Assembly: GCA_025060695.1 (NCBI GenBank)
Contig: JANXBH010000002.1
Coordinates: forward strand, 82,996 to 146,995
Reading direction: 5' to 3'
DNA: 64,000 nucleotides
From: a candidate division WOR-3 bacterium
Lineage (GTDB): Bacteria > Hydrothermota > Hydrothermia > LBFQ01 > DSFT01
Shown: one piece after another, positions 1 to 64,000 of the stretch
Numbering within the stretch: position 1 is the stretch's first letter
How the letters are laid out: each line of letters opens with the position of its first letter
Position numbers and translations under genes: made by a program
Notes under the pieces: generated by a model
Seen by the model: the letters and a program-made list of their open reading frames with translations, nothing else
Databases searched by the model: none
What the model was told of the DNA's origin: nothing

Positions 1-89
1 AATTCCAAAAAGCTTAATAGGAAAACCATTAAGGAGAATCTTAAGAGAAAGAGAAGAAAAAAGTAATATATAAGCAGGAGGTTTCAATA

Positions 90-2126
90 ATGAATATAGC
101 GAAGTTTTTAGATGAGCTAAATGATAAACAAAAAGAAGCAGTGCTAATTACTGAAGGACCTGTCTTAGTTTTAGCGGGGGCAGGAAGTGGAAAAACAAAA
201 GTTCTCACATACAGAGTAGCTTATATTCTAAAAACAGAACTTGCAGACAGTGAAAATATTCTAGCATTGACTTTCACAAATAAAGCAGCAAATGAAATGA
301 AAGAGAGAATCTGGAAAATTCTTGGAAAATTATCAAAAGACATATGGATTCACACTTTCCATGCAATGTGTCTTAGAATATTAAAAAAACATGCAAACTT
401 AATCAACTATCCATTAAATTTCGTAATATATGACCGAGATGACCAATTTAGAATAGTTAGAAGTATTATAAAAGATTTAAATTTAGAAAAAGAAGAATTG
501 AGAGCAGGAGAAGTAATTGATAGAATTATGGACTATAAAAGTATGCGTATTGAAAAGATTGATAACATTCATATGAAGATATACGAAGCATATCAAGAAA
601 AACTAAGGAAAAACAATGCTATGGACTTTGAAGACTTGATGTTAAACACAATAAAACTATTTAGCAAATATCCTGAAATAAGAGATTACTATGCAAAGAA
701 ATTTAAATATATTCATGTAGATGAATATCAAGATACAAATCACATTCAATATATCATTCTAAGAGAACTACTAACATATCACGATAATATATTCGTCGTA
801 GGAGATGAAGACCAAAGTATATATTCATTTAGAGGTGCGGACTTTAGAATAATACTCAATTTTGAAAAGGACTTCCCAAATGCAAAAGTTATTTATCTTG
901 AACAAAACTATCGCTCAACGAAGAAGATATTAAAATTAGCAAATATGGTTATAAAGAACAACAGGGAAAGAAGGGATAAAGTTCTATGGACAAATAATGT
1001 AGATGGCGAAGATCCAAAAATTCTAATAAATGAAGATGAAATAGAAGAATCAGAGAAAATTGCAAAAATCATTTTAAATTCAAAAAGACCATATTCCGAC
1101 TTTGCAATACTATTTAGAATAAATGCAATATCTAAATCTCTTGAAGAAACTTTCAATAAATATAGAATACCGTATAATGTTGTAGACGGTCAAAAGTTTT
1201 ATGAAAGAAGAGAAATAAAGGACTTAATAGCGTACTTAAGATTAATCTATAATCCTAACGATAACGTATCTTTTGAGAGAGCTATAAATTCACCACCAAA
1301 AGGTATAAGTGAGAAAACATTAGAAACTATTAAGCAAGTAGCAAATGAGCTAAATTGTTCATACTATGAAGCATTGAACTTAGCAAAGGAAAGAATAAAT
1401 AGGAAAAAGACAAGGGAAAGCATTGAACAATTTTTAAGAACTTTCGAAAACCTATTAAACTATTCAAAAGAACTAAATGTAAAGGAACTTGCAAAAAGAA
1501 TAATATTAGAAACTAATTACATTGATTATATACAGAAAAATGAGAGGACTAATACTTTAAGAGAAAGAATAGAAAATATAGAGGAATTCATAAATTCGTT
1601 AGATATCTATGAAAACCTTGAAGAATTCGTCCAGGATATATCCATTAAAATGGAAAGTGAAAATAAAAATAAAGAAAACTCAGTTTCAGTTATGACAATA
1701 CATTCTGCAAAGGGCTTAGAATTTCCAGTCGTGTTTGTAATTGGTCTTGAAGAGGATATACTGCCGCACAGATTAAGTATAGATGAAGGATTATTAGAAG
1801 AGGAAAGAAGGCTATTTTATGTATCTATTACGAGAGCAAAGGAAGAACTATATTTATCTTATTCAAGAATGAGATTTTTGAAAAATAGGCAAGAACTAAA
1901 AACATCAAGATTTTTGGAAGAAATAGGATATAAGGATGGAAAGATATATTTAAATAATTACACTGAAAACATGTTCAAATACAGAATTGGAGATTTAGTA
2001 AAGCATCAGAAATTTGGTTTAGGCAAAGTATTAGAGATAAAGGACAATAAAATCAAAATTATATTTAATGAACATGGAACTAAAACATTTTTACTAGATT
2101 TAGTAAGGCTCGAGAGAATAACTTAA
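90..2126 (+). CDS. uvrD: UvrD/PcrA-family ATP-dependent DNA helicase
   Basis: Walker A 'GAGSGKTKVLTYR', motif II 'DEYQDTN', 'VMTIHSAKGLEF' and a C-terminal Tudor-like tail; 678 aa. Confidence 0.9.
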   Translation: MNIAKFLDELNDKQKEAVLITEGPVLVLAGAGSGKTKVLTYRVAYILKTELADSENILALTFTNKAANEMKERIWKILGKLSKDIWIHTFHAMCLRILKKHANLINYPLNFVIYDRDDQFRIVRSIIKDLNLEKEELRAGEVIDRIMDYKSMRIEKIDNIHMKIYEAYQEKLRKNNAMDFEDLMLNTIKLFSKYPEIRDYYAKKFKYIHVDEYQDTNHIQYIILRELLTYHDNIFVVGDEDQSIYSFRGADFRIILNFEKDFPNAKVIYLEQNYRSTKKILKLANMVIKNNRERRDKVLWTNNVDGEDPKILINEDEIEESEKIAKIILNSKRPYSDFAILFRINAISKSLEETFNKYRIPYNVVDGQKFYERREIKDLIAYLRLIYNPNDNVSFERAINSPPKGISEKTLETIKQVANELNCSYYEALNLAKERINRKKTRESIEQFLRTFENLLNYSKELNVKELAKRIILETNYIDYIQKNERTNTLRERIENIEEFINSLDIYENLEEFVQDISIKMESENKNKENSVSVMTIHSAKGLEFPVVFVIGLEEDILPHRLSIDEGLLEEERRLFYVSITRAKEELYLSYSRMRFLKNRQELKTSRFLEEIGYKDGKIYLNNYTENMFKYRIGDLVKHQKFGLGKVLEIKDNKIKIIFNEHGTKTFLLDLVRLERIT

Positions 2127-3148
2127 GGTATGACTATAGCTCTTCCCCTTATTTTATTTTCTTTTAAGTTCTCAATCAACCTATTTATATCCTCAAGCTT
2201 ATAAAATTCTACATCTATAGGTGTAATAATATTATTTTCTGCAAGACTTAATAACTCTCTTAGTTCTTTTATATTTCCCCATAGACTAAATTCAAAGCTA
2301 ACCTCAAATCTTATATTCTCTAAGATTTTCAGGTTTGCACTACCGCCTGCAAGCCCAATCTGAACGACCTTACCACCTACTTTCGTGCTAACTACTGAGA
2401 GATTTAATGTTTCATTACTCCCCACAAAATCTAAACTTGCATCAACGCCTAAGTTATTAGTTATCTCCATTATTTTCGTAAGTGGATTTTCTTTATTTGA
2501 ATTTATAATAATATCCGCTCCATATTCTTTCGCTTTATTTAATTTTTCGTCGTTAATATCTACCGCTATAACCTTAGAAGGTGTTAGTGCCTTAATAATC
2601 TTTACACCAAACTGCCCAAGTCCTCCACAACCTATTATTAAAACATAGCTCTCACCATCTAAAAGATGCCTTATTTTCTTATATGCTCTATATGGTGTTA
2701 AACCTGCATCCGCATATATACAAGCAATTTTAGGCTCCAATTTGTCTATTCTTACTAAATACCTTTCATGAGGAACATATAGATATTCTGCATATCCACC
2801 GTCATTTAAAATCCCCACCCAATTAGGTCTGATACACAGATTTTCTTCTCCCTTTATACAAAAATCGCAATATCCGCAACCCCATCCACCATATACAACT
2901 ACTTTATCTCCTTCTTTTAAGTCTTTTACGTTCTTACCGACTTTATAAACAATACCAGCATTCTCATGACCAAGTGTCATAGGTAATTTAGGTAGTATCT
3001 TTATCTCTCCATCAATTATGTGCAAATCTGAATGACAAAAACCCGCTCCTTCTATCTTTACAATCACACCATTTTCATCAAGCTTAGGTTCTTCCACATC
3101 TTCAATAACTAAATCTTTTCCATATTCATATATTCTTGCAGTTTTCAT
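2123..3148 (-). CDS. Zn-dependent alcohol dehydrogenase (MDR family)
   Basis: 'GFCHSDLH', 'GHENAG' and a Rossmann 'IGCGGLG'; converges on uvrD with a 4-nt overlap. Confidence 0.8.
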   Translation of the reverse strand: MKTARIYEYGKDLVIEDVEEPKLDENGVIVKIEGAGFCHSDLHIIDGEIKILPKLPMTLGHENAGIVYKVGKNVKDLKEGDKVVVYGGWGCGYCDFCIKGEENLCIRPNWVGILNDGGYAEYLYVPHERYLVRIDKLEPKIACIYADAGLTPYRAYKKIRHLLDGESYVLIIGCGGLGQFGVKIIKALTPSKVIAVDINDEKLNKAKEYGADIIINSNKENPLTKIMEITNNLGVDASLDFVGSNETLNLSVVSTKVGGKVVQIGLAGGSANLKILENIRFEVSFEFSLWGNIKELRELLSLAENNIITPIDVEFYKLEDINRLIENLKENKIRGRAIVIP

Positions 3149-3166
3149 TTTTTTACCTCTTTTTTA

Positions 3167-3178
3167 AAAATTTTAAAG
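3167..3178 (-). promoter_or_regulatory. conserved intergenic palindromic promoter-like element (C)TTTAAAATTTT upstream of the adh start
   Basis: AAAATTTTAAAG on the plus strand; read on the gene strand it is CTTTAAAATTTT, then 21 nt containing GAGGT, then ATG. Confidence 0.5.
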
Positions 3179-3212
3179 TTAAAACAAATTTCCTACCACT
3201 TTAGTCAGAAAT

Positions 3213-3623
3213 TTAAATATCAAATATTACTATTGCATAAAAATTTCCATTTTCAGACCATATTTTCATCCTATGATAGGTCGGGCTTTTAATACCTATA
3301 CCTATCCTGTGTTTCTTTGCATTATAGTATTCTCCATATGCTCTGTAATTTAGTGTGTTATCCTTAATATTAACTTCAAAATCTTTGAATATAATTGCAC
3401 TTTTATCAAATTCAACTAAAAGGTTTTCTAAGAATAAATATAGCATTTCATTCATATCTTCAGAAACCACTTTTCCTTCTATAACTTCCTTATTTTCTAC
3501 ATCTTCTATATTTTCGCAGATAATTTTAAACATACCATATGCTGATAATTTAAACAATTCCTCAATACTTCTTGCAGATACCTTTATTCCAATATCTGCA
3601 GTATGCTCTATAAACTCAATCAT
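3213..3623 (-). CDS. archease
   Basis: N-terminal 'FIEHTADIGIKV' signature; about 136 aa. Confidence 0.65.
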   Translation of the reverse strand: MIEFIEHTADIGIKVSARSIEELFKLSAYGMFKIICENIEDVENKEVIEGKVVSEDMNEMLYLFLENLLVEFDKSAIIFKDFEVNIKDNTLNYRAYGEYYNAKKHRIGIGIKSPTYHRMKIWSENGNFYAIVIFDI

Positions 3624-4294
3624 ACTCCTGTAGTCCTATCCCATATAATAAGTTGTAGTCTCGGAGAAAAGTTAAACTTATACTTTTTACAAAGTTCAAC
3701 TACTATCAAACTCCTTTCTATAAATTCTTCCCTACTAGTTGAAAGCGGCATCAAGTAGATTAGTTCATTTGGTATATTAAATGGTTCTTTGTATGTTTCT
3801 ATCATTTCAATTACATCTTTTTCATTTTTTATTACGAATTTAAAAATAGCCCTTTTACTATTTAAAAAAAATTCTATTGCATCAGGATTTACTCTCAACT
3901 CTTCATTTACTAAACTATTTTTTAATTTTGGTGATGTATTAAAAAATACCTTATTCTCGTATGAAATAAGACCATAAGGCTTTCTTGTAGCTGATGTTTC
4001 TATTTCTATCATTCTAAAGCTATCCACAACTTCATATACAAGCTCATTTATGAAGTCATTATATATTAATGGTTCTCCACCTGTAATTACAAGATGAATA
4101 TCTTTATTAGACCTTTCTCTAATTGACTTAATAATTAATTCTCTATTTAATGGCTTTCCTCTCATCCAAATTTCCTTAGTATCGCACCAAATACATTTAA
4201 CGTCGCAACCTGCAAGTCTTAAAAAAAGTGCAGGAACTCCAGCAGTTTTACCTTCACCTTGAATTGAATAGAATATCTCTGAAACAGGTATCAT
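3620..4294 (-). CDS. queE: radical-SAM 7-carboxy-7-deazaguanine synthase (QueE-like)
   Basis: 'YSIQGEG...RLAGCDVKCIWCDT' cluster-binding N-terminus typical of QueE. Confidence 0.7.
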   Translation of the reverse strand: MIPVSEIFYSIQGEGKTAGVPALFLRLAGCDVKCIWCDTKEIWMRGKPLNRELIIKSIRERSNKDIHLVITGGEPLIYNDFINELVYEVVDSFRMIEIETSATRKPYGLISYENKVFFNTSPKLKNSLVNEELRVNPDAIEFFLNSKRAIFKFVIKNEKDVIEMIETYKEPFNIPNELIYLMPLSTSREEFIERSLIVVELCKKYKFNFSPRLQLIIWDRTTGV

Positions 4295-4920
4295 AAAAAT
4301 TTCCTTGAATAGTAATCCGCAAGTCTTATAGGCTCTGGCAATCTATAACCTCTTAAGGTATTAAGTACAACACTTAAAGCACTATTTAAATCAATAAGAT
4401 GACCCGGAGACACAAAGATTTCCTGTGTATCATCCTTACTTCTCAATGCATATGCAACAACTTTTCCATTAAAATACACTATTTCCGAACATCCTTTCTT
4501 CATACAGGGCTTTTTATATTTTCCTACAAGTAAACTCTTTGCGACACCAATAGTTGGTATATTCAATAGAACACCAAGATGACTTGCTATACCTAAACCT
4601 CTTGGATGACTAATACCATGTCCATCTACCATAATTAAATCAGGTTTTATACTTAGAGTTTTATAAACATTTAATAAATTAGGTGCTTCTCTAAAAGCTA
4701 AAAATCCTGGAATATACGGAAAATCTGTATGTGAAACTAAATTCTTAATCTCTACAACTCTTAGAGTTTTATATTCTAAAATAACAAATACAGAGTTTAT
4801 CAATTCTCCCCTAAATGCACTATCACATCCCGCAATATATTTAATTTCTGTATCCAAAGGCTTTAATATAACTTTTCTTCTTAACTCATTTTGCTTTTCT
4901 TTCAATACTTCAATGTCCAT
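4291..4920 (-). CDS. nfi: endonuclease V
   Basis: 'IAGCDSAF' plus overall length and pattern of the Nfi family. Confidence 0.7.
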   Translation of the reverse strand: MDIEVLKEKQNELRRKVILKPLDTEIKYIAGCDSAFRGELINSVFVILEYKTLRVVEIKNLVSHTDFPYIPGFLAFREAPNLLNVYKTLSIKPDLIMVDGHGISHPRGLGIASHLGVLLNIPTIGVAKSLLVGKYKKPCMKKGCSEIVYFNGKVVAYALRSKDDTQEIFVSPGHLIDLNSALSVVLNTLRGYRLPEPIRLADYYSRKFL

Positions 4921-5572
4921 AAAGACTTATAACCTGTCCTTTCACCATATATGCTTCATCTGAACATAAGTATGCTAAAAACTTTCCTACATCTTCAGCA
5001 CTTATATCTTTTCCAACTGTAGGAAGCAAAACTTCATTTATTCTAATTTTATACTCCTTTAACTCCTCAGATAATACCTTTGTTAGCATAATCTCACCTG
5101 CACCTGCAATAGAAATTAAACCTGCGTTTTTTAACGGTACATTTGCATGGAACCCACCAATGAGAACATATATACCCTCATTTCTCTCTACCATGTATTT
5201 TAAAAATGTTTTTGCACAAATGAAATGAGTAGTTAATCTATCAAACATTACATTTTCGTATGTTTTTAAATCCAAATCTATAATTCTAGCTCCTTCCCAC
5301 CAACTTCCGATTGAAGCTATTACTACATCAATTCTATTAAAGCTCTTTAATATCTCATCCCTTATCCTTATGGCATCCAATTCATCTCCTATATTTCCAT
5401 GAATAAGAAACAAGTTTTCAAAATCTTCTCTTAGCTTATCTAACTTTTCCTTAAATCTTGATGAAGTAATAACTTTTGCTCCCTCATCTAAAAAGACTTT
5501 TATAATACCTCTTCCTACTTTCCCGCTACCACCTGCAATATAAACAACCTTATCCTTTAGTTTCATAATCAT
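4910..5572 (-). CDS. SDR-family oxidoreductase
   Basis: N-terminal 'IAGGSGKVGRGI' dinucleotide-binding motif; about 220 aa. Confidence 0.65.
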   Translation of the reverse strand: MIMKLKDKVVYIAGGSGKVGRGIIKVFLDEGAKVITSSRFKEKLDKLREDFENLFLIHGNIGDELDAIRIRDEILKSFNRIDVVIASIGSWWEGARIIDLDLKTYENVMFDRLTTHFICAKTFLKYMVERNEGIYVLIGGFHANVPLKNAGLISIAGAGEIMLTKVLSEELKEYKIRINEVLLPTVGKDISAEDVGKFLAYLCSDEAYMVKGQVISLYGH

Positions 5573-5583
5573 AATTTTAAGGC

Positions 5584-6174
5584 TTATAGAATTTTAGTAG
5601 TATCTACCAAAAATATCACTTCTTTAAATCCAAAGCTTTTTATTAATTCCTTTAGAATTCTTCTTGCATTATCAACGGCAATTTTCTTAAAGTTGTCTTT
5701 TTCTAAGTCTTCCAATATAGCAATTTTTCCTTTTTGCAAGCTCTCGTTTATAAGTGCAATTCTATCACAAAAAAGAGTATTTTCTTTAAAAACTCTATGC
5801 GACTCAATTGAAACATCAAAATGAACATCTGGAACTGTTATATATACTGTATCCTCCTTAATCTTTATGTTGTCTTTTTTAACATTTTCTAAGTCTAAAT
5901 AAGCTATAACTATACCTTTTATAACAAGCGTTATACTACAAAAGTTTTCCTTCTTGTTCTTTACTATTTTTTGATATGGTATGGATAGTGAGCCTATTTT
6001 TTGAATTTTTTTAGCAGATGAAATTACTACATCTATATTTTGCACTTTTACTTGGTTCTTAAATTCTGAATAAAGTAGAATTAATATTACAAATGCCAAT
6101 ATTGATACATGTATTATATTTAGATTTTTTAATTTATTTTTCAAAAACCGCCTCCTTCTTAAAATTTGAAACAA
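5584..6174 (-). CDS. membrane-anchored hypothetical protein (DUF4230-like)
   Basis: basic N-terminus followed by a single TM helix; no catalytic motifs. Confidence 0.35.
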   Translation of the reverse strand: MFQILRRRRFLKNKLKNLNIIHVSILAFVILILLYSEFKNQVKVQNIDVVISSAKKIQKIGSLSIPYQKIVKNKKENFCSITLVIKGIVIAYLDLENVKKDNIKIKEDTVYITVPDVHFDVSIESHRVFKENTLFCDRIALINESLQKGKIAILEDLEKDNFKKIAVDNARRILKELIKSFGFKEVIFLVDTTKIL

Positions 6175-6643
6175 AAGCGGAGAGAAATTCTTTTAACCTA
6201 TCTCTCAGTTCGGACTGAATTTGAGAATCTGTTTCCATTAATGATAAATAAGCCCTTAAACTATCTTGAGCTATCTTTTCCACTTCCCTTCTGTTTTTTT
6301 GTGCACTAAGACTATAAAATAAAACATCTTCGTCATAGTTAGCAAGTTGAACATCATAATTACATACTTTAGCTTTTGGTAATTCTGAAAATATAACTTT
6401 TTTACCTTCAATTTTGTATTTTAAATCCTCAAGATTTACACAAAACCTTACATATGCTATTAGCTCAACTAAAAATCTATTCTCACCTATAAGCTTTGGA
6501 AAAGCTATATCCATGACGTACCTTGTCTTATACTCCATTAGGTATAGCTCCTTTATTTCTTTAATTTCATCAATTTTATCACTTTCCTCTCTACAAGCAT
6601 AAAAAGTAAAAAAACATAGAAATAACAAATTCAATTGTTTCAT
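6134..6643 (-). CDS. hypothetical lipoprotein
   Basis: signal peptide with lipobox 'FYAC'. Confidence 0.4.
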   Translation of the reverse strand: MKQLNLLFLCFFTFYACREESDKIDEIKEIKELYLMEYKTRYVMDIAFPKLIGENRFLVELIAYVRFCVNLEDLKYKIEGKKVIFSELPKAKVCNYDVQLANYDEDVLFYSLSAQKNRREVEKIAQDSLRAYLSLMETDSQIQSELRDRLKEFLSAFVSNFKKEAVFEK

Positions 6644-6697
6644 TAAATAAATTTTAAAGTAAATAGTCGCTATAACTGCTTTAAACTTTGAAAAATT

Positions 6698-7288
6698 ATG
6701 AGAGGATTTTTAATACTTTTAGGATTTTTTCTTCTTTTACTTTTTATTTTGATATTTCCAGTTATATCATTTTACAATGGTGCTATTAGTAAAAGAGAAG
6801 CAATTAAAAATCAGTTTTCTCAAATAGATGTTGTATTAAAAAGAAGATACGACCTAATACCTAATCTTATTCAAAGTGTAAAAGGAGTAGCTATACAAGA
6901 GCAAGAAGTATTTTTAAAAATAGCAGAAGCAAGAACTAAATATGGTTCTGCTATTACACCAGATGATAAAATAAAGGCAGCCAATGAATTAGAAGGATTA
7001 CTATCTAGACTTTTAGTGATAGTGGAAAATTATCCGCAACTTAGGTCATCTGAAAGTTTTTTAAAGCTTATGGATGAGTTAGCAGGGACAGAAAATAGAA
7101 TTTCAGTTGAAAGAAGAAGATATAATGAACTTGTAAGAGAATACAATACTTTTATTAAAACTTTTCCAAACAATATGTTAACAAAATTCTTTGGTTTTTC
7201 AGAGGCACAATATCTTGAAACACCAGAAGCAGAAAAAGAAGTACCAAAAGTTAATTTTGAAGATTTACGAGGAGGAACAAAAAAGTGA
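6698..7288 (+). CDS. lemA: LemA family protein
   Basis: N-terminal TM, then 'QIDVVLKRRYDLIPNLIQSVKG', the LemA core. Confidence 0.8.
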   Translation: MRGFLILLGFFLLLLFILIFPVISFYNGAISKREAIKNQFSQIDVVLKRRYDLIPNLIQSVKGVAIQEQEVFLKIAEARTKYGSAITPDDKIKAANELEGLLSRLLVIVENYPQLRSSESFLKLMDELAGTENRISVERRRYNELVREYNTFIKTFPNNMLTKFFGFSEAQYLETPEAEKEVPKVNFEDLRGGTKK

Positions 7289-8460
7289 TCAAAGTAGAAA
7301 CTTTGGACTTTCCTTATATTGGTGAGCAAGAAGTAGAGATTGTAGAAAGGAAAGGTATAGGACATCCAGATACTATGTGCGATAATATTGCTGAAAATCT
7401 TAGTATAGAGCTTTCAAGGTATTATTATGAAAATTTTGGCAAGATTTATCATCATAATGTAGATAAAGCAGTTCTAATAGGAGGTAGAGCAGTTCCTAAG
7501 TTTGGAGGCGGAGAACTATTAGAGCCTATAGAAATAAAAGTAGTTGGTAGAGCAATTTTAGAAGTGAGCGGAAAAGAAATACCAATAAGAGAAATATATG
7601 AAAAGAGTGTAAAAAGTTTCATAAAAAATAACTTCAAGGTTCTTGATCCTGAAAACCATATTAAATTGGAATATAAATTAAGACCGGGAAGTATTGATCT
7701 AATTGAGGTTTTTAATAGGAGAAATAGCGAAGTTCCTGAAGCTAACGACACATCATTTGGTGTAGGGTATGCTCCATTTTCAAAACTTGAAAGTATTGTA
7801 TATGGCATAGAAAGGTTATTATATAGTCTTAGAGAAAATCATCCATTTATTGGAGAGGATATTAAGGTAATGGGAGTAAGGCTCAAAAACCATATAAAAA
7901 TTACAATTGCACTTGCCTTCATAGACAAGTATGTAGAAAACATAGATGACTATATAGAAAAGAAAAAATTAATAAAAGATATTATTTTATATAACTTTGG
8001 TGATGAAATAGAGGTTTTCATAAATACTGCTGACAATTTTGAAAGTGGAGTAGTCTATATTACTACAACTGGGACAAGTGCGGAGGCGGGAGATGATGGA
8101 CAAGTTGGAAGAGGAAATAGAATAAATGGATTAATTACACCATATAGACCTATGTCATTAGAAGCACCTGCAGGTAAAAACCCCATAAGCCACGTAGGAA
8201 AACTATATAATATAACCGCAAACAGATTAGCAAATGAAATAGTTAATAGTTTTGATGAGGTAATTGAAGCATATGTTTATATTGTAAGTCAAATAGGAAA
8301 ACCAATTACACAACCTCAGATCTTAAATATAAAATTAAGGACAAAAAATAATAAAATAAGCACAATAAGAGAAAATGTGGAAAGACTATCAAGAAAATAC
8401 TTAGAAAGTATTACAGAATTGTGGAAGGAAATACTATACGAAAAAATTGAAATATGTTAA
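7285..8460 (+). CDS. mat: archaeal-type S-adenosylmethionine synthetase (methionine adenosyltransferase)
   Basis: 'VERKGIGHPDTMCD', 'ANDTSFGVGYAP', 'TGTSAEAGDDGQVGRGNR', 'NPISHVGKLYN'; near-collinear with archaeal MAT (recalled M. jannaschii sequence); GTG start overlaps the lemA stop (GTGA). Confidence 0.85.
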   Translation: MIKVETLDFPYIGEQEVEIVERKGIGHPDTMCDNIAENLSIELSRYYYENFGKIYHHNVDKAVLIGGRAVPKFGGGELLEPIEIKVVGRAILEVSGKEIPIREIYEKSVKSFIKNNFKVLDPENHIKLEYKLRPGSIDLIEVFNRRNSEVPEANDTSFGVGYAPFSKLESIVYGIERLLYSLRENHPFIGEDIKVMGVRLKNHIKITIALAFIDKYVENIDDYIEKKKLIKDIILYNFGDEIEVFINTADNFESGVVYITTTGTSAEAGDDGQVGRGNRINGLITPYRPMSLEAPAGKNPISHVGKLYNITANRLANEIVNSFDEVIEAYVYIVSQIGKPITQPQILNIKLRTKNNKISTIRENVERLSRKYLESITELWKEILYEKIEIC

Positions 8461-9596
8461 AAAAATACAAATATGCTATAATTGGTGGTGGTTTTGGTGG
8501 ATTGACAAGTGGTTTAAGATTAAGGGACTTTGTGATATTTGAAGCAACTGATAAACTTGGAGGCTGTGGTGGATATTTTATTAGAAATGGTAAAATTTTC
8601 AATGTGGGAGCAACCACAATAGCTTTTATGGGAAAGAATGAATATAGCAAAAAATTTTTTGAAAGTGTTGGATTAAAGCTAGACTTTTTGGAGCACAATA
8701 AGGCCTTTGATATTATTGAAAATGGTAAGATTTACAATAAGATTTCAGAACTAAAATCCAAAGGTATTTTTAATAAGCTATATGAAAACTTTTTTAGTAT
8801 TATAAAATACCTTGGACACTTTTTTAATTTAGTAAATGATAAAGAATTTGACGATATATTACTCATATCACTTCAGAGAAAAACCCCTGTATTTAGAATT
8901 TTTTACGAACTTAGTATAGATTACTATAAAAGTGTATGGGCAATATTTAAAAATGGATATTATGATTTAATTAGTCAAATTGAAAAGAAGCTTATGGAAA
9001 ACGGTGAGGTTTTAAAAAATACCAAAGTATTGAAAGTTATTGAAAACAAAATTATTACGAATAATGGAGAATACTACGCAGATAAGATTATATTTAATTT
9101 AGACCCTTGGCAAGTAAATCGCATTTTAGATAAAGAAATTATGAAAGTTCCAAATGAAGAGTTATTTAATGCTATTGTCATTTATCTTGAAATTGAAGAA
9201 GCAGAAAAGCTAAGTAATTTTTACTTTCTTATAAAGGATAACTTTAGAACAATCCACAGTCCGTTCATTTCCATATTTCAAAATGGAACAATTACCATTT
9301 CTGGGCATTATAAAAAATTCTACGAAGATAAAGAAATAGATAAAATACTTGAAATTGTGAAAGATGTATTGAAAATAAAATTTAAGCTTGTTTCCATAGC
9401 AGATAAAAGTGCCTTTGAAAAATATACAAGTAGATATAAAGGATATGTAGGTGGTCTTCCGATTAGTTATAAAAACTTAATATTTTCTCTATATAATGGT
9501 AGAAAAAGGGGAAACTACTACTTCGTAGGAGATTACTACTTTCCACTTCAAAGTCTTCCTAGTAGCATAATTAGGTCTTCTTTTTTTCTAAAGTAA
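8454..9596 (+). CDS. FAD-dependent oxidoreductase (amine-oxidase / phytoene-desaturase-like)
   Basis: 'YAIIGGGFGGLTSG' FAD-binding fold; translationally coupled to mat. Confidence 0.55.
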   Translation: MLKKYKYAIIGGGFGGLTSGLRLRDFVIFEATDKLGGCGGYFIRNGKIFNVGATTIAFMGKNEYSKKFFESVGLKLDFLEHNKAFDIIENGKIYNKISELKSKGIFNKLYENFFSIIKYLGHFFNLVNDKEFDDILLISLQRKTPVFRIFYELSIDYYKSVWAIFKNGYYDLISQIEKKLMENGEVLKNTKVLKVIENKIITNNGEYYADKIIFNLDPWQVNRILDKEIMKVPNEELFNAIVIYLEIEEAEKLSNFYFLIKDNFRTIHSPFISIFQNGTITISGHYKKFYEDKEIDKILEIVKDVLKIKFKLVSIADKSAFEKYTSRYKGYVGGLPISYKNLIFSLYNGRKRGNYYFVGDYYFPLQSLPSSIIRSSFFLK

Positions 9597-10998
9597 TTTC
9601 TCCACGTTTTACTTGAAAATAACATAAAAACTTATCATCTTTATTAGGAAAATCTATTCTATAGTGAACTCCCCTACTTTCCTCTCTTCTTAAGGCAAAT
9701 TCAAATATATATTTTATAAGGTTTTCATTCTTTATTTTCTTTAGGGCTCTTTTTAAATTATCTCCATCCCTTATTATGAAACAATATCTATCCAAAAGTT
9801 CTCTTTCCTCGTGTGATACAACATAACTTTCAATATTTTCATTATAGTAAATTTCCCTTAGTTTTACTCTTTTTAACTTTTTTGAAATATCCATAGCACA
9901 TAATTTTGCCATTACCAAACACTCAAGTAAAGAATTACTTGCAAGTCTATTTGCACCATGAATCCTTGTAGAGCTTACTTCACCAATAGTATATAAATTC
10001 TTTATTTCAGTAGTCCCATCCAAATTAGACTTTATGCCACCTATGAAATAGTGTGCGGATGGTTTTATTGGAATTTTATCTTTTGTCAAGTCATATCCGT
10101 AAAATTTCAATAGGTTATATAAATAACTGTATTTTTCTAATATTAGTCCTTTATCAATGTTTCCTGCATACAAATAAACCTTATTTTGTAAAACAATAGC
10201 TCTCGAGACTTTATCTCTTGTCTCTTTCTCATCTATAAATCTTTCACCTTTTTCATTCAATAATATTGCACCATCGCCCCTTATTGCTTCACTTATTAAA
10301 ATTCTTGAATTATCTGGTGCAAAGAATACTGTAGGATGAAATTGTATAAACTCTAAGTTTTCTAAAGTCAATCCACTTTTATATGCTATAAACATTGCAT
10401 CTCCTGTTGCAGTGTAAGGATTAGTTGTTCTTAAATAAAGTCCGGACGCTCCACCTGTTGCCAAAACCACAAATTTTGAATATATTCTAAAAATTTCATT
10501 ATCTCTTTGCAGTATAACTCCATATACCCTATTATTCTTTACTATTAGACCTAAAAGCTTTGTATTTTCCAAAAAGTTTACCTCTTTTAAACTTTGAATA
10601 AGGTAATTTGTTAAATTCTTTCCTGTTTGAATACCTCCAGAATGAATTATTCTTGCGACACTATGTCCACCTTCTATAGATAAGCCAATTTCATCATTAT
10701 CCCTATCAAATGGAGCACCCTCATTTATTAGTTCTAATACCACTTCCTTCCCAACATGAACAAACTTTTTAACTCTTTCTTCATCACAAAGACCATCTCC
10801 TGCCTTAATTGTATCTCTATAGTGAAATTCCAAACTATCTTTACTGCCAATAGCAACTGCAATACCACCCTGTGCCCAATACGAATTACTTAAATTTATG
10901 CTTCCTTTACTAATTACAAGTATATTCTTTGTAAATTTTGACAATTTATAAGCACAGAATAATCCCGAAATACCAGAACCTACTATAACAACATCCAC
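9571..10998 (-). CDS. nadB: L-aspartate oxidase
   Basis: 'VVIVGSGISG', 'AQGGIAVA' and the succinate-DH/fumarate-reductase flavoprotein fold; 475 aa. Confidence 0.85.
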   Translation of the reverse strand: MDVVIVGSGISGLFCAYKLSKFTKNILVISKGSINLSNSYWAQGGIAVAIGSKDSLEFHYRDTIKAGDGLCDEERVKKFVHVGKEVVLELINEGAPFDRDNDEIGLSIEGGHSVARIIHSGGIQTGKNLTNYLIQSLKEVNFLENTKLLGLIVKNNRVYGVILQRDNEIFRIYSKFVVLATGGASGLYLRTTNPYTATGDAMFIAYKSGLTLENLEFIQFHPTVFFAPDNSRILISEAIRGDGAILLNEKGERFIDEKETRDKVSRAIVLQNKVYLYAGNIDKGLILEKYSYLYNLLKFYGYDLTKDKIPIKPSAHYFIGGIKSNLDGTTEIKNLYTIGEVSSTRIHGANRLASNSLLECLVMAKLCAMDISKKLKRVKLREIYYNENIESYVVSHEERELLDRYCFIIRDGDNLKRALKKIKNENLIKYIFEFALRREESRGVHYRIDFPNKDDKFLCYFQVKRGEITLEKKKT

Positions 10999-11008
10999 TA
11001 CGAAAATT

Positions 11009-11680
11009 TTAAAATAATCTTAATAAATCCTCGCAATTTGAATACATGGTATAATACAAGGGAATTTCTAATAACTTCTTAAAAGTCTCAAAATTATAGA
11101 CTAATGCCCTCGTATTGTATAAACTTTCAAATATAGCCCTTTTTTTATCTTCAATATCCATCTCAAAAAGCACAAGTTTTGAACCATATTTAAAGTTAAT
11201 ATAGAACATCTTCTCAATCCTTGCACTATATGCAATTTTTGAAATATCCATAATCTTAAAAGCTGGTGAAAGGTAGCAAAATTCATCTTTTATAAATAAT
11301 AAATCCTCAGCAATATAAGAATAACCAAAATCCAATGACTTTCTTAAAATTGTAGTTTTTCCACTTGAAGGAGGTCCTATAAATACAATAGCATTTTTAT
11401 TATCCTTTGATATAGCAGATGCATGTAAAATTAAGTTTTCAGTAGAATTTATAGCATAAGCATTTCTCAAAAAATAAATCAGGTTTTGATATGCATTTTC
11501 TTTATAGTTAACATATACTACTTTCCTATCCTCATGAAATCTTGAAATTCCGTTATAACCTTTAACAAACACTATTTCATCAATACTTTGTGATTTTATT
11601 TCATAAAACCTTAAAAAAGAATTAGTTAAATCAAAATAGGAGCAAATTTTTATATTCTTTGAAAATAGTCTAACTTTCAA
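11009..11680 (-). CDS. HPr-kinase C-terminal-domain-like P-loop protein (standalone)
   Basis: 'LHASAISKDNKNAIVFIGPPSSGKTT' resembles the HprK P-loop region; there is no N-terminal HprK domain. Confidence 0.45.
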   Translation of the reverse strand: MKVRLFSKNIKICSYFDLTNSFLRFYEIKSQSIDEIVFVKGYNGISRFHEDRKVVYVNYKENAYQNLIYFLRNAYAINSTENLILHASAISKDNKNAIVFIGPPSSGKTTILRKSLDFGYSYIAEDLLFIKDEFCYLSPAFKIMDISKIAYSARIEKMFYINFKYGSKLVLFEMDIEDKKRAIFESLYNTRALVYNFETFKKLLEIPLYYTMYSNCEDLLRLF

Positions 11681-11785
11681 TCTTTTAAAATAATAGTGCT
11701 AAATTTTAAAGTATTTTCTAAATCTTCTTGTTAGTTAAAACTCAATACTTTATAATTTTCGGAAATCCTAACAGGAGGTCGCTGT

Positions 11786-12682
11786 ATGAAAGGTAAGGAC
11801 TTAAAACTACTCATAAAAATTCACAATTTAAAAAACTCAAAGTCAGTAGTCCTAAAACTTACAACACTCTCAATTAGTATAATGTTTGGTTTCTTTTCAA
11901 TCTTAATATTTTTATTAGTTTTTACGATTTTTACTTCATTTAAATTTGCATTTCTCTACTTAGAAAATATAACTTTAAAAAGGCAAAATCAAAGCCTAAG
12001 AAAATACATATCTCAAATAGAAGAAGAAATAAATATAGTAAAAAATAAACTAAAGGACATTTTTGAACTATCCAACAACTTTAGAATTATAGCAGGCATA
12101 AATCCTATACCACAGGATATAAAGTACTTTGGTATAGGCGGATATATTCAAACCAACGATAGCATAAGTAATTTAAAGTTTGAAATAAATAATATAAAAA
12201 GACTATTAGAACTTGAGATGAAAAATATTAAGGAAGTTGAAAGTATTCTAATTAAAAAGAGAGATGAGCTTTCAAGAATACCAAGTATTCTTCCAGCAAG
12301 AGGTATAATAGTTTCAAATTTTGGATATAGAAATGACCCATTTACAGGTGAGTGGAAAATGCATGAAGGTATTGATATATCTGCACCAATTGGAACACCT
12401 GTGTATGCAAGTGCGGATGGAACTGTGATTTTTGCTGGATATAAGGAAGGTTATGGACTTTGTATTGATATTTCACATGGAAATGGTATTATAACAAGGT
12501 ATGCTCATCTTTCAAGAATACTTGTAAGTGTAGGACAAAAAGTAAAAAGAAGTGAAATTATAGGTAAAGTGGGCTCAACTGGTCGTTCTACTGGCTCACA
12601 CTTACATTACGAAATAATAGTCAATGGAACTCCAAAAAATCCTTTAAATTACATAATACTATCGGATGTAGTATATGATTAG
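11786..12682 (+). CDS. M23 family metallopeptidase
   Basis: 'HEGIDISAPIGTPVYA...GSHLHYE'; N-terminal TM and coiled coil; strong SD (AGGAGGT). Confidence 0.8.
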   Translation: MKGKDLKLLIKIHNLKNSKSVVLKLTTLSISIMFGFFSILIFLLVFTIFTSFKFAFLYLENITLKRQNQSLRKYISQIEEEINIVKNKLKDIFELSNNFRIIAGINPIPQDIKYFGIGGYIQTNDSISNLKFEINNIKRLLELEMKNIKEVESILIKKRDELSRIPSILPARGIIVSNFGYRNDPFTGEWKMHEGIDISAPIGTPVYASADGTVIFAGYKEGYGLCIDISHGNGIITRYAHLSRILVSVGQKVKRSEIIGKVGSTGRSTGSHLHYEIIVNGTPKNPLNYIILSDVVYD

Positions 12683-14096
12683 CTTTATATTTCTTCTTTT
12701 AGAGGAAAACATAAAAAAACATGTATATTTTCTATCAAACGATTACTTAGAAGGAAGGCTTTGTGGTTATAATCAGAAGGCAAGAGACTACATTGAATTT
12801 CATCTAAAAAGATATGGTTATGAAGTAATTAAACAGGAATTTGAAGTAGAGGGGAAAATTAAAATAGATAGTTTTCAAACAAATTTAAGAATTCCAATAA
12901 AACCACTATATTTTACGAGTAGTGGATATGTAAAATCTGAAGAATTTTCCATTATTGATGGTGATAGCTTTGATAATATAGGTTTAATTCATAAGACTAT
13001 TGAAGAAAAAAATAAAAACAAAAAAGGTGTAATATTTTTACTATCCCATCCTATTTCAAAAAGCTACTTTGATAAGAACTTAGGAATAGTCGCCTTACAG
13101 CTTCCAAAAGAATATAAGGATAGTTTAAAAAATAAGAATTTCTTTGTATATCTAAAAGTTTCAAGAGAGAAAGTAAAGGGAGAGAATATATTTGCCGTTA
13201 AAAAGGGAAAAAGTTTAAAATATATAATAGTTGGTGCACATTATGACCATCTTGGATATGGAGATGTAAGTAGTTTAGATACTATATATGATATTCATAA
13301 CGGTGCGGACGACAATGCAAGTGGTGTTGCAGGGGTATTAGAGCTTGCCAATTACTATAAAAACAGGGATGTTAGCGATAATATAGTATTTGCATTTTGG
13401 GACTGTGAAGAAGTTGGGACAATTGGTTCAGAATACTATATTAAAAATCCAATATTTCCACTTGAAAATACAAAAATTTATATAAATTTTGATATGATTG
13501 GCAGATTAAAAGATAGTTCACTTTTAATTATAGGCTCAAAAACTGCTGTTGAAATTGAAGATATATTAAATAGAAGAAATAAACTCTTTAAATTAAAACT
13601 TTCCAATAGTGGTATAGGTTTTAGCGACCAAAATGCATTTTACAATGCTAAAATACCTGTTTTACACTTCTTTACAAATGTCCATCAAGAATATCATAGG
13701 ACAACTGATGATGCGGAACTTATAAATTATGAGGGACAAAAACAGATTTTACTTTATGCTATTGATGTAATAGATGAAATATTGAAGACTGAAACTTTAA
13801 CCTTTAATAAAGTTGAAGAGGAAAAACCTGCAAGAATTTCAAGAGGCGTTAGGCTTGGTATTATTCCAGATTATACTTATGAAGGAGAAGGAGTAAGAAT
13901 TTCAGGTGTTTTAAAGAATACACCTGCACAAAATATAGGTTTAACTCAAGGAGATATTATTTTAAAAATAGGAAAATATGAAACTAAGAATATATATGAA
14001 TTAACATATGCACTCTCAAAGTTTAAAAAATCACAAAGAACAACGATACTTTATAAAAGGGACAATAAAGTAATGAAATCTAATATTAAGTTCTAA
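12675..14096 (+). CDS. M28 family peptidase with C-terminal PDZ domain
   Basis: 'GAHYDHLG', 'GADDNASG' and 'FWDCEEVG' (M28); C-terminal 'GVRISGV...GDIIL' PDZ. Confidence 0.7.
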   Translation: MISFIFLLLEENIKKHVYFLSNDYLEGRLCGYNQKARDYIEFHLKRYGYEVIKQEFEVEGKIKIDSFQTNLRIPIKPLYFTSSGYVKSEEFSIIDGDSFDNIGLIHKTIEEKNKNKKGVIFLLSHPISKSYFDKNLGIVALQLPKEYKDSLKNKNFFVYLKVSREKVKGENIFAVKKGKSLKYIIVGAHYDHLGYGDVSSLDTIYDIHNGADDNASGVAGVLELANYYKNRDVSDNIVFAFWDCEEVGTIGSEYYIKNPIFPLENTKIYINFDMIGRLKDSSLLIIGSKTAVEIEDILNRRNKLFKLKLSNSGIGFSDQNAFYNAKIPVLHFFTNVHQEYHRTTDDAELINYEGQKQILLYAIDVIDEILKTETLTFNKVEEEKPARISRGVRLGIIPDYTYEGEGVRISGVLKNTPAQNIGLTQGDIILKIGKYETKNIYELTYALSKFKKSQRTTILYKRDNKVMKSNIKF

Positions 14097-14098
14097 AG

Positions 14099-14800
14099 AT
14101 GAAGAATATCGTATTCCTACATGCATTTCCATTAAATTCTAAAATGTGGAAGTATCAAGTTAGTAAATTTAAAACATATAATTGTTATGCAGTTGATTAT
14201 CAGAATTTAAGTATTAATACCTTAAAGGATATTTCTGACTTTGTTTACTCTTTTTGTAAAGAAAGTAGTATAGAAAAAGCAATATTCGTTGGTTTGAGTA
14301 TGGGTGGTTATGTAATATTTGAGATATTTAGGCATTACAAACAAATTGCTGAAGCTATTGTTCTTTGTAATACCAAAGCAACTTCTGATAGTGCTGAAAT
14401 GAGAGAGAAAAGACATAAAATTATTGAAAGAATAAAGAATGAAGGTACTTCATTTTTAGCAGATGAATATATAGCAAAGTTTTTAGAAAATAGAAACTTA
14501 GAAAACGAAAAATTTATTAGAGATATGATAAATGAGGCAAAGGCAGAAAATCTAATATCTATTCAATTGGCACTATCTAATAGAAGCGATAATGTAGATT
14601 TATTGGATAAAATTGATATTCCCACACTCATTATAGCATCAGAAAAGGATGAAATTTCTACTATAGAAGATGCAAAACTTATGAACGAAAAAATAAAAAA
14701 CTCAAAACTTGTAATTCTTAAAAATTGCAAGCATATAAGTAATATAGATTGTAAGGATGAATTTAATAGAACTTTAGATGAATTTCTAAAAAGTCTATAG
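14099..14800 (+). CDS. alpha/beta hydrolase
   Basis: nucleophile elbow 'GLSMGG'. Confidence 0.6.
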   Translation: MKNIVFLHAFPLNSKMWKYQVSKFKTYNCYAVDYQNLSINTLKDISDFVYSFCKESSIEKAIFVGLSMGGYVIFEIFRHYKQIAEAIVLCNTKATSDSAEMREKRHKIIERIKNEGTSFLADEYIAKFLENRNLENEKFIRDMINEAKAENLISIQLALSNRSDNVDLLDKIDIPTLIIASEKDEISTIEDAKLMNEKIKNSKLVILKNCKHISNIDCKDEFNRTLDEFLKSL

Positions 14801-15571
14801 TTACATCCCTGTTTCTTTAAGTGCTACACTACATGGACAGTTTCTTTGAGTTGGAATTTTTTCAATTGCATTAAATAATATTTTTTTTACTTTTTCCAAG
14901 TTTCTATTCATATTCTCAATTACTTCAGTAGTTGTTAATTTTTTCTCCTTAATACCTGCTGCATAGTTAGTAACTACATTTATACCCGCATAACATATTT
15001 CTAATTCTCTACTTAAAATTGCTTCACTTACTAATGTCATACCAACTACATCAGCACCAAGAATTTTTAGCATTCTTATTTCAGCTGGTGTTTCAAGCCT
15101 TGGACCTTGCATTTGCGCGTAAACTCCAAATTCGTAAATCTCAATATTTAAATTCTTAGAACTTTCTAAAATCGCTTCCCTTAATATTGGACAAAATGGT
15201 TCAGAAACATCTATATGAACAACTTTATCATTATAGAATGTATTTATTCTTCCACTTAAATCAATAAAATCTGATGTTAAAACTAAGTCTCCGGGTTTTT
15301 TGGTTATTCCACCAACTGCGGAAATACCAATAATTCTTTCAATATCTAATAATTTAAATCCATATATATTAGCTTTATAGTTAACTTCATGTGGTAAAAA
15401 TGAGTGTTTTCTTCCATGTCTTGGCAGGAAGTATATTTCAAAATTTTTATATCTTGCATGTAGATAACTATCAGATGGACTTCCATATGGAGTAATTAAA
15501 TTGATTTCTTCAATAATCTCAATGTTTTCTATTTTATAAAGACCACTTCCTCCAATTATTCCTATTTTCAT
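14801..15571 (-). CDS. mtnP: S-methyl-5'-thioadenosine phosphorylase
   Basis: 'IGIIGGSGLY' and the PNP/MTAP fold; 256 aa. Confidence 0.8.
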   Translation of the reverse strand: MKIGIIGGSGLYKIENIEIIEEINLITPYGSPSDSYLHARYKNFEIYFLPRHGRKHSFLPHEVNYKANIYGFKLLDIERIIGISAVGGITKKPGDLVLTSDFIDLSGRINTFYNDKVVHIDVSEPFCPILREAILESSKNLNIEIYEFGVYAQMQGPRLETPAEIRMLKILGADVVGMTLVSEAILSRELEICYAGINVVTNYAAGIKEKKLTTTEVIENMNRNLEKVKKILFNAIEKIPTQRNCPCSVALKETGM

Positions 15572-15954
15572 AGTTCTAATTTTCTTTTTAGTTCCTCTTT
15601 ATCCATGAAAACTTGAATTTGATAGCCTTCAGCTATTTTTTTCCCATCTTCATTATATCCTTCTATATCACATATAAATTTATTTCCTTCAACGCTTCTT
15701 AAAATTGCTATAATTTTTACTTTCTTTCCGATTTTTGTGGGTGCTAAGTGTTTAACAAAAATGCTATAGCCTATACCTTCCTCATTTTCTTTTAAGTACT
15801 TTTCAAGCAGTCTTCTTGATGCAAGCTCTGCATGATATACTAAACTCCACGTTGAATATAAATTATGAATAAGTTTTCCTTCGAATTTCGCTTGCATACT
15901 TTCATCAGTTATAACTTCAATTTCATAAGTATCTCCTATTTTATAGTCTTTCAT
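15568..15954 (-). CDS. hotdog-fold thioesterase-like protein
   Basis: size and pattern match a hotdog fold; overlaps neighbours on both sides. Confidence 0.4.
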   Translation of the reverse strand: MKDYKIGDTYEIEVITDESMQAKFEGKLIHNLYSTWSLVYHAELASRRLLEKYLKENEEGIGYSIFVKHLAPTKIGKKVKIIAILRSVEGNKFICDIEGYNEDGKKIAEGYQIQVFMDKEELKRKLEL

Positions 15955-16373
15955 TTTCTTCTTGCAGGTGGTTTTTCCTCGTGGTTCACCAACCAGTCTC
16001 CACTCCTATAGGGTTCATACTCCATGTGCATTGGAAAGTCCTTTCTTAATGGATGACCTTCGTAATCTTCAGGAAGTAGTATTCTTCTTAGGTCTGGGTG
16101 GTCTTGAAATACTATTCCAAACAGGTCATAAACTTCTCTCTCTTGCCAATTTGCTCCATAGAATATATCACTAATTGTAGGTATTTTGGGATTGTCTTTT
16201 GAAACTATGCATTTTATAAACTCTTCAGTATTTTCATTTAAGTTTCTAAAGAGATATATAACTTCAAAATTTTCATTTTTATCCACCGCGGTAATAAATG
16301 AAAGATAGTCAAAACCTTTTTCTTTTAAACTAATAACCTCTTGTCTTATATCCTCCTTTTGCACAACTTTCAT
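15951..16373 (-). CDS. nuoC: NADH-quinone oxidoreductase subunit C (30 kDa / Nqo5) homolog, orphan
   Basis: 'ANWQEREVYDLFGIVFQDHPDLRRILLPEDYEGHPLRKDFP' is the NuoC signature; no other nuo genes adjacent. Confidence 0.7.
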   Translation of the reverse strand: MKVVQKEDIRQEVISLKEKGFDYLSFITAVDKNENFEVIYLFRNLNENTEEFIKCIVSKDNPKIPTISDIFYGANWQEREVYDLFGIVFQDHPDLRRILLPEDYEGHPLRKDFPMHMEYEPYRSGDWLVNHEEKPPARRK

Positions 16374-16378
16374 AGTAC

Positions 16379-17272
16379 TTAAAGTTTAAAGTTATTCCTA
16401 ATATAATTTTTAAAAATTTGTATATCTTCACTAATTACTCTTATACTTCCTGTCTTATGCCTAAATATAAGAGTAAAATTTTTAGCTAAGACATCATCAG
16501 CGAAGTCCATGGCAACTTGCATATTCTTCGAGTTTGAATTTACTATGATTGAAGTGTTTTCCTCATTCATGCTATTTCTTTCTATAAGTATATCTATATC
16601 TTCTTTTTCTTCAAAAAATCTTGAGTGAAATGTTGAAAGACTTTGATTACTAATTGTGATTTTCAAAGTTTTTCCTTTATAGTCTAAGTTTAAATATTCT
16701 ATATTTTTAAGCTTTTCCTCATATATCTTTTCTTCTTCTTCTATTTCCTCTTGTGCTTTCTGGGTTAAACCCTTTGCCATTAATTCCTCATATAATCTTT
16801 CCACAAATTTAGAATAATCCAAATCTTGTGATAGTAAATTCAATATAATCCTTCCAATTTCTTCATTTGGTTCAATTCTCAATATAGTCTTTATTCTCTT
16901 TACGAGTAAACTATCCTTTTTTACTAAACCTTCAGATTCTGCCCTTGGAAAACCAAACCTATCTATAATATCTATTGCATGAAGTGCACTATTATTGATG
17001 TTAATTTCTGGAAAAAATTTTTTTAACACTAAAATAATACTGGAATTTATGTTTAAGTCTTGATGATGGTCAAAATTATTTAAATTAGGGTCATAAGAAT
17101 TCCCAACATCTATGAGTATAATTCCACTGTCGTTTAGATATTCTGATGGAACATTTTGAGGATAAATATATTCTATAGTTGCATCTGGATATAAATACTT
17201 TAAAATAGAAATTGCTAAGAAGTCATCTAAATGACGAGGTGGTAAATGACTAACTATTTTCTTTACTACCAT
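16379..17272 (-). CDS. MYG1/UPF0160 family metal-dependent hydrolase
   Basis: 'DVGNSYDPNLNNFDHHQ' motif. Confidence 0.55.
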   Translation of the reverse strand: MVVKKIVSHLPPRHLDDFLAISILKYLYPDATIEYIYPQNVPSEYLNDSGIILIDVGNSYDPNLNNFDHHQDLNINSSIILVLKKFFPEININNSALHAIDIIDRFGFPRAESEGLVKKDSLLVKRIKTILRIEPNEEIGRIILNLLSQDLDYSKFVERLYEELMAKGLTQKAQEEIEEEEKIYEEKLKNIEYLNLDYKGKTLKITISNQSLSTFHSRFFEEKEDIDILIERNSMNEENTSIIVNSNSKNMQVAMDFADDVLAKNFTLIFRHKTGSIRVISEDIQIFKNYIRNNFKL

Positions 17273-18756
17273 TATAGGAATTTTGTAATTATTTTTAAAT
17301 AATTTTCATATCTCTCTTTGTTTATTTTCCCCATGGAAACCGCTTCTACTATTGAGCATCCCTCTTCCTTGATATGAAAACAATCTCTAAATGCACACTT
17401 GTATTTACTAAACTCCCTAAAGCAATTTCTAACATCCTCCTTTTTCATGATTTCATTTAGTTCTATCTTTGAAAATCCCGGAGTATCTGCTATAAATGTT
17501 TCATTATCAATAGAATATAGTTTTACTTCAGTAGTAGTTTGGGTTCCTCTTTTTAACCTTTTGCTAACTTCACCTATTCTTATATCTACGTTAGCTAAAG
17601 CTTTAATTAGTGAACTCTTACCTACACCACTCGGTCCAGCTAACACTACCAAGTCCCCCCTTATTCTATTTAAAAGTATATCCAAGTTCATATTTTCTTT
17701 TACACTAACCGTAATCACTTCATACCCAGCATCTTTATAAATACTTACATATCTTTCTAATTCTTCATTTGGTGTAATATCTACTTTATTGAAAACTATT
17801 ATACTTGGAATATTTAAAAATTCACACGCACAAAGAATTTTATCTAACTGAATTTGAACAATTTCAGGTTCTCGTATTGTAAACATTAAAATACACTTAG
17901 ATACATTTGCAATAGGTGGTCTTGGTAATAAATTTGTCCTTTCTTTTATTTTTTCAATTACAAAAAACTCACCTTCTCTTTTCCCAACAACTATATCTCC
18001 TACATATATTTTTCTTTCAGATTTTAATAATTTTCCTCTTGGAATAGCCCTAAAGACCTTGCCTTTTGAGATTACACTTAATTTTTGACCCTCTCTTGAA
18101 ATAACAGTTCCTATACATAAGTTCTTTCTAATAATATCAAGTATTTCTTCAATAACTTCATCCTCCCTTAAATTAGTTGTGTCTATTATAAATGCATCAC
18201 GTGAAGGTCTAAGCGGTGATATTTCTCTATTTAAATCTGAAATATCTCTATTTTTTAGAATTTCCAGAATATCCTCATATGATACATTACTTTTATTTAA
18301 CTGCTTATATCTTCTCATTGCCCTTTCTTCTAATTTTGCGGTTATGTAGAACTTATAATCTGCATCTTTCAAAACAACTGTCCCAATATCCCTTCCCTCT
18401 ACTATTGCTCCATCTTTTGAAAGTTCACGTTGAATGTCAATTAAAAAATCTCTAACTTGCTTAAATTTAGAAATTTCAGATGCAAGATTTCCTACTTTTT
18501 CATCCTTAATATTATCAGTTATATCTTCTCCATTCAAGAATGTTCTTGCAGTTTTATTTATAAATTTTTGTTCTATCTTTAGATTTTTTAAAAATTCAAA
18601 ATTATTATAGTTTTGCATCTTATTCTGGATTATATAGTATGCAATCGCTCTGTATAAAGCCCCGGTTTCTACATACTTTATATTTAGAATCTCACTTAGT
18701 TTTTTTGCAATAGAACTTTTTCCCGAACCTGCTGGACCATCAATGGCAATAATCAT
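17272..18756 (-). CDS. cmk-rsgA: fused cytidylate kinase (N-terminal) and ribosome small-subunit-dependent GTPase RsgA (C-terminal)
   Basis: N-terminus 'IAIDGPAGSGKSS' (Cmk, about 210 aa). C-terminus has an OB domain, then permuted GTPase motifs 'VFNKVD', 'GPSGVGKSS' and 'DTPGF', and a Zn finger 'CAFRDCFHIKEEGC' (RsgA). One uninterrupted 494-aa ORF. Confidence 0.8.
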   Translation of the reverse strand: MIIAIDGPAGSGKSSIAKKLSEILNIKYVETGALYRAIAYYIIQNKMQNYNNFEFLKNLKIEQKFINKTARTFLNGEDITDNIKDEKVGNLASEISKFKQVRDFLIDIQRELSKDGAIVEGRDIGTVVLKDADYKFYITAKLEERAMRRYKQLNKSNVSYEDILEILKNRDISDLNREISPLRPSRDAFIIDTTNLREDEVIEEILDIIRKNLCIGTVISREGQKLSVISKGKVFRAIPRGKLLKSERKIYVGDIVVGKREGEFFVIEKIKERTNLLPRPPIANVSKCILMFTIREPEIVQIQLDKILCACEFLNIPSIIVFNKVDITPNEELERYVSIYKDAGYEVITVSVKENMNLDILLNRIRGDLVVLAGPSGVGKSSLIKALANVDIRIGEVSKRLKRGTQTTTEVKLYSIDNETFIADTPGFSKIELNEIMKKEDVRNCFREFSKYKCAFRDCFHIKEEGCSIVEAVSMGKINKERYENYLKIITKFL

Positions 18757-21008
18757 TAGTAGTATGGACCTAAATTAAAGTGAGTTTTAAATTCTTTGTA
18801 CTTTAAACTATATGCAAAATCAAATCCCATAATTCCTACTATCGGAACCTCTATTCTAAAACCTATACCAATTGCATCATAAAGGTTTCTAAAGTCTATA
18901 GTTTTAATTGCCCACCAGCTATTTCCTGTTTCGTAAAATAATGAGATATAAAATTGGTCAGCAGGTCTAATTCTTTCCTCAAATGTAAACCTAAAAAAGT
19001 GCTTTCCTCCAAGAACGCTTGCACCCACCCTTGTCCCGATTGACCTAAAATCATAACCCCTTAAGCCCAATGGTCCTACGTCTCCAAGTGCAAAATATTC
19101 ATATGGTGGAAGATCCTGCTTTGCCAATATTGAAAATATTGAACCCCAGTTTACTCTAAGAAATGATACTAACTTATCTTTGTAATTGGGAATTAGTATA
19201 ATTAGTTCGGGAATAAATTTTATATAATGCAAATTTCCACCAATTGGACCACCTGTAATAGTCCAAGGAAAACTAAATGAATATCCCTTTGAAGAATTAA
19301 ACACTCTGTCTCTTGTATCATAGCTAAAGGTTGTAGTTAGTGAGCTTGATAGAACCCTTGGATTTTTTGTCCAAAAATCATAAAATTGACTTCCTTCATA
19401 TAGTGGACTTATATCATAAACAGAAATGTACTCAAATGTATAGTCAAATTTTATTCTTGAAAATAAATTCCAAAGTCTTCTACCATAACTTATGGAAATC
19501 CCTGTATTTCTTTGATTAAAAGTAAAAAGATATCTATTTAGACTATAAATATTTATACCCACAAGAATAGGTTTTCCTCCGAACCAAGGTTCAGTAAACG
19601 AAATTTGAAAGTTTTGTCTTCTTGCTCCATACTCCGCTAAAAAACCAATAGTCCAGCCTCTTCCAAGAAAATTTGGCTGCTGTAAATTTACATTAAAAAA
19701 TAGTCCATCAAGCTGACTATAACTTGCACCTGCTCCAATTTGACCTGTAGGCTTTTCCTCAACTTTTATCTCTAAATCTACAAGACTAGAATCTTCTAAA
19801 ACTGGCTTAAAGTTTACTCCTATATTTGAAAAGTAGTTTAAATAGTAGAGATTTCTATAAGAAAGTAAGAGCAAGCTTCTATTAAAGTAGTCTCCAGGAA
19901 ATATATAAATTTCTCTTCTAATAATTTCATCCCAAGTTTTAGTATTTCCATATATATTTACAAGTCTAACTTTCACTTTCCAATTTTCCTTAATCTTAAA
20001 CTTCACATTAATTGTACTATCGTTTTTTTCTTCAATAGGTTCAACTTGTGCATATATATACCCGCTATCAGCATATAAACTACTTATATTATTTGAGCTT
20101 TCTAAAACTTTTGCCCTTGAATATAATTTAGAATTATACCAAATACCATAACCTAATCTATATCTAATTGAATTAAAGAAGTTTAGTGGCTTTTTAATAG
20201 TTATCGCATTTTCTAATTGACTATTTTTAAACTTACTGTTTCCTTCAAAATTAATACTACCAAAATAGTATTTTTTACCTTCATTTAGGAAAATTTTTAT
20301 TTTTACAAACTTTTCTTCATATTCAAACTTAAATGAATCCACTTTAAAGTCAGCAAAACCACTATTTTTATAAAAATCTTCTAATGTTATTAAGTCTTTA
20401 TCAAATTTTTCCTGCGAGAAATAGCCTCCCCTTAATATCTTTCTAATAAAATTAACCTCCTTATTTGATAGTAAATTCTTCAAGAGCCTATCAGAAAAAC
20501 TTCTATTTCCGTAAAATTCAATCTTTGATATTCTATACTTTTGTCCTACATTACCAGAGATTATTAATTCTACTTTTGAATTATCTATAAATTTTTCTCT
20601 GATTTCTATCTTTGGATTCACATAACCCTTAGTAATGTAAAATTTTTCTATTAACTTAGAAATTTTATATTTATTGTAATTACTTGCTGGAAGACCTTTA
20701 TAAAATGATATTGAATCTTCAAATTCTTTTGAAACTTTCTTAATTTCCCACTTAAAGCCATTTATTGTAGGATAGTCTGAAACTTTAAATATTAAATCAA
20801 GTGTATCCTTTTTAAACTTACCATATACTTCAAAACTATCCAAGAAACCCTTTTCATATACGTCATATAAATAGTTTCTAAAGAATGGTTCTTGAAATGG
20901 CATATTTTCCTTTAAGAGCAAATTGTAAAGAAAGCTACTTTTTGAACGATATTTTAACCCTTGAACTTCAATTTTCCCTATAAACTGACCTAAAATGATT
21001 ATTAGCAA
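18756..21008 (-). CDS. bamA: outer membrane protein assembly factor BamA (Omp85)
   Basis: 750 aa with POTRA-like repeats and a C-terminal aromatic-rich beta-barrel. Confidence 0.8.
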   Translation of the reverse strand: MLIIILGQFIGKIEVQGLKYRSKSSFLYNLLLKENMPFQEPFFRNYLYDVYEKGFLDSFEVYGKFKKDTLDLIFKVSDYPTINGFKWEIKKVSKEFEDSISFYKGLPASNYNKYKISKLIEKFYITKGYVNPKIEIREKFIDNSKVELIISGNVGQKYRISKIEFYGNRSFSDRLLKNLLSNKEVNFIRKILRGGYFSQEKFDKDLITLEDFYKNSGFADFKVDSFKFEYEEKFVKIKIFLNEGKKYYFGSINFEGNSKFKNSQLENAITIKKPLNFFNSIRYRLGYGIWYNSKLYSRAKVLESSNNISSLYADSGYIYAQVEPIEEKNDSTINVKFKIKENWKVKVRLVNIYGNTKTWDEIIRREIYIFPGDYFNRSLLLLSYRNLYYLNYFSNIGVNFKPVLEDSSLVDLEIKVEEKPTGQIGAGASYSQLDGLFFNVNLQQPNFLGRGWTIGFLAEYGARRQNFQISFTEPWFGGKPILVGINIYSLNRYLFTFNQRNTGISISYGRRLWNLFSRIKFDYTFEYISVYDISPLYEGSQFYDFWTKNPRVLSSSLTTTFSYDTRDRVFNSSKGYSFSFPWTITGGPIGGNLHYIKFIPELIILIPNYKDKLVSFLRVNWGSIFSILAKQDLPPYEYFALGDVGPLGLRGYDFRSIGTRVGASVLGGKHFFRFTFEERIRPADQFYISLFYETGNSWWAIKTIDFRNLYDAIGIGFRIEVPIVGIMGFDFAYSLKYKEFKTHFNLGPYY

Positions 21009-21013
21009 GTAAT

Positions 21014-21038
21014 AAAATTTTAAACTTTAAAATTTTAG
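21014..21038. promoter_or_regulatory. two overlapping copies of the palindromic element between divergent bamA and sod
   Basis: AAAATTTTAAACTTTAAAATTTTAG; each half-site sits 5-6 nt from its gene's start codon. Confidence 0.5.
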
Positions 21039-21040
21039 AC

Positions 21041-21754
21041 TTGAAAAGAAGAGAATTTTTAAAGATTATAGCTATAAGTAGTCTTTTAACCTTAATAAAA
21101 GTAAATACTTTAGAAGCAAAAAAAGGAGGTAAGAAGATGCCATTTACAGAATATAAAGCTAAGAACTATAAGGAAATAAGACCTCAACTTTGGAACATGG
21201 ATGGTATATCTCAAAAGACTATGGACGAACATATAAAACTATACGAAGGGTATGTTTCAAAATACAATGAAGCTATGAAACTCTTAGAAAATCTTAGTGA
21301 TGATGATTATACAAAGGCAAACCCTACTTATTCTACAATCAGAAGTATAAAGGTAGATATTACAAGAGCCATTGGTGGAATAAAAAATCACGAGCTATAT
21401 TTTGAACACTTAGGAGGAAAAGGCGGAAAACCAGAAGGAAAACTTCTTGAACAAATTGAAAAAGACTTTGGTAATTATGAAAGATTTTTAAAAGAATTGA
21501 GAGCTACTGCAATGGCAGCAAGAGGATGGGCATGGGTTTCATATGACCATAACTTTAAAAGGCTATTTATAGCTATAGGTGATGAGCAAAATACTTTTCC
21601 AATTTGGAACTCTACACCTATTTTAGGTATAGATGTATTTGAACATGCATATTTTATAGACTATGGAACTGCAAGGGCAAAGTATTTAGATGCATTCTTT
21701 CAAAATCTTGACTGGAAAGCTGTAGAAAAAAACTTTGAGAGCTTAAAGATATAA
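21041..21754 (+). CDS. sod: Fe/Mn superoxide dismutase with Tat-type signal peptide (alternative cytoplasmic start at about 21137)
   Basis: 'DVFEHAYFIDY' and 'GWAWV' (SOD). The TTG-start extension encodes 'KRREFLKIIAISSLL...LEA', a twin-arginine-like leader. An internal AAGGAGGT plus ATG lies at about 21137. Confidence 0.75.
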   Translation: MKRREFLKIIAISSLLTLIKVNTLEAKKGGKKMPFTEYKAKNYKEIRPQLWNMDGISQKTMDEHIKLYEGYVSKYNEAMKLLENLSDDDYTKANPTYSTIRSIKVDITRAIGGIKNHELYFEHLGGKGGKPEGKLLEQIEKDFGNYERFLKELRATAMAARGWAWVSYDHNFKRLFIAIGDEQNTFPIWNSTPILGIDVFEHAYFIDYGTARAKYLDAFFQNLDWKAVEKNFESLKI

Positions 21755-21758
21755 AAAC

Positions 21759-22106
21759 ATGGCAAAATCAACTAATCATAAATTTGAAGAGAAATTATTA
21801 CTTCAAGAGGTTATAAAAATAGAAACTGAAAAAGCAAGTAAGATTATAGAAGACGCAAATAAAAAAGCACAGGAAATTATAAATAGGGCACACTTGGAAG
21901 CACAAAATATAATAGAGGAAGCTCATAAAGATGCACAACTTGAAGCAAGTTTAATAGTAGAAAAAGCACTTAATGAAATTCAAAAAAAGTCAGAAGAGAT
22001 AAAGAGAAAGGGAATAGAAGAGATAGATTTATTTAAGAAAAAGGCAGAAAGTTCTATAGAAAGAGTTAGGAAATTAGCAATAGACTTAATTCTCGGAAAC
22101 TATTAG
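21759..22106 (+). CDS. coiled-coil hypothetical protein
   Basis: charged heptad-like sequence; first gene of a tightly coupled operon. Confidence 0.3.
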   Translation: MAKSTNHKFEEKLLLQEVIKIETEKASKIIEDANKKAQEIINRAHLEAQNIIEEAHKDAQLEASLIVEKALNEIQKKSEEIKRKGIEEIDLFKKKAESSIERVRKLAIDLILGNY

Positions 22107-23633
22107 ATGATAAGAGGTATTTATATTATTGGGCTTCCGGGTTCACATAGAAAATCTATATCTGAATATTTAAAAAACTGGCTTGATTGGAAAATTATAG
22201 ATTTACAAGAAGAAGTTGAAAGAAAACTTCACAAGACAATAATTGAAGTTATACAAGAAAACAAACTAAAGGAATTTGAAGAAGAACAGGAAAGGTTAAT
22301 GCTTGGCAATATATTTGCAGGTGAAATATTTATTTCCTCTGATATAATACCAAAACCGGAAATTATAGAAAAACTTAAAAATAATGGGATAATACCTATA
22401 TATTTAAGCTACTCCAGACAATCGCTTGAAAGAGAACTTGAAAAAAGTCAAGAACCACATACAATACTTAGAATACATCCATACGAGGATTATGAAAAGG
22501 AAATAGAATTAGCAAGTGAACTTCTAATTAAAGTTCCTACAGAAGGCTTTTCGGACAAAGAAATCGCACTAATGATAGTTAGAAGCCTTAAAGGTGAATA
22601 TGACCTTATTTTTAGCAATAATGATAAAGTATATAGTGGTATCAATTCCTTTCATTATATAGAAGAAATACTTGATTATGAAGGATTTATTAATGCACTA
22701 TTTATTACTTATAAAAGACACTTTCTTATAAACTTTAAGTGGGTATTTGATGTAATAAAAAAGTCAAGTTTTGAACCATATGTATTTTTTATTCCTGAAA
22801 AAGAAGAAATAAAAGAATTAGAATTTGTTAAGAAGATATGGCATGAAATTATAAATTTAAAGATAAGAAAGAATACCGCAATTGTTGGTATGGGTGGGGG
22901 AAGTTGTCTTGACTTGGTAGGATTTTCAGCATCAACATTTAGAAGAGGTTTTCCATTTGTTTCAATTCCAACAACATTTATATCTCAAATAGATGCAAGT
23001 ATTGGTGGGAGAAATTCGCTACACTATATAGGAAATAAAAATATACTTGGGACAATTTACTATCCAAGATTCATTCTAATTGACCCTGTTTTCATATTAA
23101 GCTATGACGATACTAAATTTTTATATTCATTAAGCGATGCGGTTAGATATGGACTTCTTTTTGATGAAAGCATATTAGATTTTCTTGAAAGAGAGGCAAA
23201 TAAGATAAAATTAAAGTACTTACCTACAATTGACAGTCTCGTAAGAAAATGTGCTCTTCATAAGCTAAACGTATCTTATTTAGATCCTTATGGTTGGTCT
23301 CAGCTTAGACCATTAGAATTCGGAAATACAATAGCTTACTTAATACAAGAAACATTACACTTAGACTATCAAAGAGCATTGACAAAAAGCATTTATTTAA
23401 TTTTAAAATTCCTATCAAGTCAAAATATACTAAAAGATAAGAAAATTTTTGAAAAGGTTATAGGTATATTTGATAATTATGGACTAGAATATAAGCTTGA
23501 AAATGGCGATATAGAAAAACTTTACAAAAAGTGCAATTTAGATGAAATTGAGATTTTTGGAATTGAGACTTATAAGTCTCCAATTCCACTAAGAATAAAT
23601 AAAGATGATTTCTTTAGAAGTTTAGAAAGTTGA
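22107..23633 (+). CDS. fusion of a degenerate shikimate-kinase-like domain and a 3-dehydroquinate-synthase-like domain (probable pseudoenzyme)
   Basis: The C-terminal half contains 'GMGGGSCLDLVGFSASTFRRGFPFVSIPTTFISQIDASIGG' (DHQS glycine-rich NAD site), but 'GGRN' replaces GGKT and 'GNTIAY' replaces the metal-binding His motif. The N-terminal 'GLPGSHRKS' is a broken Walker A. Confidence 0.5.
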   Translation: MIRGIYIIGLPGSHRKSISEYLKNWLDWKIIDLQEEVERKLHKTIIEVIQENKLKEFEEEQERLMLGNIFAGEIFISSDIIPKPEIIEKLKNNGIIPIYLSYSRQSLERELEKSQEPHTILRIHPYEDYEKEIELASELLIKVPTEGFSDKEIALMIVRSLKGEYDLIFSNNDKVYSGINSFHYIEEILDYEGFINALFITYKRHFLINFKWVFDVIKKSSFEPYVFFIPEKEEIKELEFVKKIWHEIINLKIRKNTAIVGMGGGSCLDLVGFSASTFRRGFPFVSIPTTFISQIDASIGGRNSLHYIGNKNILGTIYYPRFILIDPVFILSYDDTKFLYSLSDAVRYGLLFDESILDFLEREANKIKLKYLPTIDSLVRKCALHKLNVSYLDPYGWSQLRPLEFGNTIAYLIQETLHLDYQRALTKSIYLILKFLSSQNILKDKKIFEKVIGIFDNYGLEYKLENGDIEKLYKKCNLDEIEIFGIETYKSPIPLRINKDDFFRSLES

Positions 23634-24637
23634 ATATGTTGCTTTTTATAATTAATCTTGAAGAGATTAAAATAATGGCAGTTGGTGATATTATGCTTGG
23701 CTCACCATATCCAAATGCATCAAGAATGCCACCAAATGATGGAAAGGACTTACTTAAACCCGCATATAGTATATTTTCAAAGGGAGATATAGTTTTTGGA
23801 AATCTTGAGGGTCCGTTTTATGATAGTGGTTCTTCTGTTAAGTGTTCAGATGAAAGTGCAAGAGCTTTAAGATGCTTTGCATTTAGAATGCCTTCAAGAT
23901 ATGCAATATATTTAAAAGAAGCAGGATTTAACATATTAAGTCTTGCAAATAATCATATTATGGATTTTGGAATGGAAGGGGTAAGACATACTCAAAGATT
24001 ACTTGATAGTTTGGGTATTAATTATTGTGGTATAGGAAAGGAAATGAAAGTTATGAAAGTAAAAGACTTAAAAATAGGGTTTTTATGCTTTAATCATAAT
24101 CCTATATCTTTAAACATAAATGATATTGAAGGTGCAAGAAAAGTTGTAAGAGAAAATAGAGATAAGGTAGATATTTTAATTGTTTCTTTTCACGGTGGTG
24201 CGGAAGGTTCATCAAGACAAAGAGTTCCATATGAAACTGAATATTTCTACGGTGAAAAAAGAGGGAATTTAAGAGTATTTTCAAGAGCGGTAATTGATGA
24301 AGGTGCTGACTTAGTTATTGGTCATGGTCCGCATGTTTTAAGAGGAATGGAAATTTACAAAGATAGACTAATTGCATATTCACTTGGGAACTTTTTGACT
24401 TATGGATGGTTTAACTTATCTGGTCCTCAGTCCATAACTGCAATACTTGAAGTAAAAGTAGATAAACACGGTAAATTTTTAGAAGGTAAAATATATCCTT
24501 TTAAGCTTGAGGGGTTAGGAATATTAAAAGAAGATAATACGAACAGTGCAATAAAAATTATAAAACAACTATCAGAATTAGATTTCAAAGATACCTATCC
24601 TAATATTTTTGAAGATGGGACAATCAAGCCAAGGTAA
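23630..24637 (+). CDS. CapA/PgsA-family metallophosphatase
   Basis: 'MAVGDIMLG', 'GNLEGP', 'ANNHIMDFG' and 'SFHGG'. Confidence 0.7.
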   Translation: MNMLLFIINLEEIKIMAVGDIMLGSPYPNASRMPPNDGKDLLKPAYSIFSKGDIVFGNLEGPFYDSGSSVKCSDESARALRCFAFRMPSRYAIYLKEAGFNILSLANNHIMDFGMEGVRHTQRLLDSLGINYCGIGKEMKVMKVKDLKIGFLCFNHNPISLNINDIEGARKVVRENRDKVDILIVSFHGGAEGSSRQRVPYETEYFYGEKRGNLRVFSRAVIDEGADLVIGHGPHVLRGMEIYKDRLIAYSLGNFLTYGWFNLSGPQSITAILEVKVDKHGKFLEGKIYPFKLEGLGILKEDNTNSAIKIIKQLSELDFKDTYPNIFEDGTIKPR

Positions 24638-25283
24638 AAACATTGAAAAAATATTAAGTATTTTAAAAAAGGAATATAAAAATTGGGATGAAAATGTAGC
24701 AACGGTAAAACAAATGATAAAAGTACATAACTTTGAACCATTTAAAAGCCTAATTATGGCAATTATTTCAACTCAAACAAAAGATAGTATAACTTCCAAG
24801 GTGTCCGAAAAACTATTTCAAATTGCAAACAGTCCAAAAGAAATTTTAAAAATTCCTGATAAGGAATTAGAAAATACTTTAAAATCTGTTTCATTTTACA
24901 AAAGAAAAGCGAAGTATATAAAAGACACTTGTAGAATTATCATAGAAGAATACAAAAACAAAATACCCTCTAATTTTGACAAGCTAATAAAATTACCGGG
25001 TGTAGGAAGAAAAGTTGCAAATGTATTTCTATCGCATGTATATAAGAAAGATGTTATAGCTGTTGATACACATGTCCATAGAATATCAAATAGATTAAAA
25101 TGGGTAAATACAAAAAATCCTAACCAAACCGAAAAAGAGTTATATAAAGTAGTGCCAAAGCGTCTATGGAGAGATATAAATTTATATCTTGTAGCATTTG
25201 GACAAGCAATATGTTCATATAAACCAAAGTGTAGCATTTGTCCTATATATGAACTTTGTCCCTATGAAAATAAAAGACTTTAA
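24609..25283 (+). CDS. nth: endonuclease III-family HhH-GPD DNA glycosylase
   Basis: 'LPGVGRKVANVFL' HhH-GPD motif; C-terminal Cys cluster 'CSYKPKCSICPIYELC'. Confidence 0.7.
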   Translation: MKMGQSSQGKNIEKILSILKKEYKNWDENVATVKQMIKVHNFEPFKSLIMAIISTQTKDSITSKVSEKLFQIANSPKEILKIPDKELENTLKSVSFYKRKAKYIKDTCRIIIEEYKNKIPSNFDKLIKLPGVGRKVANVFLSHVYKKDVIAVDTHVHRISNRLKWVNTKNPNQTEKELYKVVPKRLWRDINLYLVAFGQAICSYKPKCSICPIYELCPYENKRL

Positions 25284-25294
25284 AATTTTTCTCT

Positions 25295-26017
25295 TTGGAT
25301 ATACTAAAAGCACAAGGACTCGTTAAAAAATATGGAAAGAGAACAGTAGTAAAAGGTATTAATATTGAAGTTTGTACAGGTGAAGTAGTAGCACTTCTTG
25401 GACCAAATGGTGCAGGAAAAACAACAACATTCTATATGATTATGGGAGCAATAAAACCAAACAAAGGGAAGGTATTTCTCGACGATAAAGAAATTACGAG
25501 ACTTCCAATGTACAAAAGAGCAAGACTTGGTATAGGTTATTTACCACAAGAAGCATCTATTTTTAGAAATCTTAAAGTATGGGATAATGTATATAGCGTC
25601 CTTGAAATGAAGAAAATGAAAAAAATAGAAAGAATAGAAAAGACCAAAAAGCTTTTAGAAATGTTGAATGTTTTAAAAGTAAAAGATAATAAGGGTTACC
25701 AGCTTTCGGGTGGTGAAAGAAGAAGAGTTGAAATAGCAAGAGCACTTGCATTAGACCCGAAGTTCTTACTATTAGATGAACCTTTTACAGGAATTGACCC
25801 AAAAACAAGAGAAGAAATACAAGATATCATAATTCAGTTAAAGAATATTGGAATTGGTATTTTAATTACAGACCATAACGTAAGGGAAACACTTGAAATT
25901 ACCGATAGGGCTTATATTATATACGATGGAGAGATTTTGATTGAGGGAACATCTAAGGAATTAATAGAAAATCCAAGAGTTAGAGAGCTATATATTGGTT
26001 GGAGATTTAAAATTTAG
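25295..26017 (+). CDS. lptB: LPS export ABC transporter ATP-binding protein
   Basis: 'GPNGAGKTT', 'LSGGERRRVEIAR' and 'LLLDEPF'; 240 aa. Confidence 0.8.
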   Translation: MDILKAQGLVKKYGKRTVVKGINIEVCTGEVVALLGPNGAGKTTTFYMIMGAIKPNKGKVFLDDKEITRLPMYKRARLGIGYLPQEASIFRNLKVWDNVYSVLEMKKMKKIERIEKTKKLLEMLNVLKVKDNKGYQLSGGERRRVEIARALALDPKFLLLDEPFTGIDPKTREEIQDIIIQLKNIGIGILITDHNVRETLEITDRAYIIYDGEILIEGTSKELIENPRVRELYIGWRFKI

Positions 26018-26022
26018 TATAG

Positions 26023-26559
26023 GTGGTATTTGGTATATTGTCTGTTATTATAGGTTCGGTTTTAGGAATTTATTCTATTTATTTAATGAGAGTAAAAAAT
26101 GATATAGTTCTTCCTTCAATACTGATAGTTTTTGTGCACTTTGCTATGATTTTGGGTATATTTCTTATTACAAAGAATATAGGACTTGGCTTTGTAGCAA
26201 TGATATTTTATAATATTCTCTTCGTTTCTGAAATTATCATCTATATTATTAGAAATAAGGATACAAGTGCGAAAATTGAGAAACTTAAAAGTGATGTAAA
26301 TGAGGAAATCAAGTTTTGGGAAAGTGTGTTTTTAGAAAATCACAGATTTGTAGACGATGAGGAATGTTTCCATCATTTGTTAAGAGTTAATAAACTCGTA
26401 GAAAGAGCAAGAGAACTTAATTTAATTGAAATAGTAAATCCGCTTCTAAATTTTATTGCAAAAAATAAGGACTATTTTAAAAACTATGGAGTATCAAGAA
26501 TTTCAGAAAATGCTAATATAGATAGAAATAGCTGGTGGCTATATGTAGATAAGATGTAA
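26023..26559 (+). CDS. hypothetical membrane protein
   Basis: three predicted TM segments at the N-terminus. Confidence 0.3.
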   Translation: MVFGILSVIIGSVLGIYSIYLMRVKNDIVLPSILIVFVHFAMILGIFLITKNIGLGFVAMIFYNILFVSEIIIYIIRNKDTSAKIEKLKSDVNEEIKFWESVFLENHRFVDDEECFHHLLRVNKLVERARELNLIEIVNPLLNFIAKNKDYFKNYGVSRISENANIDRNSWWLYVDKM

Positions 26560-26589
26560 GAATAATAATAGCATAACTATACTTTAGTG

Positions 26590-26601
26590 CTTTAAAATTT
26601 T
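26590..26601 (+). promoter_or_regulatory. CTTTAAAATTTT element 6 nt upstream of the ferredoxin ATG
   Basis: exact 12-mer with no SD between motif and ATG (leaderless-type configuration). Confidence 0.5.
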
Positions 26602-26607
26602 ATTACT

Positions 26608-26901
26608 ATGGCATACGTAATAACACAACCCTGCATAGGAACGAAGAGTGGAGAGTGTGTCCAAGTTTGTCCAGTAGACGCTATCCATCCAAGAAGAGAT
26701 GAAAATTGGGATGAAACTACACAGCTATATATAGACCCAAATACCTGTATAGAGTGTGGAGCTTGTGCTTCAGTATGCCCAGTAAGTGCAATATACCAAG
26801 AAAATGACGTTCCGGAAGAATGGAAACACTTCATAGAGAAAAATGCAGACTACTATAGAATGGATAAAGAAAGCTTTAAGGCTAAATGGAATTCACTATA
26901 A
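26608..26901 (+). CDS. fdxA: 7Fe-type ferredoxin
   Basis: 'CIGTKSGECVQVCPVD' and 'CIECGACASVCP'. Confidence 0.8.
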   Translation: MAYVITQPCIGTKSGECVQVCPVDAIHPRRDENWDETTQLYIDPNTCIECGACASVCPVSAIYQENDVPEEWKHFIEKNADYYRMDKESFKAKWNSL

Positions 26902-26919
26902 AAACTTGGGGGTTATGCT

Positions 26920-27243
26920 ATGTTTCAGGTTAAGTCTGAGGAAAAAGAAGTTTACATAAGAAAGTTATCACTTGAAAAAAAAGTCTCAAATGATGACTCT
27001 TCTACATATGAAATTGATTATACTATAAATCTTCTCTTTGCTCCTACTCGTTTTATAAAACCTGAAACCTATGATCCTGAAGGTGATGTAGGAAAATCTT
27101 TTACTGCCCGTCCTTTCCATTTTTCGAATACTTTGGTTGATATAAATTTGGTACGAGCAATAACGAAAGTTCTATCACAAAATGTGGAACACAGATTTTC
27201 CTCTGTTAAAAAAGATGATAAACCAAGAATAATTTTGTTTTAA
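26920..27243 (+). CDS. hypothetical protein
   Basis: ORF with an upstream GGGGG SD-like element; no recognisable motif. Confidence 0.3.
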   Translation: MFQVKSEEKEVYIRKLSLEKKVSNDDSSTYEIDYTINLLFAPTRFIKPETYDPEGDVGKSFTARPFHFSNTLVDINLVRAITKVLSQNVEHRFSSVKKDDKPRIILF

Positions 27244-27295
27244 AGATTTTAAATTTACTAATACTTTATTGTTATAAAACTTTGCTGAAGGCTAA

Positions 27296-29029
27296 GTGGG
27301 GTTCGCTATAGGGACCATTGGTCCCTTTTTACTAAGTATTTCTGACTATTACTATTTTTCAAGAGCATTAAGTCATTATGGATTAAATTTTTCTGACTTA
27401 GGATATTTTAAAGATATTTCTGTTGAAACCAATTTAAAACCCCTTGGCTTTTTAAATTTCCTAAAAAGTCCCTTTAAAATTGATACGTTTGGTTATAAAA
27501 TATTAAGCAATATTCCTATCATAACTCTTGAAACTATTATAAATGAGTATTATGACATTAAGCTAATCGGACCTTATTCCATTGTATTTGATTTGAATGA
27601 TACGCTCTTTAATGAATTTGAAATGAATATTAAATATCATCTTCAAAAAATTTTAAAAACTGCAGAAATATATTCTTTTTACATGGAACACTCAAACATA
27701 ACCTTAGATGAGATTGAAACTTTGTTAAAATTTGCAAAAGAGAATATAATGGAAGATAGTTCTAATATATCGAAAGACAGTGTCGTAAGTTATTTAAAAA
27801 AAATAAATTTTAGGGATTTTTTTTATGCACATTTGACACTATTAAATACATTTCTTGAGCTAAGAGACGTAATAAAGGTATTAAAGGGAAAAAGTATAAA
27901 TTTGGTATATGAAACGCAGTTTGGAAAAGTTATAATTACTGATAGCCTTTTGCCTTCAGACAGCGATTTTATATATATAAATACAAGAGGAAGTCAAAAA
28001 TATAGTAAAATATGCAATAGTAATATTAGAATTTGTGCATTTTTTGACCTTGAGGGAAACGATATTTATAACTTCGATAGTTTTTCTGTTCATACCGAGT
28101 ATGGCTTAGTATTTTTCTATGAAGATGGAGGTGATGATATTTACAAATGTTTAGGATTTTGTCTTTCTTCTTCAATTTTAGGACTTAGTTATTTTGAGGA
28201 TAATAGTGGAAATGACTACTACGATAGTGGCAAGTTTTCAATTTCTGCAAGCTATTATGGAATTTCAGTATTTTTAGATAAAACGGGGGATGATATTTAT
28301 AGGGCTGTAAACTCATCTTTGGGTTTTAGTAGTATATGGGGAATTAGTGTATTTAAGGATGAAAGTGGAAATGATAGTTATTATCTTGGTAGATATTTTG
28401 AACATAAGCCACTTTGGAAAAACGAATATTTTGGCTTAGGTCTTGGTTTCTCCATAGGCATGAGAGAAGATATAGCTGGTGGTATTTCTGTTTTTGTAGA
28501 TTATGATGGAAATGACCTTTACAGCTGTGGGACATATTGTTTAGGCAGTGCATACTGGTATTCAACGGGAATATTTATAGATTTAAAGGGTAATGATAGG
28601 TATATTGGAGTTCAATATGGTATTGGTTCAGGCATTCATATTGGTATAGGTGGTTTTTTTGATTTAGAAGGAAATGATATATATATATTTAGAGCTGGAC
28701 CTTCTATTGGAAGTGCACATGATTTTGGAACGGGTTTTTTTTACGATAAACTTGGAGATGATATTTACTATGTTTCAGGCGGTATTGGAAATAGTATAGC
28801 AAACGGTCTTGGTATATTTATTGATTCTCATGGTAATGATATTTACAATTTTACTGAATTTAACCTAAGTTGCGGTGCAAGTCAAAAGTTAGATAAGCAA
28901 AGAGAATTTCTTGGACTTGGTATATTTATAGATAAAGAAGGTAATGATAGTTATCCAACAGTTTCTAAATGTAAAAATAATTCTACTTGGAAAGTTGGTG
29001 ATATTGGCATTGGTTTTGATGGTTTTTAA
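27296..29029 (+). CDS. tandem-repeat protein with about 11 copies of a 26-28 aa unit (F-x-D-x-x-G-[ND]-D-x-Y ...); true start probably downstream (about 27602 or 27629)
   Basis: the units 'FDLEGNDIY', 'DGGDDIY', 'SGNDYY', 'TGDDIY', 'SGNDSY', 'DGNDLY', 'KGNDRY', 'EGNDIY', 'LGDDIY', 'HGNDIY' and 'EGNDSY' recur at regular spacing; the GTG at 27296 is upstream of a terminator-like hairpin. Confidence 0.5.
   Translation: MGFAIGTIGPFLLSISDYYYFSRALSHYGLNFSDLGYFKDISVETNLKPLGFLNFLKSPFKIDTFGYKILSNIPIITLETIINEYYDIKLIGPYSIVFDLNDTLFNEFEMNIKYHLQKILKTAEIYSFYMEHSNITLDEIETLLKFAKENIMEDSSNISKDSVVSYLKKINFRDFFYAHLTLLNTFLELRDVIKVLKGKSINLVYETQFGKVIITDSLLPSDSDFIYINTRGSQKYSKICNSNIRICAFFDLEGNDIYNFDSFSVHTEYGLVFFYEDGGDDIYKCLGFCLSSSILGLSYFEDNSGNDYYDSGKFSISASYYGISVFLDKTGDDIYRAVNSSLGFSSIWGISVFKDESGNDSYYLGRYFEHKPLWKNEYFGLGLGFSIGMREDIAGGISVFVDYDGNDLYSCGTYCLGSAYWYSTGIFIDLKGNDRYIGVQYGIGSGIHIGIGGFFDLEGNDIYIFRAGPSIGSAHDFGTGFFYDKLGDDIYYVSGGIGNSIANGLGIFIDSHGNDIYNFTEFNLSCGASQKLDKQREFLGLGIFIDKEGNDSYPTVSKCKNNSTWKVGDIGIGFDGF
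27311..27330 (+). terminator. putative Rho-independent terminator (GGGACC-ATT-GGTCCC followed by TTTTT)
   Basis: perfect 6-bp stem, 3-nt loop and T5 tract, 68 nt after the 26920..27243 stop; it lies inside the longest-ORF version of the next gene. Confidence 0.5.
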
Positions 29030-29418
29030 ACCACTTTAATCCATACTTCTCTTTGTCTTGGTCCATCAAATTCACAAAATAAAATCCCTTGCCACCTTCC
29101 AAGCTTTATTTCTCCATTCTCTAATATAAGCATTATGCTTGAACCTATTAAACTTGATTTTATATGAGCATCCGCGTTCCCCTCCAAGTGTTTATAATTC
29201 CCATTTCTTGGAACAAGCTTATTTAGAAAGTCCAAAATATCTTCTTTAACAGAAGGGTCATAATTCTCATTTATAGTTATTCCCGCAGTAGTATGTGGAA
29301 CATATAGTATTAAAATTCCATCCTTTTTTTCTAATGTTTTTATAGAAGATGAAACTATGTCCGTAATATCAACAATTTGATATTTCTGATAAGTCTTTAT
29401 ATTAATCTTTAACATCAC
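29026..29418 (-). CDS. yjbQ: YjbQ/UPF0047 family protein (secondary thiamine-phosphate synthase-like)
   Basis: 'HTTAGITINEN' and 'EGNADAHIKSSL'. Confidence 0.7.
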   Translation of the reverse strand: MMLKINIKTYQKYQIVDITDIVSSSIKTLEKKDGILILYVPHTTAGITINENYDPSVKEDILDFLNKLVPRNGNYKHLEGNADAHIKSSLIGSSIMLILENGEIKLGRWQGILFCEFDGPRQREVWIKVV

Positions 29419-30313
29419 TAAATTTTAATGCTCTTTTAAAAAAGCTATATGCGTTATTGTAGAAGAAATTGTTTACATATTCATCAGGTAAATATTTTTT
29501 TAGCTCTAAGTATAGATTTTTTAAATCATTTGGCTTACTTAAATTTTCTATCTTATGCTCTTGTGAAATTCCATAAAAATCACTTCCTATACATAAGGTA
29601 TTTGGGTATTTTTCAATGAGTTTCGAAACATACTTTGCTATGTCTGTCAGTGTTGCTTTTGAGAGAAATATATCCGCAAACGCTATACCAACGATACCAT
29701 TTATCTTTGAAATTTCATAAATCATATCTTCACTAACATTTCTTTTTATATTAGAAATTTCTCTTATACCAGTATGCGATACGAAGATATTTTGTTTAAA
29801 GTTTTCTATTACATTGAAGAAAGTTCTATCGCTTGCATGCGAAAGGTCAATAGTCATATTTAAACTAATAGCTGTTTTGACTACATCATAGCCTAAATCA
29901 GTTAATCCATAGTCATTTTTACTATTCCAATGAGGACAAATTAAATTATCCTTATTCCAAACAAGCCCTAAAACTTTTATTCCAAGTCTATTCATTATCC
30001 TAACTTCATAAGTACTTCTTACAAAATAAAGTCCCTCAACTGCTAATATTATATTTCCTTCATCAAACTCCTCTATACCTTTAATAATTTTCAAATTGAA
30101 CTCTTTTTCTATTTCATATGCAATTTCAATACCTCTTAATGTATAAATTAGTGGCTCTTCCACGTCCAATATTTTATAAAAACCCCTAAAAGGGAATATA
30201 GCAAATACGAATTTATCTATATTTAAGTTCTTATATTCATTCAGAATACTTACGTTATTAGGATTGTCAATAATATAGTAAAGTAAGTCCTGATGCAAAT
30301 CAAAAACTTTCAT
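29402..30313 (-). CDS. membrane dipeptidase (peptidase M19)-like
   Basis: 'DLHQDL', 'DLSHAS', 'VSHTG' and 'GSDFYG' parallel the M19 motifs. Confidence 0.55.
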   Translation of the reverse strand: MKVFDLHQDLLYYIIDNPNNVSILNEYKNLNIDKFVFAIFPFRGFYKILDVEEPLIYTLRGIEIAYEIEKEFNLKIIKGIEEFDEGNIILAVEGLYFVRSTYEVRIMNRLGIKVLGLVWNKDNLICPHWNSKNDYGLTDLGYDVVKTAISLNMTIDLSHASDRTFFNVIENFKQNIFVSHTGIREISNIKRNVSEDMIYEISKINGIVGIAFADIFLSKATLTDIAKYVSKLIEKYPNTLCIGSDFYGISQEHKIENLSKPNDLKNLYLELKKYLPDEYVNNFFYNNAYSFFKRALKFSDVKD

Positions 30314-31188
30314 GAGGAAAGATTTTCATAAATCTGCACTATCTGAAATTTATTAAATATATAGCTCTTTCTGCAATACCTACATACAACCTCAATTTTA
30401 TTATTTAGTTCAAATTCCTTAAGCATTTCTTCTTTTGGAATAAACGAAATCGCATCTTTTATACTACTTTCATTACACCAGCATTTATAGTATGCATAAG
30501 TTTGGTTGATAAAATTCCAACTTTTTGTAATATTTGAAATTAAATCATATTCATCACTTTCTTCCTCTATTAGTTTCGTAATAGGCCCTATACTTTTTAT
30601 TCTTTTCTCAATATCCAACAATTCACTCTCACTTGTCCCCGGTCTTGCATATAGAAGAATACCTCCTGAGTTTTTTATAGAACCGTCTACATCCACTAAT
30701 ACTCCAAGTGATACCGCACACGGTAATTGTTCAGAACTATATAGAAAATAAGCTATATCCTCTGCAATTTCACCACTCACTATTTCTGAAATACTTTGAT
30801 ATATCTCATTTTCAAAATACCTATAAAAATAGATTAAACCACCACCTACTACATCACTAACTGGCAACTTTTTATCTTTAATTTCATAGTTTGGATTGGG
30901 ATTTCTTATGAAAGCCCTATAGTTCTGCTTCATATCTGTCTCAGTAGTAATTTCTGAAATTTCACCACTTGTTATAAATTGCATTACTAATCTTCTGACA
31001 TTGGTATAGCTAAATGCATTTGACAGTAAAACAAGTCCTGTCAATGCTCTCCCAAGCGCTGCGGAGGCAGGAGGATTCGTCTTGTGAATACTACAAGCTT
31101 CTTTAATTATATCTGTAGTTATAGTACTAACTATTATAAAGCTTCCATACTTAACTTTTAAAACTTTAGCCATAAATAGTGTATTCAA
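30310..31188 (-). CDS. hslO: redox-regulated chaperone Hsp33
   Basis: 'AALGRALTG' and C-terminal zinc centre 'CWC...CRYC'; the likely true start is the ATG at about 31173 (the TTG at 31188 overlaps the promoter motif). Confidence 0.8.
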   Translation of the reverse strand: MNTLFMAKVLKVKYGSFIIVSTITTDIIKEACSIHKTNPPASAALGRALTGLVLLSNAFSYTNVRRLVMQFITSGEISEITTETDMKQNYRAFIRNPNPNYEIKDKKLPVSDVVGGGLIYFYRYFENEIYQSISEIVSGEIAEDIAYFLYSSEQLPCAVSLGVLVDVDGSIKNSGGILLYARPGTSESELLDIEKRIKSIGPITKLIEEESDEYDLISNITKSWNFINQTYAYYKCWCNESSIKDAISFIPKEEMLKEFELNNKIEVVCRYCRKSYIFNKFQIVQIYENLSS

Positions 31189-31277
31189 ATTTTAAAGTAA
31201 TTCTTTACTTTTACACTATCTACCCCCCTCTTGATAATATCTTACCTTTGCCTTAAAATTTAAAACTGAGTGGAGGG

Positions 31278-33122
31278 ATGGAAAAAATGACCGACGTGAA
31301 ACTTGGTTCCTGGTACAGGGACCTTTTAAAGAAGTTAGAGAGTGGGGAAAAAGTAATTATTTTTGCACATGAAATATTATATAATGCCATAGTATCAAAA
31401 GGAGTTGAGAAAAGACCCGAAGGTTATCTAAAATACAAAGCATTTGAAAGTGAGATTTTTGGCATTGACTATATTCTTGATAGAATAATGCAATACTTTC
31501 ATGCTGCTGCACAAGGTCAAGATATAGCTAAAAGAATATTGCTACTGATAGGTCCTCCTGGTTCTGCAAAATCCACAATAGTAAATATGTTCAAAGTTAT
31601 ACTTGAAGAATGGACGCGAAAGAATCCTATTCCTGCAATTAAGGATTGTCCTGTTCATGACAATCCTCTATATGCAATACCATATAGTAAAAGACAAGAA
31701 CTAAGAAAGTATGGGATAAATGTAGGTGATGAACTATTACCTTGTCCTGTATGTCAAAAGAAATTACAAGAAATTGAATGGGAAGAACTTGAAATTCAAT
31801 ATATAAGCTTTTCAAGGACAAAAGGTATAGGCATTTCAACTTACGCACCTATGGACCCTAATACCGCAGATGACTCAGTATTAATTGGCAATATTTCACT
31901 TGCAAAACTTGCATATTATAAGGAAGAAACTGATCCAAGAGTTTGGAGTTATACGGGAGTTTTACAAATAGGAAATAGAGGAATAGTGGAATTTGTAGAG
32001 ATGTTAAAGGCAAAAACTGAACATCTAAATATATTACTTACTGCAAGTCAAGATAAAATGATAGTTTTAAAGAACTTACCTGCTATGTATCTTGATTTAA
32101 TAATAGTCGGACATACTAATCAACCGGAATATGAAAAATTTGCTTCAAGACCTGATACTGAAGCATTTAGAGATAGACTATATATAGTAAAAGTTCCATA
32201 TAATTTAGACTACAGGTCGGAAATAAAAATCTTAAGAAAATTGGTTCATCCTTCTATACCAGTTGACCCACTCGTGTATATTACACTTGCATACTACACA
32301 GTAGCAACAAGATTAGTAAAATATGCAGAAGATTTAAATACACTTAAAAAGTTAATAGAACTAATGGATCAGGAAAACAATTCAGAAGAGGCACTTAAAA
32401 TAAGGAAAAAAGCTATACAAGAAGAATGGGGGTTTTCAGGACTTTCACCGAGAAAAAGTGCTGAATTGCTTTCAACCCTAATGGTAAAATATCCAGAAGG
32501 CTTATCAGTTGTTGATGTGATGGAGGGAATAAAAAATGAGTTTGTAAATTCTCCTAAATATAAAAATAATCCTGAAAATAAGCAAGCATACGATGCAGTA
32601 ATAAGTTATGTAGATGAACAACTTTCAAACTACGTAATGGAGGCTTTTCTTGGAACTTCAATAGAAGAGGAAGTTAAAAGCTACTTTCAAAACTATCTAA
32701 AGAACTTAGAAGCATACGTTAAGAAAAAGAAAATAGTTGATCCTGCAACAAATGAAGAAAGAGAACCTGATGAAAATATATTACAAGTTGTAGACTCATC
32801 ACTAAACCAAATATCTACATTTGAAAGAAGAAAAGAATTATATGAAAGAATTGCAAGTGTAATAGCAAGTTCAGTAATAAGAGGAAAAACATTTGAACTA
32901 AAGGACGAACTTCCTGAGCTATATGAAGCGATTAAGAGAGTATTCTTTAAAGAGAAAATTAAACTTGTGGGAGGTTCAATAGACGTAGATATGCCACTTC
33001 CTGAAACTAAGGGTATAGTAAGGGATATGATTGAAAACTTGAAAAAAGTTGGATTTCCTGAGAGGTCGGCAAAACTTGTAATAAAGAGACTTGAGCATAT
33101 GTTTAGAAAAGAAAGAAAGTGA
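31278..33122 (+). CDS. prkA: PrkA family serine protein kinase (AAA+)
   Basis: 'LLLIGPPGSAKSTIV'; 614 aa with PrkA-like collinearity. Confidence 0.8.
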   Translation: MEKMTDVKLGSWYRDLLKKLESGEKVIIFAHEILYNAIVSKGVEKRPEGYLKYKAFESEIFGIDYILDRIMQYFHAAAQGQDIAKRILLLIGPPGSAKSTIVNMFKVILEEWTRKNPIPAIKDCPVHDNPLYAIPYSKRQELRKYGINVGDELLPCPVCQKKLQEIEWEELEIQYISFSRTKGIGISTYAPMDPNTADDSVLIGNISLAKLAYYKEETDPRVWSYTGVLQIGNRGIVEFVEMLKAKTEHLNILLTASQDKMIVLKNLPAMYLDLIIVGHTNQPEYEKFASRPDTEAFRDRLYIVKVPYNLDYRSEIKILRKLVHPSIPVDPLVYITLAYYTVATRLVKYAEDLNTLKKLIELMDQENNSEEALKIRKKAIQEEWGFSGLSPRKSAELLSTLMVKYPEGLSVVDVMEGIKNEFVNSPKYKNNPENKQAYDAVISYVDEQLSNYVMEAFLGTSIEEEVKSYFQNYLKNLEAYVKKKKIVDPATNEEREPDENILQVVDSSLNQISTFERRKELYERIASVIASSVIRGKTFELKDELPELYEAIKRVFFKEKIKLVGGSIDVDMPLPETKGIVRDMIENLKKVGFPERSAKLVIKRLEHMFRKERK

Positions 33123-33499
33123 TAAAAAGCCTTGTTTTCTTAATTTTAACCTTTTCTTGCATCCCAAAATACAAGAATTTTAAAGTAATTCAAAAAGGAG
33201 AAATTAAAGTTTCTATTCTCACAGAAACAGGAAATATAAAAGTAGGAAACAATAAATTTCAAATAGTTGTAGAACCTAAAGAAAATATTATAAAAGAGGT
33301 TTTTTTATATATGCCACCTACGAATAGTAGCGATGAAAGTAGAATAGTCGCAAAATTTGAATATAAAAACTATGGAATTTACGAAGGTTCTATAGATGTA
33401 AATAAAAAGGGTATTTGGGATCTTGTAATTATATTAAACGATGGCTCAAGTATATCGGAAAACATTGCCATAGGCATGCATGATGAATTTGGCTTTTAG
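33119..33499 (+). CDS. hypothetical lipoprotein
   Basis: lipobox 'FSC'; coupled to prkA. Confidence 0.35.
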   Translation: MIKSLVFLILTFSCIPKYKNFKVIQKGEIKVSILTETGNIKVGNNKFQIVVEPKENIIKEVFLYMPPTNSSDESRIVAKFEYKNYGIYEGSIDVNKKGIWDLVIILNDGSSISENIAIGMHDEFGF

Positions 33500-34079
33500 T
33501 CTTACTATTGAATTAGAAAATGCAATGTATCAAAATAGTAAAAACTTCTTTTTAATTGAAAAAAATGATAGTATTGTAAATCTTTTTATAAAAAATTTCA
33601 CAAGAACATATAAAAAACCGTCTATACCTACCCTTATTGAAATCAGAGATTCTATATATAAACTAAACCAAAATCAGAAAACATATGCTAAACTAAGTGA
33701 TACCCTTAAGATACAGGATATAGCAAAGTCTATTTCTAATCAAAAATTACACGATATTCATATAATTTACTTGCTTTCATACATAAGCTATAACTTCAAT
33801 TTAAATTTTGACGTTTATTGTGTAGTAAAGTATAGCAAGACTTTTAAAGATGCTATGCTGTTTGATTTAACATTACTTTATGGAAACTCAATGTATGGAT
33901 GTTATCCTCTGCTTGTAATTGATAATTATCATATTATTGGTCCGAGAAAAATTTATGTATTAAATAGAGTTTCTGATTTTGAGAGATTTCCTGATGAACT
34001 ATTTTCGAAAGAAATTCCGGAGTTAAATGCTCAAATGAAAGGATATAAAGTAAAACTTATTAAGGGAAACAAAAATTAA
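33480..34079 (+). CDS. hypothetical protein
   Basis: ORF only. Confidence 0.3.
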   Translation: MMNLAFSLTIELENAMYQNSKNFFLIEKNDSIVNLFIKNFTRTYKKPSIPTLIEIRDSIYKLNQNQKTYAKLSDTLKIQDIAKSISNQKLHDIHIIYLLSYISYNFNLNFDVYCVVKYSKTFKDAMLFDLTLLYGNSMYGCYPLLVIDNYHIIGPRKIYVLNRVSDFERFPDELFSKEIPELNAQMKGYKVKLIKGNKN

Positions 34080-34091
34080 CTTTAAAATTTT
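34080..34091 (+). promoter_or_regulatory. CTTTAAAATTTT element 3 nt upstream of the pncA ATG
   Basis: exact 12-mer. Confidence 0.5.
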
Positions 34092-34094
34092 TAC

Positions 34095-37370
<3,276 letters not shown>

Positions 37371-38723
37371 TTACTGATAAATCTTTATATACATATCTTT
37401 TTTGTGCTTTTCGTAGATTTCTGAAATTTTTTCCTCTATTTTCTTATTAGTTAATAATAACTTGATTTGCTCTCTTACTTCATCGTAAGTGGTAATTTTC
37501 TCAGGTATAAACTCCTTTACTCTTAAAATTGCATAAAATCCATCTTTATATATTGGTCCTATTATGGAATTTTGCTTCGCGTCTTTAAAATAGGGTTTAA
37601 AATCGTTTGGAAGTGCATCTTCTGGGATATAACCAATGTCCAATGGTGCTACTGAATATTCCCTCGCTATTTTCTCAAAGTCGCTCTTTGCACCTTCTAA
37701 TATGGAAATTACTTTTTCCCTTGCATTTTCAATATCCTTACTTGAAGGCCTTACTTTTACTAAAATATGACTAATTTTAATAGAGTCAGCAATTCTATCT
37801 TCAATTTTGAATATATTATATCCCAGTGGAGTTCTTATTGGTCTTGTATAAGAATTTTTAGGTTGTGAAAAAAGTTCAATTATAATATCTTGACTTAAGA
37901 ACTGACTTAAATAGTCTCTCTTTACCCATCCAATTTGAACTATACTATCATCAGATAGTGTTTTTGCAAGTTTATTAAAATTTTCACCTTTCTGAAGTCT
38001 TTTGTATATACTTTTAATTTTATCATATGCCTTTTCTTCTTGCTCAAATGAAACTTGAACTGGAATAATAATTTGTTGTAAATAATAAATATTGGGCTGT
38101 CTTGGAAACGAGTCTTTATGCGTTTGATAAAACTCCCTTATCTCGTTTTCAGTTACACTAATATATGGAGATATATACTTTGAAATATACTTCTGGATTA
38201 AAATCTGCTTGCTTATAAAACTTCTTTGGCTTTCAATAAATTCAGTTATTGTCATTTTGCTATTTTTTAGCTCTTGTTCAAATACATTCCTTCCAATTAT
38301 CAAAAATACTTTGTTTGCAAGTTCAGGGTCAGAAAAGTTAATTAGGCTATCAGGTATATTAAAATCTCTCAGTATTCTCCTTAATGCAGTTGTATCATTT
38401 GGATTTATTCCCTCATCCTGTATCTTTCTAAAAACCTCAATTCTACCATACTGAAAATAAATATTATTTATGTAAGTCTTTGAGAAGTTTTGAAATTCAT
38501 CTTCTGATATATTTAAGGTTGTATCAATTTTTGCAAGTGCTAAAATCACCCTTTGTTTAATAAGATTTTCCAAAATTGCCCTTTTTATAGAGTCGTTTTC
38601 AGTAAGTGTAGTCGCCCTATAAAGCTCTTCTAATTCTGAATAAAATATAGGTTCATCATTTACAACAGCAATAACTTTATCAATTAGTTTTAAGGTATCA
38701 GAAAATAGAAATATAAATAACAT
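37371..38723 (-). CDS. SurA-like periplasmic chaperone / parvulin PPIase
   Basis: SurA N-terminal-like domain followed by a parvulin domain ('ISHILVK'). Confidence 0.6.
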   Translation of the reverse strand: MLFIFLFSDTLKLIDKVIAVVNDEPIFYSELEELYRATTLTENDSIKRAILENLIKQRVILALAKIDTTLNISEDEFQNFSKTYINNIYFQYGRIEVFRKIQDEGINPNDTTALRRILRDFNIPDSLINFSDPELANKVFLIIGRNVFEQELKNSKMTITEFIESQRSFISKQILIQKYISKYISPYISVTENEIREFYQTHKDSFPRQPNIYYLQQIIIPVQVSFEQEEKAYDKIKSIYKRLQKGENFNKLAKTLSDDSIVQIGWVKRDYLSQFLSQDIIIELFSQPKNSYTRPIRTPLGYNIFKIEDRIADSIKISHILVKVRPSSKDIENAREKVISILEGAKSDFEKIAREYSVAPLDIGYIPEDALPNDFKPYFKDAKQNSIIGPIYKDGFYAILRVKEFIPEKITTYDEVREQIKLLLTNKKIEEKISEIYEKHKKDMYIKIYQ

Positions 38724-39368
38724 CTATTGTTCCTTCTTTTTCCAGTCTTCTAAGAACTTTTCAATACCAATGTCAGTTAAAGGATGTTTTATCATTTGAT
38801 GAAAAACATTTGGTGGAATAGTTGCTATATGTGCTCCGTATAGTGCTGAAAGCAAAACATGTCTTGGATTTCTAATACTTGCTGCAATTACCTCAGTTTC
38901 AATATCATGTATAGTAAATATCTCTACTATCTCTTTAACAATAGAAAGACCATCATGACCTATATCATCAAGTCTTCCAACAAACGGGGACACATATCTT
39001 GAACCCACTCTTGCGGCAACCAATGCTTGAATAGGATTAAAAATCAGTGTAGTATTTACTAAAATGCCTTTTTCAGAAAGATACTTAATAGCCTTTATAC
39101 CGTCTTCTGTAAATGGAATTTTTACTACTATGTTTGGATGTATATCAGCAAGTCTTTGAGCTTCTTCTATCATTTCATTAAATTCAAGTGAGGTTACTTC
39201 AGCGGAAACAGGACCTTTCACAATTTCACATATTTGTTTTAATACTTCATAAGGTTTACCTTTCTCTTTAGAAAGTAATGAAGGATTAGTTGTAACACCA
39301 CTAATTATACCCCATTCATTTAACTTCTTTATTTCATCAATATTTGCACTATCTACAAAGAATTTCAT
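38724..39368 (-). CDS. tal: transaldolase / fructose-6-phosphate aldolase
   Basis: '[15 protein letters not shown]', 'GVTTNPSL' and 'KIP'. Confidence 0.85.
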
Positions 39369-39374
39369 AGTTTG

Positions 39375-39386
39375 AAAATTTTAAAG
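39375..39386 (-). promoter_or_regulatory. CTTTAAAATTTT element 6 nt upstream of the tal ATG
   Basis: exact 12-mer on the gene strand. Confidence 0.5.
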
Positions 39387-39390
39387 TGTT

Positions 39391-39759
39391 TTAGTAAATA
39401 TCTATTGGCAAATTCTTATCTTTCCAATCCTGTAAGCTTCCCTTATAGTGCTTTACATTATAACCTAATGCTTTTAAAATCTCATATGCTTTTGAAGATA
39501 GAATACCTTTTTGACAATATACAACAATTGTATCTTCCTTATTTATTTTTATATTACCTCTTACAAACTCTTCTCTTAGTCTATCCATTGGAATGTTATA
39601 TTTCGTGCCGGGTATATGTCCTTTTTCAAACTCTTGATTACTCCTCACATCTATTAAGATAATGTTTGGATTATCTTTATTTTTTAGAATATAGTCCGCA
39701 TCTACTACATCTTGATTATAATTACACGATAAAACAAATAGAATTATCAGTCTTTTCAT
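39391..39759 (-). CDS. rhodanese-domain lipoprotein
   Basis: signal peptide with lipobox 'LSC' and a rhodanese active-site Cys in 'VYCQKG'. Confidence 0.65.
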   Translation of the reverse strand: MKRLIILFVLSCNYNQDVVDADYILKNKDNPNIILIDVRSNQEFEKGHIPGTKYNIPMDRLREEFVRGNIKINKEDTIVVYCQKGILSSKAYEILKALGYNVKHYKGSLQDWKDKNLPIDIY

Positions 39760-40652
39760 TTTCTAAAAAGGTTTTTAAGTAAAAATATTACATTTGCAGG
39801 TCTTTCAGCAAGTCTTCTCATAAAGTATGGATACCATTGACTACCATATGGAAGATAAATTCCACAATTATATCCTTCATCTTTTAGTCTTAAGAGGAGC
39901 TCAAATTTTATTCCATATAACATCTGAAATTCAAACTTAGTTTTATCTATATTCAAATTTTTAACATGATTTATTATTTTCTCATCATGAGTAGCAATTA
40001 AAGTATATTGAGTATTCTTTAGCAAAATTTCCGCAATTTCAATAAATTTTCTATCTACCTCCTTTTTACTTTCATACGCTATTTCCCTTGGTTCTTTGTA
40101 TGCACCTTTTACTAATCTAATAATGGGATTGTATTTTATAAGCTCATTAACATCCTCAATACTTCTTTTTAAATAAGATTGTATTGCAAGGGCTATTTTC
40201 TTGGTAGGATAATCAGTTTTAATTTTTTTGTAAATTTCAATTGTTGCATCTACGTAATTTGAACTTTCCATGTCAATTTCAATAAAATTAGAAACTTCTA
40301 CAAGTTGTCTTAAATAGTCATAAGTTAAATTTTTGTCAATATCAAGACCAATACTTGTTAGCTTAACTGATATAGAATTATTCCCACTTATATATGAGAG
40401 TATATTTTTATATTCCAAGAAAGTATTTTCTACTTCTTGTTTGTCTATTACACTTTCTCCCAAGTAATCAATAGTAATTCTTATACCTCTTTGATTTAAA
40501 TTTTCCAAAACCTTTAGTGCGTCCTCCAAGTTATAACCTGCTATGAACCTGTTTACAAGTGGTTTTGTGATTCTTGAACTTACTATGAACTTTTCAAAAT
40601 TTCTATTTTTTGAAAGATAGAAAAATAAATTTTTAAAAACTCCATTAAGCAT
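39756..40652 (-). CDS. proline dehydrogenase
   Basis: 'RFIAGYNLEDALKV' and 'IDYLGE', like monofunctional PRODH. Confidence 0.6.
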   Translation of the reverse strand: MLNGVFKNLFFYLSKNRNFEKFIVSSRITKPLVNRFIAGYNLEDALKVLENLNQRGIRITIDYLGESVIDKQEVENTFLEYKNILSYISGNNSISVKLTSIGLDIDKNLTYDYLRQLVEVSNFIEIDMESSNYVDATIEIYKKIKTDYPTKKIALAIQSYLKRSIEDVNELIKYNPIIRLVKGAYKEPREIAYESKKEVDRKFIEIAEILLKNTQYTLIATHDEKIINHVKNLNIDKTKFEFQMLYGIKFELLLRLKDEGYNCGIYLPYGSQWYPYFMRRLAERPANVIFLLKNLFRK

Positions 40653-41916
40653 TGAATGTTACTTCCTTCTCAATATCCTCCGTCGGCAACACAAGTATCG
40701 GTATTTCTATAGGTTGTTTTATTAAGTGATTTGAAAGCTTGTCCTTTACTTGAACTTTTATGTTTATAGTACCATAGTAGTCTTTCGGTGTGGTAAGCTT
40801 AAGAACAAACTCTCTCTTATTAGACTTATATCCTCCATCAAATTTAACTTGGGGATTTACAGTTATATCTATGACATAATCGCAAAGATTATTAAATTTT
40901 ATGTTAATTTCTCCTTCACTTCCTGAAGCAATAAATATAGGGACTTGAATTTCAGTAATCTTTGCATCAAATGTTTCATTTATGTATACTTCCCTTTTTA
41001 TCCTTTTACCATTTCTTATTTCTGTTATAATATAAGGCAGAAAATTTTGAACTTCCGAAAATGCTAAATATAACTCTTCAAGCATTTCACTTGCGCTATT
41101 AAATGTCTCATCCTCCATTTCTAAGGCTTTGAGAATAAACCTTTCAACTTTTTCTGGTATGTTTTGATTTATATATCTCGGAAGCTCTAATTTATTTGAA
41201 AGTTTCTCCGCATGTGTCCTTGCAATATCCTCTTCATCATATGGTGGCTTTCCTGTAAGCATGTAGTATAACAAAGCTCCAACACTATATAAATCCGCCT
41301 CATATGGAGTAATATCTAAACCCCTTAGGACTCTTGGAGAAATATACACAGGAGCACTAAGGAAACCTGATAACTTCAATCTTCTTATAGCCTTTTGAGC
41401 AATATGCCCAAGTCCAAAATCAGTTATAACAACATTCCCATCTTTAAATCTAATATTTTCAGGTTTTAAATTTTTATGTGCAATACCATGACCGTGAGCA
41501 TAAACCAATGCATTTAATATGTCCTCTGTAATACGAAGTGCATCTTCCAAAGATAACTTTCCCTTTTTCTTAACTAAGCTCCTTAAATCCTCCTCTAAAT
41601 AATCCACTACAAAGTAAAATATCTTACCTTCCATTTCCTTATCAATATCTAAAATCCAATTTATATTGGGATGACTTTCAAGAGCTGTGATATGCCTTAT
41701 TTGTTCCAAAATCTCACCTGCAATCTCCTTTAATATTTGAACATCCTTTTGGTCTCTTATTAGGTCAATTCTTAATATTTTAACTATTACGTCTTTATGT
41801 AAAAACTGATGTACAGCCTTATATACATGAAATATTGGACTTACCGCAATCTCTTCCTTTAATAAGTATTTTCCACTAAAAACTTTGTTTGCAAACAAAT
41901 TTTTATGCATTTTCAA
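40645..41916 (-). CDS. Hanks-type serine/threonine protein kinase with C-terminal domain of unknown function
   Basis: 'HKNLKPENI', 'DFGLG' and 'APE'-like 'SPR'; the likely true start is the ATG at 41910. Confidence 0.8.
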   Translation of the reverse strand: MKMHKNLFANKVFSGKYLLKEEIAVSPIFHVYKAVHQFLHKDVIVKILRIDLIRDQKDVQILKEIAGEILEQIRHITALESHPNINWILDIDKEMEGKIFYFVVDYLEEDLRSLVKKKGKLSLEDALRITEDILNALVYAHGHGIAHKNLKPENIRFKDGNVVITDFGLGHIAQKAIRRLKLSGFLSAPVYISPRVLRGLDITPYEADLYSVGALLYYMLTGKPPYDEEDIARTHAEKLSNKLELPRYINQNIPEKVERFILKALEMEDETFNSASEMLEELYLAFSEVQNFLPYIITEIRNGKRIKREVYINETFDAKITEIQVPIFIASGSEGEINIKFNNLCDYVIDITVNPQVKFDGGYKSNKREFVLKLTTPKDYYGTINIKVQVKDKLSNHLIKQPIEIPILVLPTEDIEKEVTFNA

Positions 41917-41946
41917 AATTTTAAAGTTTATGCTGTAAAATTTTAG
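41915..41946. promoter_or_regulatory. element copies for the divergent Ser/Thr kinase (CTTTAAAATTTTG, 4 nt from ATG 41910) and the surface-redox operon (TAAAATTTTAG, 4 nt from ATG 41949)
   Basis: sequence read directly. Confidence 0.45.
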
Positions 41947-41948
41947 TT

Positions 41949-43727
41949 ATGATTTACATTTTATTATCTAATATAATATTTTCTGAAAGTTTTGAAGGGG
42001 GAAGTTTTCCTCCAACTGGATGGGTAAAACTAGATCTTGGAACTTCAAATAGCGATGGATGGCAAAGAACTACTTCAAAAAAGAGAAGTGGTAACTATTC
42101 TGCATATGTAAGCTATCAGCCTTCTGCCAATACAAAAAACGAATGGCTTATAACACCTGCTATTAATCTATCAAATTATACAAAAGCATTTTTAATATTT
42201 TATGAAGATGAGAATTGGTGGTTCAGTTATGGAGGAGTACATAGGATAAGAATCTCTACAACTTCTCAAACTGATACTAATTCTTTCGTAATAGTAAGAG
42301 AAATGACACCTGCAAATCATTCAATAACAGGTTTTTCAGGTGATCCTGTAATGGTTGATATTTCCTCCTTTGTGGGAAATTCTACTGTATATATAGCATT
42401 TCAATATCAGGGTAAAGATAGAGATGACTGGTTCATAGACGATGTTAGAGTTTTTGTGCCATATCATTATGATGTAAAACCTGTTAAGATTCTAAATCCA
42501 AAACCATTTGTAGGTTCTAATATTATACTTCCAAATGTGCAAATAATGAATTATGGTGTAAATAATCTAACGAATATTCCAGTAAGACTTATAATAAGGG
42601 ACTTCAATAATAATATAGTATATAATGAAATTAAATATGTTAACTCACTTAATTCCTTTGAGTATAGTAATGTTTCATTCCCTCAATTTACAGGTTTAAA
42701 CAATAAAATCTATAAACTTGAAGTTATAACGGAACTTCAAAATGACCAAGACAGAAGTAATGATACAATAAGAATGAACGCATATACTTACATAACTTCA
42801 CAAAAACCACTATTTGAGAGATTTACTAACACCTCATGTGGTCCCTGTGGTCCTGCAGACAACTACATGCACCAGATATACCAAACCTATCTATATAATG
42901 TGGGAATAGTGGTTTATCATACCTGGTGGCCTTCAAGTTCCGATCCAATGTATGTCTATAATACTTCTCAAAACCAGCAAAGGACCAATTACTATAGTGT
43001 AAATGCAGTACCATGGGCTTGGATAAATGGTACAGTAAATGCATCATCCAGTTATACTCAATGGATGAACTTAGTAAATAGTGAAATGAACTATAGAAAA
43101 ACTCCCATACTATTTGCGTTTGATAATACAAATAGTTATGTAAGCTTGAGTGGAAATGGTCAAATAGCTTTTCATATAAACCAAGTAGGTGAAATGGAAA
43201 GTGGAAACTATAAAATAAGAATAGCAATACTTGAAGATAGTATTTACTACAGTGCTGCAAATGGAACACAATTTCATCCCATGACATTTAGGCATTTAAT
43301 TGAGGATAACTTTTCACCGTCTACAAACCAGAATATATACAAAACTTATACATTTACATTTAGACCTGATAAAGCACCACCTGATAATATTGATAGTGTA
43401 AATGTAGATAAGATGGTGGCTGTAGTATTTATCCAAAGAGATGACGATAAGAGCGTATGGGCAGTTGATGTGTATAAGTTCGTAAATGTAAATGTTTCCG
43501 AAGATAAAAAAGATAGTAATTTTTATTTAAAGGGTAATAGTTTCATACTTATAGGTAATAATTTAGCAAATTTAAAAATATATGATGTTTCAGGTAAACT
43601 ATTAATAGATAGGAGTTTTAATCTAAAGGGTAAAATTGAGTTTATTCCAAAGCTTAAAAGAGGGCTATATATTTATAAAGCTGAAATCGGGAGTAAAACA
43701 TGGGAAGGAAAATTCTTATATTATTAG
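41949..43727 (+). CDS. secreted multidomain protein: N-terminal cleaved-adhesin/choice-of-anchor-like domain, CARDB-like domain, thioredoxin-motif (CGPC) domain, T9SS-type C-terminal sorting domain
   Basis: 'ESFEGGSFPPTGW', 'FTNTSCGPCGPAD', and a C-terminal 'KIYDVSGKLL...LKRGLYIYKAEIGSKTWEGKFLYY' typical of Por/T9SS CTDs. Confidence 0.55.
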   Translation: MIYILLSNIIFSESFEGGSFPPTGWVKLDLGTSNSDGWQRTTSKKRSGNYSAYVSYQPSANTKNEWLITPAINLSNYTKAFLIFYEDENWWFSYGGVHRIRISTTSQTDTNSFVIVREMTPANHSITGFSGDPVMVDISSFVGNSTVYIAFQYQGKDRDDWFIDDVRVFVPYHYDVKPVKILNPKPFVGSNIILPNVQIMNYGVNNLTNIPVRLIIRDFNNNIVYNEIKYVNSLNSFEYSNVSFPQFTGLNNKIYKLEVITELQNDQDRSNDTIRMNAYTYITSQKPLFERFTNTSCGPCGPADNYMHQIYQTYLYNVGIVVYHTWWPSSSDPMYVYNTSQNQQRTNYYSVNAVPWAWINGTVNASSSYTQWMNLVNSEMNYRKTPILFAFDNTNSYVSLSGNGQIAFHINQVGEMESGNYKIRIAILEDSIYYSAANGTQFHPMTFRHLIEDNFSPSTNQNIYKTYTFTFRPDKAPPDNIDSVNVDKMVAVVFIQRDDDKSVWAVDVYKFVNVNVSEDKKDSNFYLKGNSFILIGNNLANLKIYDVSGKLLIDRSFNLKGKIEFIPKLKRGLYIYKAEIGSKTWEGKFLYY

Positions 43728-44752
43728 TCTTAATTTTCGCTTGTAAAAAGAAAGAAGTTAGTGAAGATACTACTTTGATTAATCCCATTCTTGTAGAACA
43801 ATTTACTAACTATAAGTGTTTTCCGTGCAATGGTGCAAACGAGATAGTTGACTCATTTCAGAGAGTTTATAGTGATAAAGTCTTTGTTGTAAGGTATCAT
43901 GTAAATGTCCCGTATCCAAATGACCCAATATATATTCCATACTCAGATAGCATGGTAAATTACTATAATTTGGACCTTAGCTCAGGTGTTCCAATTACTA
44001 TAATCTCAGGAGGCTTTAAGGATATAGGATATGATGATACTCAAAGGGAAGACTATAAACAAAGATGGTTGAATAAAATGAGGGAGTTTTCAAAGATAGA
44101 ATATCAATATAAAGCCAATGGAAATGTGGAACATTTTGGAAATAGTGCAAATGTAAATATTACTCTTGATAAAAGTTTATCACCAAATCATAGGGCAAAT
44201 ATATATATAACTGAATACGACGTGAAACTTCCGCAAGGAAGCTCAAAACCATATTCTCACTTTGCCTTAAGAAGTGCATCTACTGGTTTAAGTGCAAACT
44301 TTACAATAAATGAAAGCTGGAATAAAAACAACTTGTATATACTCTTTGTCATAAGAGATGAAAACAAAAAGGTAATTTCACTATGGCAAGGAAAATTACC
44401 TAATGAAATTTTGACTTATTATCTTCAAAACGACTCAATTCTTAATGTGAACCAAAATGAAACAGGTAAGTTCTATTTAAAATTAAAAAATAATACTAAT
44501 CAAGTTCAAAGAATACTAATTGACATTTCAGGTGTTCCTAAAACTTGGACCCCAATACTTTGCTTTAGAGGTGTTTGCAGAAATACAACCACCTTAGAGG
44601 ATAGTATACTACCAAACTATGAAACCGCTGACAGTGCCTTTTATTTTGGTTTTATACCTACTACAAGTGAAAATGTTATTATTGAAATGAAAGTTTCCAT
44701 TGAAGGTAAAAACTTATATAAGACTATAAACGGAAGGGTTATTGTCCCATGA
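43700..44752 (+). CDS. lipoprotein paralogous to the central domains of the preceding protein (CFPC thioredoxin-like motif)
   Basis: lipobox 'FAC'; 'FTNYKCFPCNGAN...VVRYHVNVPYPNDPIY' aligns with 'FTNTSCGPCGPAD...VVYHTWWPSSSDPMY' of the upstream gene. Confidence 0.5.
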   Translation: MGRKILILLVLIFACKKKEVSEDTTLINPILVEQFTNYKCFPCNGANEIVDSFQRVYSDKVFVVRYHVNVPYPNDPIYIPYSDSMVNYYNLDLSSGVPITIISGGFKDIGYDDTQREDYKQRWLNKMREFSKIEYQYKANGNVEHFGNSANVNITLDKSLSPNHRANIYITEYDVKLPQGSSKPYSHFALRSASTGLSANFTINESWNKNNLYILFVIRDENKKVISLWQGKLPNEILTYYLQNDSILNVNQNETGKFYLKLKNNTNQVQRILIDISGVPKTWTPILCFRGVCRNTTTLEDSILPNYETADSAFYFGFIPTTSENVIIEMKVSIEGKNLYKTINGRVIVP

Positions 44753-45150
44753 TATTTTTTATTGGCTTTTCAATAACAGATATTTATGGCAAAAGTTATA
44801 ATCTTGCGGATTTTAATAGTTATATTATTTTAGATTTTTGGGCGACTTGGTGCGCCCACTGTGATGAAGAGCTTGATAAATTAAATAAAGAATTTTATAA
44901 TGACAGCTTATTTAAGGTTGTTGCAATAAGCCTTGATACCAAGAGAGATGTTGAAAAAATTAAACAAATTGCAAAAAGTAGAAATTGGAACTTTATAATA
45001 AGTATTGATGAGGGGAAAAAAATTGCATCCAAGTATGGTATTGTAGGGCTTCCTACAGTTGTCATTTTAGATAAGAACTTAAAAGTAAAAAAGAAAATTA
45101 CTGGTTATCATCCAAATCTTTTAGAACTAATAAGAAAAGCAGTTAAATGA
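44749..45150 (+). CDS. TlpA-like thiol:disulfide oxidoreductase (thioredoxin fold)
   Basis: 'DFWATWCAHCDEE' CxxC and 'GIVGLPTVVIL'. Confidence 0.75.
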   Translation: MIFFIGFSITDIYGKSYNLADFNSYIILDFWATWCAHCDEELDKLNKEFYNDSLFKVVAISLDTKRDVEKIKQIAKSRNWNFIISIDEGKKIASKYGIVGLPTVVILDKNLKVKKKITGYHPNLLELIRKAVK

Positions 45151-46319
45151 TTTTTTTCATATCCATAGGTAATAACTTTTGGTTCTCCGATAGTATTAGA
45201 AATTTTTTTAGTTTAAACACCAACCTTAATTTTAAGGACATTCAAGGTTATGTAGAACTAAGGGACTATCGAAGTCCATCCATTATTTATGGACAAAACT
45301 ACAACTTCAATATTTTCAGAGCATACTTAAAATATAAACTATTAACTATAGGGGATAATACCATCTCTTTTGGAAGAGGGCTATCGTTATTTTTGTCATA
45401 TGACGAAAAAGCCATATTGGAAAGTTATTTAAGGGGTATTGTGCTTGAGTTTAATAAAATTTCAATTTATGGAGGTATTAAAAGAAAATGGTTATACTAT
45501 TCTTCTGATAATGATACGACCTATATTTTAGGCTCATACTTTCAATATAGGTTTTTTGGAGTAAATGGACTATATTATAAGAACCAAGATTACGGTTTTT
45601 TGACCTCTTCTTACTTGGATTTTTCTAATTTTTATGTAGAAATTGCGTATAGAAATGGATATGACATATTTACATTTTCAAACAATGAGGGATATGGATT
45701 ATTTTCTTCAATTTCATTTTTTGGAATAAAGCTTGAGTATTGCTATTATGATAAAATATATGAAAGTTTTAATTTACCTGCCACTATAAATAGCTATGGA
45801 CTACTTTCTTCATCTGCGAGAAATGAAACAGGCTTATCCTTAAGTTATGCCTATAAAAATTTTTTAGCAGAAATTTCAAGAACATACGATATTAAATGGA
45901 GTAAAAATTTACTTAATTACTACAATATTAGTTTCTATAACGAATTTTCAAAAATCAGAGCTTATAGAGTATTTTCTATAAACCAAAATTTGGACGATTA
46001 CGTTTTAAGCTTAGATTTAAAAATAAAAAGTCTTATGGGAGCAATTGAATACAGAAATAGAAAGAATGAAGCTCAACCATTTATTTCTGTTGGTTATATA
46101 TATGAATTTCTAAATATTGCCGTAAATTATCGTAGGTTTTTCAATAGTAATAAATTTGACTATTTTTTTGAGTTAAAATACGATAATACGAAAAATATGA
46201 TTATTTCTATAGGATATGGTGAGTTTTCAGGTGATATTGTATGCTCCTCTGGTATTTGTAGATACGAACCACCATTTAAGGGTCTAAAAAGCTCCATAAA
46301 TTTCAATTATTCTTTTTAA
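45147..46319 (+). CDS. putative outer-membrane beta-barrel protein
   Basis: aromatic-rich alternating pattern with a C-terminal 'NFNYSF' (terminal Phe). Confidence 0.4.
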   Translation: MIFFISIGNNFWFSDSIRNFFSLNTNLNFKDIQGYVELRDYRSPSIIYGQNYNFNIFRAYLKYKLLTIGDNTISFGRGLSLFLSYDEKAILESYLRGIVLEFNKISIYGGIKRKWLYYSSDNDTTYILGSYFQYRFFGVNGLYYKNQDYGFLTSSYLDFSNFYVEIAYRNGYDIFTFSNNEGYGLFSSISFFGIKLEYCYYDKIYESFNLPATINSYGLLSSSARNETGLSLSYAYKNFLAEISRTYDIKWSKNLLNYYNISFYNEFSKIRAYRVFSINQNLDDYVLSLDLKIKSLMGAIEYRNRKNEAQPFISVGYIYEFLNIAVNYRRFFNSNKFDYFFELKYDNTKNMIISIGYGEFSGDIVCSSGICRYEPPFKGLKSSINFNYSF

Positions 46320-46335
46320 AACTTTAAAATTTAGC

Positions 46336-47334
46336 TTGATAATGGAACTTAGTTTAATTTTCAAATTGGACTTTTATCCATTTTTTTCTTTTACTGAAAA
46401 TAACTATATTTACTTTGTAGGAAATAAAGTTGAGGCATATAATAATAACAGAAAAATTTATAGCTATAGACTAAATTCAAGGTTTATAAGTGCTTGTAAG
46501 TTGGGTAATTCGCTATTTATTTTAACTGATAACCAAGTCATAAATTTTAGCTACAAGAACAATAAAGTGATTAATTCTATAAAATCTTCCTTCTCAAGCA
46601 TAAATTGTTATAAAAATAACATAGCTCTAAGTAATAACACTCAAACTTACATTTTTGATACAAATTTTAAAAATCTTTCAGTTATATCTTTAAATAACCT
46701 CATAGGAGATTTCATTTCTGACGCTGATACAGTTTCAAAAAGGGTTAGACTTATTTCTATATCTAACTTAGATACTTTGACCATAAGAAACTTTGAGGGT
46801 TTTATACCATACTTTGGTAAAAAGGATAGCATATATAGTTTAATTGCCGGATTTTCAAAAAGAAACTTCTATTTATACTTTTTTGAAAATAAAAGCTTGC
46901 GATGGTATAATAAAATATCAGTTAAAATAATACTTTCAAATGCTATAATTAATCCAAAAGATAGAACGATTTTACTATATGGTTCATCACAAAGAACATT
47001 TTATATAAATCTAAAAGACATTTCAGGAGAGGACATATGGATATATAATCCAAGAGTTTTAGGTATATACCTACTTGATGAGAGTTTTAAAGATGTACTA
47101 ATAGAGAATAAAAAGATAATTGCGGTAGGTTATTCAATGAGGGAAGGTGAAAAGGTTGGAGTTATTAAAGTTTTAGATTATACAACAGGAGAAGAAATAT
47201 TACATTATCAAGATCAAGAAGTTGAAGATTTTATAAGGATACTTAAGGTAAAGGAGGAAATGTATTTAATTGGACTATCTAAGAAGTTCATAGGTGTTTA
47301 TAGATTAGATTTTAAACCTAAGACTATTTACTAA
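46336..47334 (+). CDS. hypothetical protein (possible beta-propeller)
   Basis: ORF only; last gene of the operon. Confidence 0.3.
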   Translation: MIMELSLIFKLDFYPFFSFTENNYIYFVGNKVEAYNNNRKIYSYRLNSRFISACKLGNSLFILTDNQVINFSYKNNKVINSIKSSFSSINCYKNNIALSNNTQTYIFDTNFKNLSVISLNNLIGDFISDADTVSKRVRLISISNLDTLTIRNFEGFIPYFGKKDSIYSLIAGFSKRNFYLYFFENKSLRWYNKISVKIILSNAIINPKDRTILLYGSSQRTFYINLKDISGEDIWIYNPRVLGIYLLDESFKDVLIENKKIIAVGYSMREGEKVGVIKVLDYTTGEEILHYQDQEVEDFIRILKVKEEMYLIGLSKKFIGVYRLDFKPKTIY

Positions 47335-47339
47335 ATTTC

Positions 47340-47351
47340 CTTTAAAATTTT
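47340..47351 (+). promoter_or_regulatory. CTTTAAAATTTT element 5 nt upstream of the proS ATG
   Basis: exact 12-mer. Confidence 0.5.
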
Positions 47352-47356
47352 CTTTT

Positions 47357-49036
47357 ATGAGATATAGTAATGCATTTATTCCTACACTGAGAGAAGAGCC
47401 ACAGGACGCTGAAAATATTAGTCATAAACTATTAGTTAGAGGTGGTTTTATAAAACAGTTGTCTTCGGGTATATTTATATTTTTACCAGTTGGCTGGAAA
47501 GTAATTAGCAAGATATATAGAATTATTAAAGAAGAAATGGATAGAATAGGAGCGCAAGAACTTTTCATGCCCTCATTAACACCTTCGCAAATATGGAAAG
47601 AGAGTGGAAGGTGGGAAGAATATGGAGATGATATGCTTAGAGTAAAGGATAGAAAAAATAGGGAATATGCCTTATCACCAACACATGAAGAAATCATTAC
47701 AGAAATAGCAAGAAAGCATATTCATTCATATAAAGACCTACCCCAGATTTGGTATCAGGTTCAAACTAAATTTAGAGATGAACTTAGACCAAGGGGAGGT
47801 TTACTTAGGGTAAGAGAATTTTTAATGAAGGATTCTTATTCGCTTGATGAAAGTTGGGAAGGTTTAGATAGAAGTTATGAATTGCATAAACAAGCATATA
47901 TAAGAATTTTCAAGAGATGTGGTCTTAAATTTGTGCATCTTAGAGCTTCAAGCGGACTAATGGGAGGAAGTTTATCGGAAGAATTTGCAATAATATCGGA
48001 TGCAGGTGAAGATGAAGTAGCTATATGTGAAAATTGCGGATATAGTGCAAACTTAGAAGTAGCAATTTCAAAAGTCCCTAACTATGCAATCTCAAAATAT
48101 GACGAATTTAAAAAAGTCTATACACCTGATAAAACTACTGTTGAAGAGTTGGCAGAATTTTTGAAAATTGGCAAGGAGCATATAATAAAGAGCTTAGTAT
48201 ACTACGTAAATAATAAACCTTATTTAGTGCTTATTAGAGGAGATTATGAGGTAAATGAGGAAAAACTTAGAAAGATAATAGGGAATTTTCAATATGCAAC
48301 TGATGAGGATATTTTAAGTCTTGGTTCATATCCCGGCTTTATCGGTCCACATAATTTAAACATTGAAATTATTAGTGATGAATCCATAAAGCATATGGAC
48401 GATGGAATCATCGGTGCAAATGAAAAAGATTATCATTATATCGGTTATAAAATCAATTTTGATAGATACTACGATATAAGAAAAGTAAAAGAAAAAGACT
48501 TATGTCCCGAGTGTGGAAAAGAGATAAGTATTAAAAGAGCAATTGAAATAGGGCATATATTTAAGCTTGGGACAAGATACTCAATTAGTATGGGCGCATA
48601 CTTTCAGGATAAGGATGGTTCCTTAAAGCCCATTATTATGGGAAGTTATGGTATAGGTCTTGGAAGAATCATGTCAGGTGCAATAGAAATATATAATGAC
48701 GAAAATGGCATTATCTGGCCTATTAGTATAGCGCCATTTGAAGCTGTTATTATTGATATTTTAGGAAATAATTTTGCATCTGAAATATATGAAAAGTTAA
48801 GAAATGAAGTAGATATTTTATTAGACGATAGAAAGGACATTTCAGCAGGTGTAAAATTTAATGACGCGGACCTTATTGGTATCCCATTTAAAATAATTGT
48901 AGGTAAAAAGTTCAACGAAGGAAAGATAGAGGTTCAAAGAAGAGATAAAACCGCAGTTTATGAAGTAAATATAAATCAGGCTGTTGATACAATTAAGAAA
49001 ATTATATTAGATGAAAGAAGGAAGTTTGAAATATAA
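47357..49036 (+). CDS. proS: proline--tRNA ligase
   Basis: class II aaRS motifs 'FRDELRPRGGLLRVREF' and 'GSYGIG', with an editing-domain insertion. Confidence 0.95.
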   Translation: MRYSNAFIPTLREEPQDAENISHKLLVRGGFIKQLSSGIFIFLPVGWKVISKIYRIIKEEMDRIGAQELFMPSLTPSQIWKESGRWEEYGDDMLRVKDRKNREYALSPTHEEIITEIARKHIHSYKDLPQIWYQVQTKFRDELRPRGGLLRVREFLMKDSYSLDESWEGLDRSYELHKQAYIRIFKRCGLKFVHLRASSGLMGGSLSEEFAIISDAGEDEVAICENCGYSANLEVAISKVPNYAISKYDEFKKVYTPDKTTVEELAEFLKIGKEHIIKSLVYYVNNKPYLVLIRGDYEVNEEKLRKIIGNFQYATDEDILSLGSYPGFIGPHNLNIEIISDESIKHMDDGIIGANEKDYHYIGYKINFDRYYDIRKVKEKDLCPECGKEISIKRAIEIGHIFKLGTRYSISMGAYFQDKDGSLKPIIMGSYGIGLGRIMSGAIEIYNDENGIIWPISIAPFEAVIIDILGNNFASEIYEKLRNEVDILLDDRKDISAGVKFNDADLIGIPFKIIVGKKFNEGKIEVQRRDKTAVYEVNINQAVDTIKKIILDERRKFEI

Positions 49037-50039
49037 GTTATGGTTTGATATTTCAAATAGTCCTCACGTGCTATTTTTCAAGCCCATCATAGACATTTTA
49101 AGCAATGAGTATGAAATTGTTATAACTTCAAGGGACTTTAGTCATACTATTGAGCTTCTTAGGAGTTTTGGGATAAATTCAACGATAATTGGAAAACACG
49201 ATGGAAAAAATAAATTTAGAAAAATTTTGGGACTATTTAAAAGAGCTTTTGAACTAAGGAGTTATATAAAAGATAAAGGGAATATTTCCTTGTCAATATC
49301 ACATAATTCTTACCATCAAATATTAGCATCAAAAATACTAAAAATTAAAAGCATTACATTTATGGATTTTGAAGGACAAATAGCAAACCATATTGCATTT
49401 AGACTTTCTGATAAGGTAGTTGTCCCAAAATATTTTAAAAGAGAATATTTAAAAATTTATGGTGCTAAAAATGTAAGATTTTATAGTGGTTTAAAGGAAG
49501 AAGTTTATCTCTGGAATTTTTACGATAGTAAAGACTACATTTTAGAACTTGGTATAAGTAGGGACTTGCCCGTATGTGTAGTTCGGCCTCCTGCAATTTC
49601 TTCTTTATACTATAAAAATAATAACTTGTTCTATGAGGTTTTAAAATATGTTTCAAAATTTTCAAAAGTAATTCTAATACCAAGAGAAAAGAACGATATT
49701 TATAAGCTTGGTATATCAAAATTATTAAATGAAAATATTTTTATACCAAATAAAGCACTAAATGGACCAAGGCTTTTATATTGGTCTGATTTTGTAATTT
49801 CAGGGGGTGGAACTATGAATAGAGAAAGTGCATTGCTTGGAACAAAAGCATATAGTATTTTTCAAGGTATAAAAAGTGGGGTAGATGAATACTTAGAAAG
49901 TATTGGAATGTTAAAATATATAAATCATCCAACTGAAATAAAAATAGAGAAAAAAACAAAATTTGAAAAACTTGTAAATGAACCAACGGTTTTAAACGAA
50001 ATTGTTGAAATTATAAGAGAAACTATAAAAACAACTTAA
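49011..50039 (+). CDS. DUF354 family protein
   Basis: 'YKLWFDISNSPHVLFF', the characteristic DUF354 N-terminus. Confidence 0.55.
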   Translation: MKEGSLKYKLWFDISNSPHVLFFKPIIDILSNEYEIVITSRDFSHTIELLRSFGINSTIIGKHDGKNKFRKILGLFKRAFELRSYIKDKGNISLSISHNSYHQILASKILKIKSITFMDFEGQIANHIAFRLSDKVVVPKYFKREYLKIYGAKNVRFYSGLKEEVYLWNFYDSKDYILELGISRDLPVCVVRPPAISSLYYKNNNLFYEVLKYVSKFSKVILIPREKNDIYKLGISKLLNENIFIPNKALNGPRLLYWSDFVISGGGTMNRESALLGTKAYSIFQGIKSGVDEYLESIGMLKYINHPTEIKIEKKTKFEKLVNEPTVLNEIVEIIRETIKTT

Positions 50040-50075
50040 ATATTTCTTACTCTTTTAGTAGTAAATAAAATTTAG

Positions 50076-50087
50076 CTTTAAAATTTT
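50076..50087 (+). promoter_or_regulatory. CTTTAAAATTTT element about 28 nt upstream of the cbaA ATG, with an intervening AGGAGG SD
   Basis: exact 12-mer; the spacing fits a -10-like element plus a short 5' UTR. Confidence 0.5.
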
Positions 50088-50115
50088 TTTCGTTGTTTAA
50101 ACAGGAGGTTGAAAA

Positions 50116-51735
50116 ATGAAAATTGCAAGGAGCTTAAAAAACCTTCTCTTTTGGGAGTTAACTATACCAATTATTCTTTTGGTGCTCGGAATTTACCATG
50201 GTCTAATGCAAGTTCTCTATAGAGCTGGAATTATAAAATCAATGGAATTTCTCGGAATAAACTACTATCAAGGTTTGACTTTACATGGTGTAGTAAATGC
50301 GATTGCTCTTACTACATTTTTTGCAGTGGCTTTTGGAAATGCGATAATAGTATACTTCCTAAAAAGAGAGATAAATTTAAAAGTTGCATGGCTTTCATTT
50401 TGGACAATGTTAATAGGAACACTCTTAGTTGCATATGCTATACTTATTCAAAAAACAGACGTGTTATATACTTTCTATCCTCCACTTGTTGCACCACCTG
50501 CATTTTATATAGGTGCAGTTTTATTAGTAGTGGGCTCTTGGATAGCTTTTTTCAATTGGATACCCACATATTTAGCTTATAAAAAGGAGAATAAAGAAAC
50601 ACCACTTGCAGTATACGGAATCTTAACCACTTTCTTAATTTGGTTTCTTTGCACTATACCTGTTGCAATTGAAATTCTATTTATGCTACTTCCAAAATCG
50701 TTAGGTCTTGTAGAGGAAATAAATAATCTACTTGCAAGAACACTATTTTGGATGTTTGGTCATGCACTTGTATATTTTTGGTTATTACCTATATACGTGG
50801 CCTTATATGCAATGCTACCTAAAATTATAAATTCAAAGCTATTTTCGGATACATTCGCAAGAATTTCTTTTGTTCTATTTATAATATTTTCAATACCTGT
50901 TGGAGTTCATCATCAATATGCTGATCCAGGTATAGGTACATCTTGGAAACTAATTCAAGGTTTCTTAACATTCGCCGTAGCAATTCCTTCATTTATTACC
51001 GCATTTACTGTTTCAGCAACGCTTGAATATGCTGGAAGAAAAAATGGAAGCAACGGTCTTTTCGGGTGGCTATTTAAATTACCATACTTCGATAAGGAAA
51101 AGTGGCTCTTTGCATACTTCATAAGTGGTTTATTCGTATTTATAATTGGAGGTATAACAGGTATAGTCAATGCTTCATACAATGTTAATCTTGTAGTTCA
51201 TAATACATCTTATGTACCGGGCCACTTTCACCTTACAGTTGGAGGTCTTGTATTTCTTGGAATTATTGGAATAACACTATATTTAATTTCTGAAATTACA
51301 GGAAAGGAAGTAAAGTTTAAAACATTAAACTTACTATCCCCATATCTTTGGCTAATAGGTTCAATAATTTTTGGCTTCGGTATGATGGGTGGTGGTATAT
51401 TGGGTATCCCAAGAAGAACACACATGGGTTTAACCTATTCAAATCCTGATAGTCCTTTATATAATCCAGATTGGATGATATGGAATCACATATCAGTTAT
51501 AGGTGGTGTTATTATGTTCATTTCTATGGTTCTGTACTTTATTGTATTCTTTGCTACAGTATTTTCTAAAAAGGAGAGAGAAGAGAAATTAGAAATAATG
51601 GATAGTGAGGCACTTGAAAAAACAGATAATAAAGTTTTACACGAGTTTAAACTGTGGATAGCTATTGCTCTAATTCTCATAGTTATTGCATACACATTCG
51701 TATATTATGACGTATTTAGATCAACAGGAGGCTAA
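50116..51735 (+). CDS. cbaA: ba3-type (B-family) cytochrome c oxidase subunit I
   Basis: 'FWMFGHALVYFWLLPIYVALYAMLPK' matches ba3 CbaA 'WWFGHPIVYFWLLPAY'; about 13 TM helices; strong SD. Confidence 0.85.
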   Translation: MKIARSLKNLLFWELTIPIILLVLGIYHGLMQVLYRAGIIKSMEFLGINYYQGLTLHGVVNAIALTTFFAVAFGNAIIVYFLKREINLKVAWLSFWTMLIGTLLVAYAILIQKTDVLYTFYPPLVAPPAFYIGAVLLVVGSWIAFFNWIPTYLAYKKENKETPLAVYGILTTFLIWFLCTIPVAIEILFMLLPKSLGLVEEINNLLARTLFWMFGHALVYFWLLPIYVALYAMLPKIINSKLFSDTFARISFVLFIIFSIPVGVHHQYADPGIGTSWKLIQGFLTFAVAIPSFITAFTVSATLEYAGRKNGSNGLFGWLFKLPYFDKEKWLFAYFISGLFVFIIGGITGIVNASYNVNLVVHNTSYVPGHFHLTVGGLVFLGIIGITLYLISEITGKEVKFKTLNLLSPYLWLIGSIIFGFGMMGGGILGIPRRTHMGLTYSNPDSPLYNPDWMIWNHISVIGGVIMFISMVLYFIVFFATVFSKKEREEKLEIMDSEALEKTDNKVLHEFKLWIAIALILIVIAYTFVYYDVFRSTGG

Positions 51736-51736
51736 A

Positions 51737-52486
51737 ATGATATTTTTTCTTGTTTCTCACTGTCCTGCTTGCGTAGGAGCCTTAAATGTGCCAACATCAC
51801 TTTCCACTACAAGCTTTAAAAACTATGAATTTTTCATAAATTATAACTACTCTTTTGGTTCAAGTGCAGACGTAAAACTAAACGCTCATACTTTTAATTT
51901 GACATTTGTAAGAAACTTTAGTAAATTCTCTCTTATTTCAGTGCTTCCTTTTACTTTATCAAGGAGTACTCATCATTCCTCTATAGATAATATAAACACA
52001 CTTTATGGTATAGACATGGGTTTTAGGTATTTTCCTGTATATTCAAAATACTCCAAAACAAGAAGCACTCTATCTATATTAGTTTCATACAAATTTCCTA
52101 TTGGTTTTTATTCCTTAAATAATGAAAACTTAAGGATAAGTGAATACATTAGTTTTGGAACAGGATATGCATTTATTATGAATAAAATTATAAGCTATGG
52201 TGAAGCAATTTATTCAAGGGCTTTAAAAAGAGATCATATGCAGTTAGATAAAGCAAGGGGTATTCTTGGTTTTTACTACGTTTTTGAGAATTTTGAGCTT
52301 GGACCAATTTTAAATTATGTATATCAGGAGGCATTAAGTTCAGATGAAATAAGCCTTGGTTTAAGTTATGGATTTTCTGTAAATAAACTGAATATAAACC
52401 TAAATGCACATAAAAGTGTGTTTTACAAAGGTCATGGAGTGGAAAATGAGTTTTCTTTTGAAATAAGCTTAAAGGGAGGTTTTTAG
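51737..52486 (+). CDS. putative outer-membrane beta-barrel protein
   Basis: The ATG at 51737 follows immediately after the cbaA stop, preceded by GGAGG; signal-like N-terminus and C-terminal '...SLKGGF'. The longer ORF from 51686 would overlap cbaA. Confidence 0.45.
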   Translation: MIFFLVSHCPACVGALNVPTSLSTTSFKNYEFFINYNYSFGSSADVKLNAHTFNLTFVRNFSKFSLISVLPFTLSRSTHHSSIDNINTLYGIDMGFRYFPVYSKYSKTRSTLSILVSYKFPIGFYSLNNENLRISEYISFGTGYAFIMNKIISYGEAIYSRALKRDHMQLDKARGILGFYYVFENFELGPILNYVYQEALSSDEISLGLSYGFSVNKLNINLNAHKSVFYKGHGVENEFSFEISLKGGF

Positions 52487-52487
52487 C

Positions 52488-52598
52488 ATGGAAGAGAAAT
52501 TCTTCCCAAAAGGTTCAATTGCATTTATGGTGCTAATGCTTGTTTTTTATGCTGTAGTGTGGCTTTTAGTTTACATAGTAATGCTAAATAGGGGGTAA
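52488..52598 (+). CDS. cbaD: ba3-type cytochrome oxidase subunit IIa (single-TM, 36 aa), unannotated small ORF
   Basis: Translation 'MEEKFFPKGSIAFMVLMLVFYAVVWLLVYIVMLNRG' matches the recalled Thermus CbaD 'MEEKPKGALAVILVLTLTILVFWLGVYAVFFARG'; AGGGAGG SD 8 nt upstream. Confidence 0.7.
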   Translation: MEEKFFPKGSIAFMVLMLVFYAVVWLLVYIVMLNRG

Positions 52599-52601
52599 AG
52601 C

Positions 52602-53411
52602 ATGAGGTCAATACTCTGTGCATTCGATTTCACAAAACAGAGTGAAAGCGCCTTAATAACATCCTATACCATCTCAAGAGCTATGGATGCAGAATTTCAC
52701 GTTGTATACTTTATTTCTTCAGAAGTTTTAGGCTTATCTACGCCAGATGTAGAAAAGAGTGAAAAGGAAAAGAAAATAAGTGAGTTTCTTAATAGCAAAG
52801 GGATAAGTTCAAAAATTCACGTGCAAATTGCTAAAGAAGCTATACCTATTGAGATATTGAGATTAGCAAAGGAAATAGATGCAGGCATGATTGCAGTTGG
52901 AAGGTCAAGCTACGATGTTTCTGATGTAAATTTCATAGGTTCTAATACTCTTTCATTGAAAAAAATATCTGAAATTCCACTACTTATAGGAGCCTATAAG
53001 GCAAAGGATGCGTTTAAAAATATCTTAATTACTTTAAATGAAAAATCCTATTCGCTTGATCCCCTAAGTTTTGGTATCAAACTCTCTAAAAATACAGATG
53101 CAAAACTTCATTTACTGAATGTTATTGAAAGTCCGTATCCAGTCGCCTTAGAAGAAAGAGAATTACAAGAGGCAAAAGTAAGGCAGAACATAAAAGACTA
53201 CGAACCATTTTTAAAGGAAGTAGAACACTCCCTAAGTATAATCGTATCTGAAAGTGCAAGTAAGGGTATTTTAGAGTATGCTAACAATAACGAAATTGAC
53301 CTTATTATGATGTCAAGGAAAAAAAGCTTAAATCTAATAGAAAGACTGTTATATAGTTCTACAACGCTGAGGATTATGAGAGGAACCATAGTCCCAGTTA
53401 TTCTCTTTTAG
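52602..53411 (+). CDS. tandem universal stress protein (UspA family)
   Basis: two USP domains; 'GRSSYD' and 'IMMSRKK' ATP-binding-like segments. Confidence 0.7.
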   Translation: MRSILCAFDFTKQSESALITSYTISRAMDAEFHVVYFISSEVLGLSTPDVEKSEKEKKISEFLNSKGISSKIHVQIAKEAIPIEILRLAKEIDAGMIAVGRSSYDVSDVNFIGSNTLSLKKISEIPLLIGAYKAKDAFKNILITLNEKSYSLDPLSFGIKLSKNTDAKLHLLNVIESPYPVALEERELQEAKVRQNIKDYEPFLKEVEHSLSIIVSESASKGILEYANNNEIDLIMMSRKKSLNLIERLLYSSTTLRIMRGTIVPVILF

Positions 53412-53422
53412 GGGAATATCGT

Positions 53423-53803
53423 ATGGAAGGAGTAATTTCTAAAATTAGAAGCGAGGCGGAAAGGTTTATACCCGGTTTACTTGGAATTATTTTAGTTGAC
53501 GAATATGGTTTTCCGATAGCTTACTCATTTTCTACTATTCTTCAAGACCCTATAGTTGTCTCTGGTCTTCTTGCAAGTGCAACTAGTATGTTAGAAAATC
53601 TTTTAAAAGAACTATCTGATGCAAAATTTGAACTTGTATACGTTCAAGGAGATAAGATTGCACTTTTCATAGGTTCAATCAAAAATATATACCTTGGATT
53701 TATAATAACTCCATCTACTAAAGTGGGTTCAGTATTTATGGAATATAAGATTTTAAAACCTAAAATAGAAGAAACAATGAAAGGCATATTGGAGGTAGAA
53801 TAA
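53423..53803 (+). CDS. roadblock/LC7 (MglB-like) domain protein
   Basis: 'GLLGIILVDEYGFPIAYSF' plus later core; 126 aa. Confidence 0.6.
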   Translation: MEGVISKIRSEAERFIPGLLGIILVDEYGFPIAYSFSTILQDPIVVSGLLASATSMLENLLKELSDAKFELVYVQGDKIALFIGSIKNIYLGFIITPSTKVGSVFMEYKILKPKIEETMKGILEVE

Positions 53804-53804
53804 C

Positions 53805-54239
53805 ATGGAGGAAAAAATAAAAGAGTTTTTAAAAGAAGAAGGATTAGTCCTACCTAAAGAACTAATTTTTGAAGCATATAAAGAAACTCTAAAATTTGCA
53901 GGAGCTTTGTCAGGGATATTACAAGCAGGTTCTAAAAGAGCAGGTAAAAGAGCAGGTGAAATTTTTAGAAATTGGCTAAAGCAAACTAATTTTGAAACAA
54001 CTGAAATTTTGGAAACATTTTTAAGAGAGTCTGGTGTAGCAAAGGTAAAAGTCTTAAAATTAGAAAATGGCTTTAGTATTAAGATAATTGATAGCTTTTT
54101 ACTTAAAGCACATGATAAATTTGAGGTTGCCATAAGACCAATTATAGGAGCCATTGAAGGTTTTCTTGAAGGTTTTGAAGGCAAAGCTTATACATCTAAA
54201 ATTAAGAATGGGGAAATAATAGTGGAAGAAAAATTATGA
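53805..54239 (+). CDS. hypothetical protein (possibly V4R-like small-ligand-binding domain)
   Basis: size and Gly-rich 'GALSGILQAGSKRAGKRAG' segment; weak call. Confidence 0.3.
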   Translation: MEEKIKEFLKEEGLVLPKELIFEAYKETLKFAGALSGILQAGSKRAGKRAGEIFRNWLKQTNFETTEILETFLRESGVAKVKVLKLENGFSIKIIDSFLLKAHDKFEVAIRPIIGAIEGFLEGFEGKAYTSKIKNGEIIVEEKL

Positions 54240-54682
54240 ATGCAATTCACCTTCATCTAATTCTAAATCATTTTCCAACGGTTGGATTTATAATAGTTCT
54301 ATTTATTTTTCTTCACGGTTTATATAGAAAGAATGAAGAATTTAACTTTGTTTCCTTATGGTTCATAATTGTACTTTCAGTAATTACTATTTTTGTATAT
54401 CTTTCAGGAGAGGGTGCGGAGGAATTACTTAAAAACAAATTGGATAAAGAACACATAGAAATTCACGAGAGTTTTGGTAAAATTTCTTTATACCTTTCAA
54501 TTGTTCTTGGTTTACTCTCAGCATTTTCACTTATTACAAAAAAGCTTAGATGGTTAGTTTTAATTTTACTAATAATAAATATCTTGTCTTTGGGCATTAC
54601 AAGCTTTTATGGGGCACAAATAAGGCATGAAGAAATAAGGAATTTACCAATTAAAAAGGAGGTAAGAAACTATGAACGCTGA
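54236..54682 (+). CDS. His-rich 4-TM membrane protein coupled to cbaB (possible oxidase accessory subunit)
   Basis: 'HLHLILNHFP' at TM1; overlaps the cbaB start by 11 nt. Confidence 0.35.
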   Translation: MNAIHLHLILNHFPTVGFIIVLFIFLHGLYRKNEEFNFVSLWFIIVLSVITIFVYLSGEGAEELLKNKLDKEHIEIHESFGKISLYLSIVLGLLSAFSLITKKLRWLVLILLIINILSLGITSFYGAQIRHEEIRNLPIKKEVRNYER

Positions 54683-55106
54683 AAAACTTGCATTGAGTTT
54701 ATCAAGTATCTTACTTTTGCTATTTTTCGCACTAATTTTATATGGTGCATACGTAAGGGGTATAGACTTACCAACTTGCATAACTAATGTAAAGCCCTTT
54801 GATAAAGACACAGTAATTAAAATTTCTGAAAATAGATATGAGATTAGATATATCGCAAGACAATTTAGTTTCTTCCCTATGGAAGTAAAAATACCTAAGA
54901 ATTCCATAGTGGACATATACTTAACAAGTCCGGATGTTACACATGGAATGCAAATTGAAAATACTAACGTAAATCTAATGGCTATTCCCGGAGCTATTAC
55001 TTATTACAGGGTAAAGTTTGATAAACCTGGAGAATACAGAGTAGTTTGTCATGAATACTGTGGACTTGGGCATCAGAATATGATGAGCAAAATTATCGTA
55101 TATTAG
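54672..55106 (+). CDS. cbaB: ba3-type cytochrome c oxidase subunit II (CuA)
   Basis: 'TSPDVTHGMQIENTNVNLMAIPG' and CuA ligands 'CHEYCGLGHQNM' match Thermus CbaB. Confidence 0.85.
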   Translation: MNAEKLALSLSSILLLLFFALILYGAYVRGIDLPTCITNVKPFDKDTVIKISENRYEIRYIARQFSFFPMEVKIPKNSIVDIYLTSPDVTHGMQIENTNVNLMAIPGAITYYRVKFDKPGEYRVVCHEYCGLGHQNMMSKIIVY

Positions 55107-55126
55107 GGGGGTTCCCCCCTTTCTTT
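55106..55126. terminator. GC-rich hairpin GGGGGG-TT-CCCCCC followed by TTTCTTT, between convergent cbaB and kpsF
   Basis: perfect 6-bp G:C stem in an otherwise AT-rich genome, immediately after the cbaB TAG. Confidence 0.6.
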
Positions 55127-56102
55127 AGAATATACCTGCTCTTAGTATATCATGTAAATGAACTATTCCAACGAGTTTATCATTATCATCCAAAACTAAA
55201 AGGACTGTAATTTTATACTTTTCCATCAAATTCAAGGCATCAGCTACACTATCTTTATAACTTATAGTTTTTGGTGATGTTGTCATTGCAAGTTTTACAC
55301 TACCATTATTTAAATCACCTCTTCTCTCCACGTATCTTCTTAAATCTCCATCTGTTATAATACCTACAAGTTTTCCATCTCTATCTAATACTGCGGTTGC
55401 CCCAAAACCCTTACTTGTAATTTCTATAATAGCATCCCTTATACTCATATCCTCACGTACAATAGGTATTTTTTCACCTTTATGCATTATCTCATAAACT
55501 TTTTTTAATCTTTTCCCTATTATGCCACCAGGATGTAGTTTTGCAAATTGCTCCTTTGAAAAACCTTTCATTTCCATTAGAACTACAGCTATTGCATCAC
55601 CAAGTATCATTTGTGCAGTTGTTGAAGAGGTTGGGGATAAGTTAAATGGACATGCTTCTCTTTTAACTTTTATATCTATCGCAACATCACTGTTTTTTGC
55701 TATAGTTGACTCAGGATTTCCTGTTATACAAATTATAGGAACTTTTAAAAATTTAATATATGGGATGATATTTATAATTTCATCGGTTTCTCCGCTATTT
55801 GAAAGAATTATTATAACATCATTTCTATCAATCATTCCTAAATCACCATGAACTGCCTCTGACGGATGTAAAAAGATAGAAGGCGTTCCTGTACTTGATA
55901 AGGTTGAAGAGATTTTCCTTGCAACATGACCAGATTTTCCTATACCGATTAAAATTACCTTACCTTTGCAACTACCTAAAATTTCTATAGCCTTTACAAA
56001 TGAACTATTCAAACTTTCCTTTAGGTTAATTATAGTTTCTAATTCTATATCAATAACTTTCTTTGCAATTTCTATAATACTACTATCATTCAATAACTTC
56101 AT
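55125..56102 (-). CDS. kpsF: arabinose-5-phosphate isomerase (SIS + tandem CBS)
   Basis: 'GKVILIGIGKSGHVARKI' and 'ITGNPEST' (SIS), with C-terminal CBS pairs. Confidence 0.8.
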   Translation of the reverse strand: MKLLNDSSIIEIAKKVIDIELETIINLKESLNSSFVKAIEILGSCKGKVILIGIGKSGHVARKISSTLSSTGTPSIFLHPSEAVHGDLGMIDRNDVIIILSNSGETDEIINIIPYIKFLKVPIICITGNPESTIAKNSDVAIDIKVKREACPFNLSPTSSTTAQMILGDAIAVVLMEMKGFSKEQFAKLHPGGIIGKRLKKVYEIMHKGEKIPIVREDMSIRDAIIEITSKGFGATAVLDRDGKLVGIITDGDLRRYVERRGDLNNGSVKLAMTTSPKTISYKDSVADALNLMEKYKITVLLVLDDNDKLVGIVHLHDILRAGIF

Positions 56103-57390
56103 ATATTAGGGGTTGAGGTTGAATTCTTCTTTTCACGGTTTTATATGAAGTCTCAAGTATTTCAATTGCATGGTTCATATTTTTTTCATCACTTGCCATA
56201 ACTTCAAATATTACATCATTTTCTTCAATCCTATCACCAACTTTTTTATGAAGAATAATGCCCGCTTTATGGTCTATTACATCATCCATCTTACTTCTTC
56301 CTGCTCCAAGTATTTGTGCAGCTAAACCAATTGCATAAGTATCAAATTGAGATATATAACCAGATGTATGTGCTCTTATATAGTATCTATATTTGGTTCT
56401 TGTAAATTCTTCAGAATTTACGTAATTCCAATCACCTCCATGCAATTCTATCATACTTCTTAATCTTCTTAGACCTTCACGATTATACAGATTTTCCTTC
56501 AGCTTCTTATATCCTTCATCTACACTTTTTACTACATCTACTATATATAGCATATACGCACCAAGTTTTAATGTAAGCTCTGTAACATCAGGTGGTCCAC
56601 TACCTTTTAAAACTTCTATTGCCTCTTTTACTTCTATTGCATTACCTATTGCTTTTCCTAATGGTTCATCCATATTTGTAATTAATGCTATTACCCTTTT
56701 ATTCATTTTTCTCCCTATTTCTACAAGTAGCATAGCTAACTCTTTTGCATCTCTATACCTTTGCATAAATGCACCTGAACCTGTCTTTACATCAAGAACT
56801 ATTGCATCTACACCTTCTGCAAGTTTCTTGCTCATAATACTTGAAGCAATTAAAGGAATGCTCTCAATCGTTGCAGAAGTATCTCTAATAGCATATAGTT
56901 TCTTGTCTGCAGGGACAAGATTTTCAGTTTGACCTATAATTGAACAACCAACTTTTTCAACTATAGTTTTAAATTCCTTAATTGATAAGTCCGTTCTATA
57001 ACCTTTAATTGATTCTAACTTATCCAATGTCCCTCCTGTATGACCAAGTGCTCTACCTGATATCATTGGAACAGCTACTAAATTAGTAGATGCTACAAGT
57101 GGTGCAAGCGCTATAGATACTTTATCTCCTACACCTCCCGTTGAGTGTTTGTCCACAGTAGGTTTCTTTAGAAATTTCCAATCTAATACTTCCCCGCTTT
57201 TCATCATAGCCTCAGTTAAGTATGCAGTTTCCATACTATCCATACCTCTATAGTATATTGCCATAAGAAGTGCTGAAGCTTGATAGTCCAAAATTTCTCC
57301 ATTCAGTATTCCTTCTATAAAAAATTCTATTTCTTTTTTGCCAAGCTTTTCTCCATCTCTCTTTTTTCTTATAATATCAACTATTCTCAT
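56086..57390 (-). CDS. deoA: thymidine / pyrimidine-nucleoside phosphorylase
   Basis: 'KHSTGGVGDK' and 'TGGTLDKLESI'; 434 aa. Confidence 0.85.
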   Translation of the reverse strand: MRIVDIIRKKRDGEKLGKKEIEFFIEGILNGEILDYQASALLMAIYYRGMDSMETAYLTEAMMKSGEVLDWKFLKKPTVDKHSTGGVGDKVSIALAPLVASTNLVAVPMISGRALGHTGGTLDKLESIKGYRTDLSIKEFKTIVEKVGCSIIGQTENLVPADKKLYAIRDTSATIESIPLIASSIMSKKLAEGVDAIVLDVKTGSGAFMQRYRDAKELAMLLVEIGRKMNKRVIALITNMDEPLGKAIGNAIEVKEAIEVLKGSGPPDVTELTLKLGAYMLYIVDVVKSVDEGYKKLKENLYNREGLRRLRSMIELHGGDWNYVNSEEFTRTKYRYYIRAHTSGYISQFDTYAIGLAAQILGAGRSKMDDVIDHKAGIILHKKVGDRIEENDVIFEVMASDEKNMNHAIEILETSYKTVKRRIQPQPLIYEVIE

Positions 57391-57713
57391 GACTTAATCT
57401 TTAATTGAACTCCAAGCGACATTCTTATAACCTCACTTATTTGCTCCTCTACTGAAACCTTGTGCTTAGTATCAAAGCTAAGCAGAAAAAACAAAGGGTT
57501 AGTGCTTTCATATACTATCAATTTTGTTCTATGATCAAAATACTTTTCATAATCGTCTTCTATAATTACAAGACCATAGTTTTTTTCTTCATAAATCTTT
57601 CTTAATAATTTTCTAACTTCAGATGGCTCACTCAGAGTGATATAATCTACACCTACAAGTGAAAACCCGGGTTTATAATCACTTTGACCTATTACTAAAA
57701 CTTTTTGTTTCAA
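57387..57713 (-). CDS. hypothetical protein
   Basis: ORF coupled to deoA. Confidence 0.3.
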   Translation of the reverse strand: MKQKVLVIGQSDYKPGFSLVGVDYITLSEPSEVRKLLRKIYEEKNYGLVIIEDDYEKYFDHRTKLIVYESTNPLFFLLSFDTKHKVSVEEQISEVIRMSLGVQLKIKS

Positions 57714-57739
57714 AGTGTGAAAATTTTAAAGCACAAAAA

Positions 57740-58927
57740 TTATTCTATAATTTTAAATGAACTTATATCTTCGTTTTTATCTATCATTCCAATAATTTTT
57801 TCAATATTTGCTATAACTTTTTTAACATCAATAACTTGATTTTCCTCTAAATATTTAGAGAGATAATTTTTAGCATTTATAAATATGTTCCTTGCACCAT
57901 TTGGATTTCTTTGCTCAATGTGCTTATAGTATCCTGCACATATTTGTATTATCCCTTTAATGAAATTTCTATACTTGTTTTCAACTGGCATTTCGCGCCA
58001 TAAGTCTTCCAAAACTTCGTGTGCTTCAAAATAATCGCCAGTTCTTAGTAATTCTAAACCTTTTATAAACCTTTCATCGTTAAATATATTCTTCTTTAAA
58101 ACAAGATAAACTCCGCTTATGTCAAGACTACCATGGTTTAAATTTACTGCTCTCTCAAGTATTTTATTAGTTGGTTCTAATATATGAGAATATAGATGAA
58201 AGTCATTTATTAGTTCAAAAAAATAATTTAAGTCTTTGTGTAATAATTCAATAGAGAATTGCGGTGAAAAGTCCTCATTTAAAATTTTTTCCTTTTTCAC
58301 TTCTAAAAAATAACTTCTTCCTGCACCGTTTGAAAGAATTTCCAAAATTAAGTCCTTTCTTATTCCCATATTCTCACCTATAGTTATAGTTTCCATAATA
58401 GACTGTAATATCCCTGCAAGAGCAAAGTTATTTAATAGTTTAAGTTTTGTAGGCTCACCTATGTTATCAAAATAGTAAAATTTCTTTGTAAATGTTTCTA
58501 TAATGTGCTCTATAAGCTTTAGTCTGGACTTATCACCTGAAATTAACATTACAAGACTTCCTGTATTTGCAGCGGGAATACTACCAAGCAATGGTGCTTC
58601 AAAGTAGTATCCATTTAGCTCCCTTACTTTCTGATAAAACTTTTTTACAAAACTATAACTATTTGTAGTCATATCTACAATTATTTTATTTTCAATATTT
58701 TGAGGTTCAATCCTCTTGAAAAGAAGTTCTTCCACTGCTTTAGAGTCTCTTATTATGATAAATATAACATCTGAATTATAAAATAGTTCGTTTGGGTCTA
58801 AAAAGTGATTGTAATTTTTTGCTTTTTCAACTGCTCTATTATATACATAAAGATTTATACCTTGAGAAATCATCCTATCTACTATAGCTTTTCCAAGATT
58901 TCCTAAACCAACAAAACCCACTTTCAT
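57740..58927 (-). CDS. NAD(P)-binding 6PGDH/HIBADH-like dehydrogenase with C-terminal DUF309-like domain
   Basis: 'KVGFVGLGNLGKAIV' and C-terminal 'FEAHEVLEDLWRE'. Confidence 0.55.
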   Translation of the reverse strand: MKVGFVGLGNLGKAIVDRMISQGINLYVYNRAVEKAKNYNHFLDPNELFYNSDVIFIIIRDSKAVEELLFKRIEPQNIENKIIVDMTTNSYSFVKKFYQKVRELNGYYFEAPLLGSIPAANTGSLVMLISGDKSRLKLIEHIIETFTKKFYYFDNIGEPTKLKLLNNFALAGILQSIMETITIGENMGIRKDLILEILSNGAGRSYFLEVKKEKILNEDFSPQFSIELLHKDLNYFFELINDFHLYSHILEPTNKILERAVNLNHGSLDISGVYLVLKKNIFNDERFIKGLELLRTGDYFEAHEVLEDLWREMPVENKYRNFIKGIIQICAGYYKHIEQRNPNGARNIFINAKNYLSKYLEENQVIDVKKVIANIEKIIGMIDKNEDISSFKIIE

Positions 58928-58928
58928 A

Positions 58929-59387
58929 TTATCCTCTCCTTACATAGTCAACCCAATAAAATATTATTCCAAATGCAACAGAAACGTTCAAACTTTGTAC
59001 TTTTCCATATTGAGGTATTTTAATAAGAACATCAGACAAGTCAAGAATTTCCTTATCTATACCTTTACTTTCGTTCCCAAAGATAATTATAGTTTTTTGA
59101 TTGTAGTTATAGTTCCTATAGTTTATCGCATTTTCGGACAAACTCGTGGCGACAATTTTATATTCTTGTTTTTTCATATCTAAGAGAAATTCCATAGGTT
59201 CCTCTACAATTTCAATCCTTACCCATTTATGTGAACCTTTGCTAATTTTTTCATTTATCACAAACGGTTTATCTTCAGTTATATAAACTTTTTCTATACC
59301 AACAGCATCTGCTGTCCTTACAATTGCAGAACAATTTTGAGGATTTTCAAGCTTGTATAAATATGGAAATATACCAACTAATTTCAA
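58929..59387 (-). CDS. trmL: SpoU-class tRNA/rRNA 2'-O-methyltransferase (TrmL-like)
   Basis: 152 aa with a SPOUT-knot C-terminus ('IPQYGKVQSLNVSVAFGI'). Confidence 0.65.
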   Translation of the reverse strand: MKLVGIFPYLYKLENPQNCSAIVRTADAVGIEKVYITEDKPFVINEKISKGSHKWVRIEIVEEPMEFLLDMKKQEYKIVATSLSENAINYRNYNYNQKTIIIFGNESKGIDKEILDLSDVLIKIPQYGKVQSLNVSVAFGIIFYWVDYVRRG

Positions 59388-59393
59388 GAGCTT

Positions 59394-59405
59394 AAAATTT
59401 TAAAG
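59394..59405 (-). promoter_or_regulatory. CTTTAAAATTTT element 6 nt upstream of the trmL start
   Basis: exact 12-mer on the gene strand. Confidence 0.45.
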
Positions 59406-59409
59406 TTTA

Positions 59410-59907
59410 CTAAATAATAACTATTTTTCCTTCAGTACCTACAATAATTCCGGCTTTATTTTCTAAATAAAGTTTTCCAGCTAAAAGGCAAATTATAGCA
59501 TCTTTCTCATCCTTGATTAAATTTTGTTTCTCTAAACTATAACCAAGACCATTTATAAATTCAAAAAAATGCCCATTAAAAGCAGATGGAAATGTTTCAA
59601 AAACCAAAATACCATGCATTTCTAAAATATTCTTAATGCTAATTCCTCTCAGTGCAAGTTCTTTCATATGTTTAAAAGTTATAGGCAGAACATTTATTCT
59701 CCTTTTCTTTAAGTAAATATCAATATCCCTAAAGTGTTTGTTTTTTCTTGGAAGTGAAAGAGGAGCATCTATTAGGACTATACTAAAGTTTTTCGAAAAA
59801 TTAATAATTTCTTCATCATGAAACAGAGATTTCAACCTTATTGTCTTGTTATCAAAGTATGCTAAATAAGAGTATCTCTTTACCGAAAGGTCTATACCAA
59901 GCACCAC
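59410..59907 (-). CDS. hypothetical protein (RNase-H-like fold, DUF429-like)
   Basis: N-terminal 'VLGIDLS'; weak call. Confidence 0.3.
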   Translation of the reverse strand: MVLGIDLSVKRYSYLAYFDNKTIRLKSLFHDEEIINFSKNFSIVLIDAPLSLPRKNKHFRDIDIYLKKRRINVLPITFKHMKELALRGISIKNILEMHGILVFETFPSAFNGHFFEFINGLGYSLEKQNLIKDEKDAIICLLAGKLYLENKAGIIVGTEGKIVII

Positions 59908-60088
59908 TTTTAAATTTTAAATTACTAAGGAAAAATTTAACCTTCCTATTGAGTTTAAAGTGATTTTTAAAGTTTTTGATGAAGATTTGGAAATTGCTTT
60001 TTAAAAATTAATAATTAGTCTAAAGACCTTCCAAGGGCGAAAATTTGTAGCGAGTAAAAAAGAGTTAGAAAACTTAAAAAATTGTATA

Positions 60089-60100
60089 ACTTTAAAATTT
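60089..60100 (+). promoter_or_regulatory. CTTTAAAATTTT element 3-4 nt upstream of the dnaX GTG
   Basis: exact 12-mer. Confidence 0.5.
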
Positions 60101-60104
60101 TAAT

Positions 60105-61493
60105 GTGAGTTTAGCTGTAAAGTATAGACCTAAAACATTTGATGAACATATTGGACAAGAGCACATTGTAAAAGCTTTAAGAAAAGCACTTAAAGAAGGA
60201 AAAATTTCTCAGGCATATCTATTTGCAGGTCCAAAAGGAGTCGGAAAAACTACAACTGCAAGAATATTGTCTAAAGCACTTAATTGCGAAAGTTCGAGCA
60301 AAATAACAGATAATCCTTGCGGAATATGTAAATCCTGTATAGACATAGAAAATTCAAGACATGTAGATGTTATAGAAATAGATGGTGCAAGTAATAGAGG
60401 TATAGATGAAGTAAGGAATATTAGAGAAAACATAAAGAACCTGCCAATAAGAGGAAGATATAAAGTATACATAGTAGACGAAGTGCACATGCTAACAATA
60501 GAAGCCTTCAATGCACTATTAAAAACACTTGAAGAACCACCAAAACATGTAGTATTTATATTCGCTACAACTGACCCACAAAAAATACCTCCAACTGTCC
60601 TATCAAGACTCCAAAGATACGACTTTAGACCAATTCCCATATTTGAAATTATTCAAAGATTAAATTACATAGTAAAGAAGGAAAATATAGATATTGAAGA
60701 TAGAGCAATTGAGGAAATTGCAAGAAGGAGTGATAGTAGTCTAAGAGATGCTATATCTATACTTGAACAGATGACTATGTTTATTGATGGAAAGATTACT
60801 CATAAGGATGTTATTAATATTTTAGGTTCAGTAGAATCAGAACTAATGGAAGACTTACTAAGTAGTATTCTTTCAGGAAATGTAAATAGAGCAATAGATA
60901 TAACGAATGAAATTTTACAAAAGAACCTGTCTATATTAGATTTTATTAGGGAGTTTAATACTTTTCTATTTGAAAAGTTCAAGGAAATTATCAATAATCC
61001 TTCTAAAGACTATACAAAGGAAGACCTAATGCAACTTCTAAATACCGCACTTGAAATGGAAAAAGTAGTAAAATACTCTATAACACCAAAAATATGGTTA
61101 GTGTTTTTTATATCTAAAATGTGCTATATACCAAGAACTGTTCAGCTATTACAAATACTTCAAGATTATAATTTAGTGTATAGGAAAACTAAAAGGGAAG
61201 AAGAAAAGAAAAAAGAAACCATTAAAGATAAGCTATATAACCATGTTATAAATCATAAGAAATCTCAAATTGATATATTTCTTACCGCTCAAATAGAAGA
61301 AGAAAAAGAAAGTATTATTTTTACGTTTAGTGATGCCAATTCATATAGTGAAGCAAAATTGAAATTAGATGAAATAAGAAAGGAACTAAGCGCTTTGGGA
61401 TATAACTATAAAAATGTTGAAATTAAACTAAAAGAAGAAAATCCAAAGAAAGTAAAACTTATAAATGAGCTTTCTCTAAGGAGGATATCATAG
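60105..61493 (+). CDS. dnaX: DNA polymerase III subunit gamma/tau
   Basis: 'YRPKTF', 'GPKGVGKTT', Zn module 'CGICKSC', 'VYIVDEVHML' and 'SRLQRYDF'; GTG start. Confidence 0.9.
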   Translation: MSLAVKYRPKTFDEHIGQEHIVKALRKALKEGKISQAYLFAGPKGVGKTTTARILSKALNCESSSKITDNPCGICKSCIDIENSRHVDVIEIDGASNRGIDEVRNIRENIKNLPIRGRYKVYIVDEVHMLTIEAFNALLKTLEEPPKHVVFIFATTDPQKIPPTVLSRLQRYDFRPIPIFEIIQRLNYIVKKENIDIEDRAIEEIARRSDSSLRDAISILEQMTMFIDGKITHKDVINILGSVESELMEDLLSSILSGNVNRAIDITNEILQKNLSILDFIREFNTFLFEKFKEIINNPSKDYTKEDLMQLLNTALEMEKVVKYSITPKIWLVFFISKMCYIPRTVQLLQILQDYNLVYRKTKREEEKKKETIKDKLYNHVINHKKSQIDIFLTAQIEEEKESIIFTFSDANSYSEAKLKLDEIRKELSALGYNYKNVEIKLKEENPKKVKLINELSLRRIS

Positions 61494-62104
61494 AGAGTAT
61501 TATAAAAGATTGGCAAGAAAATAACTATAAAATCATAGGAAATATAAGGAAAGTAATAAAAGATGAGAAAATAATTAATGCCTTTGAAAAAATTCCAAGA
61601 AATCTTTTTGTTGAAAATGAACCATTTGAAGATAAGGCGGTTCACCTGAAATTAAATCAAACATCTTCTCAGCCAAGCTTAATAGCAAAGATGCTTGAAC
61701 TACTTGAAATTAAACCTACAGATACTATCCTTGAAATTGGTACAGGAAGCGGTTATTTAACAGCTATTTTATGTGAAATTTCTCATTTTGTTTATTCTAT
61801 TGATATATTTAGTGAGTTCATAGAAGAAACGGACAAAAAGTTAAAACTATTAGGTTATAAGAACTATAAACTACTTGTAAGAGACGGAAATTATGGTTTA
61901 GCAGAATTTTCACCGTATGAAAAAATAATAGCTTCCGCATATTTTGAAAGTATTCCGACGGCATTGTTAGAGCAGTTAACTATTGATGGTATATTAGTTT
62001 TACCTGTTGGTAATAAACAATTGCAATATATTTACAAGGTTATAAAAAAAGAAGCTGTTTTATTTGTACCTATTGTTCCTTTTGATAAACAAGGTCAAAA
62101 CTAA
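61490..62104 (+). CDS. pcm: protein-L-isoaspartate O-methyltransferase; no canonical start for the conserved N-terminal about 65 codons (candidate ATA/ATT start after AGGAGG)
   Basis: Between 61496 and 61690 the frame reads '...IPRNLFVENEPFEDKAVHLKLNQTSSQPSLIAKMLELL...EIGTGSGY', continuous into the ORF-track ATG at 61691. The frame opens at 61469 with no ATG, GTG or TTG. Confidence 0.6.
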   Translation: MESIIKDWQENNYKIIGNIRKVIKDEKIINAFEKIPRNLFVENEPFEDKAVHLKLNQTSSQPSLIAKMLELLEIKPTDTILEIGTGSGYLTAILCEISHFVYSIDIFSEFIEETDKKLKLLGYKNYKLLVRDGNYGLAEFSPYEKIIASAYFESIPTALLEQLTIDGILVLPVGNKQLQYIYKVIKKEAVLFVPIVPFDKQGQN

Positions 62105-62555
62105 TATTTACAGTATCAGAAACCTCTATAAATCCAAACTTTGGACGAGTTATTTGAAAGTCCGAAAGTAAAATCTTAAACTCACCACTAACAAATGTGA
62201 AGTTATTTTCAAATTTCATATTTATTGGGACAGATATATATCTTTCTATACCTGAGATTTTCAATTTTCCAAAAATTGCATTTTTTACTAAACTATCTGG
62301 GAAAAATTCAATATACTCATATTTATCCGCTTTTATTGACCTATACATTTGAGCATCCCTAATACCATTTCCTGTTTTTAATGACTTTGAAACCACTCTT
62401 ACATAACCTGAAATATAAATACTATCGTATTGAATTTTTGAATCTATACTATTTGCTATACCGTTTACTTGATGAAGTGTAGCATTAAGAAAAAATGAAA
62501 TTTTTGATTTTGCATTAAGAAGAGTATAGGTTTGACTAATAAAAAAAATTAGCAT
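62070..62555 (-). CDS. YceI-like domain protein
   Basis: signal peptide plus beta-barrel lipid-binding-like pattern. Confidence 0.5.
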   Translation of the reverse strand: MLIFFISQTYTLLNAKSKISFFLNATLHQVNGIANSIDSKIQYDSIYISGYVRVVSKSLKTGNGIRDAQMYRSIKADKYEYIEFFPDSLVKNAIFGKLKISGIERYISVPINMKFENNFTFVSGEFKILLSDFQITRPKFGFIEVSDTVNISFDLVYQKEQ

Positions 62556-62921
62556 TTATTGTATATATAAATATCTTCCTGCTTGACCACCGGGATAATG
62601 ACAAGCTCTACAACCATTAGCATTACTCACTGATACATTCATCTGTAAGTATGAAGAACCATCTATTTTCTCAATCCTTGCCTGATAAGGAAAACATATA
62701 TTACCTACTATATTAAATCTTCCAAGTGTATCAGTTGTATCGGAAAATATATTGTCTTTAGCATCTATTACTTTTACAACTACATTCTTTGCCCTTTTAC
62801 TATAAGATGAGTCAATTGGGTCGGTCGACACAAAGTATTCAAAACTTACACTTTGACAATTGTCAGATGACTGTCTTGAGCAAGCAAGAAAAAATACAAA
62901 AAATAGAAAAATCCTATGCAT
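62556..62921 (-). CDS. small lipoprotein with a CxxCH haem-c binding motif
   Basis: lipobox 'FLAC'; 'NGCRACHYPGG'. Confidence 0.45.
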   Translation of the reverse strand: MHRIFLFFVFFLACSRQSSDNCQSVSFEYFVSTDPIDSSYSKRAKNVVVKVIDAKDNIFSDTTDTLGRFNIVGNICFPYQARIEKIDGSSYLQMNVSVSNANGCRACHYPGGQAGRYLYIQ

Positions 62922-62923
62922 AA

Positions 62924-62960
62924 TTTAAATTTTAAAGTTAGTTTTGGCTTTAAAATTTTT
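62924..62960. promoter_or_regulatory. inverted pair of elements serving the divergent cytochrome-c lipoprotein (minus) and lipoprotein 62966 (plus)
   Basis: TTTAAATTTTAAAG ... CTTTAAAATTTTT, each 5-8 nt from its ATG. Confidence 0.5.
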
Positions 62961-62965
62961 GGACC

Positions 62966-63349
62966 ATGTTTTATATACTTTTGATATTTATTTCTGGATG
63001 TGCAATTTTTAGCACACAAACAACTTATACTAATGAGAACGAAAAAGAGCTAACACCTGCAACTATAAGGAAAGAGATAAAAGTGGGTATGACATCCTCT
63101 GAAGTTGTCCAAGCTCTTGGCTCACCTAACATTCTTACATATGATAGCAAAGGTAGGGAAGTATGGGTTTATGATAGAATTTCTGCTGAGATAGAAACAA
63201 AAACTGATGCTCAATATGGAACAATATTAATCTTAGGCTTCTTTAGCGAAAGAAAAAGAGTAAAGCAAACTCAAAAGACACTAACACTAATTATTACTAT
63301 GAGTGATAATAAAGTAGAGAGTTTTAGCTATCATTACTCAAAGTTCTAA
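62966..63349 (+). CDS. hypothetical lipoprotein
   Basis: lipobox 'ISGC'. Confidence 0.35.
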   Translation: MFYILLIFISGCAIFSTQTTYTNENEKELTPATIRKEIKVGMTSSEVVQALGSPNILTYDSKGREVWVYDRISAEIETKTDAQYGTILILGFFSERKRVKQTQKTLTLIITMSDNKVESFSYHYSKF

Positions 63350-63352
63350 GCT

Positions 63353-63970
63353 ATGAGAAGGTTATTTAATATCTTTATTACACTGCTTTTTTTCAATGCG
63401 TGTGCAACAACCGAACAAAGACCAAGAACTCAGTTAGAAATAAGGGAATATCAAACAAGATACTTTCAAGTAAATGATAAGAAAACCATCTCAAAAGCTA
63501 TATTAAATGTTTTACTTGATGAAGGCTTCGTTATAAAAAATAGTGATTTAGAATTAGGAATTATAACAGCTGAAAGAGCTATGGATGCTAAAGAAAAAAT
63601 AGAAGAAGATTCAAAAACTAACTGGGCAGGAGTATTACTAATAGGAGCTTTAGTTATACTTACAGTTGGACTAATTCTACTACTTTCAAAAGATAAAGAC
63701 AAAGATGAAGATAGAAAGGATAGTGGCTCAGGTAGCACAAGTAGTCCATCAAACACAACATATGAAAAAAGTAAGATTTTGGAAACCACAGTAAGTTTTA
63801 GTGAATATTCAGATGGTTATAAAGTAAGAGCGGTATTTCAATATAAAGTTTATGACAATGAAGGTAAGTTAGTTCGTGTTAAGAACTTAGACGATGCAAA
63901 CTATTACCAAAATTTCTTTTCCAAGCTTGACAAAAGTATATTCTTGCAAAAGGAATTAGAAAATAAATAG
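63353..63970 (+). CDS. hypothetical lipoprotein with an internal TM segment
   Basis: lipobox 'FNAC', hydrophobic 'WAGVLLIGALVILTVGLILLL', then a DKDKDEDRKD low-complexity linker. Confidence 0.35.
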   Translation: MRRLFNIFITLLFFNACATTEQRPRTQLEIREYQTRYFQVNDKKTISKAILNVLLDEGFVIKNSDLELGIITAERAMDAKEKIEEDSKTNWAGVLLIGALVILTVGLILLLSKDKDKDEDRKDSGSGSTSSPSNTTYEKSKILETTVSFSEYSDGYKVRAVFQYKVYDNEGKLVRVKNLDDANYYQNFFSKLDKSIFLQKELENK

Positions 63971-64000
63971 TGCGGTGTGTATATTTAGTAAATGGTAAAA

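Follow-up and report, generated by a model that had tools for sequence, protein, structure and literature searches.

The gene and its start codon

The target of this analysis is a gene for a repeat protein in a candidate division WOR-3 MAG, located in a 64-kb stretch of DNA that was analysed as a whole (referred to as the window). The genes and elements at the locus are as follows.

26608–26901, + strand: ferredoxin gene (97 aa; two Fe-S cluster motifs), which invariably precedes the target in WOR-3/Hydrothermia
26902–27287, + strand: lineage-specific insertion with an orphan ORF at 26920–27243 (107 aa, ORF107), which parts the ferredoxin gene from the target
27288–27311, + strand: relic duplicate of the ferredoxin gene's 3' end, AAGGCTAAGTGGGGTTCGCTATAG (K A K W G S L stop), which holds the target GTG and an AAGG Shine-Dalgarno-like tetramer
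27296–29029, + strand: target coding sequence, complete, 577 aa, GTG start and TAA stop (NCBI: hypothetical protein, candidate division WOR-3 MAG)
27310–27330, + strand: GC-rich RNA stem-loop AGGGACC-ATT-GGTCCCT with a T tract, within target codons 5–12

The ORF at 27296–29029 is a genuine gene that is translated from GTG 27296, and an identical 577-aa product has already been deposited at NCBI under a WOR-3 MAG as 'hypothetical protein'. An in-frame TAA is located directly 5' of this GTG, which is the sole canonical start codon between that TAA and the invariant residue D17. A word-indexed protein search returned 116 relatives of the target, and 12 near-full-length orthologs from Candidatus Hydrothermia and candidate division WOR-3 (45–88% identical) were aligned. 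Residues 13–100 are conserved across these orthologs down to 45% identity, with D17, L25, Y28, G29, D34-L35-G36, K39, D40, T45, K48, P49, G51 and P59 invariant, and P59 is retained in 153 of 154 diverse family members. The same stretch contains the family-wide motif DLxFxKD...P59, and in an AlphaFold2 (AF2) model the N-terminal 100 residues form confident helices (pLDDT >90) that are packed into an N-terminal domain (N-domain).

A sequence-only reading of this DNA had placed the start about 100 codons downstream, proposing that the hairpin ends the preceding gene, that the first ~100 codons are untranslated and that translation begins at a TTG or an ATG. The hairpin and its T5 do fit the terminator consensus, and a TTG (27593, codon 100) and an ATG (27623, codon 110) are present in frame; both, however, are located inside the folded N-domain, and the supposedly untranslated stretch carries the family-wide motif and the invariant positions listed above. 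Because residues 13–100 are conserved and folded, and because GTG 27296 is the only canonical start before D17, the downstream start is refuted, and we regard a late-starting protein as scarcely tenable. The same reading had itself named a conserved upstream peptide in homologs as evidence that would count against it, and residues 13–100 are such a peptide. The presence of a hairpin in codons 5–11 is no evidence for a later start.

The ferredoxin junction and its stem-loop

A ferredoxin gene of 85–97 codons is located directly upstream of the target in every orthologous locus retrieved (30 loci of WOR-3 orthologs from genome and metagenome collections, with 16 distinct junctions); no ferredoxin gene was seen beside relatives in other phyla. 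In clade A (66–88% identity), the ferredoxin gene ends in ...AAG TGG GGT TCN YTR TAG and the target GTG is found inside AAG TGG, which produces a 16-nt overlap of the two genes, while the stem GGGACC/GGTCCC begins at the G of the ferredoxin TAG and covers target codons 6–11. The target start codon thus lies in the last codons of the ferredoxin gene, and the first target codons overprint the hairpin. In clade B (42–47% identity), the equivalent stem is GGGGGC/GCCCCC and is located in the few nucleotides that separate the ferredoxin stop codon from the target ATG.

The source genome is the only one in which ferredoxin gene and target were found to be separated, and the 88%-identical locus L001 does not contain the intervening segment. 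Two copies of the ferredoxin 3' end are found, at 26878–26900 and 27288–27310; these copies of the junction are 410 bp apart and 83% identical, with every difference being A versus G, and the second one retains, besides the hairpin, both the relic TAG and the GTG start. ORF107 has a host-like composition, and searches found neither a viral relative nor any homolog past near-identical MAG copies. An insertion has brought an orphan ORF between the two genes and the junction has been duplicated, so that in this genome the insertion resolved the gene overlap through junction duplication.

The sequence-only reading had reported a hairpin with a T5 tract in the 5' end of the target, and this is borne out at 27310–27330: the stem-loop proper spans 27310–27326 (target codons 5–11) and is followed by TTTT. 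With a 7-bp stem containing five GC pairs, a 3-nt loop and a T5 tail, it has the layout of an intrinsic terminator and is the sole terminator-like site found between 26400 and 29600. It is also one of just two perfect GC-rich hairpins in the window (29.6% G+C). The second, at 55105–55120, begins with the G of the TAG that ends a COX2-like gene, is located between convergent genes and has a T/C-rich tail; a stem-loop starting at TAG appears to be a local terminator design. The view that the hairpin belongs to the upstream gene is also supported, as the G of the ferredoxin TAG is its first base in orthologous loci.

The hairpin is kept in 16 of 16 distinct junctions from the 30 WOR-3/Hydrothermia loci, with all six stem pairs present (pairs were counted by script; MAFFT misplaces the sequences with a 4-nt loop). 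Stem pairs 4 and 5 covary between the clades, from A-U to G-C and from C-G to G-C, and two independent G·U variants (in loci L001 and L031) can pair in the + strand RNA only. The stem is encoded by rare codons, as GGG, ACC and CCC account for 8%, 10.5% and 7% of their respective codon families in the window, and the joint probability of this combination is 2.6e-4. It could be argued that the conserved peptide G-T-x-G-P alone gives rise to the hairpin, which would then have no RNA function, since Gly, Thr, Gly and Pro fix the first or second codon positions that take part in four of the six stem pairs. The four wobble positions, however, use the rare codons and are kept in all clade A loci; in clade B the equivalent stem is located in non-coding DNA at the same junction; and the only changes in the stem are compatible with G·U pairing. 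A mere by-product of the peptide is therefore very improbable. The hairpin is a conserved RNA stem-loop that is selected at the RNA level and is ancestrally a 3' element of the ferredoxin gene.

It is not a canonical intrinsic terminator in every ortholog, because a clean T5 follows the stem in the window and L001 only; the tail in clade A is T/C-rich, whilst clade B has ATTCCAAAATG or a similar sequence there, with no T tract directly after the stem. An Rfam search around the hairpin gave no match. The stem-loop may serve as a leaky terminator or as a 3'-end stabiliser of the ferredoxin message, in which case the solenoid gene would be expressed at a lower level through read-through and translational coupling; terminator read-through is an already known kind of regulation. 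A true terminator in the target's own 5' end would also limit expression of the target, which speaks against the terminator reading. The junction provides a clean natural case in which a coding sequence and a conserved RNA stem-loop share the same DNA.

Repeats, predicted fold and family

Eleven tandem repeat motifs (FDLEGNDIY, DGGDDIY, SGNDYY, TGDDIY, SGNDSY, DGNDLY, KGNDRY, EGNDIY, LGDDIY, HGNDIY and EGNDSY) had been listed from the sequence, and every one is found in the target protein. Their G[NDG]D triplets are located at residues 254, 278, 305, 331, 358, 405, 432, 459, 487, 513 and 549. Cut in register, the repeat units are 24, 27, 26, 27, 47, 27, 27, 28, 26, 36 and 36 residues long, with the longer units being those that contain loop insertions, and a twelfth, degenerate unit is present at residues 222–246 (FIYINTRGSQKY). 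The G[ND]D.Y pattern occurs 11 times, whereas 20,000 shuffles gave 0.06 on average and at most 3, and residue autocorrelation of the protein peaks at lags 27 and 54.

AF2 was run on an 80-sequence alignment, a check that the sequence-only reading had called for, and gave a confident model (pLDDT 94.7, pTM 0.94) in which residues 15–196 form ten helices and residues 200–577 a regular parallel β-solenoid with three strands per coil. The β-solenoid suggested from the repeats was therefore the right fold class. According to the model, the protein is composed of two domains, a new helical domain and a 12-turn β-solenoid with calcium-site-like turns, which are laid out on the DNA as follows.

27338–27883, + strand: predicted all-helical N-terminal domain, residues ~15–196, with no recognisable structural or sequence relative
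27893–29026, + strand: predicted parallel β-solenoid, residues 200–577, ~12 coils with three strands per coil, each coil roughly 27 residues
28034–29026, + strand: 11 coils with the φ-x-D-x-x-G-(N/D)-D-x-Y turn, residues 247–577 (the degenerate first coil is at 27959–28033)
28382–28441, + strand: 20-residue loop inserted in coil 6, residues 363–382, YLGRYFEHKPLWKNEYFGLG, conserved among WOR-3 orthologs
28463–28903, + strand: span of the near-invariant non-motif residues R390 to R536, identified by conservation, with their clustering inferred from repeat register and DSSP

A profile search over 1.84 billion representatives yielded a family of 4,722 clusters (50% identity) at E≤1e-3 and 2,980 at E≤1e-30. 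The target matches the family profile over its full length, including DLxFxKD...P and the residue set R390/Y420/W421/Y441/H448/H475/D476/N503/R536. Distant relatives are 570–1000 aa long and come from MAGs labelled Kapabacteria, Fermentibacteria, Zixibacteria, Verrucomicrobiota, Planctomycetes and others. Many relatives carry fused domains, which are C-terminal HEAT repeats or an N-terminal PDZ domain, with no other Pfam domain; one RibD fusion was also encountered and is probably a gene-calling artefact. Within the 64-kb window, tblastn detected no separate HEAT partner and no paralog of the target, and the gene neighbourhoods of five distant relatives (P0018, P0050, P0057, P0082 and P0088) have no neighbour in common.

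The target protein has no Pfam match at E≤10 and no match in NCBIfam or PADLOC scans, and a PHROGs scan gave merely two insignificant matches. Searches of PDB sequences with phmmer and with profiles returned nothing for the solenoid, Foldseek of the model against the PDB gave no match with E<0.4, and a literature search on the repeat motif found nothing relevant. This is a large, uncharacterised family for which neither Pfam nor NCBIfam has a model and for which sequence searches reveal no solved relative.

A simple hydropathy count found a hydrophobic N-terminal window in 88 of 117 sequences, 65 of which also have an upstream K/R. The WOR-3 orthologs have ~14 hydrophobic N-terminal residues and no charged n-region. 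The earlier statement that the protein has no obvious signal peptide is correct in part: the target N-terminus is short, hydrophobic and uncharged, but most distant relatives are signal-peptide-like at this end. Export of the target protein itself is uncertain because the N-termini of the WOR-3 proteins are short and uncharged.

A candidate functional site and its known counterparts

Conservation was counted in 154 mutually diverse family members (~25% identity among sequences). The positions of the D-x-x-G-x-D-x-Y motif are invariant or nearly so in each coil, and fully invariant in the first full coil, where they were checked in this set; nine residues outside the repeat motif are near-invariant: R390 (151 of 154), Y420 (154), W421 (149), Y441 (152), H448 (153), H475 (150), D476 (153), N503 (145) and R536 (145). 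All of these except Y441 are located 3–8 residues ahead of the strand that opens the following coil, in consecutive coils 6–11, and from the repeat register and the model we infer that they would form a single corner ladder ~six coils long. At each rung of the ladder a particular residue type is retained, a pattern that would suit a catalytic or specific ligand groove better than a structural stack. The corner ladder could also be structural and not functional.

We propose that Ca2+ ions, arranged in one row at the G-N-D-x-φ-like turns by analogy with known calcium sites, would stabilise the solenoid, and that the protein would therefore work outside the cytoplasm, as would its relatives with signal-peptide-like N-termini. 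The Pfam RTX model has no match here, which is an observation against the Ca2+ reading. The ladder of R390, Y420/W421, H448, H475/D476, N503 and R536, together with Y441, may form an extended groove that binds a cell-envelope polymer and probably acts on it chemically, while the HEAT and PDZ domains of relatives would tether the solenoid module to protein partners. Sets of Arg, Tyr, His, Asn and Asp are typical of uronate lyases and epimerases built on β-helices, and among single candidates polysaccharide lyase-like or epimerase-like chemistry ranks first, albeit tentatively, with non-catalytic binding about equally possible. Fusion to HEAT and PDZ domains would fit protein partners better than a polysaccharide, and no gene neighbour is conserved across phyla, so genomic context lends no support to a substrate.

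The invariant pairing with ferredoxin could instead mean that in WOR-3 the protein stays in the cytoplasm as a working partner of ferredoxin, such as a metal-dependent redox enzyme with a metal site at H448, H475 and D476. This would account for the gene pair, which is the sole adjacency kept over at least five flanking contexts and down to 42–47% identity, and for the 16-nt overlap in clade A; near-invariant His, His and Asp residues on adjacent coils and N-termini without a charged n-region would also fit. Relatives in other phyla, however, have no ferredoxin gene beside them and mostly have signal-peptide-like N-termini, and the source genome tolerates an insertion that uncouples the two genes. 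The ferredoxin presumably resembles the housekeeping 7Fe FdxA type, in which case the linkage may only reflect shared transcription. A redox partnership of this kind is, on balance, improbable.

The solenoid might also be a non-catalytic, Ca2+-stabilised scaffold or adhesin-like module, with partners held by the conserved face and by the fused HEAT and PDZ domains. The structure nearest to the model belongs to an adhesin (PMC3492233), HEAT and PDZ are protein-interaction modules and no enzyme family matches the target, all of which are in keeping with such a role. The near-invariance of a particular residue type at each rung (R, Y/W, H, H/D, N, R) at ~25% identity points the other way, as such rung-specific residues would be expected of catalysis or of a specific ligand more than of a generic scaffold, and we consider a pure scaffold somewhat unlikely.

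The explanation that we favour overall, with moderate confidence, is a Ca2+-stabilised, extracytoplasmic solenoid with a polymer-binding groove, encoded behind a leaky ferredoxin hairpin. It is distinctly doubtful that the full combination applies, namely that the ~4,700-cluster family, which spans WOR-3, FCB-group, PVC-group and other phyla, would be a new class of extracytoplasmic Ca2+-dependent β-helix enzyme with a corner-ladder active site and an envelope-polymer substrate, and that its expression in WOR-3 would be metered by terminator read-through. The locus combines an ordinary kind of fold, an uncharacterised family, a candidate functional site and an instructive arrangement of overlapping gene and hairpin. 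A widespread family that has no Pfam, NCBIfam or PDB sequence model gains a confident predicted fold and a defined repeat grammar, and its nine near-invariant candidate functional residues make it a tractable structural and biochemical target.

The junction resembles known intrinsic terminators and intercistronic stem-loops in having a GC-rich stem, a 3-nt loop and a T-rich tail that run from the upstream stop codon. It differs from them in that the downstream gene has its first codons written over the stem and in that conservation of the U tract does not extend to every ortholog.

Among protein families, RTX repeats (PF00353, HemolysinCabind) share the turn core G-(N/D)-D-x-(Y/L/I) with the target, and the target's G-N-D-x-Y core is similar to the GTGND turn of MpAFP as well as to the latter half of the RTX nonapeptide. 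In contrast to RTX proteins, the target does not have the GG-x-G nonapeptide, its period is 27 residues rather than 9 or 18, and it forms a predicted three-sided solenoid where RTX forms a two-sided roll. None of 64 family members matched RTX in Pfam at E≤0.01, and the lack of Pfam and NCBIfam matches supports the sequence-only reading that the motif is neither the RTX nonapeptide nor a YD repeat. The distinction from RTX holds for family membership but not for the likely turn chemistry, which is probably RTX/MpAFP-like, and by analogy Ca2+ dependence is likely to be common to RTX and the target.

The structure nearest to the model is region IV of MpAFP, the Marinomonas primoryensis ice-binding adhesin (PDB 3p4g), a Ca2+-bound right-handed β-helix of thirteen 19-residue RTX-like repeats with the consensus xGTGNDxuxuGGxuxGxux (PMC3492233). 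It contains the peptide IDAGTGNDEIY (PMC3492233), which is closely similar to FFDLEGNDIY of the target. The 3p4g β-helix can be superposed on the model, yet with Foldseek E values of 7–10, which are not significant, and a profile search of PDB sequences did not retrieve 3p4g at E≤10. The coil is 19 residues long in MpAFP region IV and 27 in the target, which contains neither the GG-x-φ-x-G second half nor the Thr/Asx ice-binding face; moreover, region IV is part of a giant adhesin, whereas the target is a stand-alone 577-aa protein of the WOR-3 lineage with a predicted helical N-domain.

The three-stranded β-helix predicted for the target is also the fold of the pectate-lyase-like right-handed β-helix enzymes, which were compared as PL6 alginate lyases, AlgG/AlgE epimerases, chondroitinase B, tailspike depolymerases and NosD. 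The target has no match to the Beta_helix, NosD or Pec_lyase families in Pfam, its sequence identity to these enzymes is 3–12%, and its regular D-x-x-G-N-D-x-Y turn is absent from them. β-Solenoids with RTX-like turns are an already known kind of protein, and current knowledge is overturned by neither the family nor the junction.

Duplication of the ferredoxin end around an insertion

The solenoid gene (27296-29029) is separated from its upstream ferredoxin partner by an insertion that is missing in L001, the 88%-identical orthologous locus, and that in the window is flanked by two copies of the final 23 nt of the ferredoxin gene, spaced 410 bp apart:

26878-26900, ferredoxin 3'-end copy 1, the last 23 nt of the gene
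26902-27287, insertion between the two copies
26920-27243, forward strand, 107-codon ORF inside the insertion
27288-27310, ferredoxin 3'-end copy 2, repeating the same 23 nt

The copies are 83% identical, and every mismatch is an A in copy 1 against a G in copy 2. The insertion interrupted a 16-nt overlap between the ferredoxin and solenoid genes, and the duplication at the junction kept both the ferredoxin end and the solenoid gene start intact.

The 107-codon ORF has a Shine-Dalgarno-like GGGGG run 9 nt upstream and a host-like GC3 of 0.185. Pfam, PHROG, PADLOC and viral searches gave no match. The databases contain no relatives apart from near-identical copies in WOR-3 MAGs (N2504_01880, RMJ38_01595), and the ORF may be an orphan gene specific to the lineage.

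Possible promoter, start codon and hairpin

In several loci (window 26579-26601; L001, L005, L012) the motif CTTTAAAATTT is located 8-10 nt 5' of the ferredoxin ATG and there is no Shine-Dalgarno sequence, a layout that may indicate a promoter −10 element and a very short leader. The segment 27261-27283, just 5' of the relic ferredoxin end, resembles 26579-26601 at 19 of 23 positions, so the promoter region of the ferredoxin gene may have been copied to the solenoid gene as well. Statistical support is borderline.

The hairpin within the first codons of the solenoid gene varies in its loop among orthologs. In L005-L007, L016, L021, L025-L027, L029, L032 and L033, gene callers picked an ATG within the loop, giving a 569-aa protein; here a 3-nt insertion produces a 6-nt loop and leaves both the stem and the reading frame unbroken, and the conserved GTG, which lies within the ferredoxin gene, remains in frame. 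The position concerned in these orthologs is about 20 nt 5' of the start as called.

Only one other perfect GC-rich hairpin is present within the 64-kb window:

55105-55120, perfect GC-rich hairpin, AGGGGG-GTTC-CCCCCT, then TTCTTT

It starts at the G of the TAG that closes a COX2-like gene (54672-55106), and the genes on either side of it are convergent. A TAG, a GC stem and a T/C-rich tail may be the form that terminators take in this organism.

Domain architecture and neighbours of the solenoid family

In the usual family order a ...DSLF..AS... segment follows the solenoid and runs into HEAT repeats. In six relatives of about 841 aa (P0033, P0035, P0039, P0040, P0042 and P0046) this segment is apparently N-terminal, directly behind a signal-peptide-like N-terminus, which suggests a permutation of domain order within the family.

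A single representative, P0182 (1265 aa), carries RibD (deaminase/reductase) fused N-terminally to the family protein. In Kapabacteria locus L047 (3600-8817) ribD lies two genes 5' of the gene for the family protein, so faulty assembly or gene calling probably accounts for the fusion.

Genes for envelope biogenesis are found repeatedly within a few kb of members of the family from different phyla (window; L001, L005, L008, L010, L012, L047, L048), in the window including:

25295-26017, LptB-like gene

The recurrent neighbours comprise LptB, LptF/G, LpxK, TamB, Omp85/BamA, OmpA and SecDF, together with a GT9 glycosyltransferase (heptosyltransferase-type family). This recurrence may be coincidental, and it fits a possible envelope-associated role for the family.

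Follow-up and report, generated by a model that had tools for sequence, protein, structure and literature searches.

The window, that is, the whole 64-kb stretch of DNA analysed, contains five open reading frames on the plus strand at 41949-47334, designated here as g1 to g5 (Table 1). They had been titled a six-gene operon in the first-pass annotation, although the same annotation lists five genes; these five are all present on the plus strand with correct coordinates, and every motif quoted from them was found in the g1-g4 ORFs. Overlaps of 4-28 nt were said to join all the genes. This holds for g1/g2 (28 nt), g2/g3 (4 nt), and g3/g4 (4 nt), but g4 and g5 do not overlap and are 16 nt apart. 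The g5 gene was rejected as a member of the unit. It is a lineage-restricted orphan that is only co-directional with g4; family and domain profile searches gave no family match, just 2 homologues were found among 1.84 billion representatives, and none of the related loci examined has it downstream of g4. The conserved unit is g1-g4, tightly coupled and kept in the same order in other genomes. The next plus-strand gene, 22 nt downstream, is similar to prolyl-tRNA synthetase.

Table 1. Genes and features at 41949-47334 of the window
Feature	Coordinates	Strand	Remarks
g1	41949..43727	+	ORF, 592 aa; 100% identity with P0001, a candidate division WOR-3 protein
Choice-of-anchor J / cleaved-adhesin-like domain, g1 residues 11-168	41979..42452	+	NF038128, 3.1e-15
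Putative CARDB-like beta-sandwich, g1 residues about 175-275	42471..42773	+	Profile match, PDB 2l0d
HBP35/Omp28-type module (thioredoxin fold, then beta-sandwich), g1 residues 280-524	42786..43520	+	
Active-site CGPC (C297, C300) of g1	42837..42848	+	Invariant in alignment and WOR-3 orthologues
T9SS type A C-terminal sorting domain, g1 residues 532-589	43542..43715	+	TIGR04183
g2	43700..44752	+	ORF, 350 aa
CFPC of g2 Omp28/HBP35-type thioredoxin domain	43817-43828	+	
CFRGVC, second cysteine pair of g2	44561-44578	+	Invariant, within WOR-3-specific C-terminal domain
g3	44749..45150	+	ORF, 133 aa
WATWCAHC of g3	44851-44862	+	
g4	45147..46319	+	ORF, 390 aa
CSSGIC hairpin before last strand of g4	46242-46259	+	Invariant cysteine pair
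g5	46336..47334	+	ORF, 332 aa

The g1 protein carries the motifs ESFEGGSFPPTGW and FERFTNTSCGPC, the latter with C297/C300, and the four-part build proposed for it is supported in all its parts. The choice-of-anchor J domain scores 56.7 bits against NF038128 (cutoff 30), and in this region the g1 family profile matches the adhesin domain of Lys-gingipain, 3km5 (E = 2.2e-10). A CARDB-like beta-sandwich is indirectly suggested for the second part: a Pfam search of g1 gave no direct match in this region, while positions 175-275 of the family profile match a cell surface protein, PDB 2l0d (E = 3.4e-8), and several homologues carry PF07705. The sorting domain scores 26.6 bits against TIGR04183 (cutoff 23) and matches the Por sorting domain PDB 8glj_D (E = 0.008). 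Between these parts, a match to Omp28 (PF11551; E = 7.5e-8) reaches 32.8 bits, just below the gathering score of 34.9. The predicted structure of residues 280-524 (pLDDT 93, pTM 0.90) shows a beta-alpha-beta-alpha-beta-beta-alpha thioredoxin fold whose helix 1 (residues 21-38 of the model) has C297xxC300 at its N-terminus, as had been anticipated, and the alignment and the model place the invariant P355 directly before strand 3. The CGPC contains the only two cysteines of g1 and is invariant across 10 WOR-3 orthologues; the CxxC pair is invariant in an alignment of 62 sequences (A1) and found in all homologues that have the domain. The first-pass assignment of the CGPC and CFPC cysteines to a thioredoxin fold is supported by the pLDDT 93 model and the invariant CxxC and Pro residues.

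The fold matches of this module bear on its possible role as a binding protein. In such a case, much like HBP35 in haem use, Omp28/HBP35-type proteins would bind a surface ligand (haem, copper, another thiophilic metal, or a hydrophobic ligand) through the CxxC and the beta-sandwich, and hand it to the g4 barrel for import. The g3 protein would maintain the cysteines that bind the ligand in reduced form, in the way that TlpA acts on ScoI and CoxB. The matches of the thioredoxin module include ScsC, DsbA-like structures, and copper-resistance thioredoxins, of which ScsC and the copper-resistance proteins are in line with ligand uptake, and the beta-sandwich also resembles lipid-binding Unc119, but such likeness of an Ig-like sandwich is unspecific. 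The best structural match is HBP35, which binds haemin and has been implicated in the use of haem (PMC2907840). The window has haem-copper oxidase genes 3-8 kb further downstream, and a tandem g1-like pair on another contig (L017) adjoins genes for a P1B-type ATPase, a CDF transporter, and superoxide dismutase; however, metal or haem neighbours are not conserved with the module at the loci examined, and it has no linked gene for a TonB-dependent receptor or for haem transport. The geometry of CGPC and the invariant Pro suits catalysis more than static ligand binding. We regard ligand uptake as distinctly improbable.

The g2 protein is a predicted lipoprotein with the lipobox LIFAC (lipid-site cysteine C15) and the motif FTNYKCFPC (C40/C43). 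Its proposed paralogy to g1 is borne out by BLASTP (30% identity over 116 residues, E = 1e-8). All 5 cysteines are invariant in full-length WOR-3 orthologues. Weak matches to NF033782 (6e-8) and NF045500 (2e-4) are both far under the cutoffs. The latter, matched weakly by g2 and its relatives, is the NCBIfam family "Omp28-related selenoprotein", and selenocysteine is a mark of redox-active sites.

The annotation of g3 as a TlpA-like protein agrees with matches well over the cutoffs to AhpC-TSA (63.8 bits), Thioredoxin_8 (55.9 bits), and Redoxin (51.7 bits); the e-value for the ResA-like NF002854 is 2.1e-19. As in g1, the two motif cysteines are the only cysteines of g3 across the 10 WOR-3 loci. 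All of the WOR-3 orthologues (10/10) have C[A/N/K]HC at the active site, whereas TlpA-like proteins of other phyla have C[V/L/G/K]PC. In the chemistry of Trx, DsbA, and PDI, CxHC predicts a more oxidising protein. No one direction of flow can be claimed for the module.

The g4 protein is predicted to be a short, plug-less outer-membrane beta-barrel of the DUF6029 family with ~24 strands. It ends in NFNYSF, with Phe as the final residue. A Pfam search gave no direct match for g4 itself, but its orthologues pass PF19494 (DUF6029), and the profile of these orthologues aligns to DUF6029 of Bacteroidota. The signature YG..G..C.xG[VI]C...P.f.G is kept across phyla, and its C-x2-G-[VI]-C hairpin is invariant directly ahead of the final strand. 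The AF2 model is all-beta (pLDDT 78.9), and its best Foldseek matches are the 24-strand usher barrels FimD/PapC and LptD, consistent with the outer-membrane barrel proposed at first. The hairpin has pLDDT <50 in the model; it would face outward according to the general topology of outer-membrane proteins.

On the function of DUF6029, the literature was found to offer a single comment, which suggests that it may act like Wzi: some Wzi-barrel homologues are similar to DUF6029 by HHpred, and the authors raised a possible role in polysaccharide secretion (PMC9603273). The barrel would then be a surface-polymer porin and the thioredoxin-fold genes unrelated passengers. Yet no conserved OPX, Wzx, Wzy, or glycosyltransferase genes were found beside DUF6029 at any locus examined, its constant neighbours are TlpA-like and Omp28-type CxxC genes, and the invariant cysteine pair of the barrel ties it to thiol chemistry. 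Polysaccharide export is a very remote prospect.

The signal peptides of these proteins are atypical here, and their localisation is predicted. Two observations favour export: g1, g3, and g4 have the same 8-residue hydrophobic N-termini as three envelope-type proteins encoded elsewhere in the window (BamA, an M28 peptidase, and a SurA-like protein), and canonical signal peptides are seen in the g3 and g4 orthologues of other phyla.

The order g1-g2-g3-g4 is kept in ten WOR-3 loci (L003, L006-L013, and L101), where the short overlaps are mostly retained and the flanking contexts differ. Across these loci g2 and g4 have invariant cysteine pairs, as do g1 and g3. Winogradskyella (L015) and Calditrichota (L018) also group the genes for an Omp28 lipoprotein, a TlpA-like protein, DUF6029, and an Omp28-type T9SS cargo. 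On the contigs L016 and L019, DUF6029 is accompanied by a TlpA-like gene and a cargo gene, and no recognisable gene for an Omp28-type lipoprotein was found. In a sample of 80 marine flavobacterial contigs, which are mutually related and not independent observations, an Omp28-like lipoprotein gene lies upstream in 55/55 cases and an Omp28-like CxxC protein gene downstream in 45/47. As a point against the module, genes similar to g1 are found solitary or in tandem, with no TlpA or DUF6029 nearby, at L002, L004, L017, and L020. The module spans the FCB group, with at least three phyla (WOR-3, Calditrichota, and Bacteroidota), and the arrangement is far commoner than the single operon of the first-pass annotation.

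The tightest pairing in the module is TlpA with DUF6029: the TlpA gene is directly upstream in 68/69 of the flavobacterial cases and in all WOR-3 loci, often overlapping. This pairing is also what would be observed if the TlpA-like protein were a dedicated folding catalyst, a role in which the Omp28-type lipoprotein might join it. The clients would be the DUF6029 cysteine pair together with the neighbours' CxxC or Cx4C pairs, formed or kept reduced on the way through the periplasm. The barrel would have an unrelated transport function, with nothing relayed across the outer membrane. The CxHC of the WOR-3 protein is DsbA/PDI-like, and LptD is among the structural matches of g4; large barrels such as LptD require periplasmic disulfide catalysts. 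Beyond WOR-3, however, TlpA has the CxPC motif typical of reductases, one Cx4C hairpin seems little for a dedicated and universally linked enzyme to serve, and the thioredoxin folds with invariant CxxC on a lipoprotein and a T9SS cargo across phyla are left unexplained. A role restricted to biogenesis is considered unlikely.

The same four kinds of genes are found together in at least three phyla, and this clustering points to an undescribed system for disulfide handling at the cell surface. Co-operation of g1-g4 as one envelope thiol-disulfide module is the reading we favour, at somewhat better than even chances. For the compartments, the physical contacts, and the order and direction (reducing or oxidising) of transfer, the following working is proposed. 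The small TlpA/ResA-type thioredoxin-fold protein g3 would perform disulfide exchange in the periplasm. The Omp28/HBP35-type thioredoxin g2 would be lipid-anchored to the outer membrane and is the likeliest partner of g4, in or beside the barrel, with g4 as a scaffold or conduit linking the periplasmic and surface thiol proteins. The g1 protein, with the same thioredoxin and beta-sandwich module as g2 behind two adhesin-like domains, would leave the cell through the type IX secretion system and be presented at its surface. The exchange most likely proceeds from g3 through g2/g4 to g1, which could reduce or reshuffle disulfides of substrates held by its adhesin-like domains. Whether the complete relay spans the outer membrane is rather doubtful. 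The delivery of reducing equivalents to the cell exterior, suggested in the first-pass annotation, is plausible and unproven, because no donor gene is linked: no CcdA/DsbD/ScsB-type electron donor was found in or beside the module at any locus examined, and a crude hydropathy screen of the 64-kb window gave no candidate.

Literature searches found no description of the g1-g4 module, in agreement with the initial impression, but a surface T9SS thioredoxin is not a novelty in itself. HBP35 from Porphyromonas gingivalis is characterised as such (PMC2907840; PDB 5Y1A); it shows only about 11% identity to g1, which has two added N-terminal domains, choice-of-anchor J and the putative beta-sandwich. 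Against the Omp28 family (PF11551, NF033782; PDB 2R2C), the scores fall short of the curated thresholds (32.8 vs 34.9; 30-32 vs 150), and g2 has an added C-terminal domain with its second cysteine pair. Omp28 was found in the literature as a surface or vesicle antigen, and not as a redox enzyme. The g3 protein shares the fold family and the WxxWCxxC motif with TlpA/ResA/CcmG (DsbE), and both signal peptides and CxPC are seen in its orthologues from other phyla; it differs in its short length (133 aa), in CAHC instead of CxPC, in matching no specific equivalog model (all far below cutoff), and in its linkage to an outer-membrane barrel instead of cytochrome c maturation or Sco/CoxB genes. The g4 protein has the C-terminal signature and cysteine pair of the Bacteroidota members of DUF6029 (PF19494), but the model has 538 positions, and the WOR-3 proteins fall short of it by about 130-160 residues.

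LptD-LptE and MtrCAB are architectural analogies only, with a large barrel encoded together with a lipoprotein and periplasmic or surface redox proteins; the module has neither Mtr homology nor the haems of the MtrCAB porin-cytochrome conduit. This barrel-plus-partner parallel is a lead, not a result. The DsbD/CcdA-fed and ScsABCD pathways likewise pass through successive envelope compartments with a chain of thioredoxin-fold CxxC proteins, but they include a membrane electron transporter, which is not linked to the module. These known pathways stop in the periplasm, whereas the module adds a barrel in the outer membrane and a member secreted to the surface, as predicted for g4 and g1.

The five plus-strand ORFs and the peptide motifs listed in the first-pass annotation are all present at the locus (Table), and its title of a six-gene operon is not borne out, because five genes were listed and coupling through overlaps is limited to the first four. 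These four are g1, a predicted surface protein with a thioredoxin-like region and a T9SS sorting domain, g2, its lipoprotein paralogue, g3, a TlpA/ResA-like protein, and g4, a predicted outer-membrane barrel of the DUF6029 family. The overlaps amount to 28 nt for g1/g2, 4 nt for g2/g3 and 4 nt for g3/g4, but g4 and g5 are 16 nt apart. The orphan g5, whose 332-aa product abounds in N, I, K and Y, is situated between the conserved module and proS, a prolyl-tRNA-synthetase-like gene starting 22 nt after it. It shows no family match, and 1.84 billion representative proteins contain just two homologues of it, 59% and 28% identical. All relatives lack it downstream of g4, even the one with 65% identity. 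It was rejected as a member of the module, and its inclusion in the proposed operon is contradicted by its absence from all related loci.

Coordinates of the features discussed here, as positions in the window
Feature	Position	Strand	Remark
M28 peptidase gene	12675-14096	+	
BamA gene	18756-21008	-	
SurA-like protein gene	37371-38723	-	
Ser/Thr protein kinase gene	40645-41916	-	Divergent from g1
Interval between kinase and g1 start codons	41917-41948		32 nt
g1	41949-43727	+	
Antisense ORF within g1	42826-43287	-	153 aa
g1/g2 overlap	43700-43727		Start of g2 overlaps the T9SS sorting domain at the g1 end
g2	43700-44752	+	
g2 motif CFRGVCR	44561-44578		C288-C293
g3	44749-45150	+	
g4	45147-46319	+	
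g4 motif CSSGICR	46242-46259		C366-C371
g5	46336-47334	+	
Haem-copper oxidase subunit I gene	50116-51735	+	
Haem-copper oxidase subunit II-like gene	54672-55106	+	

The G+C content of the region is ~30%, and a promoter and terminator scan of 41500-50200 was uninformative, with counts in this AT-rich stretch equal to those from shuffled sequence. The short interval between the kinase gene and g1 would force the promoters of both genes into coding sequence, unless the kinase start, a TTG, has been placed too far upstream. The antisense ORF within g1 is without support and is most likely spurious.

The order g1-g2-g3-g4 recurs in related genomes within WOR-3 (loci L001/L010, L003, L006-L009, L011-L013 and L101), and the flanking genes are unrelated. 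Most WOR-3 loci share the 28-nt g1/g2 overlap. Its length is kept in L003, L008, L009, L010, L012 and L013, and because the WOR-3 species are only ~45% identical, this conservation suggests translational coupling of g1 and g2. The four-gene cluster of WOR-3 type also occurs in two MAGs titled 'Thermotogota bacterium' (L009 and L010); its identity there equals that in the WOR-3 MAGs, and the two are probably mislabelled.

More distant g1 homologues were found in two arrangements. In four loci (L002, L004, L017 and L020) they occur alone or as tandem pairs, and in four others (L015, L016, L018 and L019) they stand beside a TlpA-like gene, which a DUF6029 gene directly follows; an Omp28-type lipoprotein is also present in L015 from Winogradskyella and in L018, a Calditrichota contig. 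The tandem pairs of L017 (7001-11391 of that locus) and L020 (7001-11137) combine choice-of-anchor J, Omp28-type and T9SS regions without TlpA or DUF6029. The pair in L017 adjoins genes for an HMA-type P1B ATPase, a CDF transporter and an Fe/Mn superoxide dismutase.

When metagenomes were scanned with a DUF6029 alignment spanning several phyla, at least 471 relatives came up, and the best 80 were examined, all being marine flavobacterial types with 53-89% identity. Among these best 80 of at least 471, a TlpA-like gene lies immediately upstream of DUF6029 in 68 of 69 loci, 55 of 55 have an Omp28-type gene upstream, whose lipobox is recognisable in 50, and one to three Omp28-type CxxC proteins are encoded downstream in 45 of 47. 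Because the loci are related to one another, these counts overstate independence; this does not apply to the recurrence in three phyla, where the gene orders differ.

Two of the domains assigned to g1 were recovered with NCBIfam above cutoff: choice-of-anchor J (NF038128) at residues 11-168 with 56.7 bits (cutoff 30), and the T9SS type A sorting domain (TIGR04183) at residues 532-589 with 26.6 bits (cutoff 23). The latter region also matches the PDB sorting domain 8glj_D (E=0.008). Pfam Omp28 (PF11551) matches residues 345-506 with an E-value of 7.5e-8, but the score of 32.8 bits is just under the gathering score of 34.9; PF11551.15 is assigned in the database to P0001, a candidate division WOR-3 MAG protein 100% identical to g1. 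For NF033782, which has a cutoff of 150, g1 scores 30.1 bits and g2 32.2 bits. Searched singly against PDB sequences, g1 and g2 gave the sorting domain and a marginal thioredoxin match only, and matches beyond these required the family profile: the 62-sequence alignment of the g1 family matched the Omp28-family entry 2r2c (2.4e-8) and 5y1a (2.8e-8), the structure of HBP35 from Porphyromonas gingivalis.

The CxxC motif is found at the same place in every homologue with an Omp28-like region (102 homologues found), and its cysteines are often the sole two of the protein. The sole invariant columns of the 62-sequence alignment are C297, C300, D332 and P355. In the AlphaFold model of residues 280-524, calculated from this alignment (pLDDT 93, pTM 0.90), a classical thioredoxin fold (beta-alpha-beta ... 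beta-beta-alpha) carries CxxC at the N-terminus of helix 1 and is followed by a beta-sandwich, which is the two-domain layout of HBP35/Omp28. The model places the invariant P355 (P76 of the crop, in AVPWAW) directly before strand 3 (strand 77-80), where thioredoxins carry the conserved (cis-)proline that faces the active site. As the first-pass annotation had proposed, the CGPC cysteines do sit in a thioredoxin fold, and they are conserved. HBP35 is a T9SS cargo; its insulin-reducing activity comes from the two motif cysteines, and an E. coli dsbA mutant can be complemented with its gene (PMC2907840). With the fold supported by the model and thiol activity in this precedent, the redox role first proposed for the locus survives the test that could have overturned it.

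The second protein, g2, has the predicted lipobox, LIFAC, and is a paralogue of the thioredoxin module of g1 (BLASTP E=1e-8), both as previously claimed. It weakly matches the Omp28 lipoprotein family and the "Omp28-related selenoprotein" family. A word-index homologue search with g2 alone gave four close relatives, and more distant orthologues were taken from the loci. The g3 protein contains WATWCAHC and exceeds the cutoffs of AhpC-TSA (63.8 bits), Redoxin (51.7 bits) and Thioredoxin_8 (55.9 bits). It falls below the specific equivalogs ResA (70.1 vs 170), TlpA (48.5 vs 230), DsbE (36.3 vs 123) and StoA (50 vs 210), and by these profile scores it is a TlpA/ResA/CcmG-type relative at the family level only. 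A gliding mutant in tlpB of Flavobacterium psychrophilum, which has reportedly been obtained, is a possible link.

No direct Pfam match at E<=1 was found for g4 itself. Its assignment to DUF6029 (PF19494) comes from a 40%-identical orthologue scoring 28.3 bits (gathering threshold 27), from the alignment of the g4-orthologue profile to DUF6029, and from the orthologues P0110-P0117, which carry PF19494.6 and one of which is named DUF6029 family protein by NCBI. In the C-terminal signature of DUF6029, the residues Y, G, C, G, C, P and G do not vary among members from WOR-3, Calditrichota and Bacteroidota. The g4 model is an all-beta barrel of ~24 strands (pLDDT 78.9) without a plug domain, most similar to usher and LptD barrels, and the protein ends in an aromatic residue (...NYSF). 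A rival reading of DUF6029 as a polysaccharide porin, suggested in PMC9603273, is poorly supported here, because no export genes are conserved nearby.

The cysteine pair of g4 occupies a short hairpin just ahead of the final strand, which in general outer-membrane protein topology is the outward-facing end. The hairpin would therefore face outward, a placement drawn from topology because the model is unreliable there, with pLDDT below 50. Over ten WOR-3 loci the invariant cysteine pairs are CxxC in g1, CxPC and CxxGVC in g2, C[A/N/K]HC in g3 and VCSSG[IV]C in g4; the lipobox cysteine of g2 is also invariant, except in one N-terminally truncated ORF call. The second pair of g2 and the pair of g4 share an invariant, hairpin-like C-x2-G-[VI]-C-R, and LCFAGVC is observed in a small T9SS protein beside the Winogradskyella module (L015). 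As a shared client motif, C-x2-G-[VI]-C was rejected, since among the 80 flavobacterial loci it occurs beyond DUF6029 in only three close Winogradskyella relatives, and an HMM built from the C-terminal domain of g2 had no match in L015-L017.

The N-termini of g1, g3 and g4 have only 8-12 hydrophobic residues (12 in g1) and no basic n-region, and an upstream in-frame extension is impossible. The same style is seen in BamA, the SurA-like protein and the M28 peptidase of the window, and lipoproteins in the window retain the basic n-region. WOR-3 orthologues keep the short N-termini, and nine other WOR-3 MAGs are alike, so there may be a lineage-wide minimal signal peptide in WOR-3. By analogy with BamA and the SurA-like protein, it is likely that g1 is exported. 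The same analogy, together with the ordinary signal peptides (~20 residues) of g3 and g4 orthologues in Bacteroidota and Calditrichota, points to a periplasmic g3 and an outer-membrane g4.

On balance, g1-g4 appear to co-operate as a four-component thiol-disulfide module of the envelope, with proposed contacts among the four proteins. Most likely, the periplasmic TlpA-like protein would pass thiol-disulfide exchange to the outer-membrane and surface HBP35/Omp28-type thioredoxins, with the DUF6029 barrel as the membrane component of this chain. A barrel of ~24 strands that lacks a plug needs a partner, for which g2 is the obvious choice. One rival reading is a biogenesis (client) model, in which the TlpA-like protein would act as a folding catalyst for the barrel and its neighbours. 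A haem or metal uptake model was prompted by HBP35, whose name reflects haemin binding; cytochrome oxidase genes lie near the module in the window and a Cu-type ATPase gene lies beside the genes in L017, but neither is conserved with the module, and so uptake is kept as a minor rival only. The two oxidase genes show an unusual split arrangement, with genes for a universal stress protein, a Roadblock/LC7 protein and a DUF2231 membrane protein between them.

A more specific version of the exchange chain is rather unlikely: here the TlpA-like protein would join the Omp28-type lipoprotein and the DUF6029 barrel in a thiol conduit across the outer membrane, through which periplasmic reducing equivalents would reach the surface thioredoxins displayed by the T9SS. 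The interpretation first proposed is supported in part: the thiol-disulfide module g1-g4 is conserved in three phyla, but no CcdA/DsbD-type donor for a relay to the exterior was found. No donor candidate was detected in the 64 kb, where 20 neighbouring or large ORFs were searched against Pfam and the rest by a crude hydropathy screen, and no such gene lies beside any examined locus. Caution on the relay is warranted by this missing linkage and by the TlpA-like motif, which is CxHC in WOR-3 (DsbA/PDI-like) and CxPC elsewhere. If the conduit is real, FCB-group bacteria could reduce extracellular disulfides, for example opening proteins for secreted proteases.

A literature search found no paper on the four-gene module, the TlpA-DUF6029 pairing or any DUF6029 function, which agrees with the earlier view that the arrangement is not a described system. 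To our knowledge, the thiol-disulfide pathways of Gram-negative bacteria end in the periplasm, and we know of no account of the recharging or the substrates of surface thioredoxins such as HBP35. Through a gene set fixed in at least three phyla, with abundant marine flavobacteria among the carriers, surface and lipoprotein thioredoxins of the HBP35/Omp28 type are now connected with a dedicated TlpA-like protein and with the uncharacterised DUF6029 barrel. DUF6029 thereby gains its first functional context, candidate partners can be named for proteins like HBP35, and redox chemistry at the outer membrane or across it becomes a hypothesis open to testing. A real relay would be a new way to export reducing power; otherwise the module would still be an envelope redox system that is widespread and unstudied, with carriers of which some may be amenable to genetics. 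The component families are already known, and HBP35, a T9SS surface thioredoxin, is the precedent for g1. The proposed conduit could be likened to the MtrCAB porin-cytochrome complex, with cysteines in place of haems, or to DsbD, as its outer-membrane analogue.

Follow-up and report, generated by a model that had tools for sequence, protein, structure and literature searches.

Can an oxygen reductase whose subunit genes are separated by other genes still be a working enzyme? This question is raised by a locus in a low-G+C thermophilic hot-spring WOR-3/'Ca. Hydrothermia' (Pyropristinus-type) bacterium. Within the 64-kb stretch of DNA analyzed (the window), an earlier note described the genes of a ba3-type oxidase as dispersed and interrupted by foreign insertions. 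We consider a different account probable: a single operon encoding a complete, functional ba3-type oxidase in permuted order, together with a fixed cassette of lineage-specific accessory genes.

Oxidase subunits

Subunit I (CbaA/CoxA2-type, 539 aa) is encoded at 50116–51735 on the forward strand, as are all features below. The earlier note assigned it to the B-family of haem-copper O2 reductases, and both the signature FGHALVYFWLLP at residues 214–225 and a PF00115 match (E 1.5e-88) agree. Searches against PDB return 7DEG_A (E 6.4e-183) and Thermus ba3 1EHK_A (E 1.6e-109), compared to E-values of only about 1e-8 to 1e-11 for A-family chains. The ligands H57, H216, Y220, H265, H266, H370 and H372 are all there, and the K-path residues Y231, S292 and T295 are retained. 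NCBI annotation of three MAGs labels the protein ‘cbb3-type’.

Subunit II (CbaB/CoxB2-type, 144 aa; 54672–55106) has one transmembrane helix and a CuA cupredoxin domain (PF00116/TIGR02866), and aligns to 7DEG_B (E 6.8e-47) and Thermus 1EHK_B (E 3.5e-27). Its CuA ligands H91, C126, C130, H134 and M137 are all in place, the last four within the motif CHEYCGLGHQNM (residues 126–137) that the earlier note had recognized.

Subunit IIa (CbaD-type, 36 aa, one transmembrane helix) corresponds to a 36-codon ORF at 52488–52598, which encodes MEEKFFPKGSIAFMVLMLVFYAVVWLLVYIVMLNRG and has AAGGGAGG directly upstream. The earlier note proposed this ORF from its resemblance to Thermus IIa, and the alignment to CbaD proteins bears the proposal out: phmmer finds the Aquifex chain 7DEG_C at E 5.9e-9 and Thermus 1XME_C at E 0.011, the latter sharing MEEK-PKG..W..VY..RG. 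The score against the Pfam CoxIIa model PF08113 is 19.7 bits, slightly below the cut-off of 20.7. Among the fetched loci, about 60 have a homologous ORF adjoining the ba3 genes, and the 60 aligned IIa sequences conserve the family motif described in PMC3128077 (P-K-G-S, W24 and the C-terminal R-G). By these matches, which are far above chance, the ORF is a genuine subunit IIa homologue. It is indeed unannotated in GenBank: the three MAGs lack it among their NCBI proteins, and it is recorded solely as a gene call in Logan. By the accession numbers at NCBI (subunit I …832, universal stress protein …834), there is room for a single protein between, which would be the product of the OMP-like gene described below. 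All three subunits are intact, with every metal ligand kept.

The best solved match for all three subunits is the Aquifex aeolicus ba3-type cytochrome c/quinol oxidase (CoxA2-CoxB2-IIa; PDB 7DEG; Prunetti 2011, PMC3128077; Zhu 2021, PMC8251803). The two enzymes agree in all residues at haem, CuB and CuA and in the K-path, and the Aquifex IIa gene was likewise overlooked by genome annotation. The two systems differ in that coxB2 directly follows the IIa gene in Aquifex, whereas in the window subunit I comes first and IIa and II are separated by four genes (2.07 kb). Window subunit I is also shorter than its Aquifex counterpart, ending without the final ~45 residues. In IIa, Asn34 takes the place of the quinol-binding Glu39 of Aquifex, and of the Aquifex dimer residues, Y328 is replaced by F, R337 is deleted and E339 is replaced by D; because of these changes, quinol oxidation would not be predicted for the window enzyme. 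Thermus thermophilus ba3 (1EHK/1XME) belongs to the same family and has the same subunit set but is more distant, and its contiguous cbaD-cbaB-cbaA genes (IIa-II-I) have no accessory genes embedded among them.

Operon structure

The region 50040–55127 reads as one tightly packed eight-gene operon. The order given in the earlier note is confirmed along with its coordinates: subunit I, OMP-like, IIa, tandem universal stress protein (USP), Roadblock/LC7, hypothetical (V4R-like), four-helix protein, subunit II. To call the subunits dispersed does not fit their spacing. Five intergenic gaps measure 1, 1, 3, 11 and 1 nt, the two remaining gene pairs overlap by 4 and 11 nt, and a Shine-Dalgarno site precedes each of the eight genes. 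From spacing only, the eight genes would be co-transcribed.

An AT-rich leader of 76 nt (50040–50115) lies upstream of coxI, with AGGAGG at 50104–50109. The promoter region is presumed to lie in this leader, by position only; no sigma-70 consensus match is listed in the 76-nt gap, and promoter-like sites across the operon are no more frequent than in shuffled sequence. At the 3' end, the hairpin AGGGGGGTTCCCCCCT followed by TTCTTT forms a predicted intrinsic terminator (55105–55120; 55105–55127 for the full element). Between 49800 and 55400 no second strong, G+C-rich hairpin carries a T tract, and the gene downstream of the terminator is on the opposite strand.

We compared the operon to that of a sister species with identical architecture (L079; 83–91% nucleotide identity, from other sequencing runs). 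Purifying selection acts on all eight genes, with dN/dS of 0.03–0.30 (0.076 for subunit I, 0.031 for subunit II).

Accessory genes

The OMP-like gene (51737–52486, 249 aa) starts with an ATG at 51737 behind an AGGAGG site. Its product is possibly an outer-membrane protein. It is rich in Y/F/S/N/G, terminates in …GGF and carries an invariant N-terminal H-C-P-A-C-x-G-x-L-N-x-P motif. It has no match in Pfam, NCBIfam or PDB, and only about 20 homologues were found, all within the clade and nearly all adjoining ba3 genes. Its dN/dS is 0.21. BamA is also encoded within the window.

The tandem USP (52602–53411, 269 aa; PF00582, E 9.8e-23, two domains; dN/dS 0.079) is present in 17 of the 19 related clusters with visible gene content, between IIa and II in 16 of them and after II in L004. 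The next gene encodes a Roadblock/LC7 (MglB-like) domain protein (53423–53803, 126 aa; PF03259, E 1.8e-5, 24.8 bits where the cut-off is 23). It is always followed by the gene that the earlier note left as a hypothetical (53805–54239, 144 aa), even at the oxidase-free loci L057 and L058; this is a divergent V4R-fold protein, the partner of Roadblock/LC7. Unlike known V4R proteins (the PoxR/DmpR sensory domain, MJ1460, TRAPP Bet3), it has no cysteines and falls below Pfam detection. It also differs from known V4R/Roadblock proteins in forming a very small subfamily and in sitting in a respiratory operon, and compared to V4R and MglB-like systems the pair has no GTPase partner nearby.

The four-helix membrane protein (54236–54682, 148 aa) shares 4 nt with the V4R-like gene and also overlaps, as described earlier, the start of coxII (by 11 nt). 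The earlier note suggested a profile comparison to DUF420 and CtaM. The protein has no DUF420 match and no similarity to CtaM/DUF420, so it belongs to neither; its family is DUF2231 (PF09990, E 6.8e-6, 26.6 bits where the cut-off is 26.4), with which it shares four transmembrane helices and an N-terminal H-x-H-x4-H-F-P. To our knowledge, no function is on record for DUF2231. An AF2 model has four long helices (pLDDT 86.2), and fold searches with it are unspecific, matching generic four-helix bundles. The invariant residues H5, H7, N11, H12, H77 and H131 are predicted to be on the outer face. In all relatives that have the gene, bar L077, it overlaps or abuts coxII. The two genes would be translationally coupled, and this conserved overlap is compatible with an accessory role. 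Since L002, L004, L064 and L068 lack it, DUF2231 is not a core subunit. Its linkage to an oxidase is specific to this clade, with distant homologues in unrelated contexts.

Gene order and alternative explanations

Could foreign genes, horizontally acquired or mobile, have split the oxidase and left a decaying copy, with the working enzyme encoded elsewhere? The order does depart from the canonical one, as the earlier note said: about 45 genomes of other phyla have contiguous IIa-II-I, and the window is unlike every case in the survey of Prunetti et al. (PMC3128077). The genes flanking the cluster vary among relatives, which shows that the region is prone to rearrangement. However, the intervening genes have native composition (29–34% G+C, compared to 29.6% for the window), a search for flanking repeats at the locus was negative, and none of the eight genes matched transposase or integrase families in a profile search. 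The supposed insertions recur, shuffled, in about 20 related clusters. The Hydrothermia clade with subunit I first and the order I-IIa-[cassette]-II-(OMP) is monophyletic in the subunit I tree and has at least nine arrangements of USP, the OMP-like gene, DUF2231 and Robl+V4R. In other phyla, the 10 kb around canonical operons contain no member of the V4R-like, DUF2231-like or OMP-like families. The five accessory genes therefore look like conserved lineage-specific partners and not foreign insertions. Nor does the locus resemble a remnant copy: the window has no subunit I or II paralogue, and because of the intact ligands, selection and clade-wide conservation, the product would be a working enzyme. 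We regard the foreign-insertion account as very improbable. An assembly or binning artefact, which the MAG source might suggest, has a negligible chance of being right, since the identical arrangement recurs in an independent Logan assembly as well as in three from NCBI, the sister species shares it, and about 20 further contigs have related ones.

Another possibility is that the cassette is a dedicated envelope module, in which the OMP-like and DUF2231 proteins carry electrons (e.g. from Fe2+) or Cu/haem across the envelope to subunit II, USP and Robl-V4R regulate delivery, and a Cyc2-like cytochrome-porin joins in some relatives. The Acidithiobacillus ferrooxidans rus operon (cyc2-cyc1-orf-coxBACD-rus), which encodes an A-type aa3 oxidase, likewise combines an outer-membrane protein gene with terminal oxidase subunit genes. 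Two relatives (L005, L077) encode an in-cluster protein with the Cyc2 consensus PxFAR[QK][TY]...CxxCH...PxL, which at 336 aa is shorter than the 365-aa Cyc2 criterion (PMC8406198). The overlap of DUF2231 with coxII in almost every relative that has the gene, the five invariant histidines of the DUF2231 protein predicted on the outer face, the position of the OMP-like gene beside ba3 genes at most loci, and the reported absence of complex III in a cultured relative also fit. Against this, the window OMP-like protein has no detectable homology to Cyc2 or any porin, and its CxxC is without a haem-ligating His; the DUF2231 fold matches are generic; and Yellowstone communities with this lineage showed no Fe oxidation (PMC11696919). 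DUF2231, Robl+V4R and the OMP-like gene are dispensable for the core enzyme, because each is absent from some oxidase-keeping relatives (L002, L004, L064, L068). Overall, we think a dedicated envelope module unlikely.

Proposed function and origin

In the preferred reading, an operon for a complete oxidase with lineage-specific partners, the homologous Aquifex and Thermus structures suggest that the periplasmic CuA centre of subunit II would take up electrons and hand them via the low-spin haem to haem a3-CuB in subunit I. There O2 would be reduced, with protons supplied by a K-path analogue. The single IIa helix would pack at the position of the first helix of A-type subunit II. DUF2231, with its predicted outward-facing histidine cluster, probably assists subunit II in a biogenesis or redox role, and the cytoplasmic USP and Roadblock/LC7 + V4R-fold pair probably have sensing or regulatory roles. 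Since the Robl-V4R pair and distant DUF2231 homologues also turn up away from any oxidase, part of their linkage here could reflect history and not function. A cultured member of the class is an O2-respiring microaerophile (PMC12285271). In this clade, the canonical IIa-II-I order would have been permuted to I-IIa-...-II, and in this genome and its sister species the OMP-like gene would have left the cluster 3' end for its place between coxI and IIa. The accessory genes, a lineage-specific and variable cassette, would have become fixed within the operon.

Oxidase subunits

All of the open reading frames proposed in the earlier note are present at exactly their proposed positions. Subunit I (50116–51735, + strand; 539 aa) matches PF00115 (E 1.5e-88), and subunit II (54672–55106, +; 144 aa) matches PF00116 and TIGR02866. 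When all PDB chain sequences were searched, the three subunits matched the three chains of a single entry, 7DEG, the B-family oxidase of Aquifex aeolicus, with Thermus ba3 as the next-best match for each. E-values against 7DEG and Thermus ba3 were 6.4e-183 and 1e-109 for subunit I, and 6.8e-47 and 3.5e-27 for subunit II. A-family subunit I chains matched subunit I weakly (E 1e-8 to 1e-11).

Residue roles in subunit I were mapped through the 7DEG alignment and Aquifex numbering. All six ligand histidines are present: H57 and H372 for haem b, H370 for haem a3, and H216, H265 and H266 for CuB. The His-cross-linked tyrosine is Y220, in the H-x3-Y motif of helix VI. The B-type K-path analogue comprises Y220, Y231, S292 and T295 (Aquifex Y226, Y237, S300 and T303). 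The glutamate of the A-type D-channel (GHPEV) is absent from subunit I, where the motif reads GHALVY. Subunit II has a single N-terminal hydrophobic segment (one transmembrane helix) and a complete CuA site (H91, C126, C130, H134 and M137). The ligands, the K-path residues and the B-family structures as best matches bear out the assignment to the ba3 type. If the enzyme works as its solved homologues do, electrons would enter at CuA and pass by haem b to haem a3–CuB, protons would be taken up via the K-path analogue, and subunit IIa would pack as an extra helix. No gene for haem A synthesis was seen within the 64-kb window.

Subunit IIa (52488–52598, +) starts 1 nt past the stop codon of the preceding gene. 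Its 36 codons read MEEKFFPKGSIAFMVLMLVFYAVVWLLVYIVMLNRG, preceded by AAGGGAGG. It matches PDB chain 7DEG_C at E 5.9e-9 and 1XME_C at 0.011. Its score against Pfam CoxIIa (PF08113) is 19.7 bits, slightly below the gathering score of 20.7; we accept the homology despite this because of the PDB match and the conservation across loci. The published signature of IIa is a single transmembrane helix, a P-x1-3-G-[T/A] motif and a conserved tryptophan (Prunetti et al., 2011, PMC3128077). The peptide has one transmembrane helix; its P7-K-G9-S10, with serine replacing Thr/Ala, and its W24 are both kept across 60 aligned IIa sequences. In about 60 loci, spread over several phyla, homologous ORFs adjoin ba3 genes, and the core F-x-P-[KRS]-G-[AST]...W...Y...R-[GS] is kept throughout. 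The small ORF is thus a genuine subunit IIa, as the earlier note had supposed.

IIa is widespread among B-type oxidases and often unannotated (Prunetti et al., PMC3128077). That is also the case here: the window proteins recur in three NCBI MAG records labelled ‘candidate division WOR-3 bacterium’, and none has an entry for it. The accession numbers of subunit I and the universal stress protein (USP) end in 832 and 834, leaving room for one protein, and because this single free number would belong to the OMP-like gene, IIa is not annotated at NCBI. In the protein collection searched, the exact peptide is known solely from Logan, an independent assembly collection, which holds an identical contig with the 36-aa gene called. 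In the same three records subunit I goes under the name ‘cbb3-type cytochrome c oxidase subunit I’, a misnomer for a B-family protein.

In all cases surveyed by Prunetti et al. (PMC3128077), the IIa gene immediately precedes that of subunit II. Here it follows coxI and the OMP-like gene, and four genes (2073 nt) separate it from coxII. This is a difference of gene context, not of protein.

Operon structure

The subunit genes had been described as dispersed. They instead form a single compact array of eight genes (coxI, OMP-like, IIa, USP, Roadblock/LC7, V4R-like, DUF2231, coxII), lying 1–11 nt apart or overlapping (intergenic distances in order: 1, 1, 3, 11, 1, -4 and -11 nt). A Shine–Dalgarno-like site precedes each of the eight. 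The only strong intrinsic terminator (55105–55120, +; AGGGGGGTTCCCCCCT then TTCTTT) lies on the coxII stop codon, and the gene downstream is on the opposite strand. Given the short gaps and overlaps, the Shine–Dalgarno sites, the one strong terminator and the opposite-strand neighbour, co-transcription of the eight genes as one unit is the most economical reading. Promoter-like matches are no commoner than in shuffled sequence, and no promoter was identified in the 76-nt leader. An Rfam search for regulatory RNAs in and around the operon gave no match at E <= 1.

Two further features were seen within the array. The ribosome-binding regions of coxI (50100–50114, AACAGGAGGTTGAAA) and of the OMP-like gene (51723–51737, AACAGGAGGCTAAAA) are almost identical, which may be chance or the trace of a rearrangement. 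A 143-aa ORF (53753–54184, -) runs antisense over the V4R-like gene; it is matched for just 37 aa in one relative (L002), and its likeliest explanation is a shadow ORF arising from the AT-rich sequence.

Gene order across genomes

We compared the locus with those fetched from relatives. The subunit genes are contiguous in the order IIa-II-I in all of about 45 genomes from Balneolaceae, Kapabacteria/Chlorobiota, Verrucomicrobiota, Bacteroidota and other WOR-3. Within the Hydrothermia clade, by contrast, every cluster begins with subunit I, followed by IIa (in the window, with the OMP-like gene between). The claim of a non-canonical order therefore stands. A neighbour-joining tree of subunit I groups the I-first clusters as a monophyletic clade.

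The simplest I-first clusters are I-IIa-II (L064) and I-IIa-II-USP (L004). Others read I-IIa-USP-II-Robl-V4R-OMP (L002), I-IIa-USP-Robl-V4R-DUF2231-II-OMP (L003 and L076) or I-IIa-USP-DUF2231-II-OMP (L073 and L075). A DUF981 gene is added in I-IIa-DUF981-USP-DUF2231-II-OMP (L067, L069, L071 and L078) and, as a partial gene, in I-IIa-DUF981-USP-II-OMP (L068); L005 and L077 resemble the preceding arrangements, with an extra 336-aa gene. The window and L079, from a sister species, read I-OMP-IIa-USP-Robl-V4R-DUF2231-II. What is peculiar to the window is the place of the OMP-like gene, which has been relocated from the 3' end into the space separating coxI and IIa.

When all fetched loci were searched with profiles, the V4R-like, DUF2231-like and OMP-like families appeared only in the clusters of this clade, except for loci that had been fetched through these proteins themselves. 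None of the three families occurs within 10 kb of any canonical operon among the fetched loci. Genes flanking the cluster vary among genomes. The clusters show a clade-wide linkage of the oxidase with five accessory families, and the picture is of a ba3 operon that was permuted in this clade specifically and that has a linked, repeatedly reshuffled accessory set.

DUF981 (PF06168, E 1.6e-34) is a membrane protein encoded between IIa and USP (L005:11738–12283, and likewise L067, L069, L071 and L078). It is a further clade-specific member of the cassette that is missing from the window. In L064:3424–5177 and L065:1130–3249, the ba3 genes adjoin a second haem-copper oxidase that is only distantly related, with a subunit I identity of about 30%; the OMP-like gene in these two loci is divergent or several kb off.

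Origin and selection

The earlier note regarded the intervening genes as foreign insertions. Their G+C content is 29–34%, with 29.6% for the window, so there is no compositional shift. Only short AT-rich chance matches were found as repeats around the locus, and no match to a family of mobility proteins was found among the eight genes. The sister species (L079/L080) shares the eight-gene order and the downstream flank, at 83–91% nucleotide identity per gene. Calculated against it, dN/dS is 0.076 for subunit I, 0.031 for subunit II, 0.079 for both USP and Roadblock, 0.082 for the V4R-like gene, 0.11 for DUF2231, 0.21 for the OMP-like gene and 0.30 for IIa, the last from just 10 substitutions. 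Native composition, lack of flanking repeats, purifying selection and clade-wide conservation of the accessory set argue against insertion of foreign genes. The gene set for a three-subunit B-family oxidase is complete, its ligands are intact and it is under purifying selection.

The closest genomes are WOR-3/‘Candidatus Hydrothermia’ MAGs, with subunit I 83–84% identical. The class is described in the literature as the sole WOR-3 group to possess V-type ATPase as well as cytochrome c oxidase, and has one isolate, sy37, a thermophilic microaerophile (PMC12285271). A Yellowstone study assigned the low-G+C ‘Thermoproauctor’ (27.4% G+C) and Caldipriscus to the same lineage and modelled their oxidases on Thermus ba3 (PMC11696919). 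Neither IIa nor the operon structure is mentioned in PMC12285271, PMC12542636 or PMC11696919. Elsewhere in the window, a gene for V-type ATPase subunit F (PF01990; 57387–57713, -) stands isolated between thymidine phosphorylase and dehydrogenase genes. It fits the V-type ATPase reported for the class, and no ATPase subunit genes adjoin it here. The window also encodes BamA (POTRA and Omp85; 18756–21008, -) and an Fe/Mn superoxide dismutase (21041–21754, +). It follows that the organism is diderm and is equipped to face oxygen.

Accessory genes

The four-helix membrane protein encoded at 54236–54682 had been suggested to belong to DUF420 or to be CtaM-like, and to act as an accessory or assembly subunit. 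The proposed profile check gave no DUF420 match at E <= 1 in Pfam or NCBIfam; the protein instead matches DUF2231 (PF09990), with a score of 26.6 bits that lies marginally above the cut-off of 26.4 (E 6.8e-6), and orthologues score 20.4–20.8 bits. An AF2 model (pLDDT 86.2) has four long helices, and fold searches with it returned generic four-helix bundles only. Across six homologues, down to 34% identity, the invariant residues are H5, H7, N11, H12, F13, P14, E62, H77, E78, H131, E133 and R135. Short loops at residues 29–35 and 100–105 are rich in Lys/Arg, and by the positive-inside rule all five histidines are predicted to face outwards. In all relatives that have the gene, except L077, it adjoins coxII directly or overlaps it. 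It is missing in L002, L004, L064 and L068, and L002 has a distant paralogue only, 8 kb away. The conserved overlap with coxII agrees with an accessory role; absence from some relatives means that the protein is not a core subunit. It is a plausible candidate helper of subunit II, either in electron transfer or in the handling of metal or haem. Its distant homologues have no oxidase nearby and gave no functional clue.

The cassette member that recurs most constantly is the two-domain USP (52602–53411). Roadblock/LC7 (53423–53803) matches PF03259 at 24.8 bits against a cut-off of 23, and its orthologues score 24.3 and 27.4. The following gene (53805–54239), previously called hypothetical, encodes a cysteine-free protein with the V4R/Bet3 alpha-beta fold (AlphaFold model, pLDDT 82.8) and a sequence link to PF02830 V4R, which was found in eight of ten scanned relatives. 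Only 20 relatives turned up when 1.84 billion cluster representatives were searched with a profile. Roadblock and the V4R-like protein form a fixed pair, putatively a cytoplasmic small-molecule-sensing or regulatory one. The pair is also found away from any oxidase, in a V4R-V4R-Roadblock-V4R module of another genome lineage (L057:6668–8444 and L058:6709–8444), where the two extra paralogues 5' of the pair match the V4R-like profile at E 1e-16 to 1e-23. Distant V4R-like homologues have no oxidase nearby, and their context gave no functional clue.

The OMP-like gene (51737–52486) encodes a candidate outer-membrane protein of 249 aa with an invariant N-terminal H-C-P-A-C-x-G-x-L-N-x-P and a conserved C-terminal GGF. 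Profile searches of Pfam, NCBIfam and PDB found no relative, and its homologues, about 20, all fall within the Hydrothermia clade. It has no transmembrane helix, its N-terminus is the HCPAC motif rather than a typical signal peptide, and its beta-amphipathicity (z 0.79) does not differ significantly from that of shuffled sequence. That the organism has an outer membrane follows from the BamA gene in the window.

In two relatives, a 336-aa protein is encoded inside the ba3 cluster (L005:13959–14969 and L077:4387–5397); it is not in the window. It starts MLILIISIPAFARMYGFSCQTCHYSYPKLNPFG, ends GGIDYAF and contains PAFARMY-GFS-CQTCH-YSY-PKL. The consensus given as unique to Cyc2 iron oxidases is [A]xPxFAR[Q/K][T/Y] before CxxCH, with PxL four residues later; the criteria for Cyc2 further ask for at least 365 aa and a 16-strand porin (Keffer et al., PMC8406198). 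The 336-aa protein reproduces this consensus yet falls below the 365-aa filter (FeGenie). It resembles a fused cytochrome-porin, Cyc2-like but short, and hints at iron oxidation linked to the ba3 oxidase in some Hydrothermia. The OMP-like protein was rejected as a Cyc2 itself: it lacks PxFAR, its CxxC has no following histidine, and BLASTP and hhalign found no homology to the 336-aa protein.

Electron supply

The isolate sy37 was reported without complex III (PMC12542636). In Aquifex, Glu39 of IIa binds quinol and is described as unique to Aquifex, whereas the window IIa has Asn34. The dimer-forming Y328, R337 and E339 of Aquifex are likewise not conserved in the window subunit I. Because neither Glu39 nor the dimer-interface residues are conserved, we do not predict direct quinol oxidation of the Aquifex kind.

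The window has a single CxxCH-containing ORF of at least 70 aa (62556–62921, -). It encodes a 121-aa putative lipoprotein (MHRIFLFFVFFLAC...) with one C-terminal CxxCH (CRACH), possibly a small c-type cytochrome, and adjoins a YceI-like gene (62070–62555).

The Cyc2-like protein of L005 and L077 motivates a speculative reading that we consider rather improbable. In this thermophilic and deep-branching lineage, the ba3 operon would have recruited a new envelope module, consisting of DUF2231, with its histidine cluster and its translational coupling to subunit II, and of the OMP-like protein with its N-terminal Cys motif (and the Cyc2-like protein in some relatives), that brings electrons or metal cofactors to CuA under the control of USP and the Roadblock–V4R sensor pair. 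If true, the module would hold previously unrecognised accessory subunits or biogenesis factors of B-family oxidases. To our knowledge, few dedicated factors are known for ba3 oxidases.

Implications

The enzyme family is well known; what is new is this variant of its operon, which carries accessory genes specific to the lineage. This clade shows that the enzyme can be retained although the rule placing IIa directly upstream of subunit II is broken, and searches for IIa limited to the region upstream of coxB would miss it here. The accessory set (USP, Roadblock with V4R, DUF2231 and the Cys-motif protein, plus DUF981 and the Cyc2-like protein in relatives) provides candidates for regulation, biogenesis or electron supply. 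Published reconstructions name the lineage's oxidase merely ‘nearly complete’ or ‘aa3-type’/‘type 1’. The complete three-subunit B-family enzyme predicted here would correct the inferred respiratory physiology of the WOR-3/Hydrothermia (Pyropristinus) thermophiles, which are discussed as early-branching aerobes.
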